Part shown: positions 1 to 64,000 of the stretch, one piece after another
How the letters are laid out: each line of letters begins with the position of its first letter
How positions within the stretch are numbered: the stretch's first letter is position 1
DNA from: a virus
Taxonomy: Duplodnaviria > Heunggongvirae > Uroviricota > Caudoviricetes
Length of the DNA stretch: 64,000 bases
Virus record (IMG/VR): IMGVR_UViG_3300035492_000044
Location: 46,179-110,178 of that record
Reading direction: 5' to 3' (one strand)
The notes under the pieces: model-generated
What the model saw: only the letters and a program-made list of their open reading frames with translations
Database searches by the model: none
What the model was told of the DNA's origin: nothing
Translations under genes and position numbers: made by a program

Positions 1-128
1 TCTTGAGAGACTTAAACAGCTTACTTAGTACGACGTTTAGGTACTCTGTAAGCCTGTTAGGTTGGGGTACGGGGTAAATCCGAGTATTCTAGTCCCCGTA
101 CATATTGTGAGAAAATGAGGTAAGTAAC

Positions 129-1049
129 GTGGATCTGAACAAACTGAAAGCTATTGCTGGTGATCTGAAGAAGAACCAGGAAGATCGTAAGAAGAATAGT
201 GGTGGGGGTGATTGGCCTAAGGCTACATTCCTCCCCGATGGTACCCACAAGGGTCGCTTCATCTTCGATCCGAATGAAGAAATCTATACCAAGTACGAGT
301 CCATCGGTTACTTTGCCAATGGTCTTCGTAACCCAGAGAACTACAAAGAGCAGTGGCCAGAAGGCTTCTACAATGAGATCCCCGATCTCAGCAAGGAGCT
401 GACTGGAGAGTACAAGATCTGGAAGTATGGTATGAAGACCAACTTCCTCGTATACTTCTACCTACTGGAGACTGATGCCAAGTCTGAGAACTGGCAGCCT
501 GGCACTCTGTATGCCATTATCGGCAACTGGAAGTTCGAAGATGCATTCACTGATCTTCTGACCAACATGGTGTCTGATGCCCCTGAGAAGATCCTGACCT
601 CCCTCGATCCGTCGAAGCCTGGTCCGGTATTCCAGATCACCTCTCAGGGTGGTAATCAGGGCAAGTGCAACATCTCGGCTACTTTCAAAGAGTCTCCGGA
701 GATCAGTATGGAAGGTCAGGGATACAAGTCCCTGGATGTCGCCTACATCCGTCCTGGCTTCGACCTCGAGAAGTACACCAAGATGGTCAAGGCTATGCGT
801 GAAGAACTGGCTCGATGCAAGCAGCGTCGTGCTGATGCTGGGTCTTCTGAGAAGAAGGAAGAGACTAAAGACGAGCCTAAGGCTCAAGAGTCTTCTTCTC
901 AAGCTCAGAGTGAGTCCACTCAGCAGGAACAATCTTCTACTGACGTGAAGCAGGAAGAAGCTAAGTCGGAGAATGTTGCAGAACAGGCTCAGTCTACTTC
1001 TACCGCTGAATCGACCGATGAGAATCCGTTCGCTAGATTCAAGCGTTAA
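129..1049 (+). CDS. ssDNA-binding protein, T4 gp32-like, with a long acidic S/E/Q-rich C-terminal tail
   Basis: N-terminal segment 'DWPKATFLPDGTHKGRFIFDPNEE' resembles the gp32 'W..L....G.AVIRFLP' region. Acidic low-complexity C-terminus is typical of SSBs. Preceded by a class-B motif at 31-65. Confidence 0.55.
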   Translation: MDLNKLKAIAGDLKKNQEDRKKNSGGGDWPKATFLPDGTHKGRFIFDPNEEIYTKYESIGYFANGLRNPENYKEQWPEGFYNEIPDLSKELTGEYKIWKYGMKTNFLVYFYLLETDAKSENWQPGTLYAIIGNWKFEDAFTDLLTNMVSDAPEKILTSLDPSKPGPVFQITSQGGNQGKCNISATFKESPEISMEGQGYKSLDVAYIRPGFDLEKYTKMVKAMREELARCKQRRADAGSSEKKEETKDEPKAQESSSQAQSESTQQEQSSTDVKQEEAKSENVAEQAQSTSTAESTDENPFARFKR

Positions 1050-1105
1050 GTGTTATGATGGGAGAGTTCGCAAGAGCTCTCCCATTTTATTTAGTGAGGA
1101 ATACC

Positions 1106-1963
1106 ATGCAACGAATAGTTATCGATGGCAACTGGCTAGGCATGAGAAACTTCCATGCTGCTGGTAAGATCCAGGATCGTAGTAAACTGGCCATCTCTAT
1201 CATGCAGTCCCTGTTGAAGATTATCCGGACAGATGAATATCGATCCCAGATTATTGTAGCATGGGACGGTGGTTCTTATCGGTATCGTGGATACCAAGAG
1301 GACTACAAAGAGGGTCGTGAGTATGACGAGGCATATAATTGTCTCTGGGAAGTACTGGCAACTCTACACGAACATCTACCTAAGATTGGCATCCACTCCA
1401 TTAGATGTAAGGGTGTTGAAGCAGATGATCTTGGGTACTATTACGGATGGCGTGCAGTTGAAGAGAATGTGTTCACTCTTCTTACTGCCATCGACCGTGA
1501 CTGGCTCATCTCCATAAATGAGAAGACATCGGTATTCCGTCCTGCTATCAATAAAGCACCTGAAGAGCTGGTTACTCACCAGAACATCGTTGAGAAGTTC
1601 CCTATCCAACACTTCTCCGAGTTCCTTATCTATAAGGCTATCTTCGGAGACGGTTCCGATAATATTCCAGGGGTAACTACTGGTGTTAATATTAACGAAG
1701 CTGTGTGCAAGTATAAGACAGGGCAACTCGGAGCTGATATTGTCGAGAAGATCGACAAGAACATCAACCTCATGCGACTTAATCACATTGTTACGGATAC
1801 AGAAGTCCATGAGATGATCAAAGAGTGTGAGAGTAAAATGGTACTTAATGTGCCTATCAGGGACCCTCTCACTGCTATTTGTGGCACCTTCCCTGAGTAC
1901 TTTAATGGTGTTGTTGGTAAATACCATCGTCTTCGCAAGTCAGAACTGATCGAGAGACTTTAG
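1106..1963 (+). CDS. 5'-3' exonuclease / flap endonuclease (T4 RNase H / PolI 5'-exo family)
   Basis: 'IVIDGNWLGMRNFHA', 'GVEADDL' and 'KAIFGDGSDNIPGV' match FEN/53EXO motifs. RBS 'gagga' before the ATG at 1106. Confidence 0.85.
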   Translation: MQRIVIDGNWLGMRNFHAAGKIQDRSKLAISIMQSLLKIIRTDEYRSQIIVAWDGGSYRYRGYQEDYKEGREYDEAYNCLWEVLATLHEHLPKIGIHSIRCKGVEADDLGYYYGWRAVEENVFTLLTAIDRDWLISINEKTSVFRPAINKAPEELVTHQNIVEKFPIQHFSEFLIYKAIFGDGSDNIPGVTTGVNINEAVCKYKTGQLGADIVEKIDKNINLMRLNHIVTDTEVHEMIKECESKMVLNVPIRDPLTAICGTFPEYFNGVVGKYHRLRKSELIERL

Positions 1964-1964
1964 C

Positions 1965-4742
1965 ATGAAATTTGTTATCTCAAGTGACGTACACATCTTC
2001 GACTTCCAACAGTTCAACTCTGGTGGTAATCGACTGAAGCAGTTCCCGCTTCTAGCTCATCGTCTTAATGCCATTGGTAGAGAGGAGGGGTCTAAGGACC
2101 TCATCCTCGCTGGTGACATTATTCACAAGGCAGTCCTCCGGCCATATGTAGTACACGTAGCTAAGGAGTTCTTCGATATCCTTCGGCTGCACTACACCAA
2201 CATCTATTACATCGTAGCTCAACACGATGCTGATAGTAAGGCTGAAGACTTAGGGTATGGTGATAGTCTTATCCCTATTATCTGCCCAGAAGCTAAGTAC
2301 ATGGACGGCCAGATCCTCGAGTTGGATAACAACCGTACTATGGCCTTCAGCAACTGGCGACCAGAGCAGAATTGGAGTTTCATTAAGGATAAGGTAGACA
2401 TTCTTATCGGGCATCTTACTCTGCATCCTATGTATGGCCAGGAGTACGATTGCAGCAAATACGAACTAGGATTCTTTGGTGACATACACCAGAAGTCCTC
2501 GTATGACAACGGTCGTACTAATACCATCAACGTTCCTATGCCTAACTACATCTCTGATGATCAGGAAGGCAGCGTAGTAGTTCTTGAGACTGATGACTTG
2601 TCATGGAAGCGTGTGCTGACTGAGTCTGAAGACTTCAAGTATCTGAAGATCTACTACGAAGACGAAGTACCTGCAGGTCTGGAAGGATATCCCAACCTAG
2701 CTCTGGTTGGACGATCGAAGGTGGATCCCTCCATTCAGCATATTCACACTTCAGTGAATGTTGATGAAGTAATCAAGGCGATTGTATCTAAGCTGGAGCT
2801 AGGTGAAATTCATAGCCAGCTTACTGGTCAAGTAGATCGTACTGATGTTTCTCCTCTCAATCTGAATTTCCGTCTCCGTACTATGGAGATCAACAACTTC
2901 AGGTCTATAGACAGGTTCGTATATGACTTTGATAGTGGTCTCACTACTATTACTGGCCATAATGGGGCTGGTAAGAGCTCCTTCATGGGAGCCCTTGACT
3001 ACGTACTTCGTGGATCATCCACGGCTCGTACTCTGGTTAAGAAAGGGACAGATAACATGTCTGTCACTATTACACTGGACTACGATGGTCGCTCTCACAC
3101 TATCATTCGTGGTGTTTCTGGTGGCAGCGGCATTATTAAGTACATTGTGGATGGTGAGGAGATGGTTGGAGCTGGCTCTCGTCAGATTGCAGCTGAAATC
3201 TCTGCCAAGCTTCCATTCTTAGCTCACTATGAGCTTATGTACCGTAGCCAGGAAGCTCCGGGACTACTTACCAGTTACGGTTATAATGACCGAATCAATA
3301 TGGTGAGTGAACTCCTGGGTCTTAGTCTGATCGGCAAATACCATGCAGTGGCTAAGACTAAGCTAGCTGAGGCTACCGCTCAGGTTAATCGTCGGAATAC
3401 TGAGATCGAAGGACTCAAGAGAGTTATTCTTGAGTACTCTGATGTTGATTTCTCTCTTCTTGACAATAAGAAGAACCTGGAAGATCAACTGGCATGGACC
3501 AATGAGTATCTCAAGTCCTATGAGGAGGATATGGGCAGACATAGAGAGCTTGCCCTAGTCCAGAATTCGATCAAGTCAACTCAGGACATGATCAATAGCC
3601 TTAATATTACCTTGACTGGTAATGAAGAGGCTGAAATCCAGGAACTACGTAAGCAGATTTCTGATGGGGAGAGCTTGATAGCTGAATTTACATCAGCCAA
3701 TAAGACTCACTCTGATGAAAGAGCAGCTAAGAAGCAGAGAGCCAAGTCCATTGAGAGTGATATTGAATCACTTAAGAAGCAGACTACTGGTGTTATGACT
3801 GCATGTCCTAGCTGTAAACGTGCATTCGATCCTTCGGATTATGAGAATGTTCTACAACACCTTCAGGATGAGATAGCCAAGAAGACTGAAGAGGCTAATC
3901 TGATACTCGAAGATATCCAGAAGACTGCTGAGCCTCCTCATGCAGAGTCTGATATCACTGAGATCAGAAATATCCTCAACGATCTTCGCAGCAAGATAAC
4001 CACTATCAATACTAAGATTGAGAACTACAATAAAGTTCGAGGTCTGGAAGAGAAGATGGTTACCCTCAAGCTACAGGAAGTTGGCATTCAAGCATCTATC
4101 AAGTATAAGCTGGATGAGATTACTAGTAAGAAGTCGGAGTTGCAAGGTCTGGCTGATGAATGCAATCGTCAACTGGGTGCTATCGATGGACTTCAGAAGC
4201 AATGGGATAAGCTCAAGTCATCTAAGACTGAACTGGCCGATGCTGAGAAGTGCTTAGAGGAGGATATTGCTACTAAGGAAGTACTTACTAAGTACGCAGG
4301 TATCTTCGCTCCGAGTGGTGATGTCACTGCATCTGTGTTCAAGTGTGTGGCTGATGAGATGACTGATGGTCGATTCAAGGTTCGTACCGTACGTGAGCTT
4401 GCTAGTGGTGAGACTCGCATTGACTTTGACATCGAACTCCAGGTTCACGATCTGATGCTACCTTATGGGGAACTGTCGGGAGGTCAACGTACCTATGCTG
4501 ACCTGTTCTTCATGAGTAAGCTGTTCAAGATGTCAGGTGTCGTAGGATGCTTGATTCTTGATGAATCACTTCGAGCTCTGGACCCAGATGCACTTGAAGA
4601 AGTTGTAGCTGAGATCAAGAGTGCTCCTATCAACAGCATCATTCTATCGACTCACGTAGAATCATTCCAGTTCTACGATGCCCGTCTGATGGCGCAACTG
4701 GTGGATAACACTACCAGATTCAGCGTTCACGGTAAGGTGTAA
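1965..4742 (+). CDS. Fused Mre11/SbcD-like phosphoesterase nuclease plus Rad50/SbcC-like ABC ATPase in one polypeptide
   Basis: N-terminus 'MKFVISSDVH..LILAGDIIH..IVAQHD..GHLTL' matches gp47/Mre11 metallophosphatase motifs. Then Walker A 'GHNGAGKSS', long coiled coil, zinc hook 'CPSCKRAF', signature 'LSGGQRTYADLFF', Walker B 'CLILDES'. Confidence 0.85.
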   Translation: MKFVISSDVHIFDFQQFNSGGNRLKQFPLLAHRLNAIGREEGSKDLILAGDIIHKAVLRPYVVHVAKEFFDILRLHYTNIYYIVAQHDADSKAEDLGYGDSLIPIICPEAKYMDGQILELDNNRTMAFSNWRPEQNWSFIKDKVDILIGHLTLHPMYGQEYDCSKYELGFFGDIHQKSSYDNGRTNTINVPMPNYISDDQEGSVVVLETDDLSWKRVLTESEDFKYLKIYYEDEVPAGLEGYPNLALVGRSKVDPSIQHIHTSVNVDEVIKAIVSKLELGEIHSQLTGQVDRTDVSPLNLNFRLRTMEINNFRSIDRFVYDFDSGLTTITGHNGAGKSSFMGALDYVLRGSSTARTLVKKGTDNMSVTITLDYDGRSHTIIRGVSGGSGIIKYIVDGEEMVGAGSRQIAAEISAKLPFLAHYELMYRSQEAPGLLTSYGYNDRINMVSELLGLSLIGKYHAVAKTKLAEATAQVNRRNTEIEGLKRVILEYSDVDFSLLDNKKNLEDQLAWTNEYLKSYEEDMGRHRELALVQNSIKSTQDMINSLNITLTGNEEAEIQELRKQISDGESLIAEFTSANKTHSDERAAKKQRAKSIESDIESLKKQTTGVMTACPSCKRAFDPSDYENVLQHLQDEIAKKTEEANLILEDIQKTAEPPHAESDITEIRNILNDLRSKITTINTKIENYNKVRGLEEKMVTLKLQEVGIQASIKYKLDEITSKKSELQGLADECNRQLGAIDGLQKQWDKLKSSKTELADAEKCLEEDIATKEVLTKYAGIFAPSGDVTASVFKCVADEMTDGRFKVRTVRELASGETRIDFDIELQVHDLMLPYGELSGGQRTYADLFFMSKLFKMSGVVGCLILDESLRALDPDALEEVVAEIKSAPINSIILSTHVESFQFYDARLMAQLVDNTTRFSVHGKV

Positions 4743-4750
4743 TTTGATTA

Positions 4751-4784
4751 GGGATAGTGGAGAAATCTGCTATCCCTTTTCATA
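4751..4784 (+). terminator. rho-independent terminator
   Basis: GGGATAG..CTATCCC hairpin + TTTTCAT after the SbcCD-like gene. Confidence 0.6.
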
Positions 4785-4796
4785 TGCAAAAATAGA

Positions 4797-4845
4797 GGGC
4801 GCTTACAGACGTCTAAAGCCAGTTAGGTTGGAAGGGGAATTCCCC
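4797..4845 (+). promoter_or_regulatory. Class-A conserved motif GGGCGCTTA-N9-AAAGCCAGTTARGGTGGAAG + GC hairpin (GGGGAATTCCCC)
   Basis: One of 9 near-identical copies: 4797, 16567, 22254, 28440, 32177, 57580, 61978, 62336, 63742. All on + strand, 25-60 nt upstream of a start codon. Confidence 0.6.
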
Positions 4846-4885
4846 AAATCAAAGCCAGTAAAAGGAAATGATCTTGAAAAATAAC

Positions 4886-5038
4886 ATGGTTCCGTTTGAT
4901 GCATCTTCGGTTGAATTCCTTATCACCAGCTACGACCCATTCGCTGGTGTATTCAACTGCGTTGACTCGGAGTTCAATGAATTCCGGGTATTCAAATGCA
5001 AGACTACTGGTAACCTGTTTATGGAGAAGTCGGTATGA
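4886..5038 (+). CDS. small hypothetical protein (50 aa)
   Basis: ORF found by eye below the track's size cutoff; lies between class-A motif 4797 and the next gene; ATGA overlap with the following ORF. Confidence 0.3.
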   Translation: MVPFDASSVEFLITSYDPFAGVFNCVDSEFNEFRVFKCKTTGNLFMEKSV

Positions 5039-5196
5039 AATTCAAATCTGGTCAGTCTTTCAAATATAAGGACAGGTACTTCGAAGTACTTGAACTGAAC
5101 ACTAATGAAGGGGCCTACATTTGCCTGGACGACCAGGAGGTTGTAGTTACCTTCCTAGTGACTGACGAGTCCGAGATGGAATTAGTGGAAGACTAA
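5035..5196 (+). CDS. small hypothetical protein (53 aa)
   Basis: ORF found by eye; translationally coupled to the upstream small ORF. Confidence 0.3.
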   Translation: MKFKSGQSFKYKDRYFEVLELNTNEGAYICLDDQEVVVTFLVTDESEMELVED

Positions 5197-5198
5197 AA

Positions 5199-5243
5199 CG
5201 ACGTTTTCTCATGTCGAAACCCTGTTAGGGGGAACGGTTCCCT
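5199..5243 (+). promoter_or_regulatory. Class-B conserved motif CGACGTTT-N7-10-TCGAAACCCTGTTAGGGTGGAAG + hairpin
   Basis: One of ~16 copies: 31, 5199, 8954, 9112, 12165, 17377, 26218, 33032, 34478, 35896, 36155, 36319, 41503, 43638, 47890, 52466. Some are degenerate. Confidence 0.6.
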
Positions 5244-5270
5244 TCCCTCTAACGTGATTGCGAGGACACT

Positions 5271-7268
5271 ATGTCGGCAGACATTAAGATTACAAAGTTG
5301 GTGTACCCGGAGACTATCCGCCAGAACGTGGGTATGTATCTGGGCGAGACTAAGGACTACACCACTCCGCTTCGTGAGATTATCAACAACTCCGAAGACG
5401 AAATCCTGAATAACCACGCCACTTGGATGCTGGTAGTCAACAAAGACAACGCCAAGATGGTCGTGGATAATGGCCGTGGTCTTCCAATCTACGAAGATCC
5501 TGACCATCCTGGTCGAGTGATTGCTCACTCCACCTTCACCGATGTCCACTCTGGTTCCAAGTTCGATAACCCGGATGAGGTTACTTCTGGTATCCACGGT
5601 GTAGGATCGTCGGCAGTAAACGCAGTAAGTGCACGCTACTGTGTGGCTGTCAACCTGAAGAAGAAAGATCTCAGCAAGACGACAGCAGCAATTCGTGCTG
5701 AAGTTGAGAACGAGAAGCTGAATAACCCCATCCTCTACATCGAGTACCAGAAGGGTCTGCTAGTGGCAGATCAAGTGCTGGATGGTGTCGAGTCTCTGAA
5801 GAATGTCTGGGGAGAAGATGTCCCTGAAGACTTTAGTACCGCAGTATTCATGGTACCGGACACCGATATCTACCAGTCCGGTCGAGCTAAGGTCTCGATG
5901 CTTCCGATTCAAATCATCCTGCAGGATAAGCCCAATGTGCGGATTACGGTGGACGGAGTAGAGGCTGAGCCCTACGACTTCGCTAAGTCCCTGGGTGATG
6001 AGGTAGCTCTATTCGAAGAAACTACTCTCAACTTCGAATACGAGCACAACTCCAGGCTGAAGATCAAAGGTGTGTTTGGTTTCGATACCAACACTATGAA
6101 CTACAACCACACCAGCTTGATTAACCTGATCGAGAACCCAGAAGGTGGTCTGATTGAGCGGGTAGTAACCCGAGCTCTTGGTGAATCCTTCAAGAAGCTG
6201 CATAGTGCACTTACCCCTTCGGATATCCGCATGGGGTTCAACCTGTTCACATCCAGCTTCAGCTCGTACAAGAAGAGCTTCGGATCTCAGACTAAGGAGA
6301 AACTGGTCAGCCTAGGTCTGCCAATGCACGAGGCATTGAGTAAGCTGAAGCTGCAGGGTCTGGAGGAGACTCCTGAGAATCTCTCGATTTACACCGTGAG
6401 TGAGGGGGAGATTCGTGATGGCCTGATCAAGTTCTTCGACAAGTTCATTAGCAAGAACAAGGCATTCTTCGAACTGCTAGCTGCTCGAGTAATTGAGTAT
6501 AAGCGTCAGATGAACCGCCTGTCTAGCATGGACTTCGTCAAGTCCAAGGTAATCATGGGCGATGAGAGTGACCGTAAGCGCTCTAATATCGCAGATGCTG
6601 CTAAGGTCTACGAGGCATCCTCGAGTGACTGGAAGCGACGTGAGCTCTACCTAACCGAGGGTCTCTCAGCATCAGGTGGCTTGATTAAGTTCCGTGATAA
6701 ACAACTTCAGTCCATTCTCCCACTTCGTGGTAAGATCCTGAACTGCTCTACCATGGAAGATGTTGACCTGGTGTCTAATGGTGAACTGCTGGCGGTGATT
6801 AACACCGTAGGTTGTGGTCTCGGAGAACTGGCCGATATCACCAAGTCCCGTTACGGCAAGATCATCATCGCAACAGACTCCGACTCGGACGGTAGCCATA
6901 TCGCCAACCTGATCCTTGCGATCTTCCTGATTCACGCCAGACCTCTGGTTGAAGCAGGTATGGTGTACAAGCTGACTCCTCCTTACTACCACGTGAAGAC
7001 AGGTAAGGAAGAGGCTTACTACAGCCACGCTGAACGTGACCTGATCGATTTCAATAAGTCGACGGTAACTAAGCGTAAGGGTCTTGGATCCTACAGCCCG
7101 GATGAAGTGAAAAAGTTCATGGTTAATCCGAGTACTCGCTGCCTTACCCAGATTACTCTGGATTCGGTGGATGAAGACACTCTGAAGCAAGCGATCTCCC
7201 TGCTCTACTCTAGCGCAGCACGTAAGAAGCTGATGATCGAAACTGGCGTACTGCGAGACGAGGAATAA
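5271..7268 (+). CDS. Type II DNA topoisomerase large subunit (GHKL ATPase + TOPRIM; T4 gp39/gp60-like)
   Basis: 'DNGRGLPI', 'IHGVGSSAVNAVS', TOPRIM 'YLTEGLSASG', 'IIIATDSDSDGSHI'. Confidence 0.9.
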   Translation: MSADIKITKLVYPETIRQNVGMYLGETKDYTTPLREIINNSEDEILNNHATWMLVVNKDNAKMVVDNGRGLPIYEDPDHPGRVIAHSTFTDVHSGSKFDNPDEVTSGIHGVGSSAVNAVSARYCVAVNLKKKDLSKTTAAIRAEVENEKLNNPILYIEYQKGLLVADQVLDGVESLKNVWGEDVPEDFSTAVFMVPDTDIYQSGRAKVSMLPIQIILQDKPNVRITVDGVEAEPYDFAKSLGDEVALFEETTLNFEYEHNSRLKIKGVFGFDTNTMNYNHTSLINLIENPEGGLIERVVTRALGESFKKLHSALTPSDIRMGFNLFTSSFSSYKKSFGSQTKEKLVSLGLPMHEALSKLKLQGLEETPENLSIYTVSEGEIRDGLIKFFDKFISKNKAFFELLAARVIEYKRQMNRLSSMDFVKSKVIMGDESDRKRSNIADAAKVYEASSSDWKRRELYLTEGLSASGGLIKFRDKQLQSILPLRGKILNCSTMEDVDLVSNGELLAVINTVGCGLGELADITKSRYGKIIIATDSDSDGSHIANLILAIFLIHARPLVEAGMVYKLTPPYYHVKTGKEEAYYSHAERDLIDFNKSTVTKRKGLGSYSPDEVKKFMVNPSTRCLTQITLDSVDEDTLKQAISLLYSSAARKKLMIETGVLRDEE

Positions 7269-7271
7269 GAA

Positions 7272-8519
7272 ATGACTGAAGCAATTCAAATCTCTGCTGA
7301 CAAGTTCCTGGTTGATAACTATCAGGACTACGGCAGTTACATCAACTTCAACCGAGTAATTCCTGGAGTTGATGGTCTCAAGCCATCGCTGCGTCGTATC
7401 CTGATGGCTCTTCATAAGGTAGCTGGTGGCTCACTTACCAGCACGGTGAATGCCATCGGTGCTACTCAGGTCTACCACCCATTCGGTGACATGTCCATCT
7501 TCAACACGATGACGGATATGGCCCGAGTTGGTGCAGTAGATAGCTTCGGTGACTTCGGAATCAAGCTGATCGAATCGGTCGATGCCTCTGCTCCTCGTTA
7601 TACCAAGGTAGGTCTGTCCAAGTCCCAAGACGACTACTACTTCAAGCTGCTGAACTACACTCCGCAGGTTGAAGGTGAAGAAACTATGGAGCCTGAGTTC
7701 CTTCTGGTTCCTGTTCCGTACTCTCTGATCTACGGCACCATGTCCTGGGGTCTGGGTATCAACGTCAGATCTCCGGCCTTCACTTACGACTCCATTGTGG
7801 AAGCGTATCGGTCAGATGACCCCAGCAAGCTAGTCCCTCAGTATGGCTATAAGATCAATCGTAGCCAGAGTGACCTAGAGGAACTCTGGAATAGAGGTAC
7901 TGGACGAGTAGCTCTGGGGTATAAGGTAGAGCGACTTGATTCGGACACCGTCCTTATGATTGGCTCTGGTGAGGTGTTTACTCCCAAGCTAGCTGCCTTC
8001 GGTAAATGGACTGAAGAGGGTCAGATCAAGGTAACTAACGAGTCCGACGAGAAGGTGATCATCCGGATTACCAGAATCAAGGGTGCTCGTAAGGTCAATA
8101 TGGACGAGGTCTACGAGACTGCAGTTCGAATTGGTACCAACATCCGACGCTACGATATCCGGATCGTACACGAGGGTAAGATTATCCGCCTCGGTATGAA
8201 GGACTGGCTGGATGTGACGATGACTCTGTTCAAGCAGAAGTACGAACAGTTCAAGTCAGATCGAGTTGCTAAGCTGGAAGAGGAGATCCGTGTACTGGAG
8301 ATCCTACCAGAAGTAGGTAAGCTGATTCTGGCTGGTAAGAGTAATGAGGAAATCGCTGATGCTGTCAAGGCTTCTGCCGAGGATGTAGCCAAGTGTATGA
8401 AGAAGCCTGTAGGCATGCTTCGTAAGGGTGAATTCACTGCAGAGATCAAGTCCAATGAAGACAAGATCAAGGCTATCAAAGCAGAGTCTGCCGAAGACCT
8501 GATTACCAAGGGCATGTAA
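7272..8519 (+). CDS. Type II DNA topoisomerase DNA breakage-reunion subunit (T4 gp52 / GyrA-like)
   Basis: 'GLKPSLRRILMAL' and the active-site region 'APRYTKVGLSKS'. Confidence 0.85.
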   Translation: MTEAIQISADKFLVDNYQDYGSYINFNRVIPGVDGLKPSLRRILMALHKVAGGSLTSTVNAIGATQVYHPFGDMSIFNTMTDMARVGAVDSFGDFGIKLIESVDASAPRYTKVGLSKSQDDYYFKLLNYTPQVEGEETMEPEFLLVPVPYSLIYGTMSWGLGINVRSPAFTYDSIVEAYRSDDPSKLVPQYGYKINRSQSDLEELWNRGTGRVALGYKVERLDSDTVLMIGSGEVFTPKLAAFGKWTEEGQIKVTNESDEKVIIRITRIKGARKVNMDEVYETAVRIGTNIRRYDIRIVHEGKIIRLGMKDWLDVTMTLFKQKYEQFKSDRVAKLEEEIRVLEILPEVGKLILAGKSNEEIADAVKASAEDVAKCMKKPVGMLRKGEFTAEIKSNEDKIKAIKAESAEDLITKGM

Positions 8520-8525
8520 TAAGTA

Positions 8526-8558
8526 GGGTGGGTGAAATATCCCACCCTATATTATTTT
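8526..8558 (+). terminator. rho-independent terminator (GGGTGGG..CCCACCC + TATATTATTTT)
   Basis: Hairpin + T-run after the topoisomerase genes. Confidence 0.65.
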
Positions 8559-8569
8559 GTAGGTGGCTC

Positions 8570-8938
8570 ATGATTGCATATCATTTCTCCCATCATGTGT
8601 TTAATCGTCCGGACTATGCCCAGATTCGAGCTAATCGAACTAACCATGAGAATGGCGCTCTAGGTCTATGGGTGGCGATGGAAGACACATGGGCCAGAGG
8701 CTTCGGAGAGAATAAGTATACTATCTGTTTTGATGATAGTCAAGCTTATCAGTTACCTGTCCATAAATTATCTCTAATGAGATTTGACGAGGAGCAGTTC
8801 TCGCAGATGAGAGATAATCTTATGGAGAAGGGGTATAAAGTAATTCACATAGTTGAGTCTAGTGGATCAATTGATATGATGGTCATTATGGACTTTGATT
8901 GTATCATTGATATCAAACATCAGAAAATAACTTCGTGA
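8570..8938 (+). CDS. hypothetical protein
   Basis: ORF; start moved to the ATG after RBS 'aggtgg' because the track start lies inside the terminator hairpin. Confidence 0.4.
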   Translation: MIAYHFSHHVFNRPDYAQIRANRTNHENGALGLWVAMEDTWARGFGENKYTICFDDSQAYQLPVHKLSLMRFDEEQFSQMRDNLMEKGYKVIHIVESSGSIDMMVIMDFDCIIDIKHQKITS

Positions 8939-9172
8939 AAAGTACAATCAGACCGACGTTTTAATCGCTCGAAACCCTGTTGGGGTGGAGGGCGGGTAGT
9001 AGGCCCAAGTGCTCTAGGATGCTCAGGCATCCTAGCCTACTTAATACACTACCACTATCAGGAGAGGAAAATAGAGGATATACATGAAGAGTGCACTTAT
9101 GAAAAATAGTACGACGTTCATGTACCTCGAAACCCTGTTAGGGTGGATTCCCCAATCACTAGGACCCAATAA

Positions 9173-10174
9173 ATGAACAATCTGGATTTACGTGCAGTAG
9201 TATTGCCAAAGGCAATCATCGAGAAATTCCTGAGCATCGAGAAAGAAGTACTCGAGTCTGGCAATCTGGCATGGTCAGTCTACGACAAGAACTGGTGGAA
9301 TGATGGTGGCATCTTCCGTATCCCAGTATCCAGCAATTGCACTGGTCAACTACTGGTAGCTATGTACCACATAGCTAAGCACGGTATCAAAGCTCTAGTC
9401 TACCCGAAGAATACCTTCGAGGGAATCAAGACTACTTATCGTATGCTTCATGCATTCGGTATTCAGACATACCAAGTGGATATGGGTCTCAATAACACCA
9501 ATATCCCATCTGCGGAAGATATCCGTGAACTCACTGGCCATTTTATCGATGACGTGCTTCTGGTAGCTACCAACATTGGTGGCATGAAGTTCGACTACGA
9601 TACCAGCGATTACCTCCATGTAATGCTGGATGGTGCACATGCCCAGTTCCTGGAATATGAAGAAGACGAGAACTACGACTCGGTAGTATACAGCTTCTTC
9701 GCTACTAAGTCTACTCCGGTGGGAGAAGGTGGTCTCATCGCTACTCGTGATGAAGAAATGGCTGACTGGCTCATCCAGACCCTTATGTACGACAAGCCTC
9801 ACTTCAAGGCTCTAGGTCTGAACTTCCGTGTATCTACGGCCACCGCTCTGAAGATGCGTTACCTCCTAACTAGTGGGGAGTCTACCAGTACTCTTCTCGA
9901 GCACAGAGTTGATATTTGGCAGATGTATGCCAAAGTATGTACTGAACTTGGAGTGAGCTTTGTCAATCCTCGTTCTGGTACCATGAACGGGTATAAGTTC
10001 ATGATTACCGATCCTCGGATCACTGACATGGAATGCCTGACTACCAGTAAGGCATTCGAACTGTACCACAACGTCTGCCCGGCTACTTATCCTCAACTGT
10101 CTGAGCAACTGCCAGAACTGGAAAGAGTATTCCGCAGTATCATCACCAAGAATCTGGAGAAAGCTTCAGCATGA
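9173..10174 (+). CDS. DegT/DnrJ/EryC1-like PLP sugar aminotransferase (short form)
   Basis: 'SFFATKSTPVGEGGLIATRDEEMADWL' resembles the DegT 'SFHxxKxxxxGEGG' lysine region. Preceded by two class-B motifs. Confidence 0.5.
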   Translation: MNNLDLRAVVLPKAIIEKFLSIEKEVLESGNLAWSVYDKNWWNDGGIFRIPVSSNCTGQLLVAMYHIAKHGIKALVYPKNTFEGIKTTYRMLHAFGIQTYQVDMGLNNTNIPSAEDIRELTGHFIDDVLLVATNIGGMKFDYDTSDYLHVMLDGAHAQFLEYEEDENYDSVVYSFFATKSTPVGEGGLIATRDEEMADWLIQTLMYDKPHFKALGLNFRVSTATALKMRYLLTSGESTSTLLEHRVDIWQMYAKVCTELGVSFVNPRSGTMNGYKFMITDPRITDMECLTTSKAFELYHNVCPATYPQLSEQLPELERVFRSIITKNLEKASA

Positions 10175-11307
10175 GTCACATGAACCTCAACCAACAAATC
10201 CCAGCTCGTCCTGTTCGTGAGTTCGACAAAGTAGTTGTCGTTACTGGTGGATCGGGATTCATCGGAGGTGCATGTGTCAAGCTCCTCAATGAAGATCCAT
10301 GCGTTTCTGAGATCCGAATCCTGGACGTAGCATTCCCTGACTACGAACTGACTTCGAAGATGCGCTACTTCCGAGTAGACGTCAACGATCTGGCAACTCT
10401 TCTGAAGTACTCTGTCGATGCTGACGAGTGGATCGACAACGTAGGTCTGCTCGGCACTGGTGATACTCATGAACTGGGTAGCTATCCTGCGACAGCTCTG
10501 GCGACTAACGTCAATGGCTTCCTCAATCAGCTGGAAGCTGCGTACCTCAACGGTGTACCTCGCTTCTTCCACCAGACCAAGAATCGCTTCGATACTACCA
10601 ATGGTACTGAAGGTGGTCTGTCTGAAAACTGGTATACTGCTACTAAGAGTATGGCGGAGATCGCTGCATTCTGGGCACGTAAGAGTCGTCATCAGCAGGT
10701 AACTGTAGTTCGTTACCTCAATGCATCCGGTCGTCGTCAGCATCTGGGTCCAGTTCGTAAGCTGTTCCCTCTGGCAGTAGTCAACGCTATTCTGGACATC
10801 GACTTCACTGTCTACGGTGATGGTCAGCAACTGGCCGACTTCATTCATGTGGAAGACCTGGCTTCTGCAGCTATGACCTTCATGCGTGCCGATAGCATGG
10901 ACAAGCCTGTCCGTATGCTGGATATCGGTACTGGTCAAGCTATCAGTATTCTTGATCTGGTCACCAAGATCAAGCAGAAGATTCCTAGCAGCAAGTCTGC
11001 TATCCAGTTCCTCCCTATGCGTAAGGGTGAGAAAGAGAATACTCGCATCGAAGCTGATCTTCGTGACATCGAGGAGGCTCGCAGCTATGGCTGGGAATGC
11101 AAGTTCTCTGAAGAAGATGTGATCAACGACTACATCCAGTACTACCTGTCTGGAGATGTGGACTACACTTACATCTACAATACCATGGTCTACTTCCAAG
11201 AGACCTACAGCCCATTCACTTCCAATGGTCAACCAATCAACATCCGTGATATGGGTGTCGAAGGTGTCCGTCAGAAGTTCATCGAGAAGATGCAGAACGA
11301 TGGCTAA
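10171..11307 (+). CDS. NAD-dependent sugar epimerase/dehydratase (extended SDR)
   Basis: 'VTGGSGFIGG' Rossmann motif and 'YTATKSMAE' YxxxK. Confidence 0.8.
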   Translation: MSHMNLNQQIPARPVREFDKVVVVTGGSGFIGGACVKLLNEDPCVSEIRILDVAFPDYELTSKMRYFRVDVNDLATLLKYSVDADEWIDNVGLLGTGDTHELGSYPATALATNVNGFLNQLEAAYLNGVPRFFHQTKNRFDTTNGTEGGLSENWYTATKSMAEIAAFWARKSRHQQVTVVRYLNASGRRQHLGPVRKLFPLAVVNAILDIDFTVYGDGQQLADFIHVEDLASAAMTFMRADSMDKPVRMLDIGTGQAISILDLVTKIKQKIPSSKSAIQFLPMRKGEKENTRIEADLRDIEEARSYGWECKFSEEDVINDYIQYYLSGDVDYTYIYNTMVYFQETYSPFTSNGQPINIRDMGVEGVRQKFIEKMQNDG

Positions 11308-12172
11308 ATACGACGTAGTGCTGACAGGTTCTGATGGCTACATTGGGACCTATGTCAAGAATGCTCTTTCCACTATGGGTCTGAGTGTTCTCTGTGTTGA
11401 CCTCAAGTCAGGTCTTCACATGGCTGACGTCATGGGTGTATCTGCTAAGTGGTTGATCCACTTAGCAGCACTTATTGATGTTCGAGAGAGCCATGACAAG
11501 AACCATGCTTACTTCGACAATAACTGTGGCGCCTACTACGATCTGGTGATGAAGAATGGTAACACATTCGAAAATATCATCTATGCTTCGAGTGCTGCAG
11601 TTTATGACGACCACGGGAACATCAATCCTCAGTCTGTCTACGGGATGACTAAGCTTAATGGGGAATACATCACTAAGATGGCTTCTCCTACTAATCACCT
11701 AGTTCTCCGGTTCGCTAACCCAGTTGGAGTCAGCCCGGTTAGTACTCCTAAGATGGGTGATGGTCTATTCTTCAAACTGGCTCAAGCAGCCGTTGATGAG
11801 AAGGTCTTCTCCATCCACAACTCCGAACATATGAAGCGGGACTTCTTCCCGGTAATCTGGATTCCTCTTCTGATCTCTGCGGTCATTAAGGATGAGAACT
11901 TCAGCATGTTCGGTACTCATGACCTATGTAGCGGAAAGCTGGTCACTGTTCGCAGTGTCGTTGAAGCTCTCTGCGATCTTCATGAGATCGGGTACAAACT
12001 GGTAGCACCTCCCATCGGAACTCTGGAGAATGTGGAAGAGCGTGATTGCCCTATCCTCAACCAGTACCTGGATATCGTTTATCGTGGGTATGATCCAGTT
12101 GCATTTGTTACTGAGCAGTTCCCCAACTATCTCAAGTTAGCAGCTAAGATCGCTATCAAGTCCAGCGTTTAA
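11300..12172 (+). CDS. NAD-dependent epimerase/reductase family (SDR)
   Basis: 'LTGSDGYIGTYV' and 'YGMTKLNGEY' YxxxK; ATG overlaps the upstream stop. Confidence 0.7.
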   Translation: MAKYDVVLTGSDGYIGTYVKNALSTMGLSVLCVDLKSGLHMADVMGVSAKWLIHLAALIDVRESHDKNHAYFDNNCGAYYDLVMKNGNTFENIIYASSAAVYDDHGNINPQSVYGMTKLNGEYITKMASPTNHLVLRFANPVGVSPVSTPKMGDGLFFKLAQAAVDEKVFSIHNSEHMKRDFFPVIWIPLLISAVIKDENFSMFGTHDLCSGKLVTVRSVVEALCDLHEIGYKLVAPPIGTLENVEERDCPILNQYLDIVYRGYDPVAFVTEQFPNYLKLAAKIAIKSSV

Positions 12173-12191
12173 GTACGGCGAAAGCCTGTTA

Positions 12192-12226
12192 GGGTAATGG
12201 CGCGAATGTCATTACCCTATTTATTT
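12192..12226 (+). terminator. terminator-like hairpin GGGTAATG..CATTACCC + TATTTATTTC, fused to a degenerate class-B motif
   Basis: The hairpin begins at the GGGT of the motif's GTTAGGGT. Confidence 0.5.
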
Positions 12227-12242
12227 CTAGGAGATATGATTC

Positions 12243-13385
12243 ATGAAGATTTCGTACATCCAGTCTGCGTATGGTGGTGCTCAATGTAAGCGTGGGTATC
12301 CACACGTACGTGACATCGTACCTCTTCTGAAAGGCCTGATGAATGATGGCCATGAAATCACCCAAGTATTCCCAGACTACGCTAAGGGTGGTCTGATTGA
12401 CCGTTACTGGCATGACCCTAAGGCTCGTCAAGAGAACTTGATGGAGCACTTCCGTCTAGGTGTTCGTCCGTATCACCATATCCAGAAGGAAGATACTGAC
12501 ATCGTTCTGATGTACGCTATGCCGTGGAGCGACATCAACACCAACTATGTAATCGAGGGTCTTCAGTGGTACACTGACCGCAAGATCCCCATCTATTACA
12601 TCTGCGCTGACTACGAGATCGAGAATACTCGCGCTGGTGATAGCGTGATCTTCAAGATCATTCGCACTCGTCATCCAGAAATCTGGGCGAATATCAAACA
12701 TATCTTCACGTGCATCCCGTTCTATCCAGAGAAGCTGAAGAATGAATTCGGTCTGGAGAATGTGACGTACATTCCGACTACTTATGACCCGAGCTATGAA
12801 CTTCCGATCCGTAATGTTCACGAACGTGACAGTACCCTAATTTTCGGAGGTCCTATCAGCTTCCGTCATAACCTGTTCGCTCATATGGACAAGCTGGTTA
12901 AGTCATCTGACCGACTGTGCCACTTCTATAATGAGTCGGACAAAGCTCGACGTAACTCTCGTGCCAAGGATCCGATCGATGTACGTGCTACGTACAAGGA
13001 CTCTCCGAACGTAGTAGTCTATGATGAGCCGATTTACATGGCTTATCCCGAGTATCTGGCCAAGCTGACTAATAGCTGCTTCGCTGTGGGTGATTCTACC
13101 TTTACTGATCTGAACATCGGTCATGATGTCAATCACCACACTACTCGCATCATCGATGGTCTCTATGCCGGCTGCCTGTCTCTGATGACTGAGACTCAGT
13201 CCATCAAGTTGTATGTAGGGAATCCTGATCAGTTCTTTATCGAGAGATTCGATCAGGACGATTTCATGGCAGTTCTGTCTAACAGTATCTTCTTTGATGA
13301 TGCAGTAAGAGCTCGTCGAGAAGCATTCAATGAGGCATTCGGTATCGATCGCTGGTACCCAATCTTCGCATCCAAACTGGTATAA
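12243..13385 (+). CDS. GT-B glycosyltransferase resembling T4 DNA beta-glucosyltransferase (Bgt)
   Basis: 'MKISYI', 'LIFGGPISFRH' vs Bgt 'VIYGGSFRSGQRE', and 'CFAVGDSTFTDL..RIIDGLYAGCLSLMTE' vs Bgt 'LIIGDKNYND..RVWETMASDAVMLIDE' (Bgt sequence recalled from memory). Confidence 0.45.
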   Translation: MKISYIQSAYGGAQCKRGYPHVRDIVPLLKGLMNDGHEITQVFPDYAKGGLIDRYWHDPKARQENLMEHFRLGVRPYHHIQKEDTDIVLMYAMPWSDINTNYVIEGLQWYTDRKIPIYYICADYEIENTRAGDSVIFKIIRTRHPEIWANIKHIFTCIPFYPEKLKNEFGLENVTYIPTTYDPSYELPIRNVHERDSTLIFGGPISFRHNLFAHMDKLVKSSDRLCHFYNESDKARRNSRAKDPIDVRATYKDSPNVVVYDEPIYMAYPEYLAKLTNSCFAVGDSTFTDLNIGHDVNHHTTRIIDGLYAGCLSLMTETQSIKLYVGNPDQFFIERFDQDDFMAVLSNSIFFDDAVRARREAFNEAFGIDRWYPIFASKLV

Positions 13386-13387
13386 TC

Positions 13388-14266
13388 ATGCTCAAGAATA
13401 CAGCTCTAGGCTACGTGATTGCATTCTACAATGAGACTGTGATCGATCGTTTCGTCAAGGGTGGTATTACTCGTCGTGTACCCCATGGGTACACTTCGGG
13501 TGACTCCACATACAGCACTCTGCTTCCTCTGGCTGAGTTCACTCCATACATAACTGTCTTCTTCGACCCAGCACTGGAAGATAAGATTAAGGAGTCTGGT
13601 GCATTCGATCTTATCAAGACCTTGTCTGATGAGTCGATGATCACTTATCACCATGAGATGTGCAAGCAATTCAAGGGTCGCTGGAGACTGATGCAGGAGA
13701 TGACTCAGCGTCAAGACGCTGAGTACCTGTTTATCGTCGAAGATGACTTTGTGCTGAACAAGCTGAACTATGACACCACTGTGCTTGATAATGCACTGGA
13801 GTCTGGCAAGTACGACTTCATCAGTCTTAATCGCAACTACAGCATGAAGGCCACTGAGGCTGAACATACTCATTCGTTCTATGGTATCCCCATGAGCGAG
13901 CGTGGTATGCGTGATGGATTTATTGTTCGTCGCACTATGACGAATGATCTCTTCGAGTATGCCATCAAGCACTTCTTCAAAGAATACAAGGCTGGTAACT
14001 ACAAGTACCACCACATCCATCAGTGGGATGACTGCCTCTGGGTTAGTGGAGTCAAGCACAATCCTCAGGTATTCTCCAGTGTAGTATACGAAGGAACTAT
14101 TCCTCTGATTCATGCTGAGTTCTATAGTAAGTCCGCCAGGTCTTCCTTCGTTCGTAACTACGAGATAGGTGGAGAGATTGCTCCACTGGAATCGTTCCTA
14201 CAAGAACTGATTGTGGAGTCTCATGTTGACTTCGCAACTAAACTCTATGGTGAACTCAATGTCTGA
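13388..14266 (+). CDS. putative GT-A fold glycosyltransferase (GT25-like)
   Basis: 'EYLFIVEDDFVL' DxD-like motif. Confidence 0.35.
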   Translation: MLKNTALGYVIAFYNETVIDRFVKGGITRRVPHGYTSGDSTYSTLLPLAEFTPYITVFFDPALEDKIKESGAFDLIKTLSDESMITYHHEMCKQFKGRWRLMQEMTQRQDAEYLFIVEDDFVLNKLNYDTTVLDNALESGKYDFISLNRNYSMKATEAEHTHSFYGIPMSERGMRDGFIVRRTMTNDLFEYAIKHFFKEYKAGNYKYHHIHQWDDCLWVSGVKHNPQVFSSVVYEGTIPLIHAEFYSKSARSSFVRNYEIGGEIAPLESFLQELIVESHVDFATKLYGELNV

Positions 14267-15071
14267 GATGCCAACAAGACAGAAATTAGTGATGTGTATT
14301 CTTAGTGGTGGATTCGATCCTATCCACTCTGCGCACATCGACATGATCAAAGATGCTGCAGAGAAGTATGACTTCGTCATTGTCGGTGTCAATAGTGACG
14401 AGTGGCTGACTCGCAAGAAGGGCATGAACTTCATGTCCATCAAGGATCGTATTGCAGTAGTCTCTCAATTCAAGGGAGTAACTGGTGTTCATACGTTCGA
14501 TGACTCTGACGATACAGCTAACCAGCTGATTCTGAAGATCCATGAAGAGTATGGGAATAACTACAAGATCGTCTTCGGTAATGGAGGTGATCGCGTAGCT
14601 GGTAAGACTATCCCAGAAGAAACCCTATGTAAGACTCTAGGTATCGACATCGTCGATGGCCTTGGCGGTACTACTAAGGGTAATAGCTCTTCGTGGATCC
14701 TGGGTCGCTGGTCTGACTTCGCACGTGAGGCTCAGCCAGTAGTCCGTAGATGGGGCAAGTTCTTCAGTCTGTTCAAGCAGGATGGAGTCAAGGTCAAGAA
14801 GCTGGTGATTGATTCTGGTAAGAGTATCAGTCTTCAGCTTCATCATCATCGTAGTGAGCACTGGATCGTAACTAGCGGCGCTGGTCTTTTCAGTGTAGAT
14901 GGACACGAACAATATCTGTCAGAAGGTAAGTCGGTATTCGTACCGGCATGTGCCCAGCACAAGATTACCAATACTGGCTCAATTCCTCTCGAGATCATTG
15001 AGGTTCAAACTGGCAAAATACTGTCAGAAGAGGACATCATCCGTTTCGAAACTATTGAAGGGTCTCTGTAA
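14259..15071 (+). CDS. Sugar-phosphate nucleotidyltransferase (cytidylyltransferase-like HxGH) fused to a C-terminal cupin domain
   Basis: 'SGGFDPIHSAHIDMI' nucleotidyltransferase motif. C-terminal 'HHHRSEHWIVTSGAG..VPACAQHKITNTG' is a cupin, like ManC/RfaE-type enzymes. Confidence 0.7.
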   Translation: MSEMPTRQKLVMCILSGGFDPIHSAHIDMIKDAAEKYDFVIVGVNSDEWLTRKKGMNFMSIKDRIAVVSQFKGVTGVHTFDDSDDTANQLILKIHEEYGNNYKIVFGNGGDRVAGKTIPEETLCKTLGIDIVDGLGGTTKGNSSSWILGRWSDFAREAQPVVRRWGKFFSLFKQDGVKVKKLVIDSGKSISLQLHHHRSEHWIVTSGAGLFSVDGHEQYLSEGKSVFVPACAQHKITNTGSIPLEIIEVQTGKILSEEDIIRFETIEGSL

Positions 15072-16567
15072 TGACACTCAAGATTGGCATCACTTCGTTT
15101 GGCTCTGGTGTACGTGGTATCTCCAAGTACGAGGAGAGTCTTAGTAATAGCGGTATCATCGATTCTGGTCTCTTCCAGATGTTGGTCCAAGAGATGGGTG
15201 CTGAACTCATCATTGTAGGTGCCATGCAGAAACGCTGTAAGGATATTGTGCAGGATGGCACTAATCCTTATCACGAGCCGTGGATGGACGGTATCCGAGT
15301 AGTTCAGTCATGGGCTGATATGCCAGAAGACCTGGATTGCCTAGTAGTGCAGCAAGGCGCTGAGAATCTTCGATTCACTGTCAGCTTTGATGGTGTCACC
15401 TGCACTGCTGCCTATCATGTCTACAAACTGATGGACGTATACCGCAACACTCCTGTTGTATACTTCCAGACAGACTTTGGCACTCCTCTCTGGATGCCAG
15501 AGACTTATGGTGGATTCTTCGCCAAGGCATTCAAGCCAGATGCTCTGTACAAGAAGCGTAAGGTGTATGTCCTTCCTGCTGGTCACATCAACAATGATGC
15601 AGCACGTAAGATCATGGTTAATACTCTGGCCTATCGTCATAGTGGAATCGAGATCCTGGACAACTATCCTGACATTCACTTCCTGACTGACATCAACTAC
15701 AAAGATAGTTACCCTATCACCAGTGCTCCGACAGGTCTGGCATTCGCTGGTAAGTCACGGAGATTCGGTGACAGATCTCCTCTCGTACGAGACATCATTA
15801 AGGCTCTGCCCAGTGAGATCAGCTTCACTCTCATGGGCAAGTGGTCTGAGATGGTAACTGAAGTCCTAAGAGAAAATGATGTCAATAAGGGTTATCTGCA
15901 GCAACATAGCGAAGTCTTGAAGACTTACAATGAAGCAGGATTCACTCTGTACATTACTGCCCCAGAGTATCGCACCATTCGAGCCTTCACGTCTCGTATG
16001 ACTGATGCCATTGTGGCTAATTGCCTGCCTATCATCTGGCACGAAGACTGGGATGTAATCAAGCATCAGTTCGGAGTTGATCCTGACGTAACTACTATCT
16101 TGGCTGGACTGGTAGTTGAAAAGGCAGAAGATATTCCCCATAAGATGGTTGAGTTCTACGATAAGGACAAGCGTGAGAGTATCCTGTCCATGCTTCGTAA
16201 TACTTTCCTCTATCAGTCGGATACTGCCAAGGAGAACATTGGTCGTAAGCTGGAGTACATCATCAATCACGACGATGCTGATGAGACTGTAGCGGTACCT
16301 ACTGAGATCTTCGGCTTGTACGTTGATGGGCAGTTGTCGGCACGTCGTAATAAGGCAGCCACTACTGAAGAAGCTCAAGCACGCTATGAAGAAGCATTCA
16401 ATAGCGAGCTGACAGCTAATGACATCTACAACGTTAAGATGCAGACTGGACTCTTCATGGAGTACGGTAGCAAGGAGACGTTCAAAGACGTACCTCAAGA
16501 GTGGCTGGAGAAGACCTTCAATACTCCATCTACTAAACGCTTCCTCGAGTACGCCCTATCCAACTAG
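15071..16567 (+). CDS. hypothetical; weak resemblance to T4 alpha-glucosyltransferase (Agt) N-terminus
   Basis: 'KIGITSFGSGVRGISKY' vs Agt 'RICIFMARGLEGCGVTKF'; 'RSPLVRDIIKA' vs 'RSPAFIAIKEKG'. Tentative. Confidence 0.3.
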   Translation: MTLKIGITSFGSGVRGISKYEESLSNSGIIDSGLFQMLVQEMGAELIIVGAMQKRCKDIVQDGTNPYHEPWMDGIRVVQSWADMPEDLDCLVVQQGAENLRFTVSFDGVTCTAAYHVYKLMDVYRNTPVVYFQTDFGTPLWMPETYGGFFAKAFKPDALYKKRKVYVLPAGHINNDAARKIMVNTLAYRHSGIEILDNYPDIHFLTDINYKDSYPITSAPTGLAFAGKSRRFGDRSPLVRDIIKALPSEISFTLMGKWSEMVTEVLRENDVNKGYLQQHSEVLKTYNEAGFTLYITAPEYRTIRAFTSRMTDAIVANCLPIIWHEDWDVIKHQFGVDPDVTTILAGLVVEKAEDIPHKMVEFYDKDKRESILSMLRNTFLYQSDTAKENIGRKLEYIINHDDADETVAVPTEIFGLYVDGQLSARRNKAATTEEAQARYEEAFNSELTANDIYNVKMQTGLFMEYGSKETFKDVPQEWLEKTFNTPSTKRFLEYALSN

Positions 16568-16642
16568 GGCGCTTAGAGTACTGGAGAGCCAGTTAGGGTG
16601 GGAGGAGTTTCGGCTCCCTCACCCTTCTACTTAGGAGACATC

Positions 16643-17362
16643 ATGAGCTACATGTCGTCACAAGAGATTCTGGATAGGTTAGTGGAATTGTCTGGTAAAG
16701 AAGACAAGACTGAGCTCATCCAGTTCGTAACTGATAAGCTGCCATGCATTAAGAATTCTGATATGTGCCAGCCTATCTTCGAATTCATCTACAAGAACGT
16801 ACCTGATCCATGGCATTACATGGATGACCGTCATAATGCCTTCAATATGAAGTTCATGAATGATCTTCGTCCACATATCGAAGGTAAGTCCGTAGTGGAT
16901 ATTGGATCTGGCGTAGGTGTTAAGTGGAACTATGCAGGATTTCCACTTCAGTCTGTTACTCTGGTGGATATTAGCCCAGAGTGCATTGAGAAGGCTAAGG
17001 AGCTGACTAAGCCTAATTCCTTCTTCGTGAACTACGTAGTCGGTGGATTCCAGGACTACGATATCCCAGAAGACTTGGATGTTCTCTATACGATGAACGC
17101 CCTGTACTATGTTCCGACCGGAGCACGTACTACCTTCTACCGTAATGTGGCTGTGAAGAAGCCTCGCATGATTATTACGGGATCGAATAATGTCGACCCT
17201 AATGACGACTGGCGTGACTACATGATCAAGTGGCCAGAACTCCTCAGCACCAGATACAAGTGTCAAGATGTACTTGGGGACAAGAAGTATGAGCTGGCTG
17301 GTGTAGTCCACACCGTTGACGGTGACTTGGATTACTACCTAAACGTCTACGTTTTGAAATAA
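16643..17362 (+). CDS. Class I SAM-dependent methyltransferase
   Basis: 'VVDIGSGVGV' motif I and 'DLDVLYTMNALYYV'. Start moved to the ATG after RBS 'aggaga', downstream of the class-A motif hairpin. Confidence 0.55.
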   Translation: MSYMSSQEILDRLVELSGKEDKTELIQFVTDKLPCIKNSDMCQPIFEFIYKNVPDPWHYMDDRHNAFNMKFMNDLRPHIEGKSVVDIGSGVGVKWNYAGFPLQSVTLVDISPECIEKAKELTKPNSFFVNYVVGGFQDYDIPEDLDVLYTMNALYYVPTGARTTFYRNVAVKKPRMIITGSNNVDPNDDWRDYMIKWPELLSTRYKCQDVLGDKKYELAGVVHTVDGDLDYYLNVYVLK

Positions 17363-17404
17363 AACGTGTAAAATCACGACGTTTAAGTCTCTTGAAAACC
17401 TGTT

Positions 17405-17436
17405 AGGGTAGGGGAACTCTTCCTCTACCCTATTTT
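17405..17436 (+). terminator. terminator-like hairpin GGGTAGGGGAA..TTCCTCTACCC + TATTTTTG, fused to class-B motif
   Basis: Hairpin + T-run immediately after the motif. Confidence 0.5.
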
Positions 17437-17451
17437 TGTGAGTAATTATTC

Positions 17452-18456
17452 ATGAGAAATAAGCCTGCAGACATACCTTATTGTGGGGTAGATAGAGCCA
17501 AGATTCTATCAGCACGCCCAATAATTAATGCTGATGTTCTCAGAATGTACGTGTCGTGGATCAAGCAGAGAGCTCACGTATACTACATGAAAGAGATTGT
17601 CGGAGAGCCTGGTCCATGGACCACTGATCCGATTCTTAGTAAGTACAAGTTCACCAATATCCGGCGAGAACTGGATCGGGAGACTAAGTGGCTTATTGAT
17701 AATGTGATCAACAGTGATAAGCTGTCTATCCTGGATAAGGCACTCAATTGTGCATTATTCCGGTGCATCAATACTGGGCAGTACTTCCAGGAAGTCTGGC
17801 ATGGTCCACTACGCCTTAGTAATATGAAGGATTTCGATTTCAATCATCTTAATGATATGGAACGAGATTCGGAATATTCTGGACCTCTGCAGTCTAATGC
17901 GTACTTCCTTTCTCAGATGAGACGAGTGGCTAACGACCTATGCAAGAGGCAGAATGCTAGTCATCTAGCATACAGCAATACTGCTCTAGCGTACTTCATA
18001 TGGTTCCATCGCCGGACTATTGAAGATGCATTAGCAGCTGATACTCCATCTAAGGCTACGATTCTTCTGGAGACTATCCCAGGATTCGGTAAGTTCATGT
18101 CATACCAAGTGTGGGTAGACTGGACTTACATGGAAGACTACGAGTTTAGTGAAAATGAGTTCGTACTATCTGGACCAGGATGTGACCTAGGCCTGTCGTA
18201 TCTATTCAAAGACCAGGATGGCATGTCTCCAGAAGAGACTCTATTCTGGATGAGAGACAATCTAGTTAAAGTCTGCAGAGACCTTGAAATAGATTTTGAT
18301 CCTGGAGTGATTCAGAGCTACTTACCACCAGATAAACGTAACTTTGGTGTTATGCAGCACGAAAATGGTCTATGTGAGCTAAGCAAGTATTACCGTCTTC
18401 ATACAGGTGAACGTATGAGGGCAAGATATTATGCCCCTGGTACTGATAGTAAATAA
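17452..18456 (+). CDS. hypothetical protein
   Basis: ORF preceded by class-B motif 17377 and RBS. Confidence 0.4.
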   Translation: MRNKPADIPYCGVDRAKILSARPIINADVLRMYVSWIKQRAHVYYMKEIVGEPGPWTTDPILSKYKFTNIRRELDRETKWLIDNVINSDKLSILDKALNCALFRCINTGQYFQEVWHGPLRLSNMKDFDFNHLNDMERDSEYSGPLQSNAYFLSQMRRVANDLCKRQNASHLAYSNTALAYFIWFHRRTIEDALAADTPSKATILLETIPGFGKFMSYQVWVDWTYMEDYEFSENEFVLSGPGCDLGLSYLFKDQDGMSPEETLFWMRDNLVKVCRDLEIDFDPGVIQSYLPPDKRNFGVMQHENGLCELSKYYRLHTGERMRARYYAPGTDSK

Positions 18457-18862
18457 GAGGACTTATCCTCTAACTGACATTGAGTATGTCGGGAGACCCT
18501 CTCCTCTTGGTAATCCGTTCGAGATAGGATGTGATGGTACCAGACGAGTTGTAATAGAAAAGTATCGATTGTGGTTACATGAGAAGATAAGTAATCGCGA
18601 CCCTCTTATTATTACTGAGCTGACAAGACTTCATAATGAGTTAGTCAGCAAGTATATGATTAAGTTAGCATGTTGGTGCTCCCCTCTTCAGTGTCATGCA
18701 TGTGTGATAAAACACGTTCTTGATAATTGGGAGAAGTATATGTCTACTGAAGTAGAAAGCTGTCTTGATGACATTAATGAAGTTATTCCGCCTGAGGATA
18801 AACCTCTGGAAGATGTAAATGACGGTGATGCTACACCGGCATATGTTAATCAAGACCGGTAA
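18431..18862 (+). CDS. hypothetical Cys-rich protein
   Basis: ORF overlapping the upstream gene end. Confidence 0.35.
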   Translation: MPLVLIVNKRTYPLTDIEYVGRPSPLGNPFEIGCDGTRRVVIEKYRLWLHEKISNRDPLIITELTRLHNELVSKYMIKLACWCSPLQCHACVIKHVLDNWEKYMSTEVESCLDDINEVIPPEDKPLEDVNDGDATPAYVNQDR

Positions 18863-18871
18863 GGACTAGTT

Positions 18872-21106
18872 ATGATTGAGTTAGTGACTAAGCGAGATGG
18901 ATCTGTAGTCCCATTTGATGCAGATAAACTCAATATGTGGGCTGAGTATGCTTCCAACGAGGGAGTATCTTGGTCGTCAGTAGTCCTTGAGGCTGTAGAT
19001 AAGCTTCATAATCTGATTGAAACACGCAAGATTCAGCAAGCCCTGGTTGATGTTCTTATCTCCAAGAAGACTGAGGCAGCTGCACGTATGGCAGCTAAAC
19101 TCACTATTGGTGATATTTACAAACAGGTTCATGGTGGACTGTGGCCATCTCCATTCTCCCAGAGATACCGTCAACTGGTAGCTGATGGCTACTGGAAGGA
19201 CTACAATCTGACTGATGAGGAACTGGCTCGACTAGAAGCAGAAATTGATCATGACTTTGATCACACGTACGAGTATGCTTCTCTCCATCAATGGGCCAGT
19301 AGATATGCACTGAGGCGTAAGTCTGATGAGGAACTCGTTGAGTCTCCACAAGAGACCCTTATGGGTATCGCTATCTGCCTATTCGAACATGAGAAAGGTG
19401 ATCGTGTTCATCAGATGCTGCGGTACTACCGTAAGTCTAAGCCACGTAAGCTCAATCAGGCTACTCCGATTCTAGCTGCCTCTCGTACCGGTGAGAATGC
19501 CCAGGCGTCCTGCTGTGTAATCACTGCGGGGGATAGTATCCCTAGTCTAATGGCGGCTGAGAACGTAGCATTCGGCATGACTGCTGCACGTGCAGGTCTA
19601 GGTGTCGAATTCGATATCCGCTCCTATGGGGATATCGTAGGTAATAATAAGTGCAAGCACTCAGGAAAGATACCTCAGTTTAATAAACTGCTGCATTCCA
19701 TCAAGTCTGTCACCCAAGGTGTACGAGCAGGTGCGGCTACAGTAAGCTTCAACTGCATGGACCCAGAGTTCGAAGATCTAATTCGACTCAAGCGAGTTAC
19801 TACTCCGGAAGATCGTCGTATCCTTCTTCTGGACTACTCTCTGGTTATCAATAACGACTTCCTGTCTCGAGTAGCTCGTAATGATGACTGGATGCTAGTC
19901 TCTAAGAGAGTTGCCCCAGACCTGTGGCATGCCTTCTACGAAGACAGAGATGCATTCCCAGGTATCATGCAGAGATATCTGGATGAGCGTAAGGTAGGTG
20001 TCGGTACTGTAGTTAAGGCTCGTGAAGTACTTACTGCGTACATTCAATCTCGTTACGATACTGGTCGTTACTACCGCTTCAATGTGGATAACGTCAATGA
20101 TCACACACCGTTCCGTGATGTTGTTCGTTTATCTAACCTATGCCAAGAGATTGCTCTGGTAACCAAGGAGTATGGTTCCGTCATGGAACTATTCCGTGAA
20201 TATCAGGATGGTGATGGTATTACTGCACTGTGCTTCCTCCTAGCTGTTGACGTAGCTAAGATTGAGGATGACGAAGACTATGCTGAGACCATTAGCATTG
20301 GTCAGCGTGCTCTTGATAATATCATCCAGCACATGCACTATCCATTCCCGAATATCGAATCCACTGCCAAAGGATTCAATAGCATTGGTATTGGTATCAC
20401 CAACTTAGCTTATCTGTTGGCTCGAGAAGACCTGACATATAGCAGCGAGGAAGGTCGTAACTTCATCCATCGTCTATCTGAAACTCACCTGTATCACTCC
20501 ATTAAGTCGTCCATTGAGCTGGCTAAGGAGAGAGGTGCATTCAAGTTTATTGATAAGACTAAGTGGGGTGATGGCTATCTACCCATTGACTCGTACAAGC
20601 GTGAAATTGACGAACATCACTCTCAACCTCTGCTGCGTGACTGGGAATCTCTGAGACCTCAGCTGAGAACCTATGGATGTCGCTTCAGTACTCACGTAGC
20701 TCATATGCCGTGTGAGTCTTCAAGCGTATTTGGTTACAGTACTAATGGTCTATATCCGATTCGTCAAGGTATCCTACTCAAAGGTAAGGAGAGACTTCTC
20801 TTCATCGCACCTGAGTGGGAACGTCTGCAAGATAAGTACGAGATGGCATGGGACATCGCTACTCGTGACTTGTATAAGTGCTATGGTCTTGTCCAGAAAT
20901 TCTCTGATCAAGCTATCAGTGCTGATACTTATGTGGACTTCAGCCAGTATCCAGACGGTAAGGTACCTCTTCGTGAGTCTATGTCTGACTTCCTATTTGG
21001 TAATAAGATAGGTATGAAGACAGATTACTACCTCACTCCAAAGACTAGTTTCGATCTAGGTGGTGACGAGGGAACTGATCCATGTGGCGGTGCATGTAAA
21101 ATGTAA
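18872..21106 (+). CDS. nrdA: Ribonucleotide reductase class I large subunit with ATP-cone
   Basis: N-terminal 'VTKRDGSVVPFDADKL' ATP-cone, 'SNLCQEI' active-site motif, C-terminal 'CGGACKM' redox tail. Confidence 0.9.
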   Translation: MIELVTKRDGSVVPFDADKLNMWAEYASNEGVSWSSVVLEAVDKLHNLIETRKIQQALVDVLISKKTEAAARMAAKLTIGDIYKQVHGGLWPSPFSQRYRQLVADGYWKDYNLTDEELARLEAEIDHDFDHTYEYASLHQWASRYALRRKSDEELVESPQETLMGIAICLFEHEKGDRVHQMLRYYRKSKPRKLNQATPILAASRTGENAQASCCVITAGDSIPSLMAAENVAFGMTAARAGLGVEFDIRSYGDIVGNNKCKHSGKIPQFNKLLHSIKSVTQGVRAGAATVSFNCMDPEFEDLIRLKRVTTPEDRRILLLDYSLVINNDFLSRVARNDDWMLVSKRVAPDLWHAFYEDRDAFPGIMQRYLDERKVGVGTVVKAREVLTAYIQSRYDTGRYYRFNVDNVNDHTPFRDVVRLSNLCQEIALVTKEYGSVMELFREYQDGDGITALCFLLAVDVAKIEDDEDYAETISIGQRALDNIIQHMHYPFPNIESTAKGFNSIGIGITNLAYLLAREDLTYSSEEGRNFIHRLSETHLYHSIKSSIELAKERGAFKFIDKTKWGDGYLPIDSYKREIDEHHSQPLLRDWESLRPQLRTYGCRFSTHVAHMPCESSSVFGYSTNGLYPIRQGILLKGKERLLFIAPEWERLQDKYEMAWDIATRDLYKCYGLVQKFSDQAISADTYVDFSQYPDGKVPLRESMSDFLFGNKIGMKTDYYLTPKTSFDLGGDEGTDPCGGACKM

Positions 21107-21156
21107 TATGAAGGGGAGTTGAAATATACTCCCCATCTCTTAATGTTGGAGATGTC

Positions 21157-22251
21157 ATGAGAGAGATTTTCAATCCGTCCAATAGTAATAACCTAAGAGG
21201 TCACTACCCTCTACTTCTGGGTGAAGACCTTGGATTCCATGATAACATCAACGTAACATATCCGAAGATAGCTAAGGTTCGTGACGAACTCAAAGCGAAT
21301 AACTGGGTGTGGGATGAGATCAAGCTGAAGCAGGATGCTCGTGACATCCTCAACCCAGCACTTGCTCCGTCAGTTGATGTAATGATCAAGACACTAAGTT
21401 TCCAGATGGCTGGTGATGCTATTGCGTCACGTAGCGTCCAGGATATCTTAGGTCTGTTCTGCAGTAATAACGAGTTAGATGGTCTTCTGAAGTACTGGGC
21501 ATGGAACGAGTATGTCCATGGCATGACTTACTCTGAGATTGTACGTGCAGCCTTCCGTAATAGCCAGGAAGTCTTCGAGTCGATTAAGAGCGACATGCAT
21601 GTACTTAAGAGAGCTAAGTCTGTAGCTAAGGTATTCAAAGAGACCTATGAACTAGGTCTTCGCTATAAGCTCGGTGAGAACATTCCTCGTGAAGTTCTGA
21701 TGAGAGCTATCCTGCGGTACCTGGTTGTACTGTACGCTCTGGAGACTATCAGCTTTGGTGCATCGTTCGCATCTACTTTTGCTCTGGTAGACTCTACTAA
21801 GAGCTTCGTAGGTATCGGATCTAATGTTCAGCTGATTGCCAAGGATGAGCTGAAGCACTCATTCGCTGGTAAGACTATTCTGATGATCCTGTTGAAGGAC
21901 ATTGAATGGCGTAAGGTGTATGCTTCTATCCTCCTTGAGGTTAAGTATCTTCTTGATGAAGTTATGACCCTTGAATTCTCATGGGGTCCATACTTGTTCA
22001 GTGAAGGTCGTCAGATCCTCGGTCTTAACTCCAAGCTACTGGCTAACTACACTACTCATCTGGCAGCTCCTGTCTATGATTTCCTGGAGATCAAGATGGA
22101 GTATCAAGCCCCGTCATCGAATCCTCTACCTTGGATGGATGATTGGCTTGATATGGATAAGTCCCAGAAAGCTGCTCAGGAAGAACAACTGGTTAACTAC
22201 AAAGTTAATAGTGTAGTTGACGATCTTGGTAGTGATGTTCTGACGTTCTAA
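21157..22251 (+). CDS. nrdB: Ribonucleotide reductase class I small subunit
   Basis: 'WNEYVHGMTYS' and 'ALETISFGASFASTFAL' ferritin-like motifs. Confidence 0.85.
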   Translation: MREIFNPSNSNNLRGHYPLLLGEDLGFHDNINVTYPKIAKVRDELKANNWVWDEIKLKQDARDILNPALAPSVDVMIKTLSFQMAGDAIASRSVQDILGLFCSNNELDGLLKYWAWNEYVHGMTYSEIVRAAFRNSQEVFESIKSDMHVLKRAKSVAKVFKETYELGLRYKLGENIPREVLMRAILRYLVVLYALETISFGASFASTFALVDSTKSFVGIGSNVQLIAKDELKHSFAGKTILMILLKDIEWRKVYASILLEVKYLLDEVMTLEFSWGPYLFSEGRQILGLNSKLLANYTTHLAAPVYDFLEIKMEYQAPSSNPLPWMDDWLDMDKSQKAAQEEQLVNYKVNSVVDDLGSDVLTF

Positions 22252-22253
22252 TC

Positions 22254-22307
22254 GGGGCGCTTACAGACTGTAAAAGCCAGTTAAGGTGCGAGGGGCGAAC
22301 TGCCCCT
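22254..22307 (+). promoter_or_regulatory. Class-A motif copy + hairpin AGGGGCGAACTGCCCCT
   Basis: 'GGGGCGCTTACAGACTGTAAAAGCCAGTTAAGGTGCGAGGGGCGAACTGCCCCT' upstream of 22330. Confidence 0.6.
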
Positions 22308-22329
22308 TCTACCTACTTTGGAGATCCAC

Positions 22330-22656
22330 ATGAGCAAGCAACTTGACCTTATCAAAGAAGCCTATGCCAAGCATAAGGATGTAATCGATGCCTACATAAT
22401 TGCTGTGGCAGACAAGTTCGTAGGTGAAGACCTCGATACGTCCTACGCCTACACCATGATGTTCGACGATGGATGCCTCGATGCATTCTCGAACTGCTAC
22501 GAGCCCTACCTGGAGTACGTAGCTGAATATGGAAATGACGATGATGATGCCGAGTTCGCCGGTCAAGTGTGGATTGATGTTCTGCGGGAAACTGGTGACG
22601 ATAAATACGAGGCAATCCTCGCTCGCTTCGTCGATATCCAGGAAAATGGTTTGTAA
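22330..22656 (+). CDS. small highly acidic protein
   Basis: D/E-rich composition ('GNDDDDAEFAG'); preceded by class-A motif 22254 and RBS 'ggaga'. Confidence 0.5.
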   Translation: MSKQLDLIKEAYAKHKDVIDAYIIAVADKFVGEDLDTSYAYTMMFDDGCLDAFSNCYEPYLEYVAEYGNDDDDAEFAGQVWIDVLRETGDDKYEAILARFVDIQENGL

Positions 22657-22717
22657 CCCTACGTGATCTAATGGGTGGAGAAATGTCCCTTCGCCCTATA
22701 CATAAGGAGATGCCCTC

Positions 22718-22978
22718 ATGAAATTCATTACCTCCCTCGCTATCGTAATGGCTATGGCTACTATCGCCCAGGCCGATCCTGTCAACTCTACCATGGATCT
22801 GAAGGAGTTCACTCCTCAGATTGTACTGGCGAAGTTCTACGACTTCGATGCCGACGTAATCTGCTACGCTCAAACTACCAATACCTTCTCGTGTGTCTCG
22901 GTAAATACCTTGACCACTGATGGCCAAGATCACTATCTGGAGAAGAAGGAACAATATCTCCGGTCGATAGATAAGTGA
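22718..22978 (+). CDS. small secreted protein with signal peptide
   Basis: 'MKFITSLAIVMAMATIAQA' signal-peptide-like N-terminus. Confidence 0.5.
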   Translation: MKFITSLAIVMAMATIAQADPVNSTMDLKEFTPQIVLAKFYDFDADVICYAQTTNTFSCVSVNTLTTDGQDHYLEKKEQYLRSIDK

Positions 22979-22986
22979 GGTAGCTT

Positions 22987-23400
22987 ATGAGTGCTCGAAG
23001 TCTAGGAGAGTTTAATCTCCTGTTAGAGGGAGCAGAGAGGGATGCGATGTGCTACCTAATACGTAAGCACTTGCCAGAGCACCTACATCTTCGACAAGAC
23101 CCAGAAGATCCATGCCTAGTAGCCACCGACCTTGAATGGGCTATTAAGATATTGGATGCCTGTCCTGAGTATTTAGTTCCTTATATGGAGCGAGTACTAG
23201 CCGAAGCGATAATCCGAGCTACTGCTCACATTGACCAGAAGATATTTAAGAAGTACTTCAATGAGCCCCTAACTGAGTTCACTGTCCAGAGAATGAACCA
23301 GACTCTGCGTGAATGGGAACATAAAGAGGTACGAGAAGGAAGATTTGGTCTTCGTGATTTGATTCTGCACTATTCTGGTGTAGTTCCAGCTAATAAATAA
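22987..23400 (+). CDS. hypothetical protein
   Basis: ORF; N-terminus 'MSARSLGEFNLLLEG' loosely fits the LxE paralog peptide. Confidence 0.4.
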   Translation: MSARSLGEFNLLLEGAERDAMCYLIRKHLPEHLHLRQDPEDPCLVATDLEWAIKILDACPEYLVPYMERVLAEAIIRATAHIDQKIFKKYFNEPLTEFTVQRMNQTLREWEHKEVREGRFGLRDLILHYSGVVPANK

Positions 23401-23672
23401 TAAGGAGAAGTTGCATGTGGTTGTTCATTGTATTTTCGTGTGGTCTGATGGATCATAATTGCCGGGTAGAGAAGACCCAGTATCCAACAGAAGAGTCATG
23501 CGGTATCCGATCGGAGTCATTTGCAGCTAGTCTCGAAGTAATTAAGCCTAAGGCACGTATTATCTACTACTGCCAAGAGGCTGCTCTGGAGGATGAACAA
23601 ACTCCATGAGAAAGAATTCCGTCTGGTATAACCAGTTAGAAAATAACTAACTTAAATATGAGGTTTATCACG

Positions 23673-23963
23673 ATGAGTAAAGCGAAAGAGGTGTTATCTC
23701 ACCTTAACGAGATAAACGAGGCTGCAGCTGTTGATATGCAGGGAGCAGCTAAGGCTATTAAGGCAGAGCTTGCCGGCAAGTATAACCGTGCAGTTCTATA
23801 CTCTGATCGAGATCAGCCAGGTGTGATCAATGTGGCTTTTAATATTGATATGGACGATGTTCCGGACTCTGTGGTTTATGGCCTAGAGAACATAGGGAAG
23901 AAGTTTAATGTTAAAGTGTGGTCAAGCCGAGCAATATACGGTGACAGCCTGGAGAGAATGTGA
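23673..23963 (+). CDS. paralog-family protein (N-terminal 'MSKAKEVLSHLNEI')
   Basis: Shares the N-terminal peptide with the four downstream paralogs; start chosen at the second ATG to match the family. Confidence 0.5.
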   Translation: MSKAKEVLSHLNEINEAAAVDMQGAAKAIKAELAGKYNRAVLYSDRDQPGVINVAFNIDMDDVPDSVVYGLENIGKKFNVKVWSSRAIYGDSLERM

Positions 23964-24862
23964 TGAGTAGGGCTAAATCTCTTATCGACTTATGTGAAGC
24001 AGTCGATAAATACGGGGTAGGTCAGGTGATTGATGTCGACTGGGATGGTCCCAGTAAGGCGCTAATTGCTAGTCGCGAAGGATCCGACAGCTACATACTG
24101 AAACGGGTTATCAATGGGAAGCCGTCTAATAAAGACGAAGACCATTGCGAAGTCAGTAAGGCTGAACTGGAAGATATGATGGAGTCCAAGACTGAATTCA
24201 ATCTAATCAAGTTCAACGACAGAAAGACTTACGACGCTGCCCTTCGTAAGTTCGATTCCCAGATCGAATTTGAGAATGAGGATCCGGACGAGCTTACTCT
24301 GAAGGTTCCATCGAGGGTATCCGATGCTATTGAAGACTACCTTAACGACAGTTCTCTGTACAAGGTGACCTTTAATATCCAAGAGGCAGTAGAAGATAAT
24401 GGATGCTACTGGGTTTGGACTAAGAGACTTAGTCACTTACAGAAATATGACTGGGTTATCGAGCGAGGCTATGAAACAGAGCAGGATGCCTATTCTGCCG
24501 CTAAGTCGATTATCCATAACGGTAAGAGGCCAGTGCTAGCGGCTATTGGCACTGAGACTATGCCTGGTTATCTGGTTAACTACGGGATGACTTTCAAAGA
24601 AGTCAAGAGTAAACCTCTAGCTAAAGCTGTTAATGAGGCCCTTGACCTTACTACTATGATGAAAGCGGGTAAGACTTATGCGGTCTACATGAATGATCCC
24701 CGTACTAATGAGTGGTCGTATCTTATGGGGTACTACGAAGCCAAACCTAATCAGGATCTCAAAGCATTCAAGAAGAGCATGCACCCAGACTGGGCGTACG
24801 TTTATGTGTTTGAAGAACCTGTCAGAGACAACAAGAAGGTAAAAGAGGTAGGTGAAAAATGA
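23960..24862 (+). CDS. paralog-family protein (N-terminal 'MSRAKSLIDLCEAV')
   Basis: Conserved N-terminal peptide; tandem array. Confidence 0.55.
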   Translation: MMSRAKSLIDLCEAVDKYGVGQVIDVDWDGPSKALIASREGSDSYILKRVINGKPSNKDEDHCEVSKAELEDMMESKTEFNLIKFNDRKTYDAALRKFDSQIEFENEDPDELTLKVPSRVSDAIEDYLNDSSLYKVTFNIQEAVEDNGCYWVWTKRLSHLQKYDWVIERGYETEQDAYSAAKSIIHNGKRPVLAAIGTETMPGYLVNYGMTFKEVKSKPLAKAVNEALDLTTMMKAGKTYAVYMNDPRTNEWSYLMGYYEAKPNQDLKAFKKSMHPDWAYVYVFEEPVRDNKKVKEVGEK

Positions 24863-25788
24863 ATAAGGCTAAGAAACTACTAAGCATATGTGAATCTATT
24901 CAGCAAGGAGATCGAGTTTTCCTGACTTCCGCTGGATGGTGGAAAAGCAGAGCCACTGCTATGACGGAAGAGTGGTCTCATGAGGACCGTCCAGGTCACG
25001 TCATTATTCTGAAGGACGATAGTTCAGATCCGTCTTACGTAGTAAATAGAAAGACAATTCACAATGGGCCTCTGGCTGGTAAGACCTTCCAGAATCTCAT
25101 TATGAAGGGGATTGAAGAATCGGGATCTCCGTACCAGGATCTGGTGGCTAAGTACATCAAAGAGAATGGTAAAGATGACAAGCCCGTCATCAATGCTCTT
25201 GAGAACTTCGCCAATATGTGCGATGATGGCGCAGATGAACAGGAAGCATTTGACGATGCTTTCCGTAAGTTCGCTCATGGTACCAAGGAGAATATCAAGC
25301 ATAAGCTGAAAGGCTTGGGTATTGATATTCAGGAGTCAAAGGACGAAGGATTCAAAGTTATTTGGACTGATCGTGACTATAAGGAGTTTAGCAAGAACTT
25401 TAGTAATAGCAAGTTAGGATCTCCAGATGAAGCTGAGAATAAAGCGCGTAGCTTCATGAAGAAACTGGAGAAGGATGAGAATATTCGCTCAGTGTCAATG
25501 AAGTCTATTAATGAGGCCCAAGCTGCTACGTGGGTAAAGACCACAGCTGACGGCAATCGTGCTCTCGAGTACTTTGATAAGTCAGGTAGCGGCGAGACTT
25601 ACGTTGTAGTTAAGGATCCTAAAGTATACAACAGATTCGAAGTGTATGCTATCGGATGGGAAGATGACTCTGTATCCTTCAAGGTAGATAATTACGACGC
25701 CTTCAAGAATACCTACGATAAGTCATTCGGCCATGGACCAGTTCCAGGAGAGAATGAGTATAATTATCTAGTAACAGGTAAGAAGTAG
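24859..25788 (+). CDS. paralog-family protein (N-terminal 'MNKAKKLLSICESI')
   Basis: Conserved N-terminal peptide; translationally coupled. Confidence 0.55.
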   Translation: MNKAKKLLSICESIQQGDRVFLTSAGWWKSRATAMTEEWSHEDRPGHVIILKDDSSDPSYVVNRKTIHNGPLAGKTFQNLIMKGIEESGSPYQDLVAKYIKENGKDDKPVINALENFANMCDDGADEQEAFDDAFRKFAHGTKENIKHKLKGLGIDIQESKDEGFKVIWTDRDYKEFSKNFSNSKLGSPDEAENKARSFMKKLEKDENIRSVSMKSINEAQAATWVKTTADGNRALEYFDKSGSGETYVVVKDPKVYNRFEVYAIGWEDDSVSFKVDNYDAFKNTYDKSFGHGPVPGENEYNYLVTGKK

Positions 25789-25789
25789 G

Positions 25790-26164
25790 ATGAATAGGTC
25801 TCAGAAACTAATATCTCTTTGTGAATCTATAAAACAAAAGAAGATTTCTGAAGAAGAGGCCAAGTCTAAAGGATGGTACTTACTCCCAGAACATAAGAAG
25901 TGGTTGGCAGACAATCTTTCAACTCTAGTTGAGGTTAATGTCGATGACTGTTATCAATGGGAATATAATCCACCTCTTGATGAAAACAACAAGACTGTGA
26001 TTAGTATAGTAGATGATATGAAACAGGGTTATCGTCTTCCTATTATCGAAATACGATATGACAGCTCTCGTAGAAAATACAAGATCTCTGACGGTCAGCA
26101 TAGATGGGTTGCATGGGGAAGTCTAGGTAATAAGACCATCCCAGCCTTGCTAACTAAAGAGTGA
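25790..26164 (+). CDS. paralog-family protein (N-terminal 'MNRSQKLISLCESI')
   Basis: Conserved N-terminal peptide. Confidence 0.55.
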   Translation: MNRSQKLISLCESIKQKKISEEEAKSKGWYLLPEHKKWLADNLSTLVEVNVDDCYQWEYNPPLDENNKTVISIVDDMKQGYRLPIIEIRYDSSRRKYKISDGQHRWVAWGSLGNKTIPALLTKE

Positions 26165-26286
26165 TTTAATGCTGGTACTCGATTTAGGGTACCAGCTTTT
26201 TATATGCCATTCATTCCAACGTCCAGATAAGTCGAAACCCTGTAAGGTCGGGGAAGGTCCTCCACTTAATTAGGAGTTTAATTAGT

Positions 26287-26571
26287 ATGTCCATTACTAT
26301 CAATGTCTTCAATGAGAATCGTGAGCTGGTATCTGATTATCCATTTCTGCGTATGTGGAAACAGTTCATTGATGCGTGGACTGGCAAGGACCTGTATATT
26401 GAGGAAGAAGGATGCTATCTCTGCGAGCTATCTCGTCTCGATGCTAAACACTTCTTCTCCTTCATTCTGAATGTAGGTACTAATGATAATGTCTGGGACA
26501 AGATGGATCTTCAGAAGCTCCTTCGTGACATCGAGTATTATAAAGACTGCACAGTGAGGATTGTTGGATGA
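26287..26571 (+). CDS. hypothetical protein
   Basis: ORF after class-B-like motif 26218. Confidence 0.4.
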   Translation: MSITINVFNENRELVSDYPFLRMWKQFIDAWTGKDLYIEEEGCYLCELSRLDAKHFFSFILNVGTNDNVWDKMDLQKLLRDIEYYKDCTVRIVG

Positions 26572-27101
26572 GTCATGTTCGGATCTACCACTACCACATA
26601 ACCGTGGAGTGTGATCGTGAAGAACTGATTAATTTCTCCAAACTATTAGGAGCTAAGGCAACTACTATCGATTTGCATCGAGATGCCAGGATGCAGATTG
26701 ACCGTATGCTAACCAAATACTCCACCGATCTGGCAGATATGAAGAGTATTACTGCCAGTCATTCAACCCAGATCCACGAATTAGGATATGAGGTAAAGAG
26801 AGCAAAGATCGAGGAAGTCCTTAGTACCTTCGTAGGTATTGACATAAAGGACTACTTGTATCTTGAGGCTCATATCAAAGTGGCTGATGACGGCCATCTC
26901 CCGGACGTAGATGGATTCTCAATGTCCACTAATCCATTCCAGGGAAATAGATTCTATAATGCTCGTATTTATACTGAGGAAGACCTCGTACGATACTGGC
27001 GGAATATTAAGTATCTACCTAACATAGTCAAGACTCAACTCGAAGGAGTAGTCTATGACTCAAACCAAGACCACGACAAGTGGTGGAGTAATCATGAATA
27101 A
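26568..27101 (+). CDS. hypothetical protein
   Basis: ORF, ATGA-coupled to the upstream gene. Confidence 0.4.
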   Translation: MSHVRIYHYHITVECDREELINFSKLLGAKATTIDLHRDARMQIDRMLTKYSTDLADMKSITASHSTQIHELGYEVKRAKIEEVLSTFVGIDIKDYLYLEAHIKVADDGHLPDVDGFSMSTNPFQGNRFYNARIYTEEDLVRYWRNIKYLPNIVKTQLEGVVYDSNQDHDKWWSNHE

Positions 27102-27588
27102 AGCACAGAAAGTTCTTAGTAAGCTTCGTAGCATTAATGAGGGCTATATCGCTATCTCATTTGATGCAGATACACGTCAGCGTCTGTCGGAGATCTGTGA
27201 TCTTATTGGCGAGACTTCTATCATGGAGGAAATCTCCTTCGTCGATAGTAACGAGTTCCATACGACCCTCATGTACTCTCCCACTACCCCGGTACTAGAC
27301 ATCATTCCGGAACTGGTAGGTAAGACTATCGTGGCACATAACCCACGATTCCAACTGTTCGGACCAGAAAATGATGTACTCGTAATTCAGTTCGAATCTC
27401 CCGAGCTGGATATTCTGAATCAGAAGTACAAGGATATGGGTGAGATTCCAAGTGAACTGAGTGCAGAGTACAAGCCTCACATTACTCTGGCTAAGGATGT
27501 AGTAGGCCTTGAAATGCCTACTCTTCCGGCACTACCTCTCAACATCCCATTGGTTATTACTGACCATTACGCTGAAGAAATCAAGTAG
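27094..27588 (+). CDS. 2H phosphoesterase (LigT/Acb1-like) carrying the paralog-family N-terminal peptide
   Basis: Two HxT/S motifs, 'FHTTLMYS' and 'PHITLAKD'; N-terminal 'MNKAQKVLSKLRSINEG'. Confidence 0.7.
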   Translation: MNKAQKVLSKLRSINEGYIAISFDADTRQRLSEICDLIGETSIMEEISFVDSNEFHTTLMYSPTTPVLDIIPELVGKTIVAHNPRFQLFGPENDVLVIQFESPELDILNQKYKDMGEIPSELSAEYKPHITLAKDVVGLEMPTLPALPLNIPLVITDHYAEEIK

Positions 27589-27593
27589 GTAAT

Positions 27594-28418
27594 ATGGCCA
27601 ATAAGGTTTATCGTGATGGCGAGCGAGACGGATACGGTCCTCGCCATACTAAGAACTTTAATCCCAATAACTACATCACTGTCTTTACTGATGCCTCCTA
27701 TTGTGATAGGACAGGTAAAGGAGGTATGGCTGCCTGGATCAAGGCAGCCGATGGAGTTACCCATAAACTGTACGAGAGCTTCCGAGCTAAGGACTCTGTA
27801 TCAGCAGAGAAGCAGGCTCTACAAACAGCGCTTGACTACATTATTCAGAACTTCCACACTGAGAACAAGACTCTTGTAATCAACTGTGACTGCATGCCTG
27901 TACTTGAGAGTCTGGATGTAGAGGAGATTGAAGAAGCTGGGATGTTCCTGAAGATTACTCTGAAACATGTCAAGGCTCACCGAGGTGTAAATGGACCTCG
28001 TTCATCAGTGAACACCTGGTGTGACAGCAGAGCTAAGGAGATCATGAGACTCTTCCGGGATCAGAATACGGAAGTAGGGTTTACTGTAGAAGTAGAAGAC
28101 TTCGCAGCCAGACATCGTGATAGTAAGAAGACAATAGAGGAACCATCTATGCAGGGTGAGTACAAGACATTCAACGAATGGAAGTCGTTGGGTAGAATAG
28201 TATGTAAGGGAGAACGCTCTCATAAGAGGAATGATGAGGGCAAGGCTGTATTTCATTATGACCAGACGGATAGTCTAGGTAAGAGTGAGGCTCCTCGTAA
28301 TGTCAATCACGTGAGAGGTTCCGGCATACCGGATCTTGAGAATTCTCGTGAGAATGAGAATCTGGTTAGTTCCTATACAATGTACGATGAGTACTGCAAG
28401 GAAGCTCCCTTCATGTAA
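27594..28418 (+). CDS. RNase H1-like ribonuclease with C-terminal extension
   Basis: 'VFTDASY' (D), 'AEKQAL' (E), 'INCDCM' (D), 'KAHRG..NTWCDSRAK' (H/D) catalytic pattern. Confidence 0.7.
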   Translation: MANKVYRDGERDGYGPRHTKNFNPNNYITVFTDASYCDRTGKGGMAAWIKAADGVTHKLYESFRAKDSVSAEKQALQTALDYIIQNFHTENKTLVINCDCMPVLESLDVEEIEEAGMFLKITLKHVKAHRGVNGPRSSVNTWCDSRAKEIMRLFRDQNTEVGFTVEVEDFAARHRDSKKTIEEPSMQGEYKTFNEWKSLGRIVCKGERSHKRNDEGKAVFHYDQTDSLGKSEAPRNVNHVRGSGIPDLENSRENENLVSSYTMYDEYCKEAPFM

Positions 28419-28511
28419 CGAAAAATAGTTTAGTATATCGGGGCGCTTAGGAGCCTCTAAAGCCAGTTAAGTTGGAAGGCGGGACTTCCCGCCGTACTTA
28501 CTACTTTAGAG

Positions 28512-28826
28512 GTGACAAGCATGGTTCGTCCAGTTTCGGTTATTATGCGCGAATATCGTCAGTCCACTGTTTCTTCGATTGCAGTATTCGACGAGCTTCT
28601 CAGCTACCTTCGACTGGAGGTTCGCCACGTATCTCTTGACGTGATCGCTGACCGCTGCAATATGCACCCGAATACTCTGGCTCGTTGGATGTCTGGTGAC
28701 ACCAAGTACCCCAGAACAATTTCTATCATGCAAGTGGCAGAGTACTTCGGTCTTGAACTCCAGCTTGTAGCTATCCGCAGCAAGACTATCAAGGCCAAGT
28801 CGAAGATCGATATCCGGAAAGTATGA
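28512..28826 (+). CDS. HTH DNA-binding protein (XRE-like)
   Basis: 'VSLDVIADRCNMHPNTLARWMSG' helix-turn-helix; preceded by class-A motif 28440. Confidence 0.5.
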   Translation: MTSMVRPVSVIMREYRQSTVSSIAVFDELLSYLRLEVRHVSLDVIADRCNMHPNTLARWMSGDTKYPRTISIMQVAEYFGLELQLVAIRSKTIKAKSKIDIRKV

Positions 28827-28833
28827 GGTAAAT

Positions 28834-29208
28834 ATGCAGCTTCCTTCAAATCTTCTTGAGATCCAACTTAACTCGTCCTCAGTCCAGACTGCTATTGAAG
28901 TGGTTCTGGACGAGATTATCGGGGCATATGTTCCAGTGAAAGCTAACCTGGAGATAGGGCCAGAAGGTCCCATGATTCAGGTTACCTCGACATCCGAGCT
29001 CAGTACTCCCCGTCCTCGAGTATTTAAGAGCCTCAAGCTCGAGAGTAAGGGTGGCTGCTGGGATGCTGAGAAAGAAGTTTACCGCATCCCGATGATCTAC
29101 GTTTACACCAACATCAACGATGAGTCTGGTGAGATCCCGATTGTCGAAATACGAGTTAACTCTCGCGGGACTTACCACAGTAATTCCAACGATGGGGAGA
29201 TTGTGTAA
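28834..29208 (+). CDS. hypothetical protein
   Basis: ORF. Confidence 0.35.
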   Translation: MQLPSNLLEIQLNSSSVQTAIEVVLDEIIGAYVPVKANLEIGPEGPMIQVTSTSELSTPRPRVFKSLKLESKGGCWDAEKEVYRIPMIYVYTNINDESGEIPIVEIRVNSRGTYHSNSNDGEIV

Positions 29209-29519
29209 TGAGAAAGTGTCTGAAGAATGGCGTCAACCTGCTGGTAGATGGCAAGCTGAGTCGTGGTGACCTCTACCTCGAAAATGGTGCTCTGATGGTT
29301 CGTGGAACTGATCCTATTGTTCACCCTGAGATGCACCACATCGACATGAAGATCCTGGCTCATAAGTCGGAGGAGGAACGTGGCTACGTCAACTTCTATC
29401 CTGACCCATCGGAGCAGATTATCTTCTCCATTCAGTTCTTAAATGAGGTCTGTAAAATCAACCCAGATCTGGATCTCAAGTCTTCCTGTCGTATTTCCGT
29501 CGTCGGAATAATCCACTAA
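29208..29519 (+). CDS. hypothetical protein
   Basis: ORF. Confidence 0.35.
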   Translation: MRKCLKNGVNLLVDGKLSRGDLYLENGALMVRGTDPIVHPEMHHIDMKILAHKSEEERGYVNFYPDPSEQIIFSIQFLNEVCKINPDLDLKSSCRISVVGIIH

Positions 29520-29532
29520 GTAGGACCCTGAA

Positions 29533-29724
29533 ATGATCAAGACGTTGACACTGCAGTGCTCAGGTATTCGGTCTACTGACCGAGGTGTAGTTGTCTCACA
29601 TGATGACTCCTTGGACATTGTAATTCACGGAAAGAATAGTTCTGTCAACTCACTTGTTCTTAGCCTCGAGGACACCATACGTCTTCGGGACTTCCTTAAT
29701 GACCACATAGAGAAGAGAACATAA
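29533..29724 (+). CDS. hypothetical protein
   Basis: ORF. Confidence 0.3.
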   Translation: MIKTLTLQCSGIRSTDRGVVVSHDDSLDIVIHGKNSSVNSLVLSLEDTIRLRDFLNDHIEKRT

Positions 29725-30065
29725 TGGAAGAGTTTAATGGGTATAAGGAAATCGTAACTCAGTTCTGGGGATTCGATGGCCGTTATGCCAGCCAGCTGAT
29801 GTATGCTCTCCCTGATAGGGAATTCCTGGAGAGTCCAGTATTGTTTCTAGATACTGACGAATGCCCTGAGGGCTTTATTGAGGGAAGCCGTCTCCTTAAG
29901 TATATGGGGACTGACATGGTGCGGGTCACTATCCCCATCAACGGCGAAGAGATACCGGCAGTTACTATGACAGCTGACGGCGGATTTATCAGCTTACTGT
30001 TTCTTGCCAAGCACAAAGACAAGATTGAAGCAGAGTTCCCTGGTATAGCGTGGGTGAAGAAGTGA
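29724..30065 (+). CDS. hypothetical protein
   Basis: ORF. Confidence 0.35.
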   Translation: MEEFNGYKEIVTQFWGFDGRYASQLMYALPDREFLESPVLFLDTDECPEGFIEGSRLLKYMGTDMVRVTIPINGEEIPAVTMTADGGFISLLFLAKHKDKIEAEFPGIAWVKK

Positions 30066-30232
30066 TTGAAGACGAGAAAGAGAAAGACTTCCATAAGCTT
30101 TCTGCAGCTAAACGATTCGGTGTACCTGTCGAGAAGGTGACTCCTGAACAGAGGAGGGCAGCTAAGTCTGCCAATTACTTCGATATGTACCACGATCCTG
30201 AATCCTTCAATAAGTTCTTCCAGTCTTTGTAG
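30050..30232 (+). CDS. hypothetical protein
   Basis: ORF, weak. Confidence 0.3.
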   Translation: MGEEVIEDEKEKDFHKLSAAKRFGVPVEKVTPEQRRAAKSANYFDMYHDPESFNKFFQSL

Positions 30233-30246
30233 AAGATAACAATAAA

Positions 30247-30579
30247 ATGACTAAATCCTTTATTGACCGGGTTGAGGACACTAGTATCCTCCAGTACATC
30301 GATCTCTCGTCAGATAACACCGAGTTCCATTGTGACGGAGAAGTTATCTGTCAAGTCGATGGAAATATGGCTTTCCTGACGGATAGCCTAGGTGTCCGCA
30401 TAGGTCGATTCCACCTCCATAATGGTGAAGGTGGATATCGCTGGGTATTCAAACGTGAAGAGTTCCCGGACGATGACTATGGTCGCTCAGTTCGTGATGA
30501 CCTGATCAGCTACGAACGAACTGTAGTCGCGAGACTAGTTGCTGAGAAAGTAATCAAAGTACCTGAGGTGTCTGAGTAA
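30247..30579 (+). CDS. hypothetical protein
   Basis: ORF. Confidence 0.35.
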   Translation: MTKSFIDRVEDTSILQYIDLSSDNTEFHCDGEVICQVDGNMAFLTDSLGVRIGRFHLHNGEGGYRWVFKREEFPDDDYGRSVRDDLISYERTVVARLVAEKVIKVPEVSE

Positions 30580-31112
30580 TGAATAAGCCCTGGATGATTC
30601 AAGTTGATAACGCAATGCAGACTAACTATCAGTACGCGCTTATCATGCCAGTTGGTGATCTAAGTGATCTTCCTAACTTCAAGCCAGAATTAACTCCATT
30701 CCAGATGCTGGAGTATGGAGTATTTGGTGGTAAGTACTTCGGTGATATCCCAGATACTACGGAGTACAACGAAGAGTTCAGGGAGCTTATTCGTCGTAAG
30801 TCGGCAGGGGTAGGTAAGCCCTACGATGTAAATCTCAATTACTTCAAGGTAGATGCAAGTCAGTCTCTGACTGATTGGGTAGCTAGTGGCTGGGTACGTG
30901 AGCAAGATCCTCGTGGATGGTTCGAGTGGTATTGCCGTACCTGGTTCGGTCGCAGAAGTCCCGACGATAATCGGCAGATTGGAAGATGGTCAGCCATTAC
31001 TCGCCATATTGGACAGATTAAGAAGCACTGTGAAATAGGTGACCATAACTGCCGTCCTCGTCAACGTCAAGCTCTACTTCACTGGGCTTATGACACTGTA
31101 GGTAAGTATTAA
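30579..31112 (+). CDS. hypothetical W/R-rich protein
   Basis: 'PRGWFEWYCRTWFGRRSPDDNRQIGRW'; no family recognised. Confidence 0.4.
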   Translation: MNKPWMIQVDNAMQTNYQYALIMPVGDLSDLPNFKPELTPFQMLEYGVFGGKYFGDIPDTTEYNEEFRELIRRKSAGVGKPYDVNLNYFKVDASQSLTDWVASGWVREQDPRGWFEWYCRTWFGRRSPDDNRQIGRWSAITRHIGQIKKHCEIGDHNCRPRQRQALLHWAYDTVGKY

Positions 31113-31543
31113 TGGAAAGAATAGATTCATTCAGAGGAGAGTATGAATTCCTCTCCAATATGTACCCAGTTAAGCTGGTGTACGAAGGGATCGAATATCC
31201 GTCTTCTGAGAATGCCTATCAAGCAGCTAAGTACACGGATGTCAAAGTCAAGATGCATATAGCTACCTTGACACCTAAGGAATCGAAGAAGTATTCACGT
31301 GAGCACCCAATTACTACTCCTAATTGGAATGCTGTTCGTCTCCACACTATGTACCGAATCCTTGAGATTAAGTTCTCTGTCCCTGAGTTGTTATTCAAGC
31401 TCTTGAAGACAGGTAATGCTGAGCTTGTTGAAGGGAACTGGTGGGGAGACATCTACTGGGGTAAAGTAGATGGATGTGGCCATAACTTCATGGGCAAGCT
31501 ATTAACCGGAATACGTGAAGTAAATAAGGACGTGAGGATATAA
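31112..31543 (+). CDS. NADAR (YbiA-like, DUF1768) domain protein
   Basis: 'FRGEYEFLSNMYP', 'SSENAYQAAKY', and the C-terminal 'ELVEGNWWGDIYWG' match the NADAR/YbiA pattern. Confidence 0.75.
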   Translation: MERIDSFRGEYEFLSNMYPVKLVYEGIEYPSSENAYQAAKYTDVKVKMHIATLTPKESKKYSREHPITTPNWNAVRLHTMYRILEIKFSVPELLFKLLKTGNAELVEGNWWGDIYWGKVDGCGHNFMGKLLTGIREVNKDVRI

Positions 31544-31545
31544 CG

Positions 31546-31947
31546 ATGTCTGACAACGAAGTTCAAATGAATCCCTATGAAGTCAAGTTCAAAGACCACT
31601 TCATGGCTGCTACTACCTTGACAAAGCAGATAATTCAGAAGAGTCAGGATACTGAGAACAAGATTATGCAGGCGTGCAGAGATCTTGATTCTCTCGATGC
31701 ATCTCTGAATCTCCTGGAAGATCAGGTAGCTAAGGATGCTATAACAGCCAAGATGGACTCTCTTCGCGAAGACATCAAGTCTTTGAATCGTCTCCTTGAG
31801 ACGTACAAGAGACAAGGTACGGAGAACTCGAATAAGATCCGTATTCTCCAGGAAGTATGCCCTCATACTGAAACTGTATGGGATCACGACAATCCTCATA
31901 CTCGTGAGGACTACTACCGCTGCACTCTGTGTAATTCTGTTAACTAA
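31546..31947 (+). CDS. hypothetical protein with C-terminal zinc ribbon
   Basis: 'CPHTE..CTLCNS' Cys pairs. Confidence 0.4.
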   Translation: MSDNEVQMNPYEVKFKDHFMAATTLTKQIIQKSQDTENKIMQACRDLDSLDASLNLLEDQVAKDAITAKMDSLREDIKSLNRLLETYKRQGTENSNKIRILQEVCPHTETVWDHDNPHTREDYYRCTLCNSVN

Positions 31948-32111
31948 TAAGGAACTTCTGTGGACACTTACGAATTCAATGTACTGATGAAGAACGGCAC
32001 TCAGGACAAGGTACGTGCTACCGGTCATGACTATAAGTCGGCTCACCAGACTGCAAAGAATAGTAATAAGAAGATCGTGAAGATTATCTCCGGTCGCAAG
32101 ATGTAAGTATA

Positions 32112-32146
32112 GTCGGGAGTGGGAAACTGCTCCCGACTATTATTTT
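32112..32146 (+). terminator. rho-independent terminator (GTCGGGAG..CTCCCGAC + TATTATTTT)
   Basis: Hairpin + T-run. Confidence 0.65.
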
Positions 32147-32253
32147 GATATTCACTGAAAAATATTTTCAAATACAGGGGCGCTTACAGACTCCAAAAGC
32201 CAGTTAAAGTGGAAGGGCCGGTTGGCCGCAACTAAATAAACTGGAGCTAAATC

Positions 32254-32718
32254 ATGGGTAACTTCTCTTACATCTCCCAGAACCGTAATGAAGCAGTAAC
32301 CAATCCGTGGCATAACGAGACTCTCTGCGAAATCCAATACGTGAAGGATGGCGTAGTTCGGGAGACCTTCCGCGGTATTTACGATGGTTACGGCTGCGTT
32401 AAGCTGGATCGTCAGTTCAAGCACATGGTCTGGAGCGGTGAGGTGAACTGCCTGGTTGACGTTACTGAGAATACCAGGTTCTCCTACGAGCAGAAGGAAT
32501 TCGCATGCTCCGGTAGTGCTTGGCAGTATGAGACTACCGAAAACTCCGATGGTTGGGGTGAAATGGTTGATGTCCACTTCGGTAATGGAACTGACGGTTT
32601 CGCTATCTGGCACCTGCGTGACATGAACGAGCTGGTGCCGATGGCTACCCAACGTAGTAAGAACGACCCTAATCAGGGTGACCTCTTCGACGATGAAGAA
32701 GACGACGAAGAATACTAA
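32254..32718 (+). CDS. hypothetical protein with acidic C-terminal tail
   Basis: Preceded by class-A motif 32177; ends 'DDEEDDEEY'. Confidence 0.45.
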   Translation: MGNFSYISQNRNEAVTNPWHNETLCEIQYVKDGVVRETFRGIYDGYGCVKLDRQFKHMVWSGEVNCLVDVTENTRFSYEQKEFACSGSAWQYETTENSDGWGEMVDVHFGNGTDGFAIWHLRDMNELVPMATQRSKNDPNQGDLFDDEEDDEEY

Positions 32719-32764
32719 TTTAAATAGGGGCTCTTAATTGAGCCCCTTATCTGGAGAAAAGAAG

Positions 32765-33022
32765 ATGATCGTTGAATACACTATCCGCCAAGTAAATCCG
32801 GAAATGCCGGTTAGTACCGTAACCGTTACTCGAGTTGACGGTAAGGTAGCTAGTATGGAAATCCCGGTAGCTGCTAGCAAGATCCTGAAGTGGTTCGGTA
32901 CTCCGAAGACTGTACGTCCCTTTGCACAGGATTACTTCCAGGAGCTCAATGCCAGTCAACGGGAATTCCTTATCAGTGGAATTACTCCTGAAGAATGGGA
33001 TGAAATGTTCAAGGAGATGTGA
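32765..33022 (+). CDS. hypothetical protein
   Basis: ORF; start at the ATG after RBS 'ggagaaaagaag'. Confidence 0.35.
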   Translation: MIVEYTIRQVNPEMPVSTVTVTRVDGKVASMEIPVAASKILKWFGTPKTVRPFAQDYFQELNASQREFLISGITPEEWDEMFKEM

Positions 33023-33135
33023 AACTCCAAACGACGTTTATGTCCTGCGAAAACCTGTTAGGGTGGCGGGTGGGTCCAGTACTCCCGCTTACTGTACTTA
33101 CTCAGAGACTACTTAGGAAGAGAGGAAAGAAGAGT

Positions 33136-33327
33136 ATGAATAGTGACACTAAGAATAAGAAGAGGTACACTGGTGCAGTACTGCTGGTGATCATTGTAGT
33201 CCTATACGGAATTACTGGGAATATGTCCTACGATGACGCTAAGGATAGTGTGTCTACCTATTGCTCAATGGTAGAGCAAGGGACATGGCCTGATTATAAC
33301 GAGAACTATAATCAGGTGTGTAAGTAG
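33136..33327 (+). CDS. small membrane protein
   Basis: TM helix 'AVLLVIIVVLYGI'; RBS 'aggaaagaagag'; class-B motif 33032 upstream. Confidence 0.4.
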   Translation: MNSDTKNKKRYTGAVLLVIIVVLYGITGNMSYDDAKDSVSTYCSMVEQGTWPDYNENYNQVCK

Positions 33328-33335
33328 GGAGTAGA

Positions 33336-33364
33336 TGGGGCCATCAAGGCCCCACTATATTTTT
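33336..33364 (+). terminator. rho-independent terminator (TGGGGCC..GGCCCCA + CTATATTTTT)
   Basis: Hairpin + T-run. Confidence 0.65.
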
Positions 33365-33384
33365 GACAATACCTGGAGATTAGC

Positions 33385-33636
33385 ATGGCGGTAATTCAGG
33401 GTATACTTTACTGGGATTTATTCAATCCCTCGTCAAGACCAAGTAGTCAGAAACTACGTGACGTACTTAAGAAGATGGGCTTCTCTGAAAGAGATATGCC
33501 TGGGGATCTACATTCCCTTATTGAATGGACCCAGACTAAAGTCCATCTGTTCATGGGGAGATATTTAGCATGTCCTCCTGAGGACTTCTTCCAGACAACG
33601 ATAGTACTTCCTACCGGAATTAGGGTAATAGCATAA
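33385..33636 (+). CDS. hypothetical protein
   Basis: ORF after terminator 33336. Confidence 0.35.
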   Translation: MAVIQGILYWDLFNPSSRPSSQKLRDVLKKMGFSERDMPGDLHSLIEWTQTKVHLFMGRYLACPPEDFFQTTIVLPTGIRVIA

Positions 33637-33998
33637 TGAAGCGTAAATACATCGAGCCTCCATATCCGGCCAAGATAAGCGACATAGTAAGGTTCTATGC
33701 TCAACTTCAGGCAGAGCATGGTGACATAGTTGTTCATCAAGATGCAGGTCATAATAATATCGAGACCTACATCAACGAGGAAGATAACTGGATCATCCAA
33801 GTACGCGACAAGTCTGCGAAGAGAAACGCTACTAAAGAGTATATCTTTAGTGTAAGAGCTTCAGTTGATTCTCTGGAAGTAGAGACTACCTTTGCTAAGG
33901 AGTCTGCTGAACAGTTTACAGATAGTAAAGTCGAAGTACTCCGGAAGCTAGCAGCACTGCTGGGGTATGACAAGATTATTGAGGCAATAAAGCTGTGA
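33636..33998 (+). CDS. hypothetical protein
   Basis: ORF. Confidence 0.35.
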   Translation: MKRKYIEPPYPAKISDIVRFYAQLQAEHGDIVVHQDAGHNNIETYINEEDNWIIQVRDKSAKRNATKEYIFSVRASVDSLEVETTFAKESAEQFTDSKVEVLRKLAALLGYDKIIEAIKL

Positions 33999-34243
33999 GG
34001 AAGTTAGTTATGAAGATCGATGACAATAGTCTCCCACGGTTCGCGGCTGATAAAGTAGCCGTTCAGCTGAGTAAGGGAGTTCAGAAAGGTTACTCCAGAT
34101 CTAGCTGGACTGACCCAGACCGTTGTGATACTGAACATCTCCACAGAATGGCAGAGCAGAAGTTAGCTGAGAAGGATTACGATTCGGCTATGACTTACTG
34201 TGCCATGCTCTCTGCCAGAGAACGTAATAAGGAAGCTAGCTAA
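33995..34243 (+). CDS. hypothetical protein
   Basis: ORF. Confidence 0.3.
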   Translation: MRKLVMKIDDNSLPRFAADKVAVQLSKGVQKGYSRSSWTDPDRCDTEHLHRMAEQKLAEKDYDSAMTYCAMLSARERNKEAS

Positions 34244-34470
34244 TGACTCTCGAAGAAGCTAAAGTATATAAGGCTTCACTCAAGCCTGAAGGCATGGATG
34301 AAATCTACGCTGAGATCAAGAAGAGCATAGACAAGAATCATTCATACACCACGTACTACAATCTTGATCATCTCCAGATACTTAAACTGGAGCAAGATGG
34401 CTATGAGGTCGTTAATCAGGGGAAGAATCAGATGGATCAGAACACTATGTTCAGAATCTCTGGTTGGTAA
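34243..34470 (+). CDS. hypothetical protein
   Basis: ORF. Confidence 0.3.
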   Translation: MTLEEAKVYKASLKPEGMDEIYAEIKKSIDKNHSYTTYYNLDHLQILKLEQDGYEVVNQGKNQMDQNTMFRISGW

Positions 34471-34556
34471 CTCCAAACGACGTTCAGATAAGTCGAAACC
34501 CTGTTAGTGTGTAAGTCCCGAAACTCTGTTCTCAACTAAATAAAGGAAATAGCTTC

Positions 34557-35885
34557 ATGCTCGTATCTATCGCTATTGGCGTAGTTATCGCTCTGCTGGC
34601 TCTGGCAGTTATCGTTGCATTCATGTTCCGTCGTGTAGTACCGACTAACATGGTGCATATCGTGCAGTCCTCCAAGAAGACTACGGCCTATGGTCGGGGT
34701 AAAGATGACGGCAACACCTACTATGAATGGCCGAGCTTCCTGCCATTCATCGGTGTCAATGTCACTACCTTCCCTGAGTCGATCTTCCAGGTGAACCTGT
34801 CCGACTATGAAGCCTATGATTCGGCACGTCTGCCATTCATGGTTGATGTTGGTGCATTCTTCCGTGTCGATGACGCTAGCACTGCAGCTCAGCGTGTATC
34901 CTCCTTCGGTGAACTGCAACAGCAACTGGTATCGGTACTGCAGGGTGCAGTTCGTCGTATCCTGGCTACTAACTCTCTGGAAGAGATTATGCAGGAGCGT
35001 AGCAGCTTCGGCGTACAATTCACCAATGAGGTGAAGGATCAAATCAAAGAGTGGGGTGTTCTGCCTGTCAAGACTATCGAGTTCATGGACATCCGTGACT
35101 CCAAGGGTTCTCAGGTGATTCAGAACATCATGGCTAAGGAGAAGTCTCGTATCGAGATGGAATCCCGTGTCCAGGTAGCTGAGAACATGCAGAATGCTCA
35201 GCTGAAAGAGATCGATGCTCAGCGTACTGTTGACGTTCAGCAACAGGATGCACTGCAGCAGGTAGGTATCCGTACTGCTGAGAAAGACAAGATCGTTGGT
35301 ATTGCTAAAGAGCAATCTCAGCAGGAGATCAAGGCTCAGGCCAAGATTACCACTGAGCGTTCGATGGAAGTTACCAAGGTCGAACAAGTCCGTCATGCAG
35401 AAATCGCACGTGATGTGGCTGTAGTTCATGCTGAACAGCAGGCCAAGGTAGCTGTAGTGGCAGCTGATGCTGACAAGCAGACTACCATCGTCCGTGCTGA
35501 CGGTCAGCTGGAAGCTGCTAAGCGTGAAGCTGAGGGTATCAAGGTCAATGGTCTGGCAGCAGCTGAAGCTGAGAAGGCCATGCTCATGGCACCGGTCGAT
35601 ACCCAGATTACTCTGGCGAAAGAGATCGGTGAGAATCAGGGTTATCAGCAGTACCTGATCACCATCGAGCAAGTCAAGGCCAATCAGTTCGTAGGTATCG
35701 AGATGGCGAAAGCTCTCGGCCAGTCGGATCTGAAGATCATCGCCAACTCCGGCGATATCGGTGGTGGTGTGAAGAACTTGGTAGATCTGCTGTCTCCTCA
35801 GGGCGGTACTGCTATTGGCGGTATGCTGGAAGCTCTGAAGAACACTGATGCTGGTAAGGCTCTGCTGTCGAAAGTCGGTCAGTAA
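34557..35885 (+). CDS. SPFH/Band-7 (flotillin/YqiK-like) membrane protein
   Basis: N-terminal TM 'IAIGVVIALLALAVIVAF', PHB domain, long Q/A/E-rich coiled-coil, Gly-rich C-terminus. Confidence 0.75.
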   Translation: MLVSIAIGVVIALLALAVIVAFMFRRVVPTNMVHIVQSSKKTTAYGRGKDDGNTYYEWPSFLPFIGVNVTTFPESIFQVNLSDYEAYDSARLPFMVDVGAFFRVDDASTAAQRVSSFGELQQQLVSVLQGAVRRILATNSLEEIMQERSSFGVQFTNEVKDQIKEWGVLPVKTIEFMDIRDSKGSQVIQNIMAKEKSRIEMESRVQVAENMQNAQLKEIDAQRTVDVQQQDALQQVGIRTAEKDKIVGIAKEQSQQEIKAQAKITTERSMEVTKVEQVRHAEIARDVAVVHAEQQAKVAVVAADADKQTTIVRADGQLEAAKREAEGIKVNGLAAAEAEKAMLMAPVDTQITLAKEIGENQGYQQYLITIEQVKANQFVGIEMAKALGQSDLKIIANSGDIGGGVKNLVDLLSPQGGTAIGGMLEALKNTDAGKALLSKVGQ

Positions 35886-35895
35886 GACTCCAGAA

Positions 35896-35934
35896 CGACG
35901 TTTTCATAAGTCGAAAACCTGTTAGGTTGGAAGT
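35896..35934 (+). promoter_or_regulatory. Class-B motif copy at the entrance of the tRNA island
   Basis: 'CGACGTTTTCATAAGTCGAAAACCTGTTAGGTTGGAAG'; further copies at 36155 and 36319 precede tRNAs. Confidence 0.6.
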
Positions 35935-36059
35935 GGGAATAACTGGTGCTATCAGTCTGGCAGATTAGTTCGCAACTAATTGTCAATTCACTAGTGAGAA
36001 CGAAAACGAGATCCTCAGGATAAACGTCTTCTCAAGTCAAGACTGAATTCCCACGATTT

Positions 36060-36144
36060 CCGGGTATGGTGAAATCGGTAGACACAAGAGCCTTAAACCC
36101 TCTGGACTATTGTCATGCCAGTTCGAGTCTGGCTACCCGGACCA
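36060..36144 (+). tRNA. tRNA-Leu (anticodon TAA), type II
   Basis: Acceptor CCGGGTA/TACCCGG, long variable arm, T-arm GCCAG-TTCGAGT-CTGGC, encoded CCA. Confidence 0.75.
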
Positions 36145-36359
36145 TATTTCTAAACGACGTTTTACTACGTCGAAACCCTGTTAGGGTGGAAGACGAGTGT
36201 ATTTGAGAAGGCTGGCCAGAATAGCTTCTGGTAGGGTGAACTCTCTGGAGACCGATGACGCCATGCTTCGGTAGCGCATGAAGATGATCCGTCAGTCCTT
36301 CTCCAATACAATCTAGACCGACGTCCAAATAAATCGAAACCCTGTTAGGTTGGAAGTGC

Positions 36360-36438
36360 GATTAAAAGGACCCTAGGCTAACCTCAGTAGGTCTCCCCCA
36401 GATGCTGAAGCTGGATGTCCTAGGATCCTTTTAATCTC
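36360..36438 (+). repeat. Long imperfect inverted repeat (~17 bp arms, ATTAAAAGGACCCTAGG / CCTAGGATCCTTTTAAT) forming an ~80 nt stem-loop
   Basis: Lies directly between class-B motif 36319 and tRNA-Arg. Confidence 0.5.
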
Positions 36439-36443
36439 ATTTC

Positions 36444-36520
36444 GCGTCCATAGCTCATCTGGATAGAGCAGGGGATTTCTAATCCCCTGGTGGTAGGTTC
36501 GAGTCCTACTGGACGCGCCA
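36444..36520 (+). tRNA. tRNA-Arg (anticodon TCT)
   Basis: Acceptor GCGTCCA/TGGACGC, anticodon loop TTTCTAA in stem GGGGA/TCCCC, GGTTCGAGTCC T-arm, CCA. Confidence 0.8.
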
Positions 36521-36969
36521 TATACCCGGCACTTACTGATGTCGTAGCTCGATAAACTCTAGTATCATTAGTTAGGATCGAAACCTCTACTAATGCTCTA
36601 TTAGATAAGGTTGGGTCAGTGGAGCAGTAGCCCTTACGTGGAGTGGGTATGTGTCAGAAGAGGCACTCCGCTCGATAACTGTCACGTGTGAATAATGAAT
36701 ACTATGCAGCTAGTTTTATTATTCTGGGTTTAGATGTCATGCTGCTACTCATGCATTATTTCTCCTGTTGGAGAGTGCAGGCGGAGAGGAGGCATCCTCG
36801 TAGAAGCCGAGTAGAGTCGACCACGGTCTAGCGGTGGAGGCAGTGCCCGTACTGTCATTTAGAATGATATCCTTCGGCTGTAAGGATGACGGGTAATAGA
36901 GCAAGCGGTGAGTACTAACTGCCTGCAGGACTTTGATGTGGTGTCAGAGTCCTGTGGAGTAAGTATTCT

Positions 36970-37046
36970 GCGGAATTAGCTCAGTTGGATAGAGCATCTG
37001 CCTTCCAAGCAGAGGGTCACGAGTTCGAGTCTCGTATTCCGCTCCA
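36970..37046 (+). tRNA. tRNA-Gly (anticodon TCC)
   Basis: Acceptor GCGGAAT/ATTCCGC, loop CTTCCAA, U73, CCA. Confidence 0.8.
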
Positions 37047-37050
37047 TTAT

Positions 37051-37127
37051 TGGGGTATAGCACAGTTGGTAGTTGCGTCTGACTGTTAATCAGAATGTCG
37101 TAGGTTCGAGCCCTACTACCCCAGCCA
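37051..37127 (+). tRNA. tRNA-Asn (anticodon GTT)
   Basis: Acceptor TGGGGTA/TACCCCA, loop CTGTTAA, GGTTCGAGCCC T-arm, CCA. Confidence 0.7.
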
Positions 37128-37371
37128 AATTTGGTGTTACTCCCGATCGAAAGATACTGAAACATGAAATCGTCTCCGCACGATGTAGGCCTTACGAGGT
37201 CATGATCAGCCAAGAGATGACAGGTCCGAGTAGATTAGTAGCACCGTCTTAATCACGCAGAGGCGGACTGCATCGAGAGCCATTAGAAAAGTGTAACTCC
37301 ACGAGAACCTCAGACTCTGGACTACATGACCGGCACTAGCTTCACTCGATCTAATAATTAAACGCAACCAT

Positions 37372-37456
37372 GCGGATGTGGTGAAATTGGTAGACACACC
37401 TGGTTTAGGTCCAGACGCCTACGGGCGTGAGAGTTCGAATCTCTCCATCCGCACCA
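37372..37456 (+). tRNA. tRNA-Leu (anticodon TAG), type II
   Basis: Acceptor GCGGATG/CATCCGC, long variable arm, loop TTTAGGT, CCA. Confidence 0.65.
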
Positions 37457-37711
37457 TATTCGAGACCCCACTAGTCAGCCGAAGTACTGGTGGAGATTAG
37501 TGTCATGAGCTAGTCTGCCCAGGTCTCGAATCAAAACAGGAGAGTCCTTAGATGGTGCTATCTAGCCAGTTGCATTCGTAGTCTACCCGTCGGCTACATT
37601 GAATGCCTAAGTGACTCTCCGCCTATTATGGGGTATGCCTCGTCTAAAGCATTGGGATCTGTGATGATACCAGGGTGGGTAACTACGTAGTCCCACATAC
37701 TCCACCAGTTT

Positions 37712-37787
37712 GCCGGTATAGCTCAGCTGGTAGAGCAGCTGACTTGTAATCAGCAGGTCGTGAGTTCGAATCCCACTGCCGGCACCA
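37712..37787 (+). tRNA. tRNA-Thr (anticodon TGT)
   Basis: Acceptor GCCGGTA/TGCCGGC, stem GCTGA/TCAGC with loop CTTGTAA, CCA. Confidence 0.8.
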
Positions 37788-37799
37788 TATTGTGGTTAC

Positions 37800-37916
37800 T
37801 GGTTCCTATCATTATGTGGTTGGAAGCAAAAAGTCTAGTAATCACAACCTAATTGCTGTAATCCCTCTTGAAGTGAAACATGATGGACGGGAGTTCGACT
37901 CTCCCCAGCTCCACCA
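37800..37916 (+). ncRNA. ssrA: tmRNA acceptor piece (3' half of a permuted ssrA): T-arm + 3' acceptor strand + CCA
   Basis: 'GGACGGGAGTTCGACTCTCCCCAGCTCCACCA' ends 37916 and closely matches the E. coli tmRNA 3' end '..GGGTTCAACTCCC.CCAGCTCCACCA'. No matching 5' acceptor strand upstream. Left boundary is approximate. Confidence 0.65.
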
Positions 37917-37986
37917 TAGTTACCCTGGTAGTGACAGCCTTTGAGTGCGGTCTTAATCTACCATGGCTATCAGAGTAACTATGATG

Positions 37987-38240
37987 GGGCTGATCTGGAT
38001 TCGACATTGTGCGTAGTGAATAGAGGCAGCACAGGTAGATGACTGCCTGAAGTTGAGCCACCTTGCGGAAGGTCTGGGCTCAGCTGAAATAGCATAAATC
38101 AAGTAACTGCCAACGATGAATCGTTCGCACCTCTGGCTCTGGTTGCTTAAGTAACCTGATGCTGGTCGGGTATCTTCGGATCGCTCTCCTGCTATAGCTA
38201 ATACCTATAGTTGCCTCGGAACAGAAAGAGAGCACCTATT
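37987..38240 (+). ncRNA. ssrA: tmRNA coding piece (5' acceptor strand GGGGCTGATCTGGATTCGAC..., tag ORF ANDESFAPLALVA-stop)
   Basis: 'GGGGCTGATCTGGATTCGAC' at 37987 matches the tmRNA 5' end 'GGGGCUGAUUCUGGAUUCGAC'. Tag frame 'GCC AAC GAT GAA TCG TTC GCA CCT CTG GCT CTG GTT GCT TAA' at 38109-38150. Lies downstream of the CCA end, so the gene is circularly permuted. 3' boundary approximate. Confidence 0.7.
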
Positions 38241-38257
38241 TCATTAGTGAGGACTAA

Positions 38258-38467
38258 ATGGAACATCACATCCTTAATCTCACTGCCCAGAAGGGTCGCC
38301 TGTATTACTACCAGGGTAATTTCTACCATCCGCTTGATCTGGTAGGTAACTCGGTAGGTCTAGTGAAGAGAGGAATTCGAGAGTTCCTCGCTAAGAATAA
38401 AGATATGGTAGCTCGTGACAGAGCTAGCCCAGACTACAAGACTCTGGTTGAATTATCAGGTCTTTAA
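38258..38467 (+). CDS. hypothetical small protein
   Basis: ORF within the tRNA island. Confidence 0.3.
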   Translation: MEHHILNLTAQKGRLYYYQGNFYHPLDLVGNSVGLVKRGIREFLAKNKDMVARDRASPDYKTLVELSGL

Positions 38468-38570
38468 CTAATCCTGTCGTTGGGACTACCCAGTAGCCAT
38501 GAACTTCTGGGCGTCAGTAGAAGATACTGGACCAGTACGAAACCTGGTAATAATTAATTAGGAGAGCAGC

Positions 38571-38774
38571 ATGATGCTATCTGAGTTGGGTCAACGTATC
38601 TTGGCCCACTATGTTGAAAGACGTAGCGGTAAGTCGGGTAACTACATCCCTACTGACTGTGATCGTAAAGCAGCTCAACTAGCTGCTGAGAATACCACGG
38701 ATCATCTACGTGGAGCTACTGTTATGGCTCGGATGTATGATGACAAGCTTGCTGGTAAGGCTCCTATTAAGTAG
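38571..38774 (+). CDS. hypothetical small protein
   Basis: ORF with RBS 'ggagag'. Confidence 0.3.
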   Translation: MMLSELGQRILAHYVERRSGKSGNYIPTDCDRKAAQLAAENTTDHLRGATVMARMYDDKLAGKAPIK

Positions 38775-38917
38775 GAGCCGACTCGTACTTTCTGATGAGT
38801 AGCCCGAGTATAAAAGGCACGAAACTGTAATAGTCAAAGAGCCACTGATGGTGGCCAGTTAGTAACTCACACTGTAGCTAACTGAATTACGTTTGCAGAG
38901 GACCGTCAATCTGAAGC

Positions 38918-39625
38918 ATGAAGTGTACGCCTATGGTACTGACACTACCTTGGAAGTTGTACTGTGCTGGCGCTATACCAGCACTTAATACAGTGCAGCC
39001 TACAATCTATTCTTGCCTCGAACTGGATGAGTCCACAGAGGATGCGCACTTGAGTAGATTGTGGGAAGTACTGGAGATAATCATGACCAGAGAAGATTTA
39101 ATAAATCTATCCAAGATACCTCCTTCAAATATATCAGTAGCAAAGTCTCTTGAAGCTAGAGGTTATCCATATTATGGTAACCTAAAATCTTCATATCCGA
39201 TTCATTGGGCCAGCTTCTCTGCTATGCACGGAAGAGTTAGAGATTTTGGCCTTGATTGTGATTTTCCTAGAAATGTGGATGGATTTATTGATTTTATCCT
39301 TTATGTCGGACCTGTTCCTGGAGATATGATTAGGCCAACTCTTGGTAGATCAGATCATTCAATTGGGTACTTAAAGGGTAATTTTAAGTGGCAGGAGTCC
39401 AGTGATAATACATCGGAGTCTGCTACAAGAAACAAGACTGTAGTCAAGATTCAAGAGTGTCGTTTAAATAGGTTGGAAGACCTAGTAAGTAGTCTAGGGG
39501 ATAAAGTTGAAATAGACTCCTTATTTACGACCTCTCACTTTAGATATAAGAAGGATTTGTACAGGCTACTTAGAAGTAGGGGATATAAAATATCTTCTGA
39601 CTATAAAGTAGCTAGTAAAGTTTAA
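38918..39625 (+). CDS. HNH homing endonuclease (paralog 1)
   Basis: 'LGRSDHSIGYLKGNFKWQ' resembles the HNH 'RIDNxxGYxxxNxRW' motif; AT-rich codon usage differs from the neighbours; embedded between tRNAs. Confidence 0.5.
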   Translation: MKCTPMVLTLPWKLYCAGAIPALNTVQPTIYSCLELDESTEDAHLSRLWEVLEIIMTREDLINLSKIPPSNISVAKSLEARGYPYYGNLKSSYPIHWASFSAMHGRVRDFGLDCDFPRNVDGFIDFILYVGPVPGDMIRPTLGRSDHSIGYLKGNFKWQESSDNTSESATRNKTVVKIQECRLNRLEDLVSSLGDKVEIDSLFTTSHFRYKKDLYRLLRSRGYKISSDYKVASKV

Positions 39626-39626
39626 T

Positions 39627-39716
39627 GGAGAGTTGGCCGAGTGGTTTAAGGCACCTGACTTGAAATCAGACGGATCAGCAATGGTCCCCAGGGTTCGAAT
39701 CCCTGGCTCTCCACCA
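39627..39716 (+). tRNA. tRNA-Ser (anticodon TGA), type II
   Basis: Acceptor GGAGAG../..CTCTCC, long variable arm, loop CTTGAAA, GGTTCGAATCC T-arm, CCA. Confidence 0.7.
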
Positions 39717-40045
39717 TATTGACCTAAGAAGATTACACTCATCATGGGTGGGATTAGCCTCTTATCTTCTTGGTCAATATTCTCTGTTACTCACAAGTAC
39801 CTTAACTAACAACTGCACAGACGTTAGCCAACCAGATGTGAGTAATCGAGGTTCCACTCTCATTCCGAGAGTGTTGATAAGGGGGTGATCCTTATCTCCG
39901 GCTGCAGCTACGGATACTGCAGAAAGGCTAGTTAATGTCGTGAGACATCGACAGGCCTACCGTTGTACCAGAGGCGAATAGGGTAGCTCCCGTTCCAGCA
40001 CTGCTTTGCTGGATAGCCTCTTCTTATACCTAAGCAGAGGTTAGT

Positions 40046-40585
40046 ATGAACATACCTGAAATAAAATATGATACCGAGTACCTAATAAAAATAGCTTTCC
40101 ATAATTTTGATTTATGGAGCCATCACGAGCAAATGGCCGTTAAGTCTATGGAAGCTAGAGGTATTCCATGTTATGGTTTATTACCTAAAATGTTTCCGAT
40201 TCATCGGAACCGTTTTAGAAATATGCATAATAGAATAGACGAACAGTGTTTAGAGACTTCGTTTAAAAGAGATTTAGAAGGTTTTGCTAAATTTGTGGAA
40301 TATCTTGGACCAGTTCCTACTGAAATGAAAGTCCCGTCTTTAGGAAGAATCGATCATTCTAAAGGTTATGTAATAGGCAACTTTACATGGCAGGAACTTA
40401 GAGATAATATAGAAGAAATGGCCAATAGAACCAAGTCTTCAGATAATAAGTTCTGGGTAAACAGCCCAGGATGCACAGGTTATAGATGGTATAACGACGG
40501 ACAGACTGAATTCTTTCTGAGAGAAAATAATCCTTTAATTGAAGACGCTGGTCTAGTTAGAGGTCGGTTTTCTAATCGACGTTAA
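40046..40585 (+). CDS. HNH homing endonuclease (paralog 2)
   Basis: 'SLGRIDHSKGYVIGNFTWQ' HNH motif; clear paralogy to 38918-39625 ('EARGIPCYG', 'LGPVPTEMKVPSLGR'). Confidence 0.55.
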   Translation: MNIPEIKYDTEYLIKIAFHNFDLWSHHEQMAVKSMEARGIPCYGLLPKMFPIHRNRFRNMHNRIDEQCLETSFKRDLEGFAKFVEYLGPVPTEMKVPSLGRIDHSKGYVIGNFTWQELRDNIEEMANRTKSSDNKFWVNSPGCTGYRWYNDGQTEFFLRENNPLIEDAGLVRGRFSNRR

Positions 40586-40638
40586 TCCATCAGAAGCCAC
40601 TAATGCTGTGGAAAACTCTGCAAAAATTTAGGTGACTT

Positions 40639-40932
40639 ATGAATAAGGTAGTTAGATTCCTTAATGCCATTCGTAGGTCACACCCAGATATGGTCGAGTT
40701 GTATACTCAGGGCCAATGCTACAACTTCCATCTTATCCTCCGAGAGGTCTTCCCAGATGCTGTTGCCTGGTATGACCCAGTTGAGGGCCATGTGTACTCC
40801 AAGATTGGAGACTGCTGGTACGATATAAGAGGAAGACATTTCAAACTGGATCCACGAGCTAGTATTCTGGATCATCGTATGTCCGACAAACCTCATCGCT
40901 GGGGTGGACGTGATAGAAGAAGACTAAGGTGA
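40639..40932 (+). CDS. hypothetical protein
   Basis: ORF. Confidence 0.4.
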   Translation: MNKVVRFLNAIRRSHPDMVELYTQGQCYNFHLILREVFPDAVAWYDPVEGHVYSKIGDCWYDIRGRHFKLDPRASILDHRMSDKPHRWGGRDRRRLR

Positions 40933-40935
40933 GTT

Positions 40936-41502
40936 ATGGCTCGTAAATCATTCAAGGACATGACCCAGTTTCAAGTAGGCCAGCACTTCTGTGAATGTGA
41001 TCTAGGCCAGGTACTCGAGTTCGCTATCACTACCGAACCTGTAGTTAAGGACGTGGATGGTCGACGCCAGATTACCTGGACAGGTCGTGACGTGAAGACT
41101 CAGCGGGATATTGAGTATCTCGTTACTGAGGGCTTCGAACATTATGGCCCTAAGATCTACGACCCAGCTGACATGTTCAGCCCAGAGGATGTAGCTCTTG
41201 CTCTCCGACAGTTGCGCCAGTCTCCTAATGTCCTTCAGAAGGTCGAGGTAGATCCTGGTGCACCTGGTGGTGATGAGACGGTAGTTAGCTGTATAGTTCC
41301 TATTAATGGAAAAGATCATCACCTAGTCCTACCGGTTACATTGCATTATCGTGGTATCTGCAGACTGGCTGGATATAATGACGACAGACTGTACACCATT
41401 ACCTACGTCTCTCAGCAAGGTAGTGGTATAGTCGGGCCTAATGACTCTCTCCAGATTACAGCTGGTACAAAGATAAATGTGGCATTGACCAACAATGCAT
41501 AA
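40936..41502 (+). CDS. hypothetical protein
   Basis: ORF. Confidence 0.4.
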   Translation: MARKSFKDMTQFQVGQHFCECDLGQVLEFAITTEPVVKDVDGRRQITWTGRDVKTQRDIEYLVTEGFEHYGPKIYDPADMFSPEDVALALRQLRQSPNVLQKVEVDPGAPGGDETVVSCIVPINGKDHHLVLPVTLHYRGICRLAGYNDDRLYTITYVSQQGSGIVGPNDSLQITAGTKINVALTNNA

Positions 41503-41546
41503 CGACTTCCAGATAGTCCGAAACCCTGTTAGGGTGGAAGTCGGAA

Positions 41547-41888
41547 ATGGAGAGAGTTATGCTTGGTAAACCCATGAAGTCGATTAAGGTTCAATATGAG
41601 CCTGGCTGGAATGGTGGAACTTGGTCTGTAGTCAGTCGGAAGATTGATGCAGTATCTAAAGTCCACGATCTTCCTATGGATGTCAAGGTCAAGATACGGG
41701 GTATCCTAATCGACGCCTGTAAATCTACTCGAAAGGGTACTGACTATGACATGGGCCATCAGTACGACTGGGAATCCTGGGACCTGACTCTTAAGGTCAA
41801 GACTGAACTGGGTGTAATGGAGTTCAGTTTCTATGAGTATGCCCAGAAGCATCCTCGAGTCAAGACCTGGGAGATCTTCTACGAATAA
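41547..41888 (+). CDS. hypothetical protein
   Basis: ORF after class-B motif 41503. Confidence 0.4.
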   Translation: MERVMLGKPMKSIKVQYEPGWNGGTWSVVSRKIDAVSKVHDLPMDVKVKIRGILIDACKSTRKGTDYDMGHQYDWESWDLTLKVKTELGVMEFSFYEYAQKHPRVKTWEIFYE

Positions 41889-41966
41889 GGGCCTCTAGCA
41901 TAACTGGTAAATGCGTCCGGCTCATAACCGGAGGACAGATCGGTTCGAATCCGACGGGGCCCACCA
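41889..41966 (+). tRNA. tRNA-Met/Ile2 (anticodon CAT)
   Basis: Acceptor GGGCCTC/GGGGCCC, stem TCCGG/CCGGA with loop CTCATAA, GGTTCGAATCC T-arm, CCA. G1-C72 pair means it is not an initiator. Confidence 0.75.
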
Positions 41967-42484
41967 CACATCCTTGTCAAAAGTGCCTACTGGGAACAAA
42001 TAATCCAAGAGGCTGGAATGGCGTAATGGCCTACTGCACACATGTTGACCCGAATGTGTTAAGACATGAAATAATCGGGTCCTGAATCTAAATAACACGA
42101 GGTGTGTATTATGTTGCTAGCAGCCTACTGCGCTGCGGTGATTATGATGCATACTCAGATTCCAACGATAGACATCTGCACTGCGCCGTCTCTGTACGCC
42201 GCTCCTGATGTCATTCTGCGGAATATCGTGCAACCTGCCATAGTCAAATTATCCTCACCTGATAAGAAGACTATTGGTGTTTTCATAATCGACCTGACTA
42301 TCCCGGGACCTGTCGAGGTATTCCGGGACATGGCTAGACGGCCAACTAATAGTACGGATCGAATATGAAGCTCGGGTTGTCGCTGAGTGAGCAGCTAATC
42401 CCGCCAGCAAATTATCATGAAGGTCAGATACTTATCCCCCATATCCGTGTAGCTATGGCAGGGTGAGATAAGTCAGTGCCTAGT

Positions 42485-42510
42485 AAAAGCCCGCTCAGTG
42501 CGGGCTTTTA
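42485..42510 (+). terminator. rho-independent terminator (AAAAGCCCGC..GCGGGCTTTT)
   Basis: Perfect bidirectional-type hairpin flanked by A and T runs. Confidence 0.8.
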
Positions 42511-42688
42511 TGTAGTCATCATAGTAGTCCACTATCACACGTACTGACCATCTCTTCATCTCGAAGGTAGGTGCCGTTAGTAGAGTCGGACTAAGTAGCT
42601 CATTAATGAGACCACCGATTCCAGGAGTACCCATTGAATGGTACTTGATAGTGGACTCCTATGATGATTCCTACTGAGGAAGTGTAGT

Positions 42689-42880
42689 ATGAACGGTGAG
42701 ACTCTGGTACAGAAGTACCGTAAAGCTATCGCCAGTTATTATGCAGAGGTTGAGAAGGTAGACCGGTGCCGTCGTCTCAACCTCCGTCATAAGGACAAGC
42801 GTGACCTTATTAAGGTCAAGGTAGCTAAACTCAAGAAGCAACTGGATCAACAAGCTAAGGGTGTGGTAATCAAACCATGA
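42689..42880 (+). CDS. small basic protein
   Basis: ORF translationally coupled to the dUTPase gene. Confidence 0.35.
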   Translation: MNGETLVQKYRKAIASYYAEVEKVDRCRRLNLRHKDKRDLIKVKVAKLKKQLDQQAKGVVIKP

Positions 42881-43581
42881 ATGAAGCACAACTACGTACA
42901 ATGCTAGGTCTGCAATATGACCTGAACAAGGCCATCTTCCCAGACTTCCTGGAACGTAAGCTACCGTACTATCGAGCTACCTGGATCGAAGCAGGTGAGC
43001 TGATGGACCACGTAGGTTACAAGTGGTGGAAGAAGCGTAATGATGACCTGAGTCAGGCTCGCCTGGAACTGGTTGACATGTGGCACTTCATCCTCAGTGA
43101 ACTGATGGTCGGTGCTTATGTACTGATCAAGACCACTGATCGTGACCGCATCATCGAGACTGCTATCGATATGGTGCTCGATGACGTTACCTCTGAGATG
43201 GGTGTCATTGAGGGTGTCGATGTACTCGACCTGATCGAGCAGTTCACCTGTAATCTCCTCCAGACTCGTCTTGGTCAGGGAGCTAACTTCTGCAGTGACA
43301 TCAGTATGTTCCGTCAACTGTGCCTGACTCTGGGCCTGACTGATGAGCAGCTGTTCCTGCAGTATATCGGCAAGAATACCCTGAATCACTTCCGTCAGCA
43401 ACATGGGTACAAAGAAGGTACCTATCGGAAGAATACCTGGGGTATGTCGTCCAATCAGGAAGACAATGAATTCCTGACCGACGTCCTGAATGCATATCAG
43501 GAACAGCTGCTGAGCTCCAATCCGGAAGAGGTCTCGGAGAAGGTATATGACCTGCTCCGGATCAACTATCCGAAGATGTAA
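42877..43581 (+). CDS. All-alpha (dimeric-type) dUTPase/dCTPase, T4 gp56-like NTP pyrophosphatase
   Basis: 'YYRATWIEAGELMDHVGYKWWKK' and 'ARLELVDMWHFILS' are hallmark motifs of dimeric dUTPase/dCTPase. Confidence 0.7.
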   Translation: MNEAQLRTMLGLQYDLNKAIFPDFLERKLPYYRATWIEAGELMDHVGYKWWKKRNDDLSQARLELVDMWHFILSELMVGAYVLIKTTDRDRIIETAIDMVLDDVTSEMGVIEGVDVLDLIEQFTCNLLQTRLGQGANFCSDISMFRQLCLTLGLTDEQLFLQYIGKNTLNHFRQQHGYKEGTYRKNTWGMSSNQEDNEFLTDVLNAYQEQLLSSNPEEVSEKVYDLLRINYPKM

Positions 43582-43590
43582 GTGAAGATA

Positions 43591-43626
43591 GGGTAGATTC
43601 CTCACGGGGTCTACCCTATTTATTTA
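43591..43626 (+). terminator. rho-independent terminator (GGGTAGA..TCTACCC + TATTTATTT)
   Basis: Hairpin + T-run after the dUTPase gene, immediately before class-B motif 43638. Confidence 0.65.
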
Positions 43627-43697
43627 CCTATTTATTCCGACGTTTATGTGCTTCGAAACCCTGTTAGGGTGTAGGTTGTTCAACGTGAGGTATAACC

Positions 43698-44438
43698 ATG
43701 TCAAGTAAGAAACACTCAGTAGTGTTTACTGGACCTCAGGGATCTGGTAAGACTACTCTCGCACAAGCCTGGAGTCAGCACTACGATGTACCGTATGCTG
43801 GTATTGAGACTCGCAAGTTCCTACCACCAGGTATCAAGAGCCATCTGGACGTACTGAGTCTCGCAGTAAACGAGCCTGACTCTGGTATCTCATTCCAGGA
43901 GAATCTCATCCGCAAGAGAGCCGAACTATTCAAGGATCTCCGGGATACTAAGAAAGTGTATACTAGTGATCGAGCTGTCATTGATAGCTTCGTCTACTAC
44001 GCTATGCACAACTCGATGTTCTCCTCTGCTGAGAAGAGTAAGGAACTCGAAGAGATCACTCGTGAGGCTCTGTGCTACCCAGATATCACGATCATGCTCT
44101 ACCCATCGTCCATCCAGATCGCTGATGACGGTGTTCGTATTCACAGTAGCCCATACTACTCTGCATTCGGCGCTACTATGAACTACGTAATGAATGCCAT
44201 GCTGCGAGAGAAGACATCTCCTGATCTTCCTCCTGTCCAGATTACTATCAGTGACAAGCTGACTGTTCAAGTGGCAGTAACGACAGAAGGTAGTCTGGTA
44301 GCATTCTTCCTGGAGAATAATGGATTCTCTAGCATGGAAGATCGTATTGCTGGAGTCGAGTGGCTTACTCACTTCAAGAGTAATCCGAAGGCTACCTATG
44401 GTAACCACTATCCTGTCAATGTTCAGACTGTTCACTGA
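43698..44438 (+). CDS. Deoxynucleoside/deoxynucleotide kinase-like P-loop kinase
   Basis: Walker A 'FTGPQGSGKTTLA' and dNK-type 'TSDRAVIDSFVYY' (ERS-like) motif. Confidence 0.6.
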   Translation: MSSKKHSVVFTGPQGSGKTTLAQAWSQHYDVPYAGIETRKFLPPGIKSHLDVLSLAVNEPDSGISFQENLIRKRAELFKDLRDTKKVYTSDRAVIDSFVYYAMHNSMFSSAEKSKELEEITREALCYPDITIMLYPSSIQIADDGVRIHSSPYYSAFGATMNYVMNAMLREKTSPDLPPVQITISDKLTVQVAVTTEGSLVAFFLENNGFSSMEDRIAGVEWLTHFKSNPKATYGNHYPVNVQTVH

Positions 44439-44449
44439 GAGTTCATCCC

Positions 44450-45514
44450 ATGCACGTAGTAAAGGCACGTGGCATTAATGATGCCGTCAAGCAACTGATC
44501 CATGATGTTCACCATTTCGGTACTGAGACTAAGTCCGATAAGGGGACAGTGAAGGAAATCAATCGTCTACTACTGGAGATCGAGCGGCCTGTCAATCGAT
44601 ATCTGTGCATCCCTGGACGTAAGAACAACATCTACGCCATGATCGCCGAGACCATGTGGGTACTGTCAGGCACCAATCTGATTGAACCATTGCTGTCGGC
44701 AGTTCTCCCAAGAGCTAAGGACTTTAGTGATGATGGAGTTTCCTGGAGAGCTGGCTACGGTCCTCGACTCTATAAGGATGGGCAGCTCGATACTGCTATT
44801 AATCGTCTTAGGAAGTCACCTGCTACTCGCCAGTCTGTTATCTCGATTTACGATCCTGCTCTTGATACCGATAGTGCAATTCACGCGCAGCTTGGTGTAT
44901 CTGCTAGTAAGGATGTACCTTGCAACAATATGCTGTATCTCTATACTGACCCTGATAATCGCAATAGACTCAATCTGAGTGTGATTCAGCGCAGTGGTGA
45001 TGCACTATGGGGCTTTGGTAGCATCAATATCTTCGAGTGGTCGTTCCTCCAGGAAGTGGTGGCATCTGTTCTGGGTATGGATGTGGGTACTTACGCCCAC
45101 TACTGCAACAATACCCATATCTACTACGACAAGCCGGTAGTGCTCCGCCAAGTCCAGGATATCGTCGCCAATACTGATGCCGTATCGCCGAATATGGCTA
45201 CTGGAATGCAGATGGACATTGGTGTCATTCACAGTGCTCACGATATCCGCATGTTCTTCAATCTGGTATGCCAGGTTATGGGACGAGTGGCTATCAAAGA
45301 GCTCGACCGTGAAGCAGGCATGTCTGCTATTCGTAATGTCTTCGAGACTTACCGAGTAGCTCGCACTACTAACAAGCTGTGGCACTACTGCGAACTGGTA
45401 GTAGCTCAGTTGACTCCGGAAGAAGAGGAACAGATCGATCTCTCTGGGTATTCTCAGGACTTGATCAATGCTGTATGCTGCAGCACGTTCACTAAGTTCA
45501 AGTACATTATTTAA
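44450..45514 (+). CDS. Thymidylate synthase family enzyme (ThyA or dUMP hydroxymethylase) with ~80 aa C-terminal extension
   Basis: Catalytic Cys 'DVPCNNMLYLY' (vs 'APCHAFFQFYV'), 'IQRSGDALWGFGSINIFEWSF' (vs '[20 protein letters not shown]'). Asn at the pyrimidine-discriminating position suggests a uracil substrate. Confidence 0.85.
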   Translation: MHVVKARGINDAVKQLIHDVHHFGTETKSDKGTVKEINRLLLEIERPVNRYLCIPGRKNNIYAMIAETMWVLSGTNLIEPLLSAVLPRAKDFSDDGVSWRAGYGPRLYKDGQLDTAINRLRKSPATRQSVISIYDPALDTDSAIHAQLGVSASKDVPCNNMLYLYTDPDNRNRLNLSVIQRSGDALWGFGSINIFEWSFLQEVVASVLGMDVGTYAHYCNNTHIYYDKPVVLRQVQDIVANTDAVSPNMATGMQMDIGVIHSAHDIRMFFNLVCQVMGRVAIKELDREAGMSAIRNVFETYRVARTTNKLWHYCELVVAQLTPEEEEQIDLSGYSQDLINAVCCSTFTKFKYII

Positions 45515-45526
45515 GGTAGGTTCGTT

Positions 45527-46192
45527 ATGAGCATTGCTCAGTTAGTTACTTTCATGAAGGAAGTTGATGGTCTCCGATTCACTGGTCGCTGGAATGGCCA
45601 CTTTATGTTCGATCGGAGTAATGTTGCTGAGCACAGCTTCCGGGTAGCATGGTGGGCTAGTCTCATCACCGACACGTACACCACTACCGATCGTGGTGAT
45701 AATACTCCTCTCTGCACAGTGAACGAGCATGAGCTCTACTCCTGTGTCCAGCGTACCATCCTGTCTCACGACATGGCTGAGAAGTACACTGGTGATGTTC
45801 GTCATGACATCAAGCGTGAGTACCCCACTCTGAAGGCAGTGCTGGATGATGTGGAAGAGGATCTCCTCAATCGTGTCATGCCATTCCGGAATAAGGTCAC
45901 TTATAGTGACGAAGTCCGTAAGATCACCAAGGCTATCTACAAGGGAGCTGACATTCTCGACTTCACTCTGGAGGCATTGAAAGAGATGAAGCGTGGTAAT
46001 GAGATCGTCGACTTCCCAGTAGCAGTAGTCCGTGGTCTGGTTCATATCCAGAGCCTTCCAGTCGAGGATGTTTCCTACATCTGCGAGGCTATGTTCTCCT
46101 ACATGCTGAACTCGTACGGTTATGAGTACAATAAACTCCGTGACCAGTACGCCAGTCAAGCTCAGTTCCACACTGATGGCGTTAGTGCCTAA
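45527..46192 (+). CDS. HD-domain phosphohydrolase (YfbR-like 5'-deoxynucleotidase)
   Basis: 'VAEHSFRVA' (H) and 'ILSHDMAE' (HD) motifs. Confidence 0.65.
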   Translation: MSIAQLVTFMKEVDGLRFTGRWNGHFMFDRSNVAEHSFRVAWWASLITDTYTTTDRGDNTPLCTVNEHELYSCVQRTILSHDMAEKYTGDVRHDIKREYPTLKAVLDDVEEDLLNRVMPFRNKVTYSDEVRKITKAIYKGADILDFTLEALKEMKRGNEIVDFPVAVVRGLVHIQSLPVEDVSYICEAMFSYMLNSYGYEYNKLRDQYASQAQFHTDGVSA

Positions 46193-46207
46193 TAAGTTGA
46201 GGTAGGT

Positions 46208-47182
46208 ATGAAGATCGACCTTGCTCGTATGATCAAACAGCCTACTTCAATGTTAGTGAATACTTCCACATTATCGAAGAAGGTGTTTGAGTTCGATCCT
46301 GCTGAACATGAGGTTCATGGCCACAGTAAGAATCACGAGCACTACATCTGTCCGTTGTGTAAGGAAGAACATGGAGATGACTACGCTAAGGTCAAGCTCT
46401 ATTGGAACTACGAGAAGCTAATTGGGTTCTGCTTCATATGTGAACATGTGGCAATCCTCAAGACTGATCGTCCACGCTACGAGGTGGCTCTGACAGTAAT
46501 TCTAAATAGGTTGCTGTCAGACCTCTCTCATAATCCCGAGATTATGGAGCGTGAGCTTAGGAGCTTCAGTGAAATCAATTATTCTGGGATAGCTAAAGCA
46601 CCTACTGATGTAGCGGTCGAGTACTTAGCTCATCGTGTACCTATCTACCCAGACTTACTTGATGTCTTCAGATTCGGAGAGGTGCCGAAGACAGGAGTAA
46701 CTGTACCTGTCTTCATTAATGGCAAGATAGTGTCGTACATCCTCCGGTTCTACAAGCCGCCAGGTAAGATGAAGTACTACCTGCCTGAGAACTCCAAGGT
46801 ATTGTATTCGCCTACTGGGGATCTCTGGATAGGTAAGCATGTCGAAGAGATTACTCTAGTTGAGGGTCCATTCGATGCGATAGCTGCGGCTATTGATGGC
46901 TTCCCTAATCCTATGGCAGTATTTGGCAAGACTATTACTCCATTCCAGACCTATCTGCTTCGCAGTATGGCCCCAGATAAGATTAACTTCTATCTGGACG
47001 AGACTGAGTTATCTCAGAAGATGAGGATGGAAGTACGTGGCCAGTTGCCGACTGTTAGTAGTACTCGTGTAATTAGATCTCCTGGAGACGATCCTGAGGA
47101 GAGGCTATTGTGGAAATTAATGAACTACGGAGACGACTATCTTCAAAAGTTAAGTGAGAATATTCAGAGACTAAAAGGGTAA
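46208..47182 (+). CDS. DNA primase (N-terminal zinc ribbon + TOPRIM)
   Basis: 'CPLCKEEHGDD..CFICEH' Zn ribbon; TOPRIM 'ITLVEGPFDAIAAAIDG'. Confidence 0.6.
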   Translation: MKIDLARMIKQPTSMLVNTSTLSKKVFEFDPAEHEVHGHSKNHEHYICPLCKEEHGDDYAKVKLYWNYEKLIGFCFICEHVAILKTDRPRYEVALTVILNRLLSDLSHNPEIMERELRSFSEINYSGIAKAPTDVAVEYLAHRVPIYPDLLDVFRFGEVPKTGVTVPVFINGKIVSYILRFYKPPGKMKYYLPENSKVLYSPTGDLWIGKHVEEITLVEGPFDAIAAAIDGFPNPMAVFGKTITPFQTYLLRSMAPDKINFYLDETELSQKMRMEVRGQLPTVSSTRVIRSPGDDPEERLLWKLMNYGDDYLQKLSENIQRLKG

Positions 47183-47186
47183 TCTG

Positions 47187-47903
47187 ATGAGTAAGATACT
47201 TGAGATAGCTCTTAAGTCAAAGATATGCAGACCATCGAAGAAGGTGGTGGATGACTACAAGCCATGGGGCATCTCCATCACCCAAACGATGAATTGCATG
47301 AGGTTCAACTGGATTAACTACAATCGACCTAAGGAGATTGATGGGTACGAATTCGTCTACATGAAGGATGACCCTTACAACTACTCTGGTTCGCTGATTG
47401 TAGGTATGGGGTACTGTGTTGAGAATATTGTGGCAGAGTTCCTCAAGGAGTCTGGCATCTTCATCTCCACTCAGGATAAGGTCCGGGACCTAGGTAACAA
47501 GTGGAGAGGTAACCTCGACTACCTAGTCAATCTCAAGCCATGGGGTTATGGTATTGGTGACTGTAAGGGTATGTCAGAGAGGAAGTTCCAGGGATTCCTG
47601 GAGAGACCACTCAAAGAGGTTATGTTCGACTACTACGTCCAGTTGACCTCTTACATCCACATCATGGATGTACCGTACGGATTCATCGTTGGAGTAAACC
47701 GAAGTAATGGCAAGGTAGAAGTACGTGTCATTACTAAGGAAGAGACCAAGGATGACTTCCTGTTCTATCGTGGTCGAGTCAAGCAGACCCTAGATGCTCA
47801 GAGTGTGTACGATCTCCCTATCGAGGAAGATAAGTGCCATGGGTGCAGTAATGTACCTTTCTGTCATCGAGGTAAGCCTGAATTGATTGCGACGTTCACG
47901 TAA
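47187..47903 (+). CDS. Cas4/RecB-like PD-(D/E)xK nuclease with Cys cluster
   Basis: 'LDYLVN..IGDCKG' (D..DxK) and 'YYVQLTSY' (QxxxY). One N-terminal Cys plus C-terminal 'CHGCSNVPFCH' (Fe-S-like). Confidence 0.5.
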   Translation: MSKILEIALKSKICRPSKKVVDDYKPWGISITQTMNCMRFNWINYNRPKEIDGYEFVYMKDDPYNYSGSLIVGMGYCVENIVAEFLKESGIFISTQDKVRDLGNKWRGNLDYLVNLKPWGYGIGDCKGMSERKFQGFLERPLKEVMFDYYVQLTSYIHIMDVPYGFIVGVNRSNGKVEVRVITKEETKDDFLFYRGRVKQTLDAQSVYDLPIEEDKCHGCSNVPFCHRGKPELIATFT

Positions 47904-47950
47904 CTCGAGAACCTGTTAGGGTGTTGGAAGACACCCTACTGGAGGTATGT

Positions 47951-48199
47951 ATGAGTGACAACGAAACATCTGGTGCATGTATCGGAACATTCGATCGACG
48001 AGTGTCCTTTGATGTAACCAGTCAGCGACATGGTAACCACAGCTTCTGTATCGATCTGGACGACCTCTCGGCAGCTAAGTTCGAGGATGACCCCATGACC
48101 ATTATCGTGAAGCATCGTGGTACTACGGAGAAGACCAATATCCTCTTCGAAGATAAGGCTCAGTACGAGTCTGCTAAGGCTCTCCTCACCGGCAAGTAA
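47951..48199 (+). CDS. hypothetical protein
   Basis: ORF; start after RBS 'ggagg', downstream of class-B motif 47890. Confidence 0.4.
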   Translation: MSDNETSGACIGTFDRRVSFDVTSQRHGNHSFCIDLDDLSAAKFEDDPMTIIVKHRGTTEKTNILFEDKAQYESAKALLTGK

Positions 48200-48210
48200 T
48201 AGGTACCGTT

Positions 48211-49830
48211 ATGTCAGATGTTGAACGTCTGTTAGATTCTGTAGTGGCGGATGTATTTCCGTCATTCCAGTGGCGTCCTAACCAGAAAGAAGCAGTGATG
48301 GAAGTGCTCACTGCCTTTCTGGTGGATAACTACACCAAGGTAGTCCTGGATGCACCTACTGGTGCTGGTAAGTCATGGATTGCACGGATCATCGCTGAGT
48401 GTCTGAATCGGGTAGTGGGTCAGGTAGCATCTACTCTGTTCCTCACCAAGACCATCAGTCTCCAGAATCAGTATCTTCGTGACTTCCCTAGCATGAAGAA
48501 GTTGATGGGAGCTAGTAACTACAGCTGCCATACTGATAATCCGCCGGCAATTCTCCCAGCACATAAACACCATACGTCGTGTAAGTATTCCACTTCTGAT
48601 GGTCAGTGTGAGTACAATATCGCCCGTAGTGAGTACAAGGCTGCTCCTCTCAAGACCCTGAACTATGCATTCTATTTTACTGGGTATCCTCGCTATGCAG
48701 GCGTTGATACTCTTATTGTGGATGAGTGCCACAATCTACCAGATTTCCTCATTGATTATACGAAGGTCGAGTTCAACCTTAATCGTATTAATGAGATGAC
48801 TCCTGAAGTCACCATGACGGATTACTTCAATCCGATCGAACTGAATAAGCGTGGTCTTCAGTTCAGTGACCTACCGGAGATCTATGAGTTCATTCGTGAT
48901 ACTCAATCCGCAGTTCAAATGGCATTCAATGAACTGATGGACTCCATTGAGAATATGCCTGAAGATAGTAAGCTGGCTAAGCTACTGTCCGATAAGCTGA
49001 TTCCTCTAGAGAAGGATGTTAAGTATCTTCAGGGTCTAGGTGGCAAGCTACTGAATATGGCTAGCCAGGACAAGAGTAATCTGGTGATCGATAGTGACGA
49101 GAATGAGAGCCTGAAGTTCTCCATTACTCCTATCTTCATTCCGGATTATGCCATGGAGATTCTGGATAAGAGCACATTCACTCTGCTTATGTCCGCTACT
49201 CCATTCCTGATGGTACGTGAACTGGATCGCTGCAAGGTACGCTACAAGCGTGTCATCATGCCGTACTCCTACCCAGTTGAGCATCGTCCGTTCATCATCC
49301 AAGGTGAGATGCCGAAGATCAACCACAGTACTCGTCAGCAAGTAATTCAAGAGTACGTTGAGCAAGTAGACAAGATTCTGGACCAGGCTACTGAGTCCGG
49401 ACTTATTCACTCCTCATCGTACAGCTATGCTGAAGATGTACTTAAGTACTCTCGTCATCGTAACCGTCTGTATATCCCACGTGGTGAAGAGCTACGTAAC
49501 ATCAAGTCCGTAGTCCGTCCAGGTCGAGTACTGGTGAGTCCATCTCTCATTGAAGGTGTTGACTTCGCTGGTGATATGGCTGAGTTCCAGATTATTCTCA
49601 AGGTACCGTATCCGGCACTGGGTGATAACTGGATCAAGACTAAGATGGATGTGGATGAAGGGTGGTATGATGCAGTCACCATCACCAATATCATTCAGGC
49701 CTCTGGTCGACCTATCCGTAGTGCTGAGGATGTGGCAGTAACTATCTGTCTGGACCCATCCTTCAAGTGGCTACTCAATCGAGTTAGAAATGACGTACCG
49801 TCCTGGTTCATGGACTCCGTCAGTCAATAG
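48211..49830 (+). CDS. SF2 DNA helicase, DinG/Rad3 (XPD)-like
   Basis: Q-motif, Walker A 'DAPTGAGKSW', 'LIVDECHNL' DEAH box, motif VI 'QASGRPIRS'. Confidence 0.75.
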   Translation: MSDVERLLDSVVADVFPSFQWRPNQKEAVMEVLTAFLVDNYTKVVLDAPTGAGKSWIARIIAECLNRVVGQVASTLFLTKTISLQNQYLRDFPSMKKLMGASNYSCHTDNPPAILPAHKHHTSCKYSTSDGQCEYNIARSEYKAAPLKTLNYAFYFTGYPRYAGVDTLIVDECHNLPDFLIDYTKVEFNLNRINEMTPEVTMTDYFNPIELNKRGLQFSDLPEIYEFIRDTQSAVQMAFNELMDSIENMPEDSKLAKLLSDKLIPLEKDVKYLQGLGGKLLNMASQDKSNLVIDSDENESLKFSITPIFIPDYAMEILDKSTFTLLMSATPFLMVRELDRCKVRYKRVIMPYSYPVEHRPFIIQGEMPKINHSTRQQVIQEYVEQVDKILDQATESGLIHSSSYSYAEDVLKYSRHRNRLYIPRGEELRNIKSVVRPGRVLVSPSLIEGVDFAGDMAEFQIILKVPYPALGDNWIKTKMDVDEGWYDAVTITNIIQASGRPIRSAEDVAVTICLDPSFKWLLNRVRNDVPSWFMDSVSQ

Positions 49831-49842
49831 GAAGTACCCTTT

Positions 49843-50385
49843 ATGTCTATGTTGAGCTACCGTCGTATTATGGAACTGGTTGAGGCTGGTTCTATCCTGG
49901 TCGATAAGAAGTATGTTCAGAGTGCTAGTGTGGATGTTCACTTGAGTGAGAACCTCAAGCTGGAGAGTCCATTCGCTGCACTACTGGACCCCATGAATCC
50001 ATCGAATACTCCCCATCTGCGTGATATCAAGATCCACAAGAGTGGGTACATGCTACGTCCTCGCCAGATCTTCCTAGGTGTTACTGTGGAGCGATTCAAT
50101 CTCCCCAATAACATCGTAGGTGAGTTCACCATGAAGTCATCGATCGCTCGTTGCTTCCTGAATCACCTGCACAGTGATCACATGGATCCAGGCTTCAATG
50201 GTCACTTGACTCTGGAGATGGTGAACATGAATGAACAGCATTCTATTCGCCTGAGTGCAGGTATGCCTATTGGCCAGATCAAGTTCTACGAAGTAGAGCC
50301 GGTACCTGACCACATCCTGTACTCCAATGTGGGCCAGTACAACAATCAGTCTGAGATGCCTGTAGCTAGTAAGGGCGCTCGATAG
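49843..50385 (+). CDS. dcd: dCTP deaminase (Dcd/dUTPase trimeric superfamily)
   Basis: 'SSIARCFLNHLHSDHMDPGFNGHLTLEMVN' and 'AGMPIGQIKF' match Dcd signature regions. Confidence 0.75.
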   Translation: MSMLSYRRIMELVEAGSILVDKKYVQSASVDVHLSENLKLESPFAALLDPMNPSNTPHLRDIKIHKSGYMLRPRQIFLGVTVERFNLPNNIVGEFTMKSSIARCFLNHLHSDHMDPGFNGHLTLEMVNMNEQHSIRLSAGMPIGQIKFYEVEPVPDHILYSNVGQYNNQSEMPVASKGAR

Positions 50386-50394
50386 GAGTCTATT

Positions 50395-50850
50395 ATGGGC
50401 GATGTTATCAATGCCGGAATTATTCACGCTGAGACTGGAGACCTCTTCGATGTCAACGTAGAGGGTAAGAAGAGAGTTAATCTTCATCTTATCTGCCGAG
50501 ACTACAATGCTATCGAGGAAGGTAGTAAGCCTTATGTGGTATTCCGGTTTGATAGCATCGGTGTCCCATGGCCTAAGGAAGTAGCTCCTGATGTAGTGAC
50601 TCAGGTACTCCGGCCACTGCTGACTAAGTACCGTCTTCATAAGTGTCAGCTCCGGGCTGATGAGCTAAGAGCTGACATTGAGAAGATAGGTAGAATTAGA
50701 AAAGAAGTGGAGACCCTCTCCGAAGAAGCACAGGATACTCTGAAATCCCTACTTGAGGATGAGGAGAATGAGACCGAGGGATATCTCCGGAATAAACTGA
50801 TCGAAATACGTGATCTTAGTAAACAGCTTGGAGTGAAGAGTAATGGGTAA
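50395..50850 (+). CDS. hypothetical protein
   Basis: ORF. Confidence 0.4.
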   Translation: MGDVINAGIIHAETGDLFDVNVEGKKRVNLHLICRDYNAIEEGSKPYVVFRFDSIGVPWPKEVAPDVVTQVLRPLLTKYRLHKCQLRADELRADIEKIGRIRKEVETLSEEAQDTLKSLLEDEENETEGYLRNKLIEIRDLSKQLGVKSNG

Positions 50851-51229
50851 GTATGTCAAGAAGCCTATCGTAATCGAGGCACACCAGTGGTTCAAGAATG
50901 GTGATCATCCTCTGGACTACAGTAAGGAACATGATGGCCTACGTGATGGTGTGATGAGTGTCTTCACTCCAGAAGAGCGTAAGGCTAATAACTGGGAGGG
51001 AGATATCGTACGGTACTTCCGCCATCCAGATATCCCAGGTGACTGCAAGTGTGAGATCTGCGGTGTAACTATGCATAACCACGGTTATATCGAAACTCAG
51101 ACTGGTGGTAATATCGTATGCCCTGGTGACTATGTAGTTGAGACACACTCTGGATGGTATGGAGCGATTAAGAAGGATATCTTCGAGGCTACCTACGATA
51201 AGGTAACTGAAGATGAACAGACCGTTTAA
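50843..51229 (+). CDS. hypothetical Cys-containing protein
   Basis: ORF. Confidence 0.4.
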   Translation: MGKYVKKPIVIEAHQWFKNGDHPLDYSKEHDGLRDGVMSVFTPEERKANNWEGDIVRYFRHPDIPGDCKCEICGVTMHNHGYIETQTGGNIVCPGDYVVETHSGWYGAIKKDIFEATYDKVTEDEQTV

Positions 51230-51497
51230 TCTGGAAGACCTGATCGCTCTTCGAGAGAAGATGAAGGAGCTAAATCCTATTAGCCCTGCTCTCCAGGAAA
51301 TTCTCAATAGGATGGGTGCTAAGTGCGACTTCGATCCAGCTAAGCATACTATGATCCTCCATAGTCGATTTCAGAGCATGATCCCTCACCCGCCAGAGTG
51401 GCTATCATTCTCCTCTATGATTGAGCCTAATCAGGTAATCATGATGGAGAGACCTAACATCGACTTCCTCGATATTGAGATGAAGTTCACTTACTGA
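51213..51497 (+). CDS. hypothetical protein
   Basis: ORF. Confidence 0.35.
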   Translation: MNRPFNLEDLIALREKMKELNPISPALQEILNRMGAKCDFDPAKHTMILHSRFQSMIPHPPEWLSFSSMIEPNQVIMMERPNIDFLDIEMKFTY

Positions 51498-51504
51498 GGT
51501 AAGC

Positions 51505-51714
51505 ATGAATAGTCTACTGTCTCTTCTAATAGGCATGGTCCTAGGAGTTACTCTGGCTGCTAGCTTAATGCAATCCAATTTCAAGACAGACTGCACTGAA
51601 GCCGGTGAGACTAGAATCGGTGATACCTTCTATAGCTGCGATCCAGTAGGAGCTATGGTTAATGGTGAACGACGTGCATTTAATGATGCATTCAACGATC
51701 CGTCTAATGACTAA
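51505..51714 (+). CDS. small membrane/secreted protein
   Basis: Hydrophobic N-terminus 'LLSLLIGMVLGVTLAASL'. Confidence 0.4.
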   Translation: MNSLLSLLIGMVLGVTLAASLMQSNFKTDCTEAGETRIGDTFYSCDPVGAMVNGERRAFNDAFNDPSND

Positions 51715-51756
51715 CTAAGTGTTAGTTTTAGTTTATCTCTCCATAAGGAGTTAGTA

Positions 51757-52275
51757 ATGAAACAGTCTAAGTTGATGTCTCTTATCGAGACTATCGTCAA
51801 TACCATCATCGGATTTCTCCTGTCACTGTTCGTAGTATGGCCTTTAGTGAGTATTGTCCTAGGTCTCGAGCATAGTGCTAAGGAGGACTTCCTCATCGTT
51901 ACTCTGTTCACTGTCGTAAGTATCATCCGGGGGTATGTAATCCGTAGATGGTTCGAGACTAAGATCCATGGACTATCTGCCTGGATCACTGAGTTCTTCG
52001 ATACTGAACCAGAGAACTCACCTACTCGGATAGTGAAGAAGTACGTACTATTCCCTGGATGGATACGTAGCCGTAGCGATAATCAACGGCACTACATCAG
52101 TTATGTCAAGCTAGCTAATCTGTATGGAGTCGACCTTAAGGAGTGCATAGTCATGCCTGATGTTGACAGTCCTCAGTACCACACTGAACTACAGAGACTG
52201 GCTGATATGAGAGAGTTGATCATGCTCCATCCTCAGTACGACGGTAACTACACTATCTCGGAGGTTCTCGCATGA
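51757..52275 (+). CDS. membrane protein (2 TM)
   Basis: 'IVNTIIGFLLSLFVVWPLVSIVLGL' and 'FLIVTLFTVVSIIRGYVI'. Confidence 0.45.
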   Translation: MKQSKLMSLIETIVNTIIGFLLSLFVVWPLVSIVLGLEHSAKEDFLIVTLFTVVSIIRGYVIRRWFETKIHGLSAWITEFFDTEPENSPTRIVKKYVLFPGWIRSRSDNQRHYISYVKLANLYGVDLKECIVMPDVDSPQYHTELQRLADMRELIMLHPQYDGNYTISEVLA

Positions 52276-52409
52276 AATACGAAGTATCGGTAGCCATCAT
52301 CTGCCTAACTATTCTGGGTATCTTCTTTGCAGGTGAACATGACCTGATGGATAGTATCAAGGAGAGGATGGCTACTCCAGTATGTGAAGTAGTAGATCGT
52401 TCAGAATAA
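52272..52409 (+). CDS. small membrane protein (45 aa)
   Basis: ORF found by eye; ATGA-coupled; 'VAIICLTILGIFFAG' TM segment. Confidence 0.3.
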   Translation: MKYEVSVAIICLTILGIFFAGEHDLMDSIKERMATPVCEVVDRSE

Positions 52410-52465
52410 AGTAGTATGGGTAGCCTCTTGATGAGCCTACCCTATTACTGTGGGTACTGTCAGTA

Positions 52466-52503
52466 CGACGTTTTACTGTCTCGAAACCCTGTTAGGTTGG
52501 AGC
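52466..52503 (+). promoter_or_regulatory. Class-B motif copy upstream of the DNA polymerase gene
   Basis: 'CGACGTTTTACTGTCTCGAAACCCTGTTAGGTTGGAGCAG'. Confidence 0.6.
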
Positions 52504-52525
52504 AGTCCTACACTAGGAATCAACA

Positions 52526-55500
52526 ATGAAGTTAATCACTGAACCATCGAAGAGTAAGTATGCTGTCGTAGGTATCGGTCTGGGGCAGAGTGAGGGTGCA
52601 TTCTCCACTGATGCTGGCGACATGATGCGAGCTATCTTCCTCTCCCAGACCGTCTTCCCGCACTATGTAGAACTCCGTAAGGATAACTTCGATGACGAAG
52701 AAATTCCTGATGAGCTAAAGTCTGCTGTTTATTCGTATCTGGCAGACAACGGTATCGAGAAAGTCATCCTACTGGGTTCTCAGACTGCACGGCAGCTAGC
52801 ACCTAGTCTTACTGCCAAGTCCACTATCGCTAAGCTCAACAGTATGCCATTCCTAGGCGTACAAGAGTTTACTGCACAGGCAGCAGTGATCCACCATCCT
52901 CGATTCGTAGTGCATGCACTGAAGAATAACCCTGACTCCGAGATCGAGTATTCCAATCGTATTCAAGGTCTACTGAAGCACACACCTCAAGCCTACAATA
53001 TCCACATCAATAGTATCTCGATCGATGGACTGATATCGGATATCCTACCATGGCTACTCAATAACTATCGAGGCAAGATAGGGGTAGACTTCGAGACTAA
53101 TGGAGAGGAGATCTGGCATAAGGACTTCAAGATCACCCTATTCAGTCTATCGATGAAGGATGACGATGGATCCCACATTACATGGTGGATACCTGTAACG
53201 GGTAATGAGACCGAATGGGAATTAGAACAGCTGCGCTCATTCTTTTTGGGAACTAAGGATAGGCTGTGGGCATTCAACTGTCCATTCGAGATGAAGGTAT
53301 TCTGGCGATGGCTAGGAGTATTTATCGGGATCAACGACTCGATGGTACTGATCACGATGGAGTCCTCGCGTAGTAGCTTGAAGGACGCAGTACGTCGTCA
53401 CCTAGCATCAGACTTCTGGGAAGCTGAAGTACACGAGCAGCTGAACGCATTCTCAGCTACCTTTAAGCAGATGACCAAGATGATTAAGGGTCAACCTGAA
53501 CTCATCGAGACTCTTCGTAATGGTGGATATCCTGCCATGGAAGAGATTCAGCACAACGAGAGTCTGCAATTCATCCGTGAAAACCACGAGGATATTCTCG
53601 AGGATTACGGTATTGAAGAACTAGCACGATGCATTACTGGATACCCGTATCACTGGGCGGCAGTTCCCCACGAGATTCTGGGACCATACTGCTGTCGTGA
53701 CTCGGCGTACGGTGTAATCCTAGCTGAGAAGTTCGAAGACAAGTTCCGTGATGGATATCCGGTGTATATCCGCCATCCATGGCTTGCAACAGTGTTCGAA
53801 TCGTATGGAATCACCTACGATCGTGATGTTTCCTATGAGGAACAGAACAAATTCACTCAAGAAATGATCGCGTCGCTGAACCTAATCATCCAAGACTTGG
53901 ACATTCCGATTGAGTCAAAGATGAAGGCTAACGACATCCTGTCATGGAACCTTCCGCATACGATCGTGTCATATACCGAGAAGACCAAGAAGGAGAAGCG
54001 TAGGGTCATTAAGGATGAAGGTGATCGTCACGAAGAACTGAAGGGTATCTTCAATCCTGCGAGTAACCATAGTACTACTCGGGATATGTTCTGGAACCAC
54101 TATCTTGATGAAAGTATCGAGATGGCAACTATTCTGTGGGCATTCGTAACCGAATTGCGTAATCGGGATATCTGGCCTGAAGTATTGAAGAACTTGAGTA
54201 CCTTCAGTACCGAGGAAGAGTTCCTTAGGTCCAAGCCTGCTGATGAAATGATGGATTCCCTTATTGGGCTAATGCAGCAGCATCAGGGCAAAATATTCGG
54301 TATCGATATTCAGAACTGTCTGGTCGAGGCTACGAACAACTACAAGGAGCTTTATACTGGTCGATTTGCACGTGATGTAATGGAAGCTCAGTACAAGGTC
54401 CACACTTACTTCTTCGGCGTCAATGTCGACGATAAGTCAACGTGGAATCCTAAGTTCGAGCTACTGTTCAACCTGCATAAGTGGAAGAAGCTAGCTAAGA
54501 CGGTAAGTACTTACATCACGGGTTCTATCGGCCGTGACTCAGTCTACCTGTCTAAGTACGATCCCAAGGACATTACTAAACCGCCAATTCGGATAGCTAA
54601 GGCTGACCTCCTGCCTCTGGATTACCAATTGAAGGAGGATGAGTGCTGGGTATTCAACGTAGGGTTCAACTCTCTATCGGCGATTACTCATCGTTGGTCA
54701 TCGGGAGCACATACGATCCCTTCGGGATCATCAGTAAGACGCATGCTCATTCCGCGTAATCCTGACGGTGTGTGGTTCCATGCTGACTTCAGTCAGGCTG
54801 AACTAGTTATCCTATCGTTCTTCAGTCAAGACCCGAAGATGCTTCAGGTATTCTTGTCTGGTGGTGACATGCACCGTTATGTTGCTAGCCAGGTATTCAA
54901 GAAGCCCGAAGATGAGGTTACTAGTGAGGAGCGACGTGGAGCTAAGGCAGTATCGTTCGGTATTATTTACGGTAAGTCCATTGAATCTACTGCGGTAGAG
55001 ATCTTCGGTGGTGACGTAGGTCGTACTCAAGCGATGTTCGATGCATTCTTCCTCCAGTTCCCTGGTATTAAGGTCTGGATGGAGGAGCGTTACAAGGAGG
55101 TCGATACTCACGGTAAGGTAACCAACATGTTTGGTGCACTTATCCAGGTTGAGACTGACGCGCCAGGTAACGCTAAGTACCGTCAAGGCTGCAACTATCC
55201 GATTCAGTCATCAAGTAGCATGCTTGCTGGTACTTCCATGTGGAACTTGCATGAGCACTGCCAGACGATTGATCTGACTCAGCTGTCTCACAACTTCACC
55301 CATGACGCCCTCGATTCTGAGTGCGAAGTAAGAAGGATATTCGACTACACCAAAGCTCTGCGATTCAAGATGCAGGACGAGTTGTATGAGCAGCTTGGTG
55401 CACCTATGCGTATTGACCACGAGGTAGGTATTAACTGCTTCCACATCTGCGGTATTGGAGATATCGAGGAGACCCCTGACGGGATCAAATTCGAGCTTGA

Positions 55501-55702
55501 AGGCACTCAAGAGGCAGTTGATCTTCTTCTGGACAAGATGAATAAGCATAGTCCATGGGTAGTTGACAGTACCGAGATCGTTAAGACTAAGGAACTGTAC
55601 ACTAGCTGGGATGAGATGTTCACTACCAAGTCAGCTTACAAGAGCTACTGGGGTGTTACTCAGACCAAGATCGTTGCACATATTCAACTGAAGAATAAGT
55701 GA
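52526..55702 (+). CDS. Family A DNA polymerase with 3'-5' exonuclease and an N-terminal UDG-like domain
   Basis: Motif A 'HADFSQAELVIL', motif B 'RRGAKAVSFGIIYGKS', motif C 'THDALDSE', Exo I 'GVDFETNG'. N-terminal 'VVGIGLGQSEGAFSTDAGDMMRAIF ... VIHHPRF' loosely resembles family-4 UDG motifs. Confidence 0.9.
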   Translation: MKLITEPSKSKYAVVGIGLGQSEGAFSTDAGDMMRAIFLSQTVFPHYVELRKDNFDDEEIPDELKSAVYSYLADNGIEKVILLGSQTARQLAPSLTAKSTIAKLNSMPFLGVQEFTAQAAVIHHPRFVVHALKNNPDSEIEYSNRIQGLLKHTPQAYNIHINSISIDGLISDILPWLLNNYRGKIGVDFETNGEEIWHKDFKITLFSLSMKDDDGSHITWWIPVTGNETEWELEQLRSFFLGTKDRLWAFNCPFEMKVFWRWLGVFIGINDSMVLITMESSRSSLKDAVRRHLASDFWEAEVHEQLNAFSATFKQMTKMIKGQPELIETLRNGGYPAMEEIQHNESLQFIRENHEDILEDYGIEELARCITGYPYHWAAVPHEILGPYCCRDSAYGVILAEKFEDKFRDGYPVYIRHPWLATVFESYGITYDRDVSYEEQNKFTQEMIASLNLIIQDLDIPIESKMKANDILSWNLPHTIVSYTEKTKKEKRRVIKDEGDRHEELKGIFNPASNHSTTRDMFWNHYLDESIEMATILWAFVTELRNRDIWPEVLKNLSTFSTEEEFLRSKPADEMMDSLIGLMQQHQGKIFGIDIQNCLVEATNNYKELYTGRFARDVMEAQYKVHTYFFGVNVDDKSTWNPKFELLFNLHKWKKLAKTVSTYITGSIGRDSVYLSKYDPKDITKPPIRIAKADLLPLDYQLKEDECWVFNVGFNSLSAITHRWSSGAHTIPSGSSVRRMLIPRNPDGVWFHADFSQAELVILSFFSQDPKMLQVFLSGGDMHRYVASQVFKKPEDEVTSEERRGAKAVSFGIIYGKSIESTAVEIFGGDVGRTQAMFDAFFLQFPGIKVWMEERYKEVDTHGKVTNMFGALIQVETDAPGNAKYRQGCNYPIQSSSSMLAGTSMWNLHEHCQTIDLTQLSHNFTHDALDSECEVRRIFDYTKALRFKMQDELYEQLGAPMRIDHEVGINCFHICGIGDIEETPDGIKFELEGTQEAVDLLLDKMNKHSPWVVDSTEIVKTKELYTSWDEMFTTKSAYKSYWGVTQTKIVAHIQLKNK

Positions 55703-55816
55703 CTTGAAGGGAGACTTGGGTAACCATTTCTCCCTAATAGTCGTTTATGAGAAGTGTACTGATGATCCTAAGTGCATGGTTAATCCTGGATCAAACTGTC
55801 TATTTAGGAGAGATAA

Positions 55817-56974
55817 ATGGACTCCAACCCTATGAATGGCGGTATCCATACGATTGAGGAGGCTCTGGGGGATATTACTCGATATCTTGACGAACAGACC
55901 ATTGCCCACCTCATTGCGGATCAGAAACAGGCTGATCAACGAGGCGTAATGTCTCAGTATCAGCGTTTCTCCCGTATGGCTGAACAAGAGCCTGATGCTC
56001 GCAAGAAGATCTACTACGAGTTCCGGGCACTTCTCCCAGAAGACCTAGCTCGTAAGCTAGCTATGGAGTATTACCAGAAGGAGATCCGTAATGGGGTTTA
56101 CTCTCTGGACTCGATGATGGATAGCCCTGATGGTGAAGGTGAGATGGAATCATCCGCACTGAACATCAAGGGATCCTACGGTAATCCGAATATCACCAAG
56201 GGCATGTTCGAGACTATGCTCAATAAGGGCATGGACACTCCTGAACGTCGTCTTGAGGTATCGGACCTGTTCGAGAAACTCATCGATAATCTGGGCAGAG
56301 CTGCACGAATCATCCTGATTACTCGCCTCGTAACTGGGGCAAGTACTGGTAAAATACGTCAGAAGGAAGGTAGTCCGATGTTTGGACTCGACCTTACCCA
56401 GATCGTTCGTAAGATCCCTGCCGAGTACAATCTGGTGATGAATCAGATTAAGGCTCTCGAGAAGGAGACTCTGGTTAAGCCTGAGCACATCACTTCTACT
56501 CTTATCTTCAACGGCACCACTAAGATGGTTGGTAACGATGAACGTAAGGTCGAGCGGATTATCGGTAAGCGAGAAATCACTTCTGGTAATGAGGAGCTTC
56601 AGAAGGCTCTGATGAAGCTATCTGGTGCATCGGATCTGAAAGAGCTAGTTGCATTCCTGGATGTTCGTGAGTCTAAGGACGACGTTCCGGCTGGAGCTAT
56701 GCTGAAGGCTATCGAAGCTATCCTGTCGGGGGGTAAGGTAGAACTCAGTACTCTTATTCGTGTAATCGTGATGGCTGTTAGTGCGAATATCAAAGGAGCT
56801 ACCGACCTAAGTCTGAGTAAGGCATGGTCTGGTCGTCCTCTGAAAGAGATCGCCAGGAGCTACCTCAATATGGCCAAGATAGCTCGTACTGAGCTTGACT
56901 GGATGCCTCTTCAAGATCTAATTATGGCTCCGGTTTTTGATAAAGAGAATCCGTTAGCTAAATTAGTTAAGTAA
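55817..56974 (+). CDS. hypothetical protein
   Basis: ORF. Confidence 0.4.
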   Translation: MDSNPMNGGIHTIEEALGDITRYLDEQTIAHLIADQKQADQRGVMSQYQRFSRMAEQEPDARKKIYYEFRALLPEDLARKLAMEYYQKEIRNGVYSLDSMMDSPDGEGEMESSALNIKGSYGNPNITKGMFETMLNKGMDTPERRLEVSDLFEKLIDNLGRAARIILITRLVTGASTGKIRQKEGSPMFGLDLTQIVRKIPAEYNLVMNQIKALEKETLVKPEHITSTLIFNGTTKMVGNDERKVERIIGKREITSGNEELQKALMKLSGASDLKELVAFLDVRESKDDVPAGAMLKAIEAILSGGKVELSTLIRVIVMAVSANIKGATDLSLSKAWSGRPLKEIARSYLNMAKIARTELDWMPLQDLIMAPVFDKENPLAKLVK

Positions 56975-57024
56975 AATGGAGAGGGGTGAGTTAATACCCA
57001 CCCCTCTCTTACGAGAACTTAGAT

Positions 57025-57486
57025 ATGGAAGATATTGGTCTACTTAGGCGAAAATATAAGCAGAAAATAATCAATGCCCAAAAGGATGGTTTTAATGTCT
57101 ACCTGACATTCGAAGAGTATTTAGCCAAGGCAGAAGAAGCTGGGATTAAACATCCTGATGAGATATCTCCTAGTGGGTTTCATTTATCTCGAGTTAATGA
57201 CGAGGGAGATTACAGAAATGATAACTGCCGATTCTTACCGTGTAAGGAGAATCATAGAGAGAAGAAACACTTACGTGGGGTTAATCACCCATGTTATGGG
57301 AAGCCTGGTAATTTACTAGGTAAGAAGGTAGTGAGGAGTTGTAATAGAAAGCTCTCTGACGATATGGTAGTTGCTATCTTTAATGACACCAGAAAAGTAG
57401 GTGAAATATGCAAAGAGTATAATGTAGTTGTCTCTACTGTCAATAAGATAAAGAGACGAGAAATTTATAGCTATCTTACAAGTTAG
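57025..57486 (+). CDS. putative HNH homing endonuclease
   Basis: 'GFHLSRVNDEGDYRNDNCRF' HNH-like; AT-rich codons differ from neighbours; free-standing between large conserved genes. Confidence 0.45.
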   Translation: MEDIGLLRRKYKQKIINAQKDGFNVYLTFEEYLAKAEEAGIKHPDEISPSGFHLSRVNDEGDYRNDNCRFLPCKENHREKKHLRGVNHPCYGKPGNLLGKKVVRSCNRKLSDDMVVAIFNDTRKVGEICKEYNVVVSTVNKIKRREIYSYLTS

Positions 57487-57645
57487 TTCTCTGGGTATCA
57501 GTGTTGAGTACTCAGAGATTCGGAGGATAAATTATTTTTCTGAAATACGAAAAATACTTTATCTATTCGTGGTTTTTCAGGGCGCTTACAGACTGTTAAA
57601 GCCAGTTAGTTTGGCCTTGGAGGCCTAACCTCTTGCAATAAGGCA

Positions 57646-58233
57646 ATGCTAATGTCAGACCAACGGAAATTATCAACACTAAAACTGGATACCTCGGGGG
57701 AATTCCTTGACCTTAGCTTCTACGATACGGTGCTTAAAGAGAAGTCCGTTGACCGGATGGACTACTACTTAAGTCGGGTTACTAATAACCCAGCCTACTC
57801 TGAATCTCTTCGTCTCGAAGCATACAACCACTTCCATCCGCGATTTGGTAAGTTCTGCTCTCTTGGTGAAGTGTCCGACTCGGTGGCTACTACGCCCACC
57901 TCTCAAGTTACGGTACTTGAGTCCACTTCTGTTAAGCAAGCAAGTCCTTCTTCTGACGCTAAGACCGACTTGACCTTAACTCGGTTAGTACGTATTATCA
58001 GCACTAAGCCGAATTCTGACAACCTACTCAAAGTCCTTGCATGGCATCTGGTGATGTGCAACATTACATTCTCCAATCCCATGCTGGATGAGCTTATCGC
58101 ACAATTCCGTCGTATATCCAATCTCACCTTCAACCACTTAATAGAGTGTATTGGATCGCGGTACGGTGCAGAACGAGCTAGAGAGAGTTTCAAATCGGTT
58201 TACAATAAGCACGTTCTGGGACAAATGGAGTAA
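57646..58233 (+). CDS. hypothetical protein
   Basis: ORF after class-A motif 57580. Confidence 0.4.
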   Translation: MLMSDQRKLSTLKLDTSGEFLDLSFYDTVLKEKSVDRMDYYLSRVTNNPAYSESLRLEAYNHFHPRFGKFCSLGEVSDSVATTPTSQVTVLESTSVKQASPSSDAKTDLTLTRLVRIISTKPNSDNLLKVLAWHLVMCNITFSNPMLDELIAQFRRISNLTFNHLIECIGSRYGAERARESFKSVYNKHVLGQME

Positions 58234-58239
58234 TTAGGG

Positions 58240-59694
58240 ATGCGTCCTGTACTTAAGATCAAACTTATGTCAGACAGCAATATTAAGTCTGTCAGTTCTG
58301 GGGAAATTGAGTCCTACCGTCTGTACAACTTCAAGTACAAGACACCTCGCCCAGTACCGGGTGGTCTATTCTGCGAGAAGATCTTTGGTCCTATCCAGGA
58401 TTACACCTGTGCCTGCGGTATCCGTCACTCTATTGCCTTGAAAGTATGCGAGACCTGCGGTGTGCCTATTCTTAGTGCACGTGAACGCCGTAATCGTATG
58501 GGGCATATCAATTGTCGCCTCCCCTACCTAAATCCAATTGCCTCTGACCTAGTCGGCGGTATCTTCGGAGTTAGTGGTAAGGCTCTCCTCGATGTGGCAG
58601 TAGGTACCTCGCGGTACTACATAGAGGAGGCAGCTGGTTCAGGTCCATTGATCAGTTCGAGCGGTGTGCGTTATCGCATTCAAATCGTAGGTAAGGAAGA
58701 TCCTGAGTGGGAGAACTCCGATTACTCGATTTACTCGCTTCTCTCTGACCTGATTGACCTGGACATTAGTGGTGAGGAGACACTCTCCAAGCACAAAAAT
58801 CCTGATGTTCGTCGGTATTATGAAAACGGGTTCACTTCGGTCCTGAATTTCTTCAATACCTCAGTTCTTGTTCCGCCACCTCTCCACCGAGATATCTCCA
58901 TCTCGAATGGTGAGATTTCGTATCACCCCACTAATATCCTCTACCTTCGACTCATTCGAGTAGCTCATCGATTCCAGGTTATTATGGAATCGGAGAACGA
59001 GGATATGTTGGTTCTACTCCGTGAAGAAGCTCGAGTTCTCCAGCATCTGGTGAATTCAGTTTACACTGAAGGAGCTAAGGACCATCGCGGTAACGCTATC
59101 CCAGCCATTATGGACAAACTGGGAGGTAAAGAGGGTCTGTTTCGTGGTAATATGCTAGGCAAGCGTATTGACTACTCCGGACGTTCCTCGATTACTACAG
59201 GTCCCGATCTCCCGATTGATACCTGCGCTGTACCGTTCAAAATGATGTACACTCTGCTTGAACCCCATATCCTCGGAAGGCTAGTTACTCTGGCAGAAGA
59301 GCGATTCAATGGGGAGGCTAATCCGTACACTGTGGCTTCTCGTTGGTATAAGAGGCAGACCACTGAGGCGGTTGAAGCCTGCTATGACCTTGCCAAGGAG
59401 GCTATTGTAATCCTTAACCGAGCTCCATCGCTCCATCGCTATTCGGTAATGGGATTTAAGGTAGTTCTTCACTCTGGTAAGAGTATCCGGATACCTCCGC
59501 TAATCTGCTCCCCATTCAACGCAGACCATGATGGCGACACCATGGCGATTCACCTGCCGTTGTCTAAGCAGGCACTAGCTGAGTTCCCTCTGTATTCGGT
59601 TCAGCATAATCTGATGAGTTCTATCGATTATGACACCCCGAATATGTCTCCGTCCCACGAGGCTGTAGTGGGTCTGTACCAGCTCACCCTGTGA
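58240..59694 (+). CDS. Multisubunit RNA polymerase beta' subunit, N-terminal half
   Basis: Zn-binding 'DYTCACGIRHS..CETCGV', 'ARERRNRMGHINCRLPYLNPI' (vs 'RRERMGHIELASPTAHIW'), catalytic 'NADHDGDTMAIHLPLS' (vs 'NADFDGDQMAVHVPLT'). Confidence 0.9.
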   Translation: MRPVLKIKLMSDSNIKSVSSGEIESYRLYNFKYKTPRPVPGGLFCEKIFGPIQDYTCACGIRHSIALKVCETCGVPILSARERRNRMGHINCRLPYLNPIASDLVGGIFGVSGKALLDVAVGTSRYYIEEAAGSGPLISSSGVRYRIQIVGKEDPEWENSDYSIYSLLSDLIDLDISGEETLSKHKNPDVRRYYENGFTSVLNFFNTSVLVPPPLHRDISISNGEISYHPTNILYLRLIRVAHRFQVIMESENEDMLVLLREEARVLQHLVNSVYTEGAKDHRGNAIPAIMDKLGGKEGLFRGNMLGKRIDYSGRSSITTGPDLPIDTCAVPFKMMYTLLEPHILGRLVTLAEERFNGEANPYTVASRWYKRQTTEAVEACYDLAKEAIVILNRAPSLHRYSVMGFKVVLHSGKSIRIPPLICSPFNADHDGDTMAIHLPLSKQALAEFPLYSVQHNLMSSIDYDTPNMSPSHEAVVGLYQLTL

Positions 59695-59775
59695 TTTAGA
59701 AGGATTTAGAATGTAATCTGACTAACAATAAGTTAGAATTACTTAGTCTTGTTAATTAATCTGAGGTAATCCATA

Positions 59776-61299
59776 ATGCTGGTAAATAACGTTCATTATT
59801 TCAACAATCCTCAAGCAATTCACGAAGCGTATGAGAACGGGTTGATTACTTACCATACCGAGGTTAAGTATAAGTTCCGGGACACTACTGAGTGGGTTGA
59901 CATTACTTATGGGCGATTCCTGATCTGGGAATTCACTGGGTACCTCCCAGAGGGTGCCCTTAGTAAGAAGGGTGTGAAGAATCTCGTTATCCACATTAAC
60001 CGGGAGTACAGCCCTGAAGTAGCTGTTAAGAAGATGAAACAGCTACAAGATCTGGCTTTCAAGATCGCCACTGAGAAGGGAATTACCCTTGGGATGGACG
60101 ACTTCCACCCAATGCCTGGTACTAACGAGATCATGGCAGAAGAGCAGGTCCGTATCTCGGCTCTTCCTATCGAAGAGCGAGCTGAAGAGTGGGATACCGT
60201 TATTAACGGCCAGGTAGATCGCTGGATTAACGAGGTCGATCGAAATAACCCTCTCTACGCCATGTACCAGTCAGGTGCTCGAGTAACTCCCTCCCAGATA
60301 CGCCAGATGGTTGTTGGTAAGGGTCTTCTCACTAAGATGAACGGTGAGATTAACCCGGATGCAGTTACTCAGTCTCTGGCAACAGGACTTAGTGTGTACA
60401 ATTACTTCATGACATGTGGGCCTGCTCGGAGAGGTCTGGCTAACAACTTCTTCGTAGTTCCTGCCTCTGGATACTTCGCACGGCAGCTGGTTAATGCTGC
60501 GCGTGACCTTACCATCGTAGAAGAGGACTGCGGTACTCGAGAGGGGGTAGAGGTCAAGTCGAAATACGCAGTAGGTCGCTACCTTGCAGGTACATCCGAA
60601 CTCTGGACTAAGGACAGCAAGACTGACATGCCTTACCTCAAGGTGAGGAGTCCTCTTACCTGCTCCTCTGTTCTAGGTGGACTCTGCGCTAAGTGCTGTG
60701 GACAGGATCCTGCCACTAACGAGGATTGGAGAGTAGGTTTCGGTATGGGGACAGCGTCGGCTCAGCATATCTCGGAACCAGCTACTCAGGCCGGTCTACG
60801 TGGTAAGCATACCTCAGGTTCGGTTACTCTGGCGGATTACCGTAACTCGGTTGATAACGTACTTCCGAACATCATCAGGGCTTTCGGTGGTATCGGTACT
60901 CAGTTCGTAACTACTGAGGGAGCTACTTCGAAGACCCTATACGACTTCAGCAAGACTGAGAAGGATCCTATTACTGCAGCTGAGAAGCTCTGCCAGCACA
61001 TTAAGGACCTGTTCGTGGAGGGTGGTCTGGGTGTAGCTAGCATCCACATCGAGGTAATTATTCGCTCCTGTATTGAGCAGGTAATTAAGAAAGATGGTGA
61101 AGTAGGTCTTCGGTCTCATGGAGATGAGGGCCGAATCAAGTGCCTCAACGTGAGTCAGGTTCCTCTTAATTACCCGAGCTGGCTGAAGTCTATCAGCTTC
61201 GGCTACACCTCCAGCCGACTCCGTAAGGCAGTATGCCGGATGGAGAAGACTTACGGCGTAATGACGGAGCAGATTATGACAACTGCGTTCCAACACTAA
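59776..61299 (+). CDS. Multisubunit RNA polymerase beta' subunit, C-terminal half
   Basis: 'VPASGYFARQLVNAARDLTIVEEDCGT' (vs '[26 protein letters not shown]') and trigger-loop 'SEPATQAGLRGKHTSG' (vs 'GEPGTQLTMRTFHIGG'). Confidence 0.85.
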   Translation: MLVNNVHYFNNPQAIHEAYENGLITYHTEVKYKFRDTTEWVDITYGRFLIWEFTGYLPEGALSKKGVKNLVIHINREYSPEVAVKKMKQLQDLAFKIATEKGITLGMDDFHPMPGTNEIMAEEQVRISALPIEERAEEWDTVINGQVDRWINEVDRNNPLYAMYQSGARVTPSQIRQMVVGKGLLTKMNGEINPDAVTQSLATGLSVYNYFMTCGPARRGLANNFFVVPASGYFARQLVNAARDLTIVEEDCGTREGVEVKSKYAVGRYLAGTSELWTKDSKTDMPYLKVRSPLTCSSVLGGLCAKCCGQDPATNEDWRVGFGMGTASAQHISEPATQAGLRGKHTSGSVTLADYRNSVDNVLPNIIRAFGGIGTQFVTTEGATSKTLYDFSKTEKDPITAAEKLCQHIKDLFVEGGLGVASIHIEVIIRSCIEQVIKKDGEVGLRSHGDEGRIKCLNVSQVPLNYPSWLKSISFGYTSSRLRKAVCRMEKTYGVMTEQIMTTAFQH

Positions 61300-61312
61300 T
61301 AAGGCGGAGTAG

Positions 61313-61978
61313 ATGTCCGGTCGAGTTTACAACATAGCTAAACTCACCAGTTCTCCCTCGAAGATATTCTTCGAGGGAGATATTTTAATATCTGGTGATA
61401 GTCTAACGGTTAGGAGTAAGAATCTGGAGTCAGATGTATTTGCTAACTCACGTAGAGGCCGGAATGTTAATCTCCGAGTCACTGAGGAAGCATGCGTAAG
61501 ACTACTCCAGACATTTGATAATCCTCAATATCCATATAACGATTTCATCTGCTATTCCATACTCACAGTTAAGAAGATAAGGCTATCGAGTTACAGAGAG
61601 GTTGCTCATGACCTTAAGTATCTAGATCTTCTTCTGATGAAGCCAGGTATAACGAACATCGTTACTAGAATCTGCCATCAATTTGACGTTATACTTACAG
61701 ACTACCCCACTCTGATTGGTAAGACACAGTCGAAGATAATTGATCTTAATAAGGTATCCCTAGATGGAATTCCTCTTCCTAAGGTCAGATCCCGAGATAT
61801 TCTAGTAGAGAAGAATATTATGCAGGAGATAAACAACCAGACTAATGCTGGGATAAATCACAGGCATAAAGTTCTAGTACTGCTATATGACAATCAGTTA
61901 GTGGCCCATGATATATCTATGTTCGATAGACATAAGATTCTACCTTGTACACTCCTGAAATATCCAGGGTGTATTTAG
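61313..61978 (+). CDS. hypothetical protein
   Basis: ORF directly downstream of the beta' genes. Confidence 0.4.
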   Translation: MSGRVYNIAKLTSSPSKIFFEGDILISGDSLTVRSKNLESDVFANSRRGRNVNLRVTEEACVRLLQTFDNPQYPYNDFICYSILTVKKIRLSSYREVAHDLKYLDLLLMKPGITNIVTRICHQFDVILTDYPTLIGKTQSKIIDLNKVSLDGIPLPKVRSRDILVEKNIMQEINNQTNAGINHRHKVLVLLYDNQLVAHDISMFDRHKILPCTLLKYPGCI

Positions 61979-62053
61979 GGGCGCTTACAGAGCTCTAAAG
62001 CCAGTTAAGGTGAGGGGGAAGTTCCCCAGACTTCTGTTTAGGTGGAGAAAATT

Positions 62054-62317
62054 ATGTTTCGTGAACGTGATGAAGGTTTTACTTACGCACCCACTCTCAC
62101 TTCTGAGAAGGGTCGAGTGACTCTTACTTGGGACCATTCCGACAACATGTACTACGTTTTCGTACATGGTGAGGATGAAAATCCTCGAGCTTACCGGAAT
62201 ATCCTTGATAGCATTATCGGAGCCAAGGCTGCTGCAGATCACCTTCTGGACTCGTTCAGTCAGGTTGATATGGAGAAGTTTATTGACTTCCGAGTCGGTC
62301 ATCCTCACGCAGCGTAA
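62054..62317 (+). CDS. hypothetical protein
   Basis: ORF after class-A motif 61978; RBS 'aggtggag'. Confidence 0.4.
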   Translation: MFRERDEGFTYAPTLTSEKGRVTLTWDHSDNMYYVFVHGEDENPRAYRNILDSIIGAKAAADHLLDSFSQVDMEKFIDFRVGHPHAA

Positions 62318-62335
62318 AAATAATTTGCTGTTTGA

Positions 62336-62392
62336 GGGCGCTTAGAACGTCCAAAAGCCAGTTAAAGTGGAAGGGCGGACTTACCGCTTTCC
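62336..62392 (+). promoter_or_regulatory. Class-A motif copy + hairpin
   Basis: 'GGGCGCTTAGAACGTCCAAAAGCCAGTTAAAGTGGAAGGGCGGACTTACCGCTTTCC' upstream of 62419. Confidence 0.6.
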
Positions 62393-62418
62393 TTTAGTAC
62401 TTACTTAGGAGAAACATC

Positions 62419-62799
62419 ATGGTTGCTGCAACTACTACCCCGAAGAAGAAAAACACCACTAAGCCGATGGGTGCTAAGGCCCGGTCTTTCCTGAATCAGG
62501 TGGCTGAGACCGTAGAGTCCAAGTCCAAGACAGCGGCTACTGAGGAGCTCTTCACCGGCCAGAAGCAGGAGGAGGCTCCTGTAGCTCCGGTAGCTGCTCC
62601 GTCGGTTACTGAGGAAATGGCCAAGAAAGGTCTTCAGTGCTGGGCCTGGATCGAAGAGCACAGTAAGTACTACCGTGCTCGAATCACTGAAGTGGTGGAA
62701 CCTGGTAAGTACAACGTGATCTACCGTGACTTCAAGGCAACTGTCGGCCTGGATGACCTCCAGCTGGAGAAGCCGAGTAATCTCAAGGCTAAGGCCTGA
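62419..62799 (+). CDS. small basic protein (Lys-rich N-terminus)
   Basis: After class-A motif 62336; 'TTTPKKKNTTKPMGAKAR'. Confidence 0.45.
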   Translation: MVAATTTPKKKNTTKPMGAKARSFLNQVAETVESKSKTAATEELFTGQKQEEAPVAPVAAPSVTEEMAKKGLQCWAWIEEHSKYYRARITEVVEPGKYNVIYRDFKATVGLDDLQLEKPSNLKAKA

Positions 62800-62811
62800 T
62801 TCAAATCCCTA

Positions 62812-62846
62812 GGGTGAGTGTACTTTGTGTACTCACCCTATTTTTG
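62812..62846 (+). terminator. rho-independent terminator (GGGTGAGTGTAC..GTACTCACCC + TATTTTTG)
   Basis: Hairpin + T-run. Confidence 0.7.
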
Positions 62847-62857
62847 TGCTAAATTAA

Positions 62858-63738
62858 TGAGGTTGAAAATGAAGTGCCGTAGAATTATTTCTCATCTCCT
62901 TGCTGAAGCTCGTCGTCTGGAGGATGAGGGAGATAAATGGCGTAGTATCGCCCATCGTAAGGGTGCTTCTGCCATTAGTCAAGTTCTTAAGTCGAACGAG
63001 GAAGTACCTAAGGATTTTGACTGGATGAGCATAAGTGGAATAGGTCCAAGTCTTAATTCCAAGATTCAAGCAGTATTGGCCGGAGAAGTGAGTACAAATA
63101 CATCTTGGATGGACTGGATGAGTAAGGAAGATAGAGCCGAAATTCTTAAATACTTTGACTGTCAGAGTGATCACGAATTTCTACTCGAGATTAGAAAATC
63201 TCCGTACTATACCCACGTGTCCGATGCCGTACTAAAGCACTACGGGCTATTTAGGATCCCAGAATTATTATACCCGTTGACTCAGGTACTAGAGACCTAC
63301 TTGGGAGACTTGGTAATCCAAGTTACTGGAGGTATACGTAGGAAGAACAATGTGGGGCACGATATTGATTACGTAGCTGCGTGCTCACATGAGGAGTTGA
63401 TGAAGAGGATTGACAAGATAAATAATTCCTCTAAAGTGCAATTGACTCCAATTAATCAGGGTGAGAGCTTCCCTCGATTTATAGCTGATTTCCGAGGACA
63501 TAAAATCAATGTGGACTTCCGTCTCTGTGAACCCAGATTCTTCGCATCCATGGTCCTTTATTTAACTGGGTCTAAGGAGCATAATATTCGGCTTCGTTCG
63601 ATAGCCAAGAAGAAGGGATTCCTTCTTAATGAGTATGGACTTACCAGAATAGGTGCAGAATCCCCTATGGAAATATGGTCTGAGATGGGAATATTTGAGG
63701 TACTTGGTGAGCCTTATATAAAACCAGAGTACCGCTGA
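62858..63738 (+). CDS. Family X DNA polymerase (Pol beta-like, minimal)
   Basis: HhH 'ISGIGPSLNSKI', 'GGIRRKNNVGHDIDYV' (vs Pol beta 'GSFRRGAESSGDMDVLL'), 'YLTGSKEHNIRLRSIAKKKGFLLNEYGL' (vs '[28 protein letters not shown]'). Confidence 0.8.
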
Positions 63739-63825
63739 TTAGGGGCGCTTAGAAGCTTCTAAAGCCAGTTAAAGTGCAGGGGAAGCGCCGCCGCTTACCT
63801 AATTATTTCCTTCGGAGAATGTAAA

Positions 63826-64000
63826 ATGGAAAACGTTGACTTCAATAAGATTAAAGACAAAATCCGTAAGCTGCTGGCTGTAGCTAATGGCAAGGCTAAT
63901 GAGAACGAGTCGCTGATTGCAGCTCGTCAAGCTAACAAGCTAATGGAGAAGTACAACCTCTCGATGGCTGACGTGATTGTCAAGGATCTGGAGAAGGACG
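63826..64000 (+). CDS. DUF2786-like protein (5' partial, runs off the window)
   Basis: 'KIRKLLAVANGKANENESLIAARQANKLMEKYNLS' after class-A motif 63742. Confidence 0.4.
   Translation, partial: MENVDFNKIKDKIRKLLAVANGKANENESLIAARQANKLMEKYNLSMADVIVKDLEKD

Follow-up and report, generated by a model that had tools for sequence, protein, structure and literature searches.

A highly divergent stand-alone family X DNA polymerase in a phage that very likely hypermodifies its thymine

All genes of the 64-kb stretch of phage DNA analysed here (hereafter the window) are encoded on the + strand, and the open reading frame under study, 62818..63738 (+), codes for a protein that we call PolX. Translation from the in-frame ATG at 62857 would give a protein of 293 aa, and from a second one at 62869, of 289 aa. 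We consider ATG 62869 the most likely start, because a Shine-Dalgarno-like GAGG, read from the sequence at 62860..62863 (+), lies 5 nt 5′ of it and because an independent gene call on an identical Logan contig starts at this same ATG and yields 289 aa. The resulting coding sequence occupies 62869..63738 (+) and closes with a TGA stop codon. The gene end that a sequence-only reading of this DNA had given, 63738, is exact, whereas its start, 62858, misses the first ATG by a single base and lies 11 bases ahead of the likeliest one. A terminator scan located an intrinsic-terminator-like hairpin at 62810..62847 (+), which closes the upstream Tudor-like gene and directly precedes the PolX gene. It consists of a 14-bp stem and a 3-nt loop (62810-62840) followed by a T-run TTTTTGTG, and its predicted folding energy of -19.1 kcal/mol (z = -4.2) was equalled by none of 200 shuffled sequences. 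GTG 62818 was ruled out as the PolX start since it sits inside this hairpin.

The protein is organised into four parts. An 8-kDa lyase-like N-terminal domain (aa 1-72, 62869..63084, +) contains the first helix-hairpin-helix (HhH1), with the hairpin S-G57-I-G59-P, and a lysine, K65, whose codon is at 63061-63063. This domain is joined by a linker to a reduced fingers subdomain (together aa 73-125, 63085..63243, +), in which the G-h-G hairpin of the second helix-hairpin-helix (HhH2) is missing. The nucleotidyltransferase palm (aa 126-220, 63244..63528, +) carries the G154-G155-x-R157-R158 signature and three aspartates, D165 (63361-63363), D167 (63367-63369) and D216 (63514-63516). The last part, the thumb or nascent-base-pair-binding subdomain (aa 221-289, 63529..63735, +), includes Y231, L232, T233, G234 and S235, followed by N239, R243 and the LNEYGL string.

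Motifs and profile searches agreed on the family to which the protein belongs. The sequence-only reading had described a protein of ~290 aa with an HhH, a GxxRRxxxxxxDxD nucleotidyltransferase motif and the C-terminal strings YxTGSxxxN and GxxLNEYGL, and every one of them was found in the 289-aa PolX. The nucleotidyltransferase motif reads G154-G-I-R-R-KNNVGH-D165-I-D167 (sequence GGIRRKNNVGHDID), the thumb motif Y231-L-T-G-S-KEH-N239 (YLTGSKEHN) and the C-terminal motif G250-FL-LNEYGL (GFLLNEYGL). In Pfam, the thumb model DNA_pol_B_thumb (PF14791) matched residues 233-293 of the 293-aa form with an E-value of 7.5e-20 (71 bits, cut-off 25), and HHH_8, the model of the 8-kDa domain, matched at 6.4e-4, below its gathering score. 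The Pfam palm model of PolX itself was not reported for the protein. A phmmer search against all PDB chains gave 104 matches, and all 60 of those listed were family X polymerases, among them Leishmania Pol beta (9e-12), Thermus PolX (5e-11), Pol lambda (2e-9, with an alignment covering PolX residues 13-286), ASFV PolX (1e-6), Pol beta and Pol mu. The agreement between motifs, Pfam and PDB is far beyond chance.

The protein nevertheless stands apart within this family. When 1.84 billion representatives were scanned exhaustively with HMMER, 4064 proteins were recovered at E<=1e-3, the closest of which, self excluded, shows 32% identity (E 3e-24). The best 150 of these 4064 homologues measure 156-627 aa, many of them either ~250-330 aa or ~570 aa; judging from length and matched region, the former would be stand-alone PolX cores and the latter bacterial PolX-PHP proteins. 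A word-indexed homologue search with PolX returned, besides the identical Logan protein, no more than two distant matches, and no PHROGs family matched it. By its sequence, PolX is thus a clear member of family X that, given a best match of 32% identity and the lack of a PHROGs match, has to be regarded as very divergent.

We then mapped individual residues on an alignment that combined PolX, 150 homologues and human Pol beta; the human sequence was validated by 21 landmark residues, each of which has its published number. The loss of the catalytic aspartates on careful alignment would have spoken against a polymerase; all three are retained, D165, D167 and D216 being equivalent to the catalytic carboxylates D190, D192 and D256 of Pol beta. 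R157 and R158 correspond to the triphosphate-binding residues R182 and R183, and Y231, L232, T233, G234 and S235 of the thumb motif to Y271, F272, T273, G274 and S275. N239 and R243, which together with Y231 form the set of minor-groove sensors, are the counterparts of N279 and R283. K65 aligns with the dRP-lyase nucleophile, K72 of Pol beta and K312 of Pol lambda, and a lysine occupies this position in 92 homologues. In the phage relatives, the equivalent residue is R (RP13) or E (Ab1-TPeters and IME392) according to the alignment. Since the lysine is not conserved among these relatives, a lyase role for K65 is uncertain.

Compared with Pol beta, PolX carries H in place of Y39 (H29) and of G189 (H164), G in place of S180 (G155), L in place of F272 and K in place of D276; bacterial PolX shares the L and the K. 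The position of H164 is naturally variable (K, R, S, N or H), and that of G155 is nearly invariant, with Ser in 145 of the 151 sequences and Gly in 4. The glycine at this site, or the loss of HhH2, could reduce activity or DNA affinity.

An AF2 model of PolX built with 36 homologues reached a mean pLDDT of 91.7 and dropped below 50 at residues 76-83 only, which are predicted to be disordered. Foldseek aligned the model to Pol lambda and Pol beta at E-values of about 1e-14 over about 315-325 columns, with a TM-score of about 0.5 that is explained by differences in the inter-domain hinges; the palm-thumb portion superposes on Pol beta at 1.6 Å. The four-part architecture and the active-site residues are thus those of the human Pol beta and Pol lambda cores, but PolX is about 45 residues shorter and has lost the second, primer-binding HhH hairpin. 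The alignment shows a gap opposite the Pol beta HhH2 segment SGIGPSAARKF, the Pfam fingers model PF10391 found no match in PolX, and in the AF2 model and the alignment a short linker of low confidence stands in for the G-I-G-P hairpin and the initial helix of HhH2, so that the downstream helices alone are retained. PolX therefore has the palm, the thumb and the 8-kDa domain with its HhH and K72-equivalent lysine that are expected in family X and lacks fingers with a complete HhH2. This lack does not exclude the protein from family X, because HhH2 is also missing in the phage relatives and ASFV PolX too is devoid of the subdomain.

Whether PolX deserves to be called minimal, as it had been at first sight, depends on the yardstick. 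The protein ends at the thumb, no Pfam match to a PHP domain was found in its 289 aa, and a BRCT domain is absent as well. In contrast to ASFV PolX (pO174L, 174 aa), which is devoid of both the 8-kDa and the fingers parts, PolX has ~125 N-terminal residues, to which the AF2 model gives the shape of a lyase-like domain followed by reduced fingers, and it is thus not minimal in the ASFV sense. The bacterial and archaeal enzymes (Thermus thermophilus, Bacillus subtilis, Deinococcus) have the most similar thumb, YLTGSKxHNIRLR...LNEYG, with Thermus PolX at the E-value given above, but unlike the window protein they continue into a C-terminal PHP domain. In bacterial PolX, the PHP domain carries 3′-5′ exonuclease and AP-endonuclease activity. 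The BRCT domain of Pol lambda, Pol mu and TdT is lacking in PolX, and so is an XRCC1 context.

The genes found elsewhere in the window place PolX in a particular metabolic setting. A 5-hmdU DNA kinase (17452..18456, +) was recognised by Pfam PF18723 (5-HMUDK) with an E-value of 6e-57. Such a kinase is a hallmark of post-replicative thymidine hypermodification. Ahead of it lies a cluster (9173-17362, Pfam/PHROGs) of genes for sugar-nucleotide enzymes that also includes a methyltransferase. Further downstream, a group of nucleotide-pool genes (42877..46192, +) encodes, by Pfam, a dUTPase_2 (42877-43581, +; E 5.5e-25), a kinase-like P-loop protein (43698-44438, +), a thymidylate-synthase homologue (44450-45514, +; E 8e-18) and a YfbR-like 5′-nucleotidase (45527-46192, +), and the route that they delineate passes through dUTP and dUMP. 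A dCTP deaminase, which makes dUTP, lies at 49843..50385 (+; Pfam DCD, E 1.4e-28). That the genome contains modified bases, as suspected from the outset, is well supported by the kinase, the thymidylate-synthase homologue, the dCTP deaminase, the dUTPase and the sugar-nucleotide genes; judged from these gene sequences, its thymine is very likely hypermodified through 5-hmdU.

Genes of replication and repair are also abundant. A FEN-like 5′-3′ exonuclease (1055..1963, +; Pfam 5_3_exonuc_N, E 2e-16) is a possible flap- or dRP-removal partner of PolX. The window further encodes a Mre11-Rad50-like fusion (1965-4742), an RNase H (27594-28418), a Cas4-like exonuclease (47187-47903), the split RNAP beta′ (58240-61299), topoisomerase II subunits, a ribonucleotide reductase, a primase-like Toprim protein and an XPD-like helicase. 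A DNA ligase was sought by tblastn with the IME392 LigA and by Pfam, and none was found within the 64-kb window, which is part of the genome. Stand-alone UDG or AP endonuclease genes were likewise not found within the window.

The replicative polymerase of the phage, a family A enzyme of 1058 aa (PolA; 52526..55702, +), was identified by Pfam DNA_pol_A (E 4e-44) and phrog_17. It shares 36-39% identity over 96-97% of its length with the PolAs of RP13 and Ab1-TPeters and matches those of phiLo, LIS04, SP-15, YerA41 and Carin-5 more weakly. It therefore has the attributes of the RP13/YerA41/SP-15 PolAs, that is, homology to them, a length above 900 aa and an extra, UDG-like N-terminal domain (~aa 1-160). 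A 5′ nuclease domain is missing from PolA, and its usual position is taken by the additional N-terminal domain. Of the initial proposal that the window encodes a PolA with a UDG-like N-terminus, the extra domain is well established, whereas its UDG nature is weak. The domain is collinear with the phiLo UDG domain, with an hhalign E-value of 0.012. Its motif A reads GIGLG, where phiLo and family-4 UDGs have GEAPG, and the sole canonical-looking UDG motif is the His-Pro of motif B (HHPRF, compared with HPSF in phiLo). Neither phmmer nor a clade profile matched this N-terminus to the PDB, a homologue search with it retrieved nothing, and a single-sequence AF2 model was unusable (pLDDT 38.7). By analogy with characterised relatives, PolA is a putative generator of AP sites and a putative docking partner of PolX, the former role being uncertain in view of the non-canonical motif A and the weak UDG homology.

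To place the phage, we compared the window with 50,697 phage records. Homologues were detected by tblastn in 13 of these records with the window PolX and in 24 with the YerA41 PolX; this scarcity, together with the lack of a PHROGs match, bears out the view that PolX is rare in phages. The carriers are almost exactly the phages that are related to the window through PolA and RNAP beta′, which are closest to those of Acinetobacter phage Ab1-TPeters, Ralstonia phage RP13, the E. coli phages EP_H11 and IME392 and the Rhizobium RHph_TM30 group, and more distant from those of phiLo, LIS04, SP-15, YerA41 and Carin-5. An RP13-like group of thymine-hypermodified phages has been defined (PMC12686479), phage PolX genes were noted in 2022 (PMC9023294), and PolX is already annotated in YerA41, GN1, Carin-5, RP13, IME392 and Rhizobium phages. 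From its sequence relationships, the phage belongs to this RP13-like/SP15-like group of thymine-hypermodified phages, with which it shares a PolA of >1000 aa with a UDG-like N-terminus, a multisubunit RNAP and 5-hmdU-pathway genes.

The likeness extends to PolX itself. The enzymes of YerA41 (gp158), RP13 (ORF24), Carin-5, IME392, EP_H11, Ab1-TPeters and RHph_TM30 are the same kind of stand-alone core of ~240-305 aa devoid of PHP, and their fingers HhH2 is likewise degenerate or absent, with almost no fingers aligned in Ab1-TPeters and IME392. Overall identity to PolX of the RP13-like/SP15-like phages amounts, however, to only 22-28%. With YerA41 PolX it is 24% across the whole MAFFT alignment and 33% in the C-terminal half, the sole part aligned by tblastn. 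Unlike the phage relatives, in which R or E is found, the window PolX keeps a Lys at the K72 position, and it also differs from them by the Gly at the S180 position. From PolA through RNAP beta′ to PolX, the genes are arranged in the same order in the window and in Ab1-TPeters. In IME392, the gene next to PolX is a ligase, and in RP13 the neighbourhood of PolX contains an NAD-dependent ligase together with a DUF2786 gene and a dCMP deaminase; in the window, by contrast, no ligase adjoins PolX or occurs elsewhere. Among 28 IMG/VR PolX loci found from a 6-sequence alignment, one has a ligase within 8 kb of PolX. Another difference from RP13 is the clear 5-hmdU DNA kinase of the window, which was reported as undetected in RP13 (bioRxiv 10.1101/2025.03.26.645540).

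Biochemical work on these relatives gives the co-occurrence a functional frame. In SP15-like PolAs, an active N-terminal UDG removes template dU in front of the fork, leaving an AP site that is then bypassed by the polymerase, and all phages with an SP15-like PolA except phiLo encode both PolX and a ligase, a combination regarded as a signature of the group (bioRxiv 10.1101/2025.03.26.645540). According to the same study, YerA41 PolX cleaves AP and THF sites leaving a 3′-OH, fills the gap to a product that the phage ligase can seal, and co-elutes with PolA (bioRxiv 10.1101/2025.03.26.645540).

On these grounds, we think it probable that PolX is an active, template-directed, short-gap-filling family X polymerase, most likely in the service of a phage-encoded base excision repair that is tied to the replication of thymine-hypermodified DNA. 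In the mechanism that we propose, 5-hmdUTP would be made from dCTP via dUTP and dUMP by the dCTP deaminase, the dUTPase, the thymidylate-synthase homologue and the kinase. Since the pool route runs from dCTP through dUTP and dUMP to 5-hmdUMP, entry of dU into phage DNA would be an intrinsic hazard. The dU would be cut out to leave an abasic site, a reaction that the UDG domain of PolA performs in characterised relatives. PolX would next act on the abasic site or dRP, a step in which K65 may take part (the corresponding activity of the YerA41 enzyme is AP-endonuclease-like), and would fill the one-nucleotide gap, leaving a nick for a ligase to close. Family, fold, the conserved catalytic and fidelity residues, the modification and pool genes, the kinship of PolA with the RP13-like group and the co-occurrence of PolX with that type of PolA follow from the present analysis, whereas the cleavage of AP sites, ligation-coupled gap filling and a complex with PolA are ascribed to the window PolX by analogy with the YerA41 proteins. 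The base-excision-repair interpretation, which had been put forward from the sequence, agrees with the published biochemistry of the YerA41 homologue (bioRxiv 10.1101/2025.03.26.645540), and it is the best supported of those considered because pool chemistry, co-occurrence and that biochemistry converge on it. Three other roles, namely gap maturation, break repair and a scaffold, each explain the lineage-specific co-occurrence of PolX and PolA less well.

According to the first of these, PolX would be a general polymerase for the maturation of nicks and gaps, in the lagging strand or in packaged DNA, working with the FEN-like exonuclease, RNase H and a ligase and not dedicated to uracil or AP sites. 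PolX enzymes are generic short-gap fillers, PolA is devoid of a 5′ nuclease domain, the FEN-like exonuclease and the RNase H are encoded separately and the UDG motif A of PolA is non-canonical, all of which fit such a role. Okazaki gaps, on the other hand, are normally filled by the replicative PolA enzymes themselves, PolX tracks the lineage of UDG-fused thymine-hypermodification PolAs and not other phages with split FEN/RNase H, and an 8-kDa domain with a K72 equivalent suggests recognition of the 5′-dRP or 5′-phosphate gaps typical of base excision repair. We therefore consider general gap maturation unlikely.

A variant of the repair scheme starts from the peculiarities of the protein. PolX might be specialised for sugar-hypermodified 5-hmdU DNA, insert 5-hmdUMP, instead of dTMP or dUMP, opposite A and possess its own dRP/AP-lyase, with PolA excising bases other than uracil, so that the pair would exert quality control over the completeness of the modification and not simply repair uracil. 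The GIGLG domain of PolA may, on this account, excise unmodified T or 5-hmU, for example, and the 5-hmdUMP patch could be re-modified by the 5-hmdU DNA kinase. The divergences behind this idea are the loss of HhH2, the rare Ser-to-Gly change and the lyase lysine, lost in the phage relatives but kept here. We regard it as a speculative and rather improbable extension.

It is also conceivable, with a low probability, that PolX is catalytically weakened and has been kept mainly as a lyase or as a scaffold that binds DNA or PolA. The stable binding of the YerA41 homologue to PolA (bioRxiv 10.1101/2025.03.26.645540) would suit a scaffold, and S180 to G (found in 4 of 151 homologues), G189 to H, Y39 to H and the loss of the HhH2 hairpin would suit a decayed enzyme. 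Against this, no residue has been lost from the metal-binding Asp triad, the triphosphate-binding Arg pair or the Y/N/R set of minor-groove sensors, the G189-equivalent position is naturally variable and the palm-thumb fits that of Pol beta as closely as described above.

Participation in double-strand-break processing or end joining, in the manner of Pol lambda and Pol mu and together with the Mre11/Rad50-like nuclease, seems very unlikely to us. Both the Mre11-Rad50-like fusion and the Cas4-like exonuclease are present in the window, and one of the best matches to PolX over its full length is Pol lambda. Nevertheless, PolX has neither a BRCT domain nor a Loop1-type insertion, Ku and LigD homologues were not detected within the window, the residues that check the template and the minor groove are Pol beta-like, and in the relatives PolX adjoins an NAD-dependent ligase and not end-joining factors. 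With BRCT, Loop1 and Ku all absent, a PolX of the terminal-transferase or end-joining type is itself unlikely. Finally, membership of another nucleotidyltransferase class (MNT/toxin-antitoxin, CCA-adding/poly(A), cGAS/CD-NTase or alarmone synthetase), to which the shared Pol beta-type palm and the unreported Pfam palm model might have pointed, is effectively refuted.

The PolX gene is a new, very divergent member of a known phage repair kit that was characterised in 2025 (bioRxiv 10.1101/2025.03.26.645540). The system having been described between 2022 and 2025, it represents no new kind of biology and is unlikely to surprise specialists. It adds an independent, highly divergent enzyme to the small set of phage PolX proteins and lends weight to the rule that, in the thymine-hypermodifying RP13-like/SP15-like phages, PolX goes together with a UDG-fused PolA. 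The joint presence of the 5-hmdU DNA kinase and of the genes of the dCTP-to-5-hmdUMP pool also makes explicit the rationale for a phage to carry its own uracil/AP-site repair. From a practical point of view, a compact PolX that tolerates bulky major-groove modifications, together with its cognate PolA, might be of use as a reagent when hypermodified DNA is to be copied or sequenced, and its natural variants (S180G, HhH2 loss and the retained K72 equivalent) could serve as probes of Pol beta structure and function.

The source phage is not in public phage collections. Megablast of 9 kb against the 50,697 phage records found no near-identical genome, and an exact 40-mer from the window end is absent from viral, metagenome and genome collections. 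The Logan contig reaches 850 bp beyond the window end. Directly after PolX, the next gene codes for a DUF2786 homologue, and a DUF2786 gene likewise neighbours PolX in RP13.

Immediately upstream of the family X DNA polymerase gene (PolX) lies a gene encoding a 126-aa protein (62419-62799), whose N-terminus is basic and of low complexity and whose C-terminus is Tudor-like (Pfam TUDOR, E 1.6e-4, just under the cut-off). A strong terminator hairpin separates this gene from PolX, and at the related loci no homologue of the Tudor-like protein was found close to PolX. Directly after PolX comes a gene for a DUF2786/DUF7168 protein, which starts at 63827, reaches the end of the window at 64000 and continues at 8675-9397 of L001, a Logan contig that overlaps the window. 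Its homologue in the Ralstonia phage RP13 (38% identity) also sits near PolX, although it is located ∼1 kb upstream of that gene in RP13 and downstream of it here. Because a DUF2786 homologue is found this close to PolX in RP13, the proximity of the two genes has been kept even between distantly related phages.

At window positions 9173-18456, a block of sugar-nucleotide enzymes is directly followed by a 5-hmdU DNA kinase gene. The block encodes a DegT aminotransferase, two NAD-dependent epimerase/dehydratases, a cytidylyltransferase-mannose-6-P-isomerase/cupin fusion and a SAM methyltransferase, and it contains three further large ORFs that had no family match. It is probably a biosynthetic cassette for a sugar-bearing hypermodification of thymidine. 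The kinase match is strong (PF18723, E 6e-57), whereas in RP13 the kinase was reported as not detectable in a 2025 preprint (bioRxiv 10.1101/2025.03.26.645540). Regarding the UDG-like domain at the N-terminus of the replicative polymerase PolA (52526-53005), the GEAPG motif was absent not only from the window phage but also from its close relatives RP13, EP_H11 and Ab1-TPeters.

Between the PolA gene and those for RNA polymerase beta′ there is an HNH endonuclease gene (57025-57486). The beta′ subunit itself is encoded by two adjacent genes (58240-61299), the first carrying Rpb1 domains 1-2 and the second domains 3-5, a split likewise present in the non-canonical multisubunit phage RNA polymerases of AR9/phiKZ type. 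In the Acinetobacter phage Ab1-TPeters, the homologous region is annotated as hypothetical proteins only. Mre11 and Rad50 are usually two separate subunits. Here, both are represented in a single 925-aa ORF (1965-4742), in which aa 1-161 form an Mre11-like metallophosphoesterase and the fused partner is a Rad50/SbcC-like ATPase. The latter matched the Rad50 zinc-hook model only weakly, below the threshold (E 0.001; 19.2 bits, cut-off 24.3).

Eight clustered tRNA genes (Leu-taa, Arg-tct, Gly-tcc, Asn-gtt, Leu-tag, Thr-tgt, Ser-tga and Met-cat) occupy positions 36060-38241, 39627-39716 and 41889-41966. Amid them the phage encodes a permuted, two-piece tmRNA (∼37807-38159) with the tag peptide ANDESFAPLALVA, which exceeded the gathering thresholds of both the Rfam tmRNA_permuted (104 bits) and beta_tmRNA (86.6 bits) models. 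Since the latter model is of betaproteobacterial type, the match hints at a betaproteobacterial host, as is Ralstonia for RP13. Two ORFs among the tRNA genes, 38918-39625 and 40046-40585, showed weak matches to the PHROG family phrog_8790, 'restriction endonuclease' (E 7e-4 and 1e-4, respectively), and may be paralogous homing-type endonucleases.

Finally, there are two candidate anti-defence genes. One (27055-27588) encodes an Acb1-like anti-CBASS phosphodiesterase (E 3e-12), the other (31112-31543) a protein with a NADAR domain (E 1.4e-16). An Acb1 homologue with 50% identity is also present on the unrelated Logan contig that carries the closest relative of PolX, where it lies two genes after that polymerase, ∼0.6 kb downstream.
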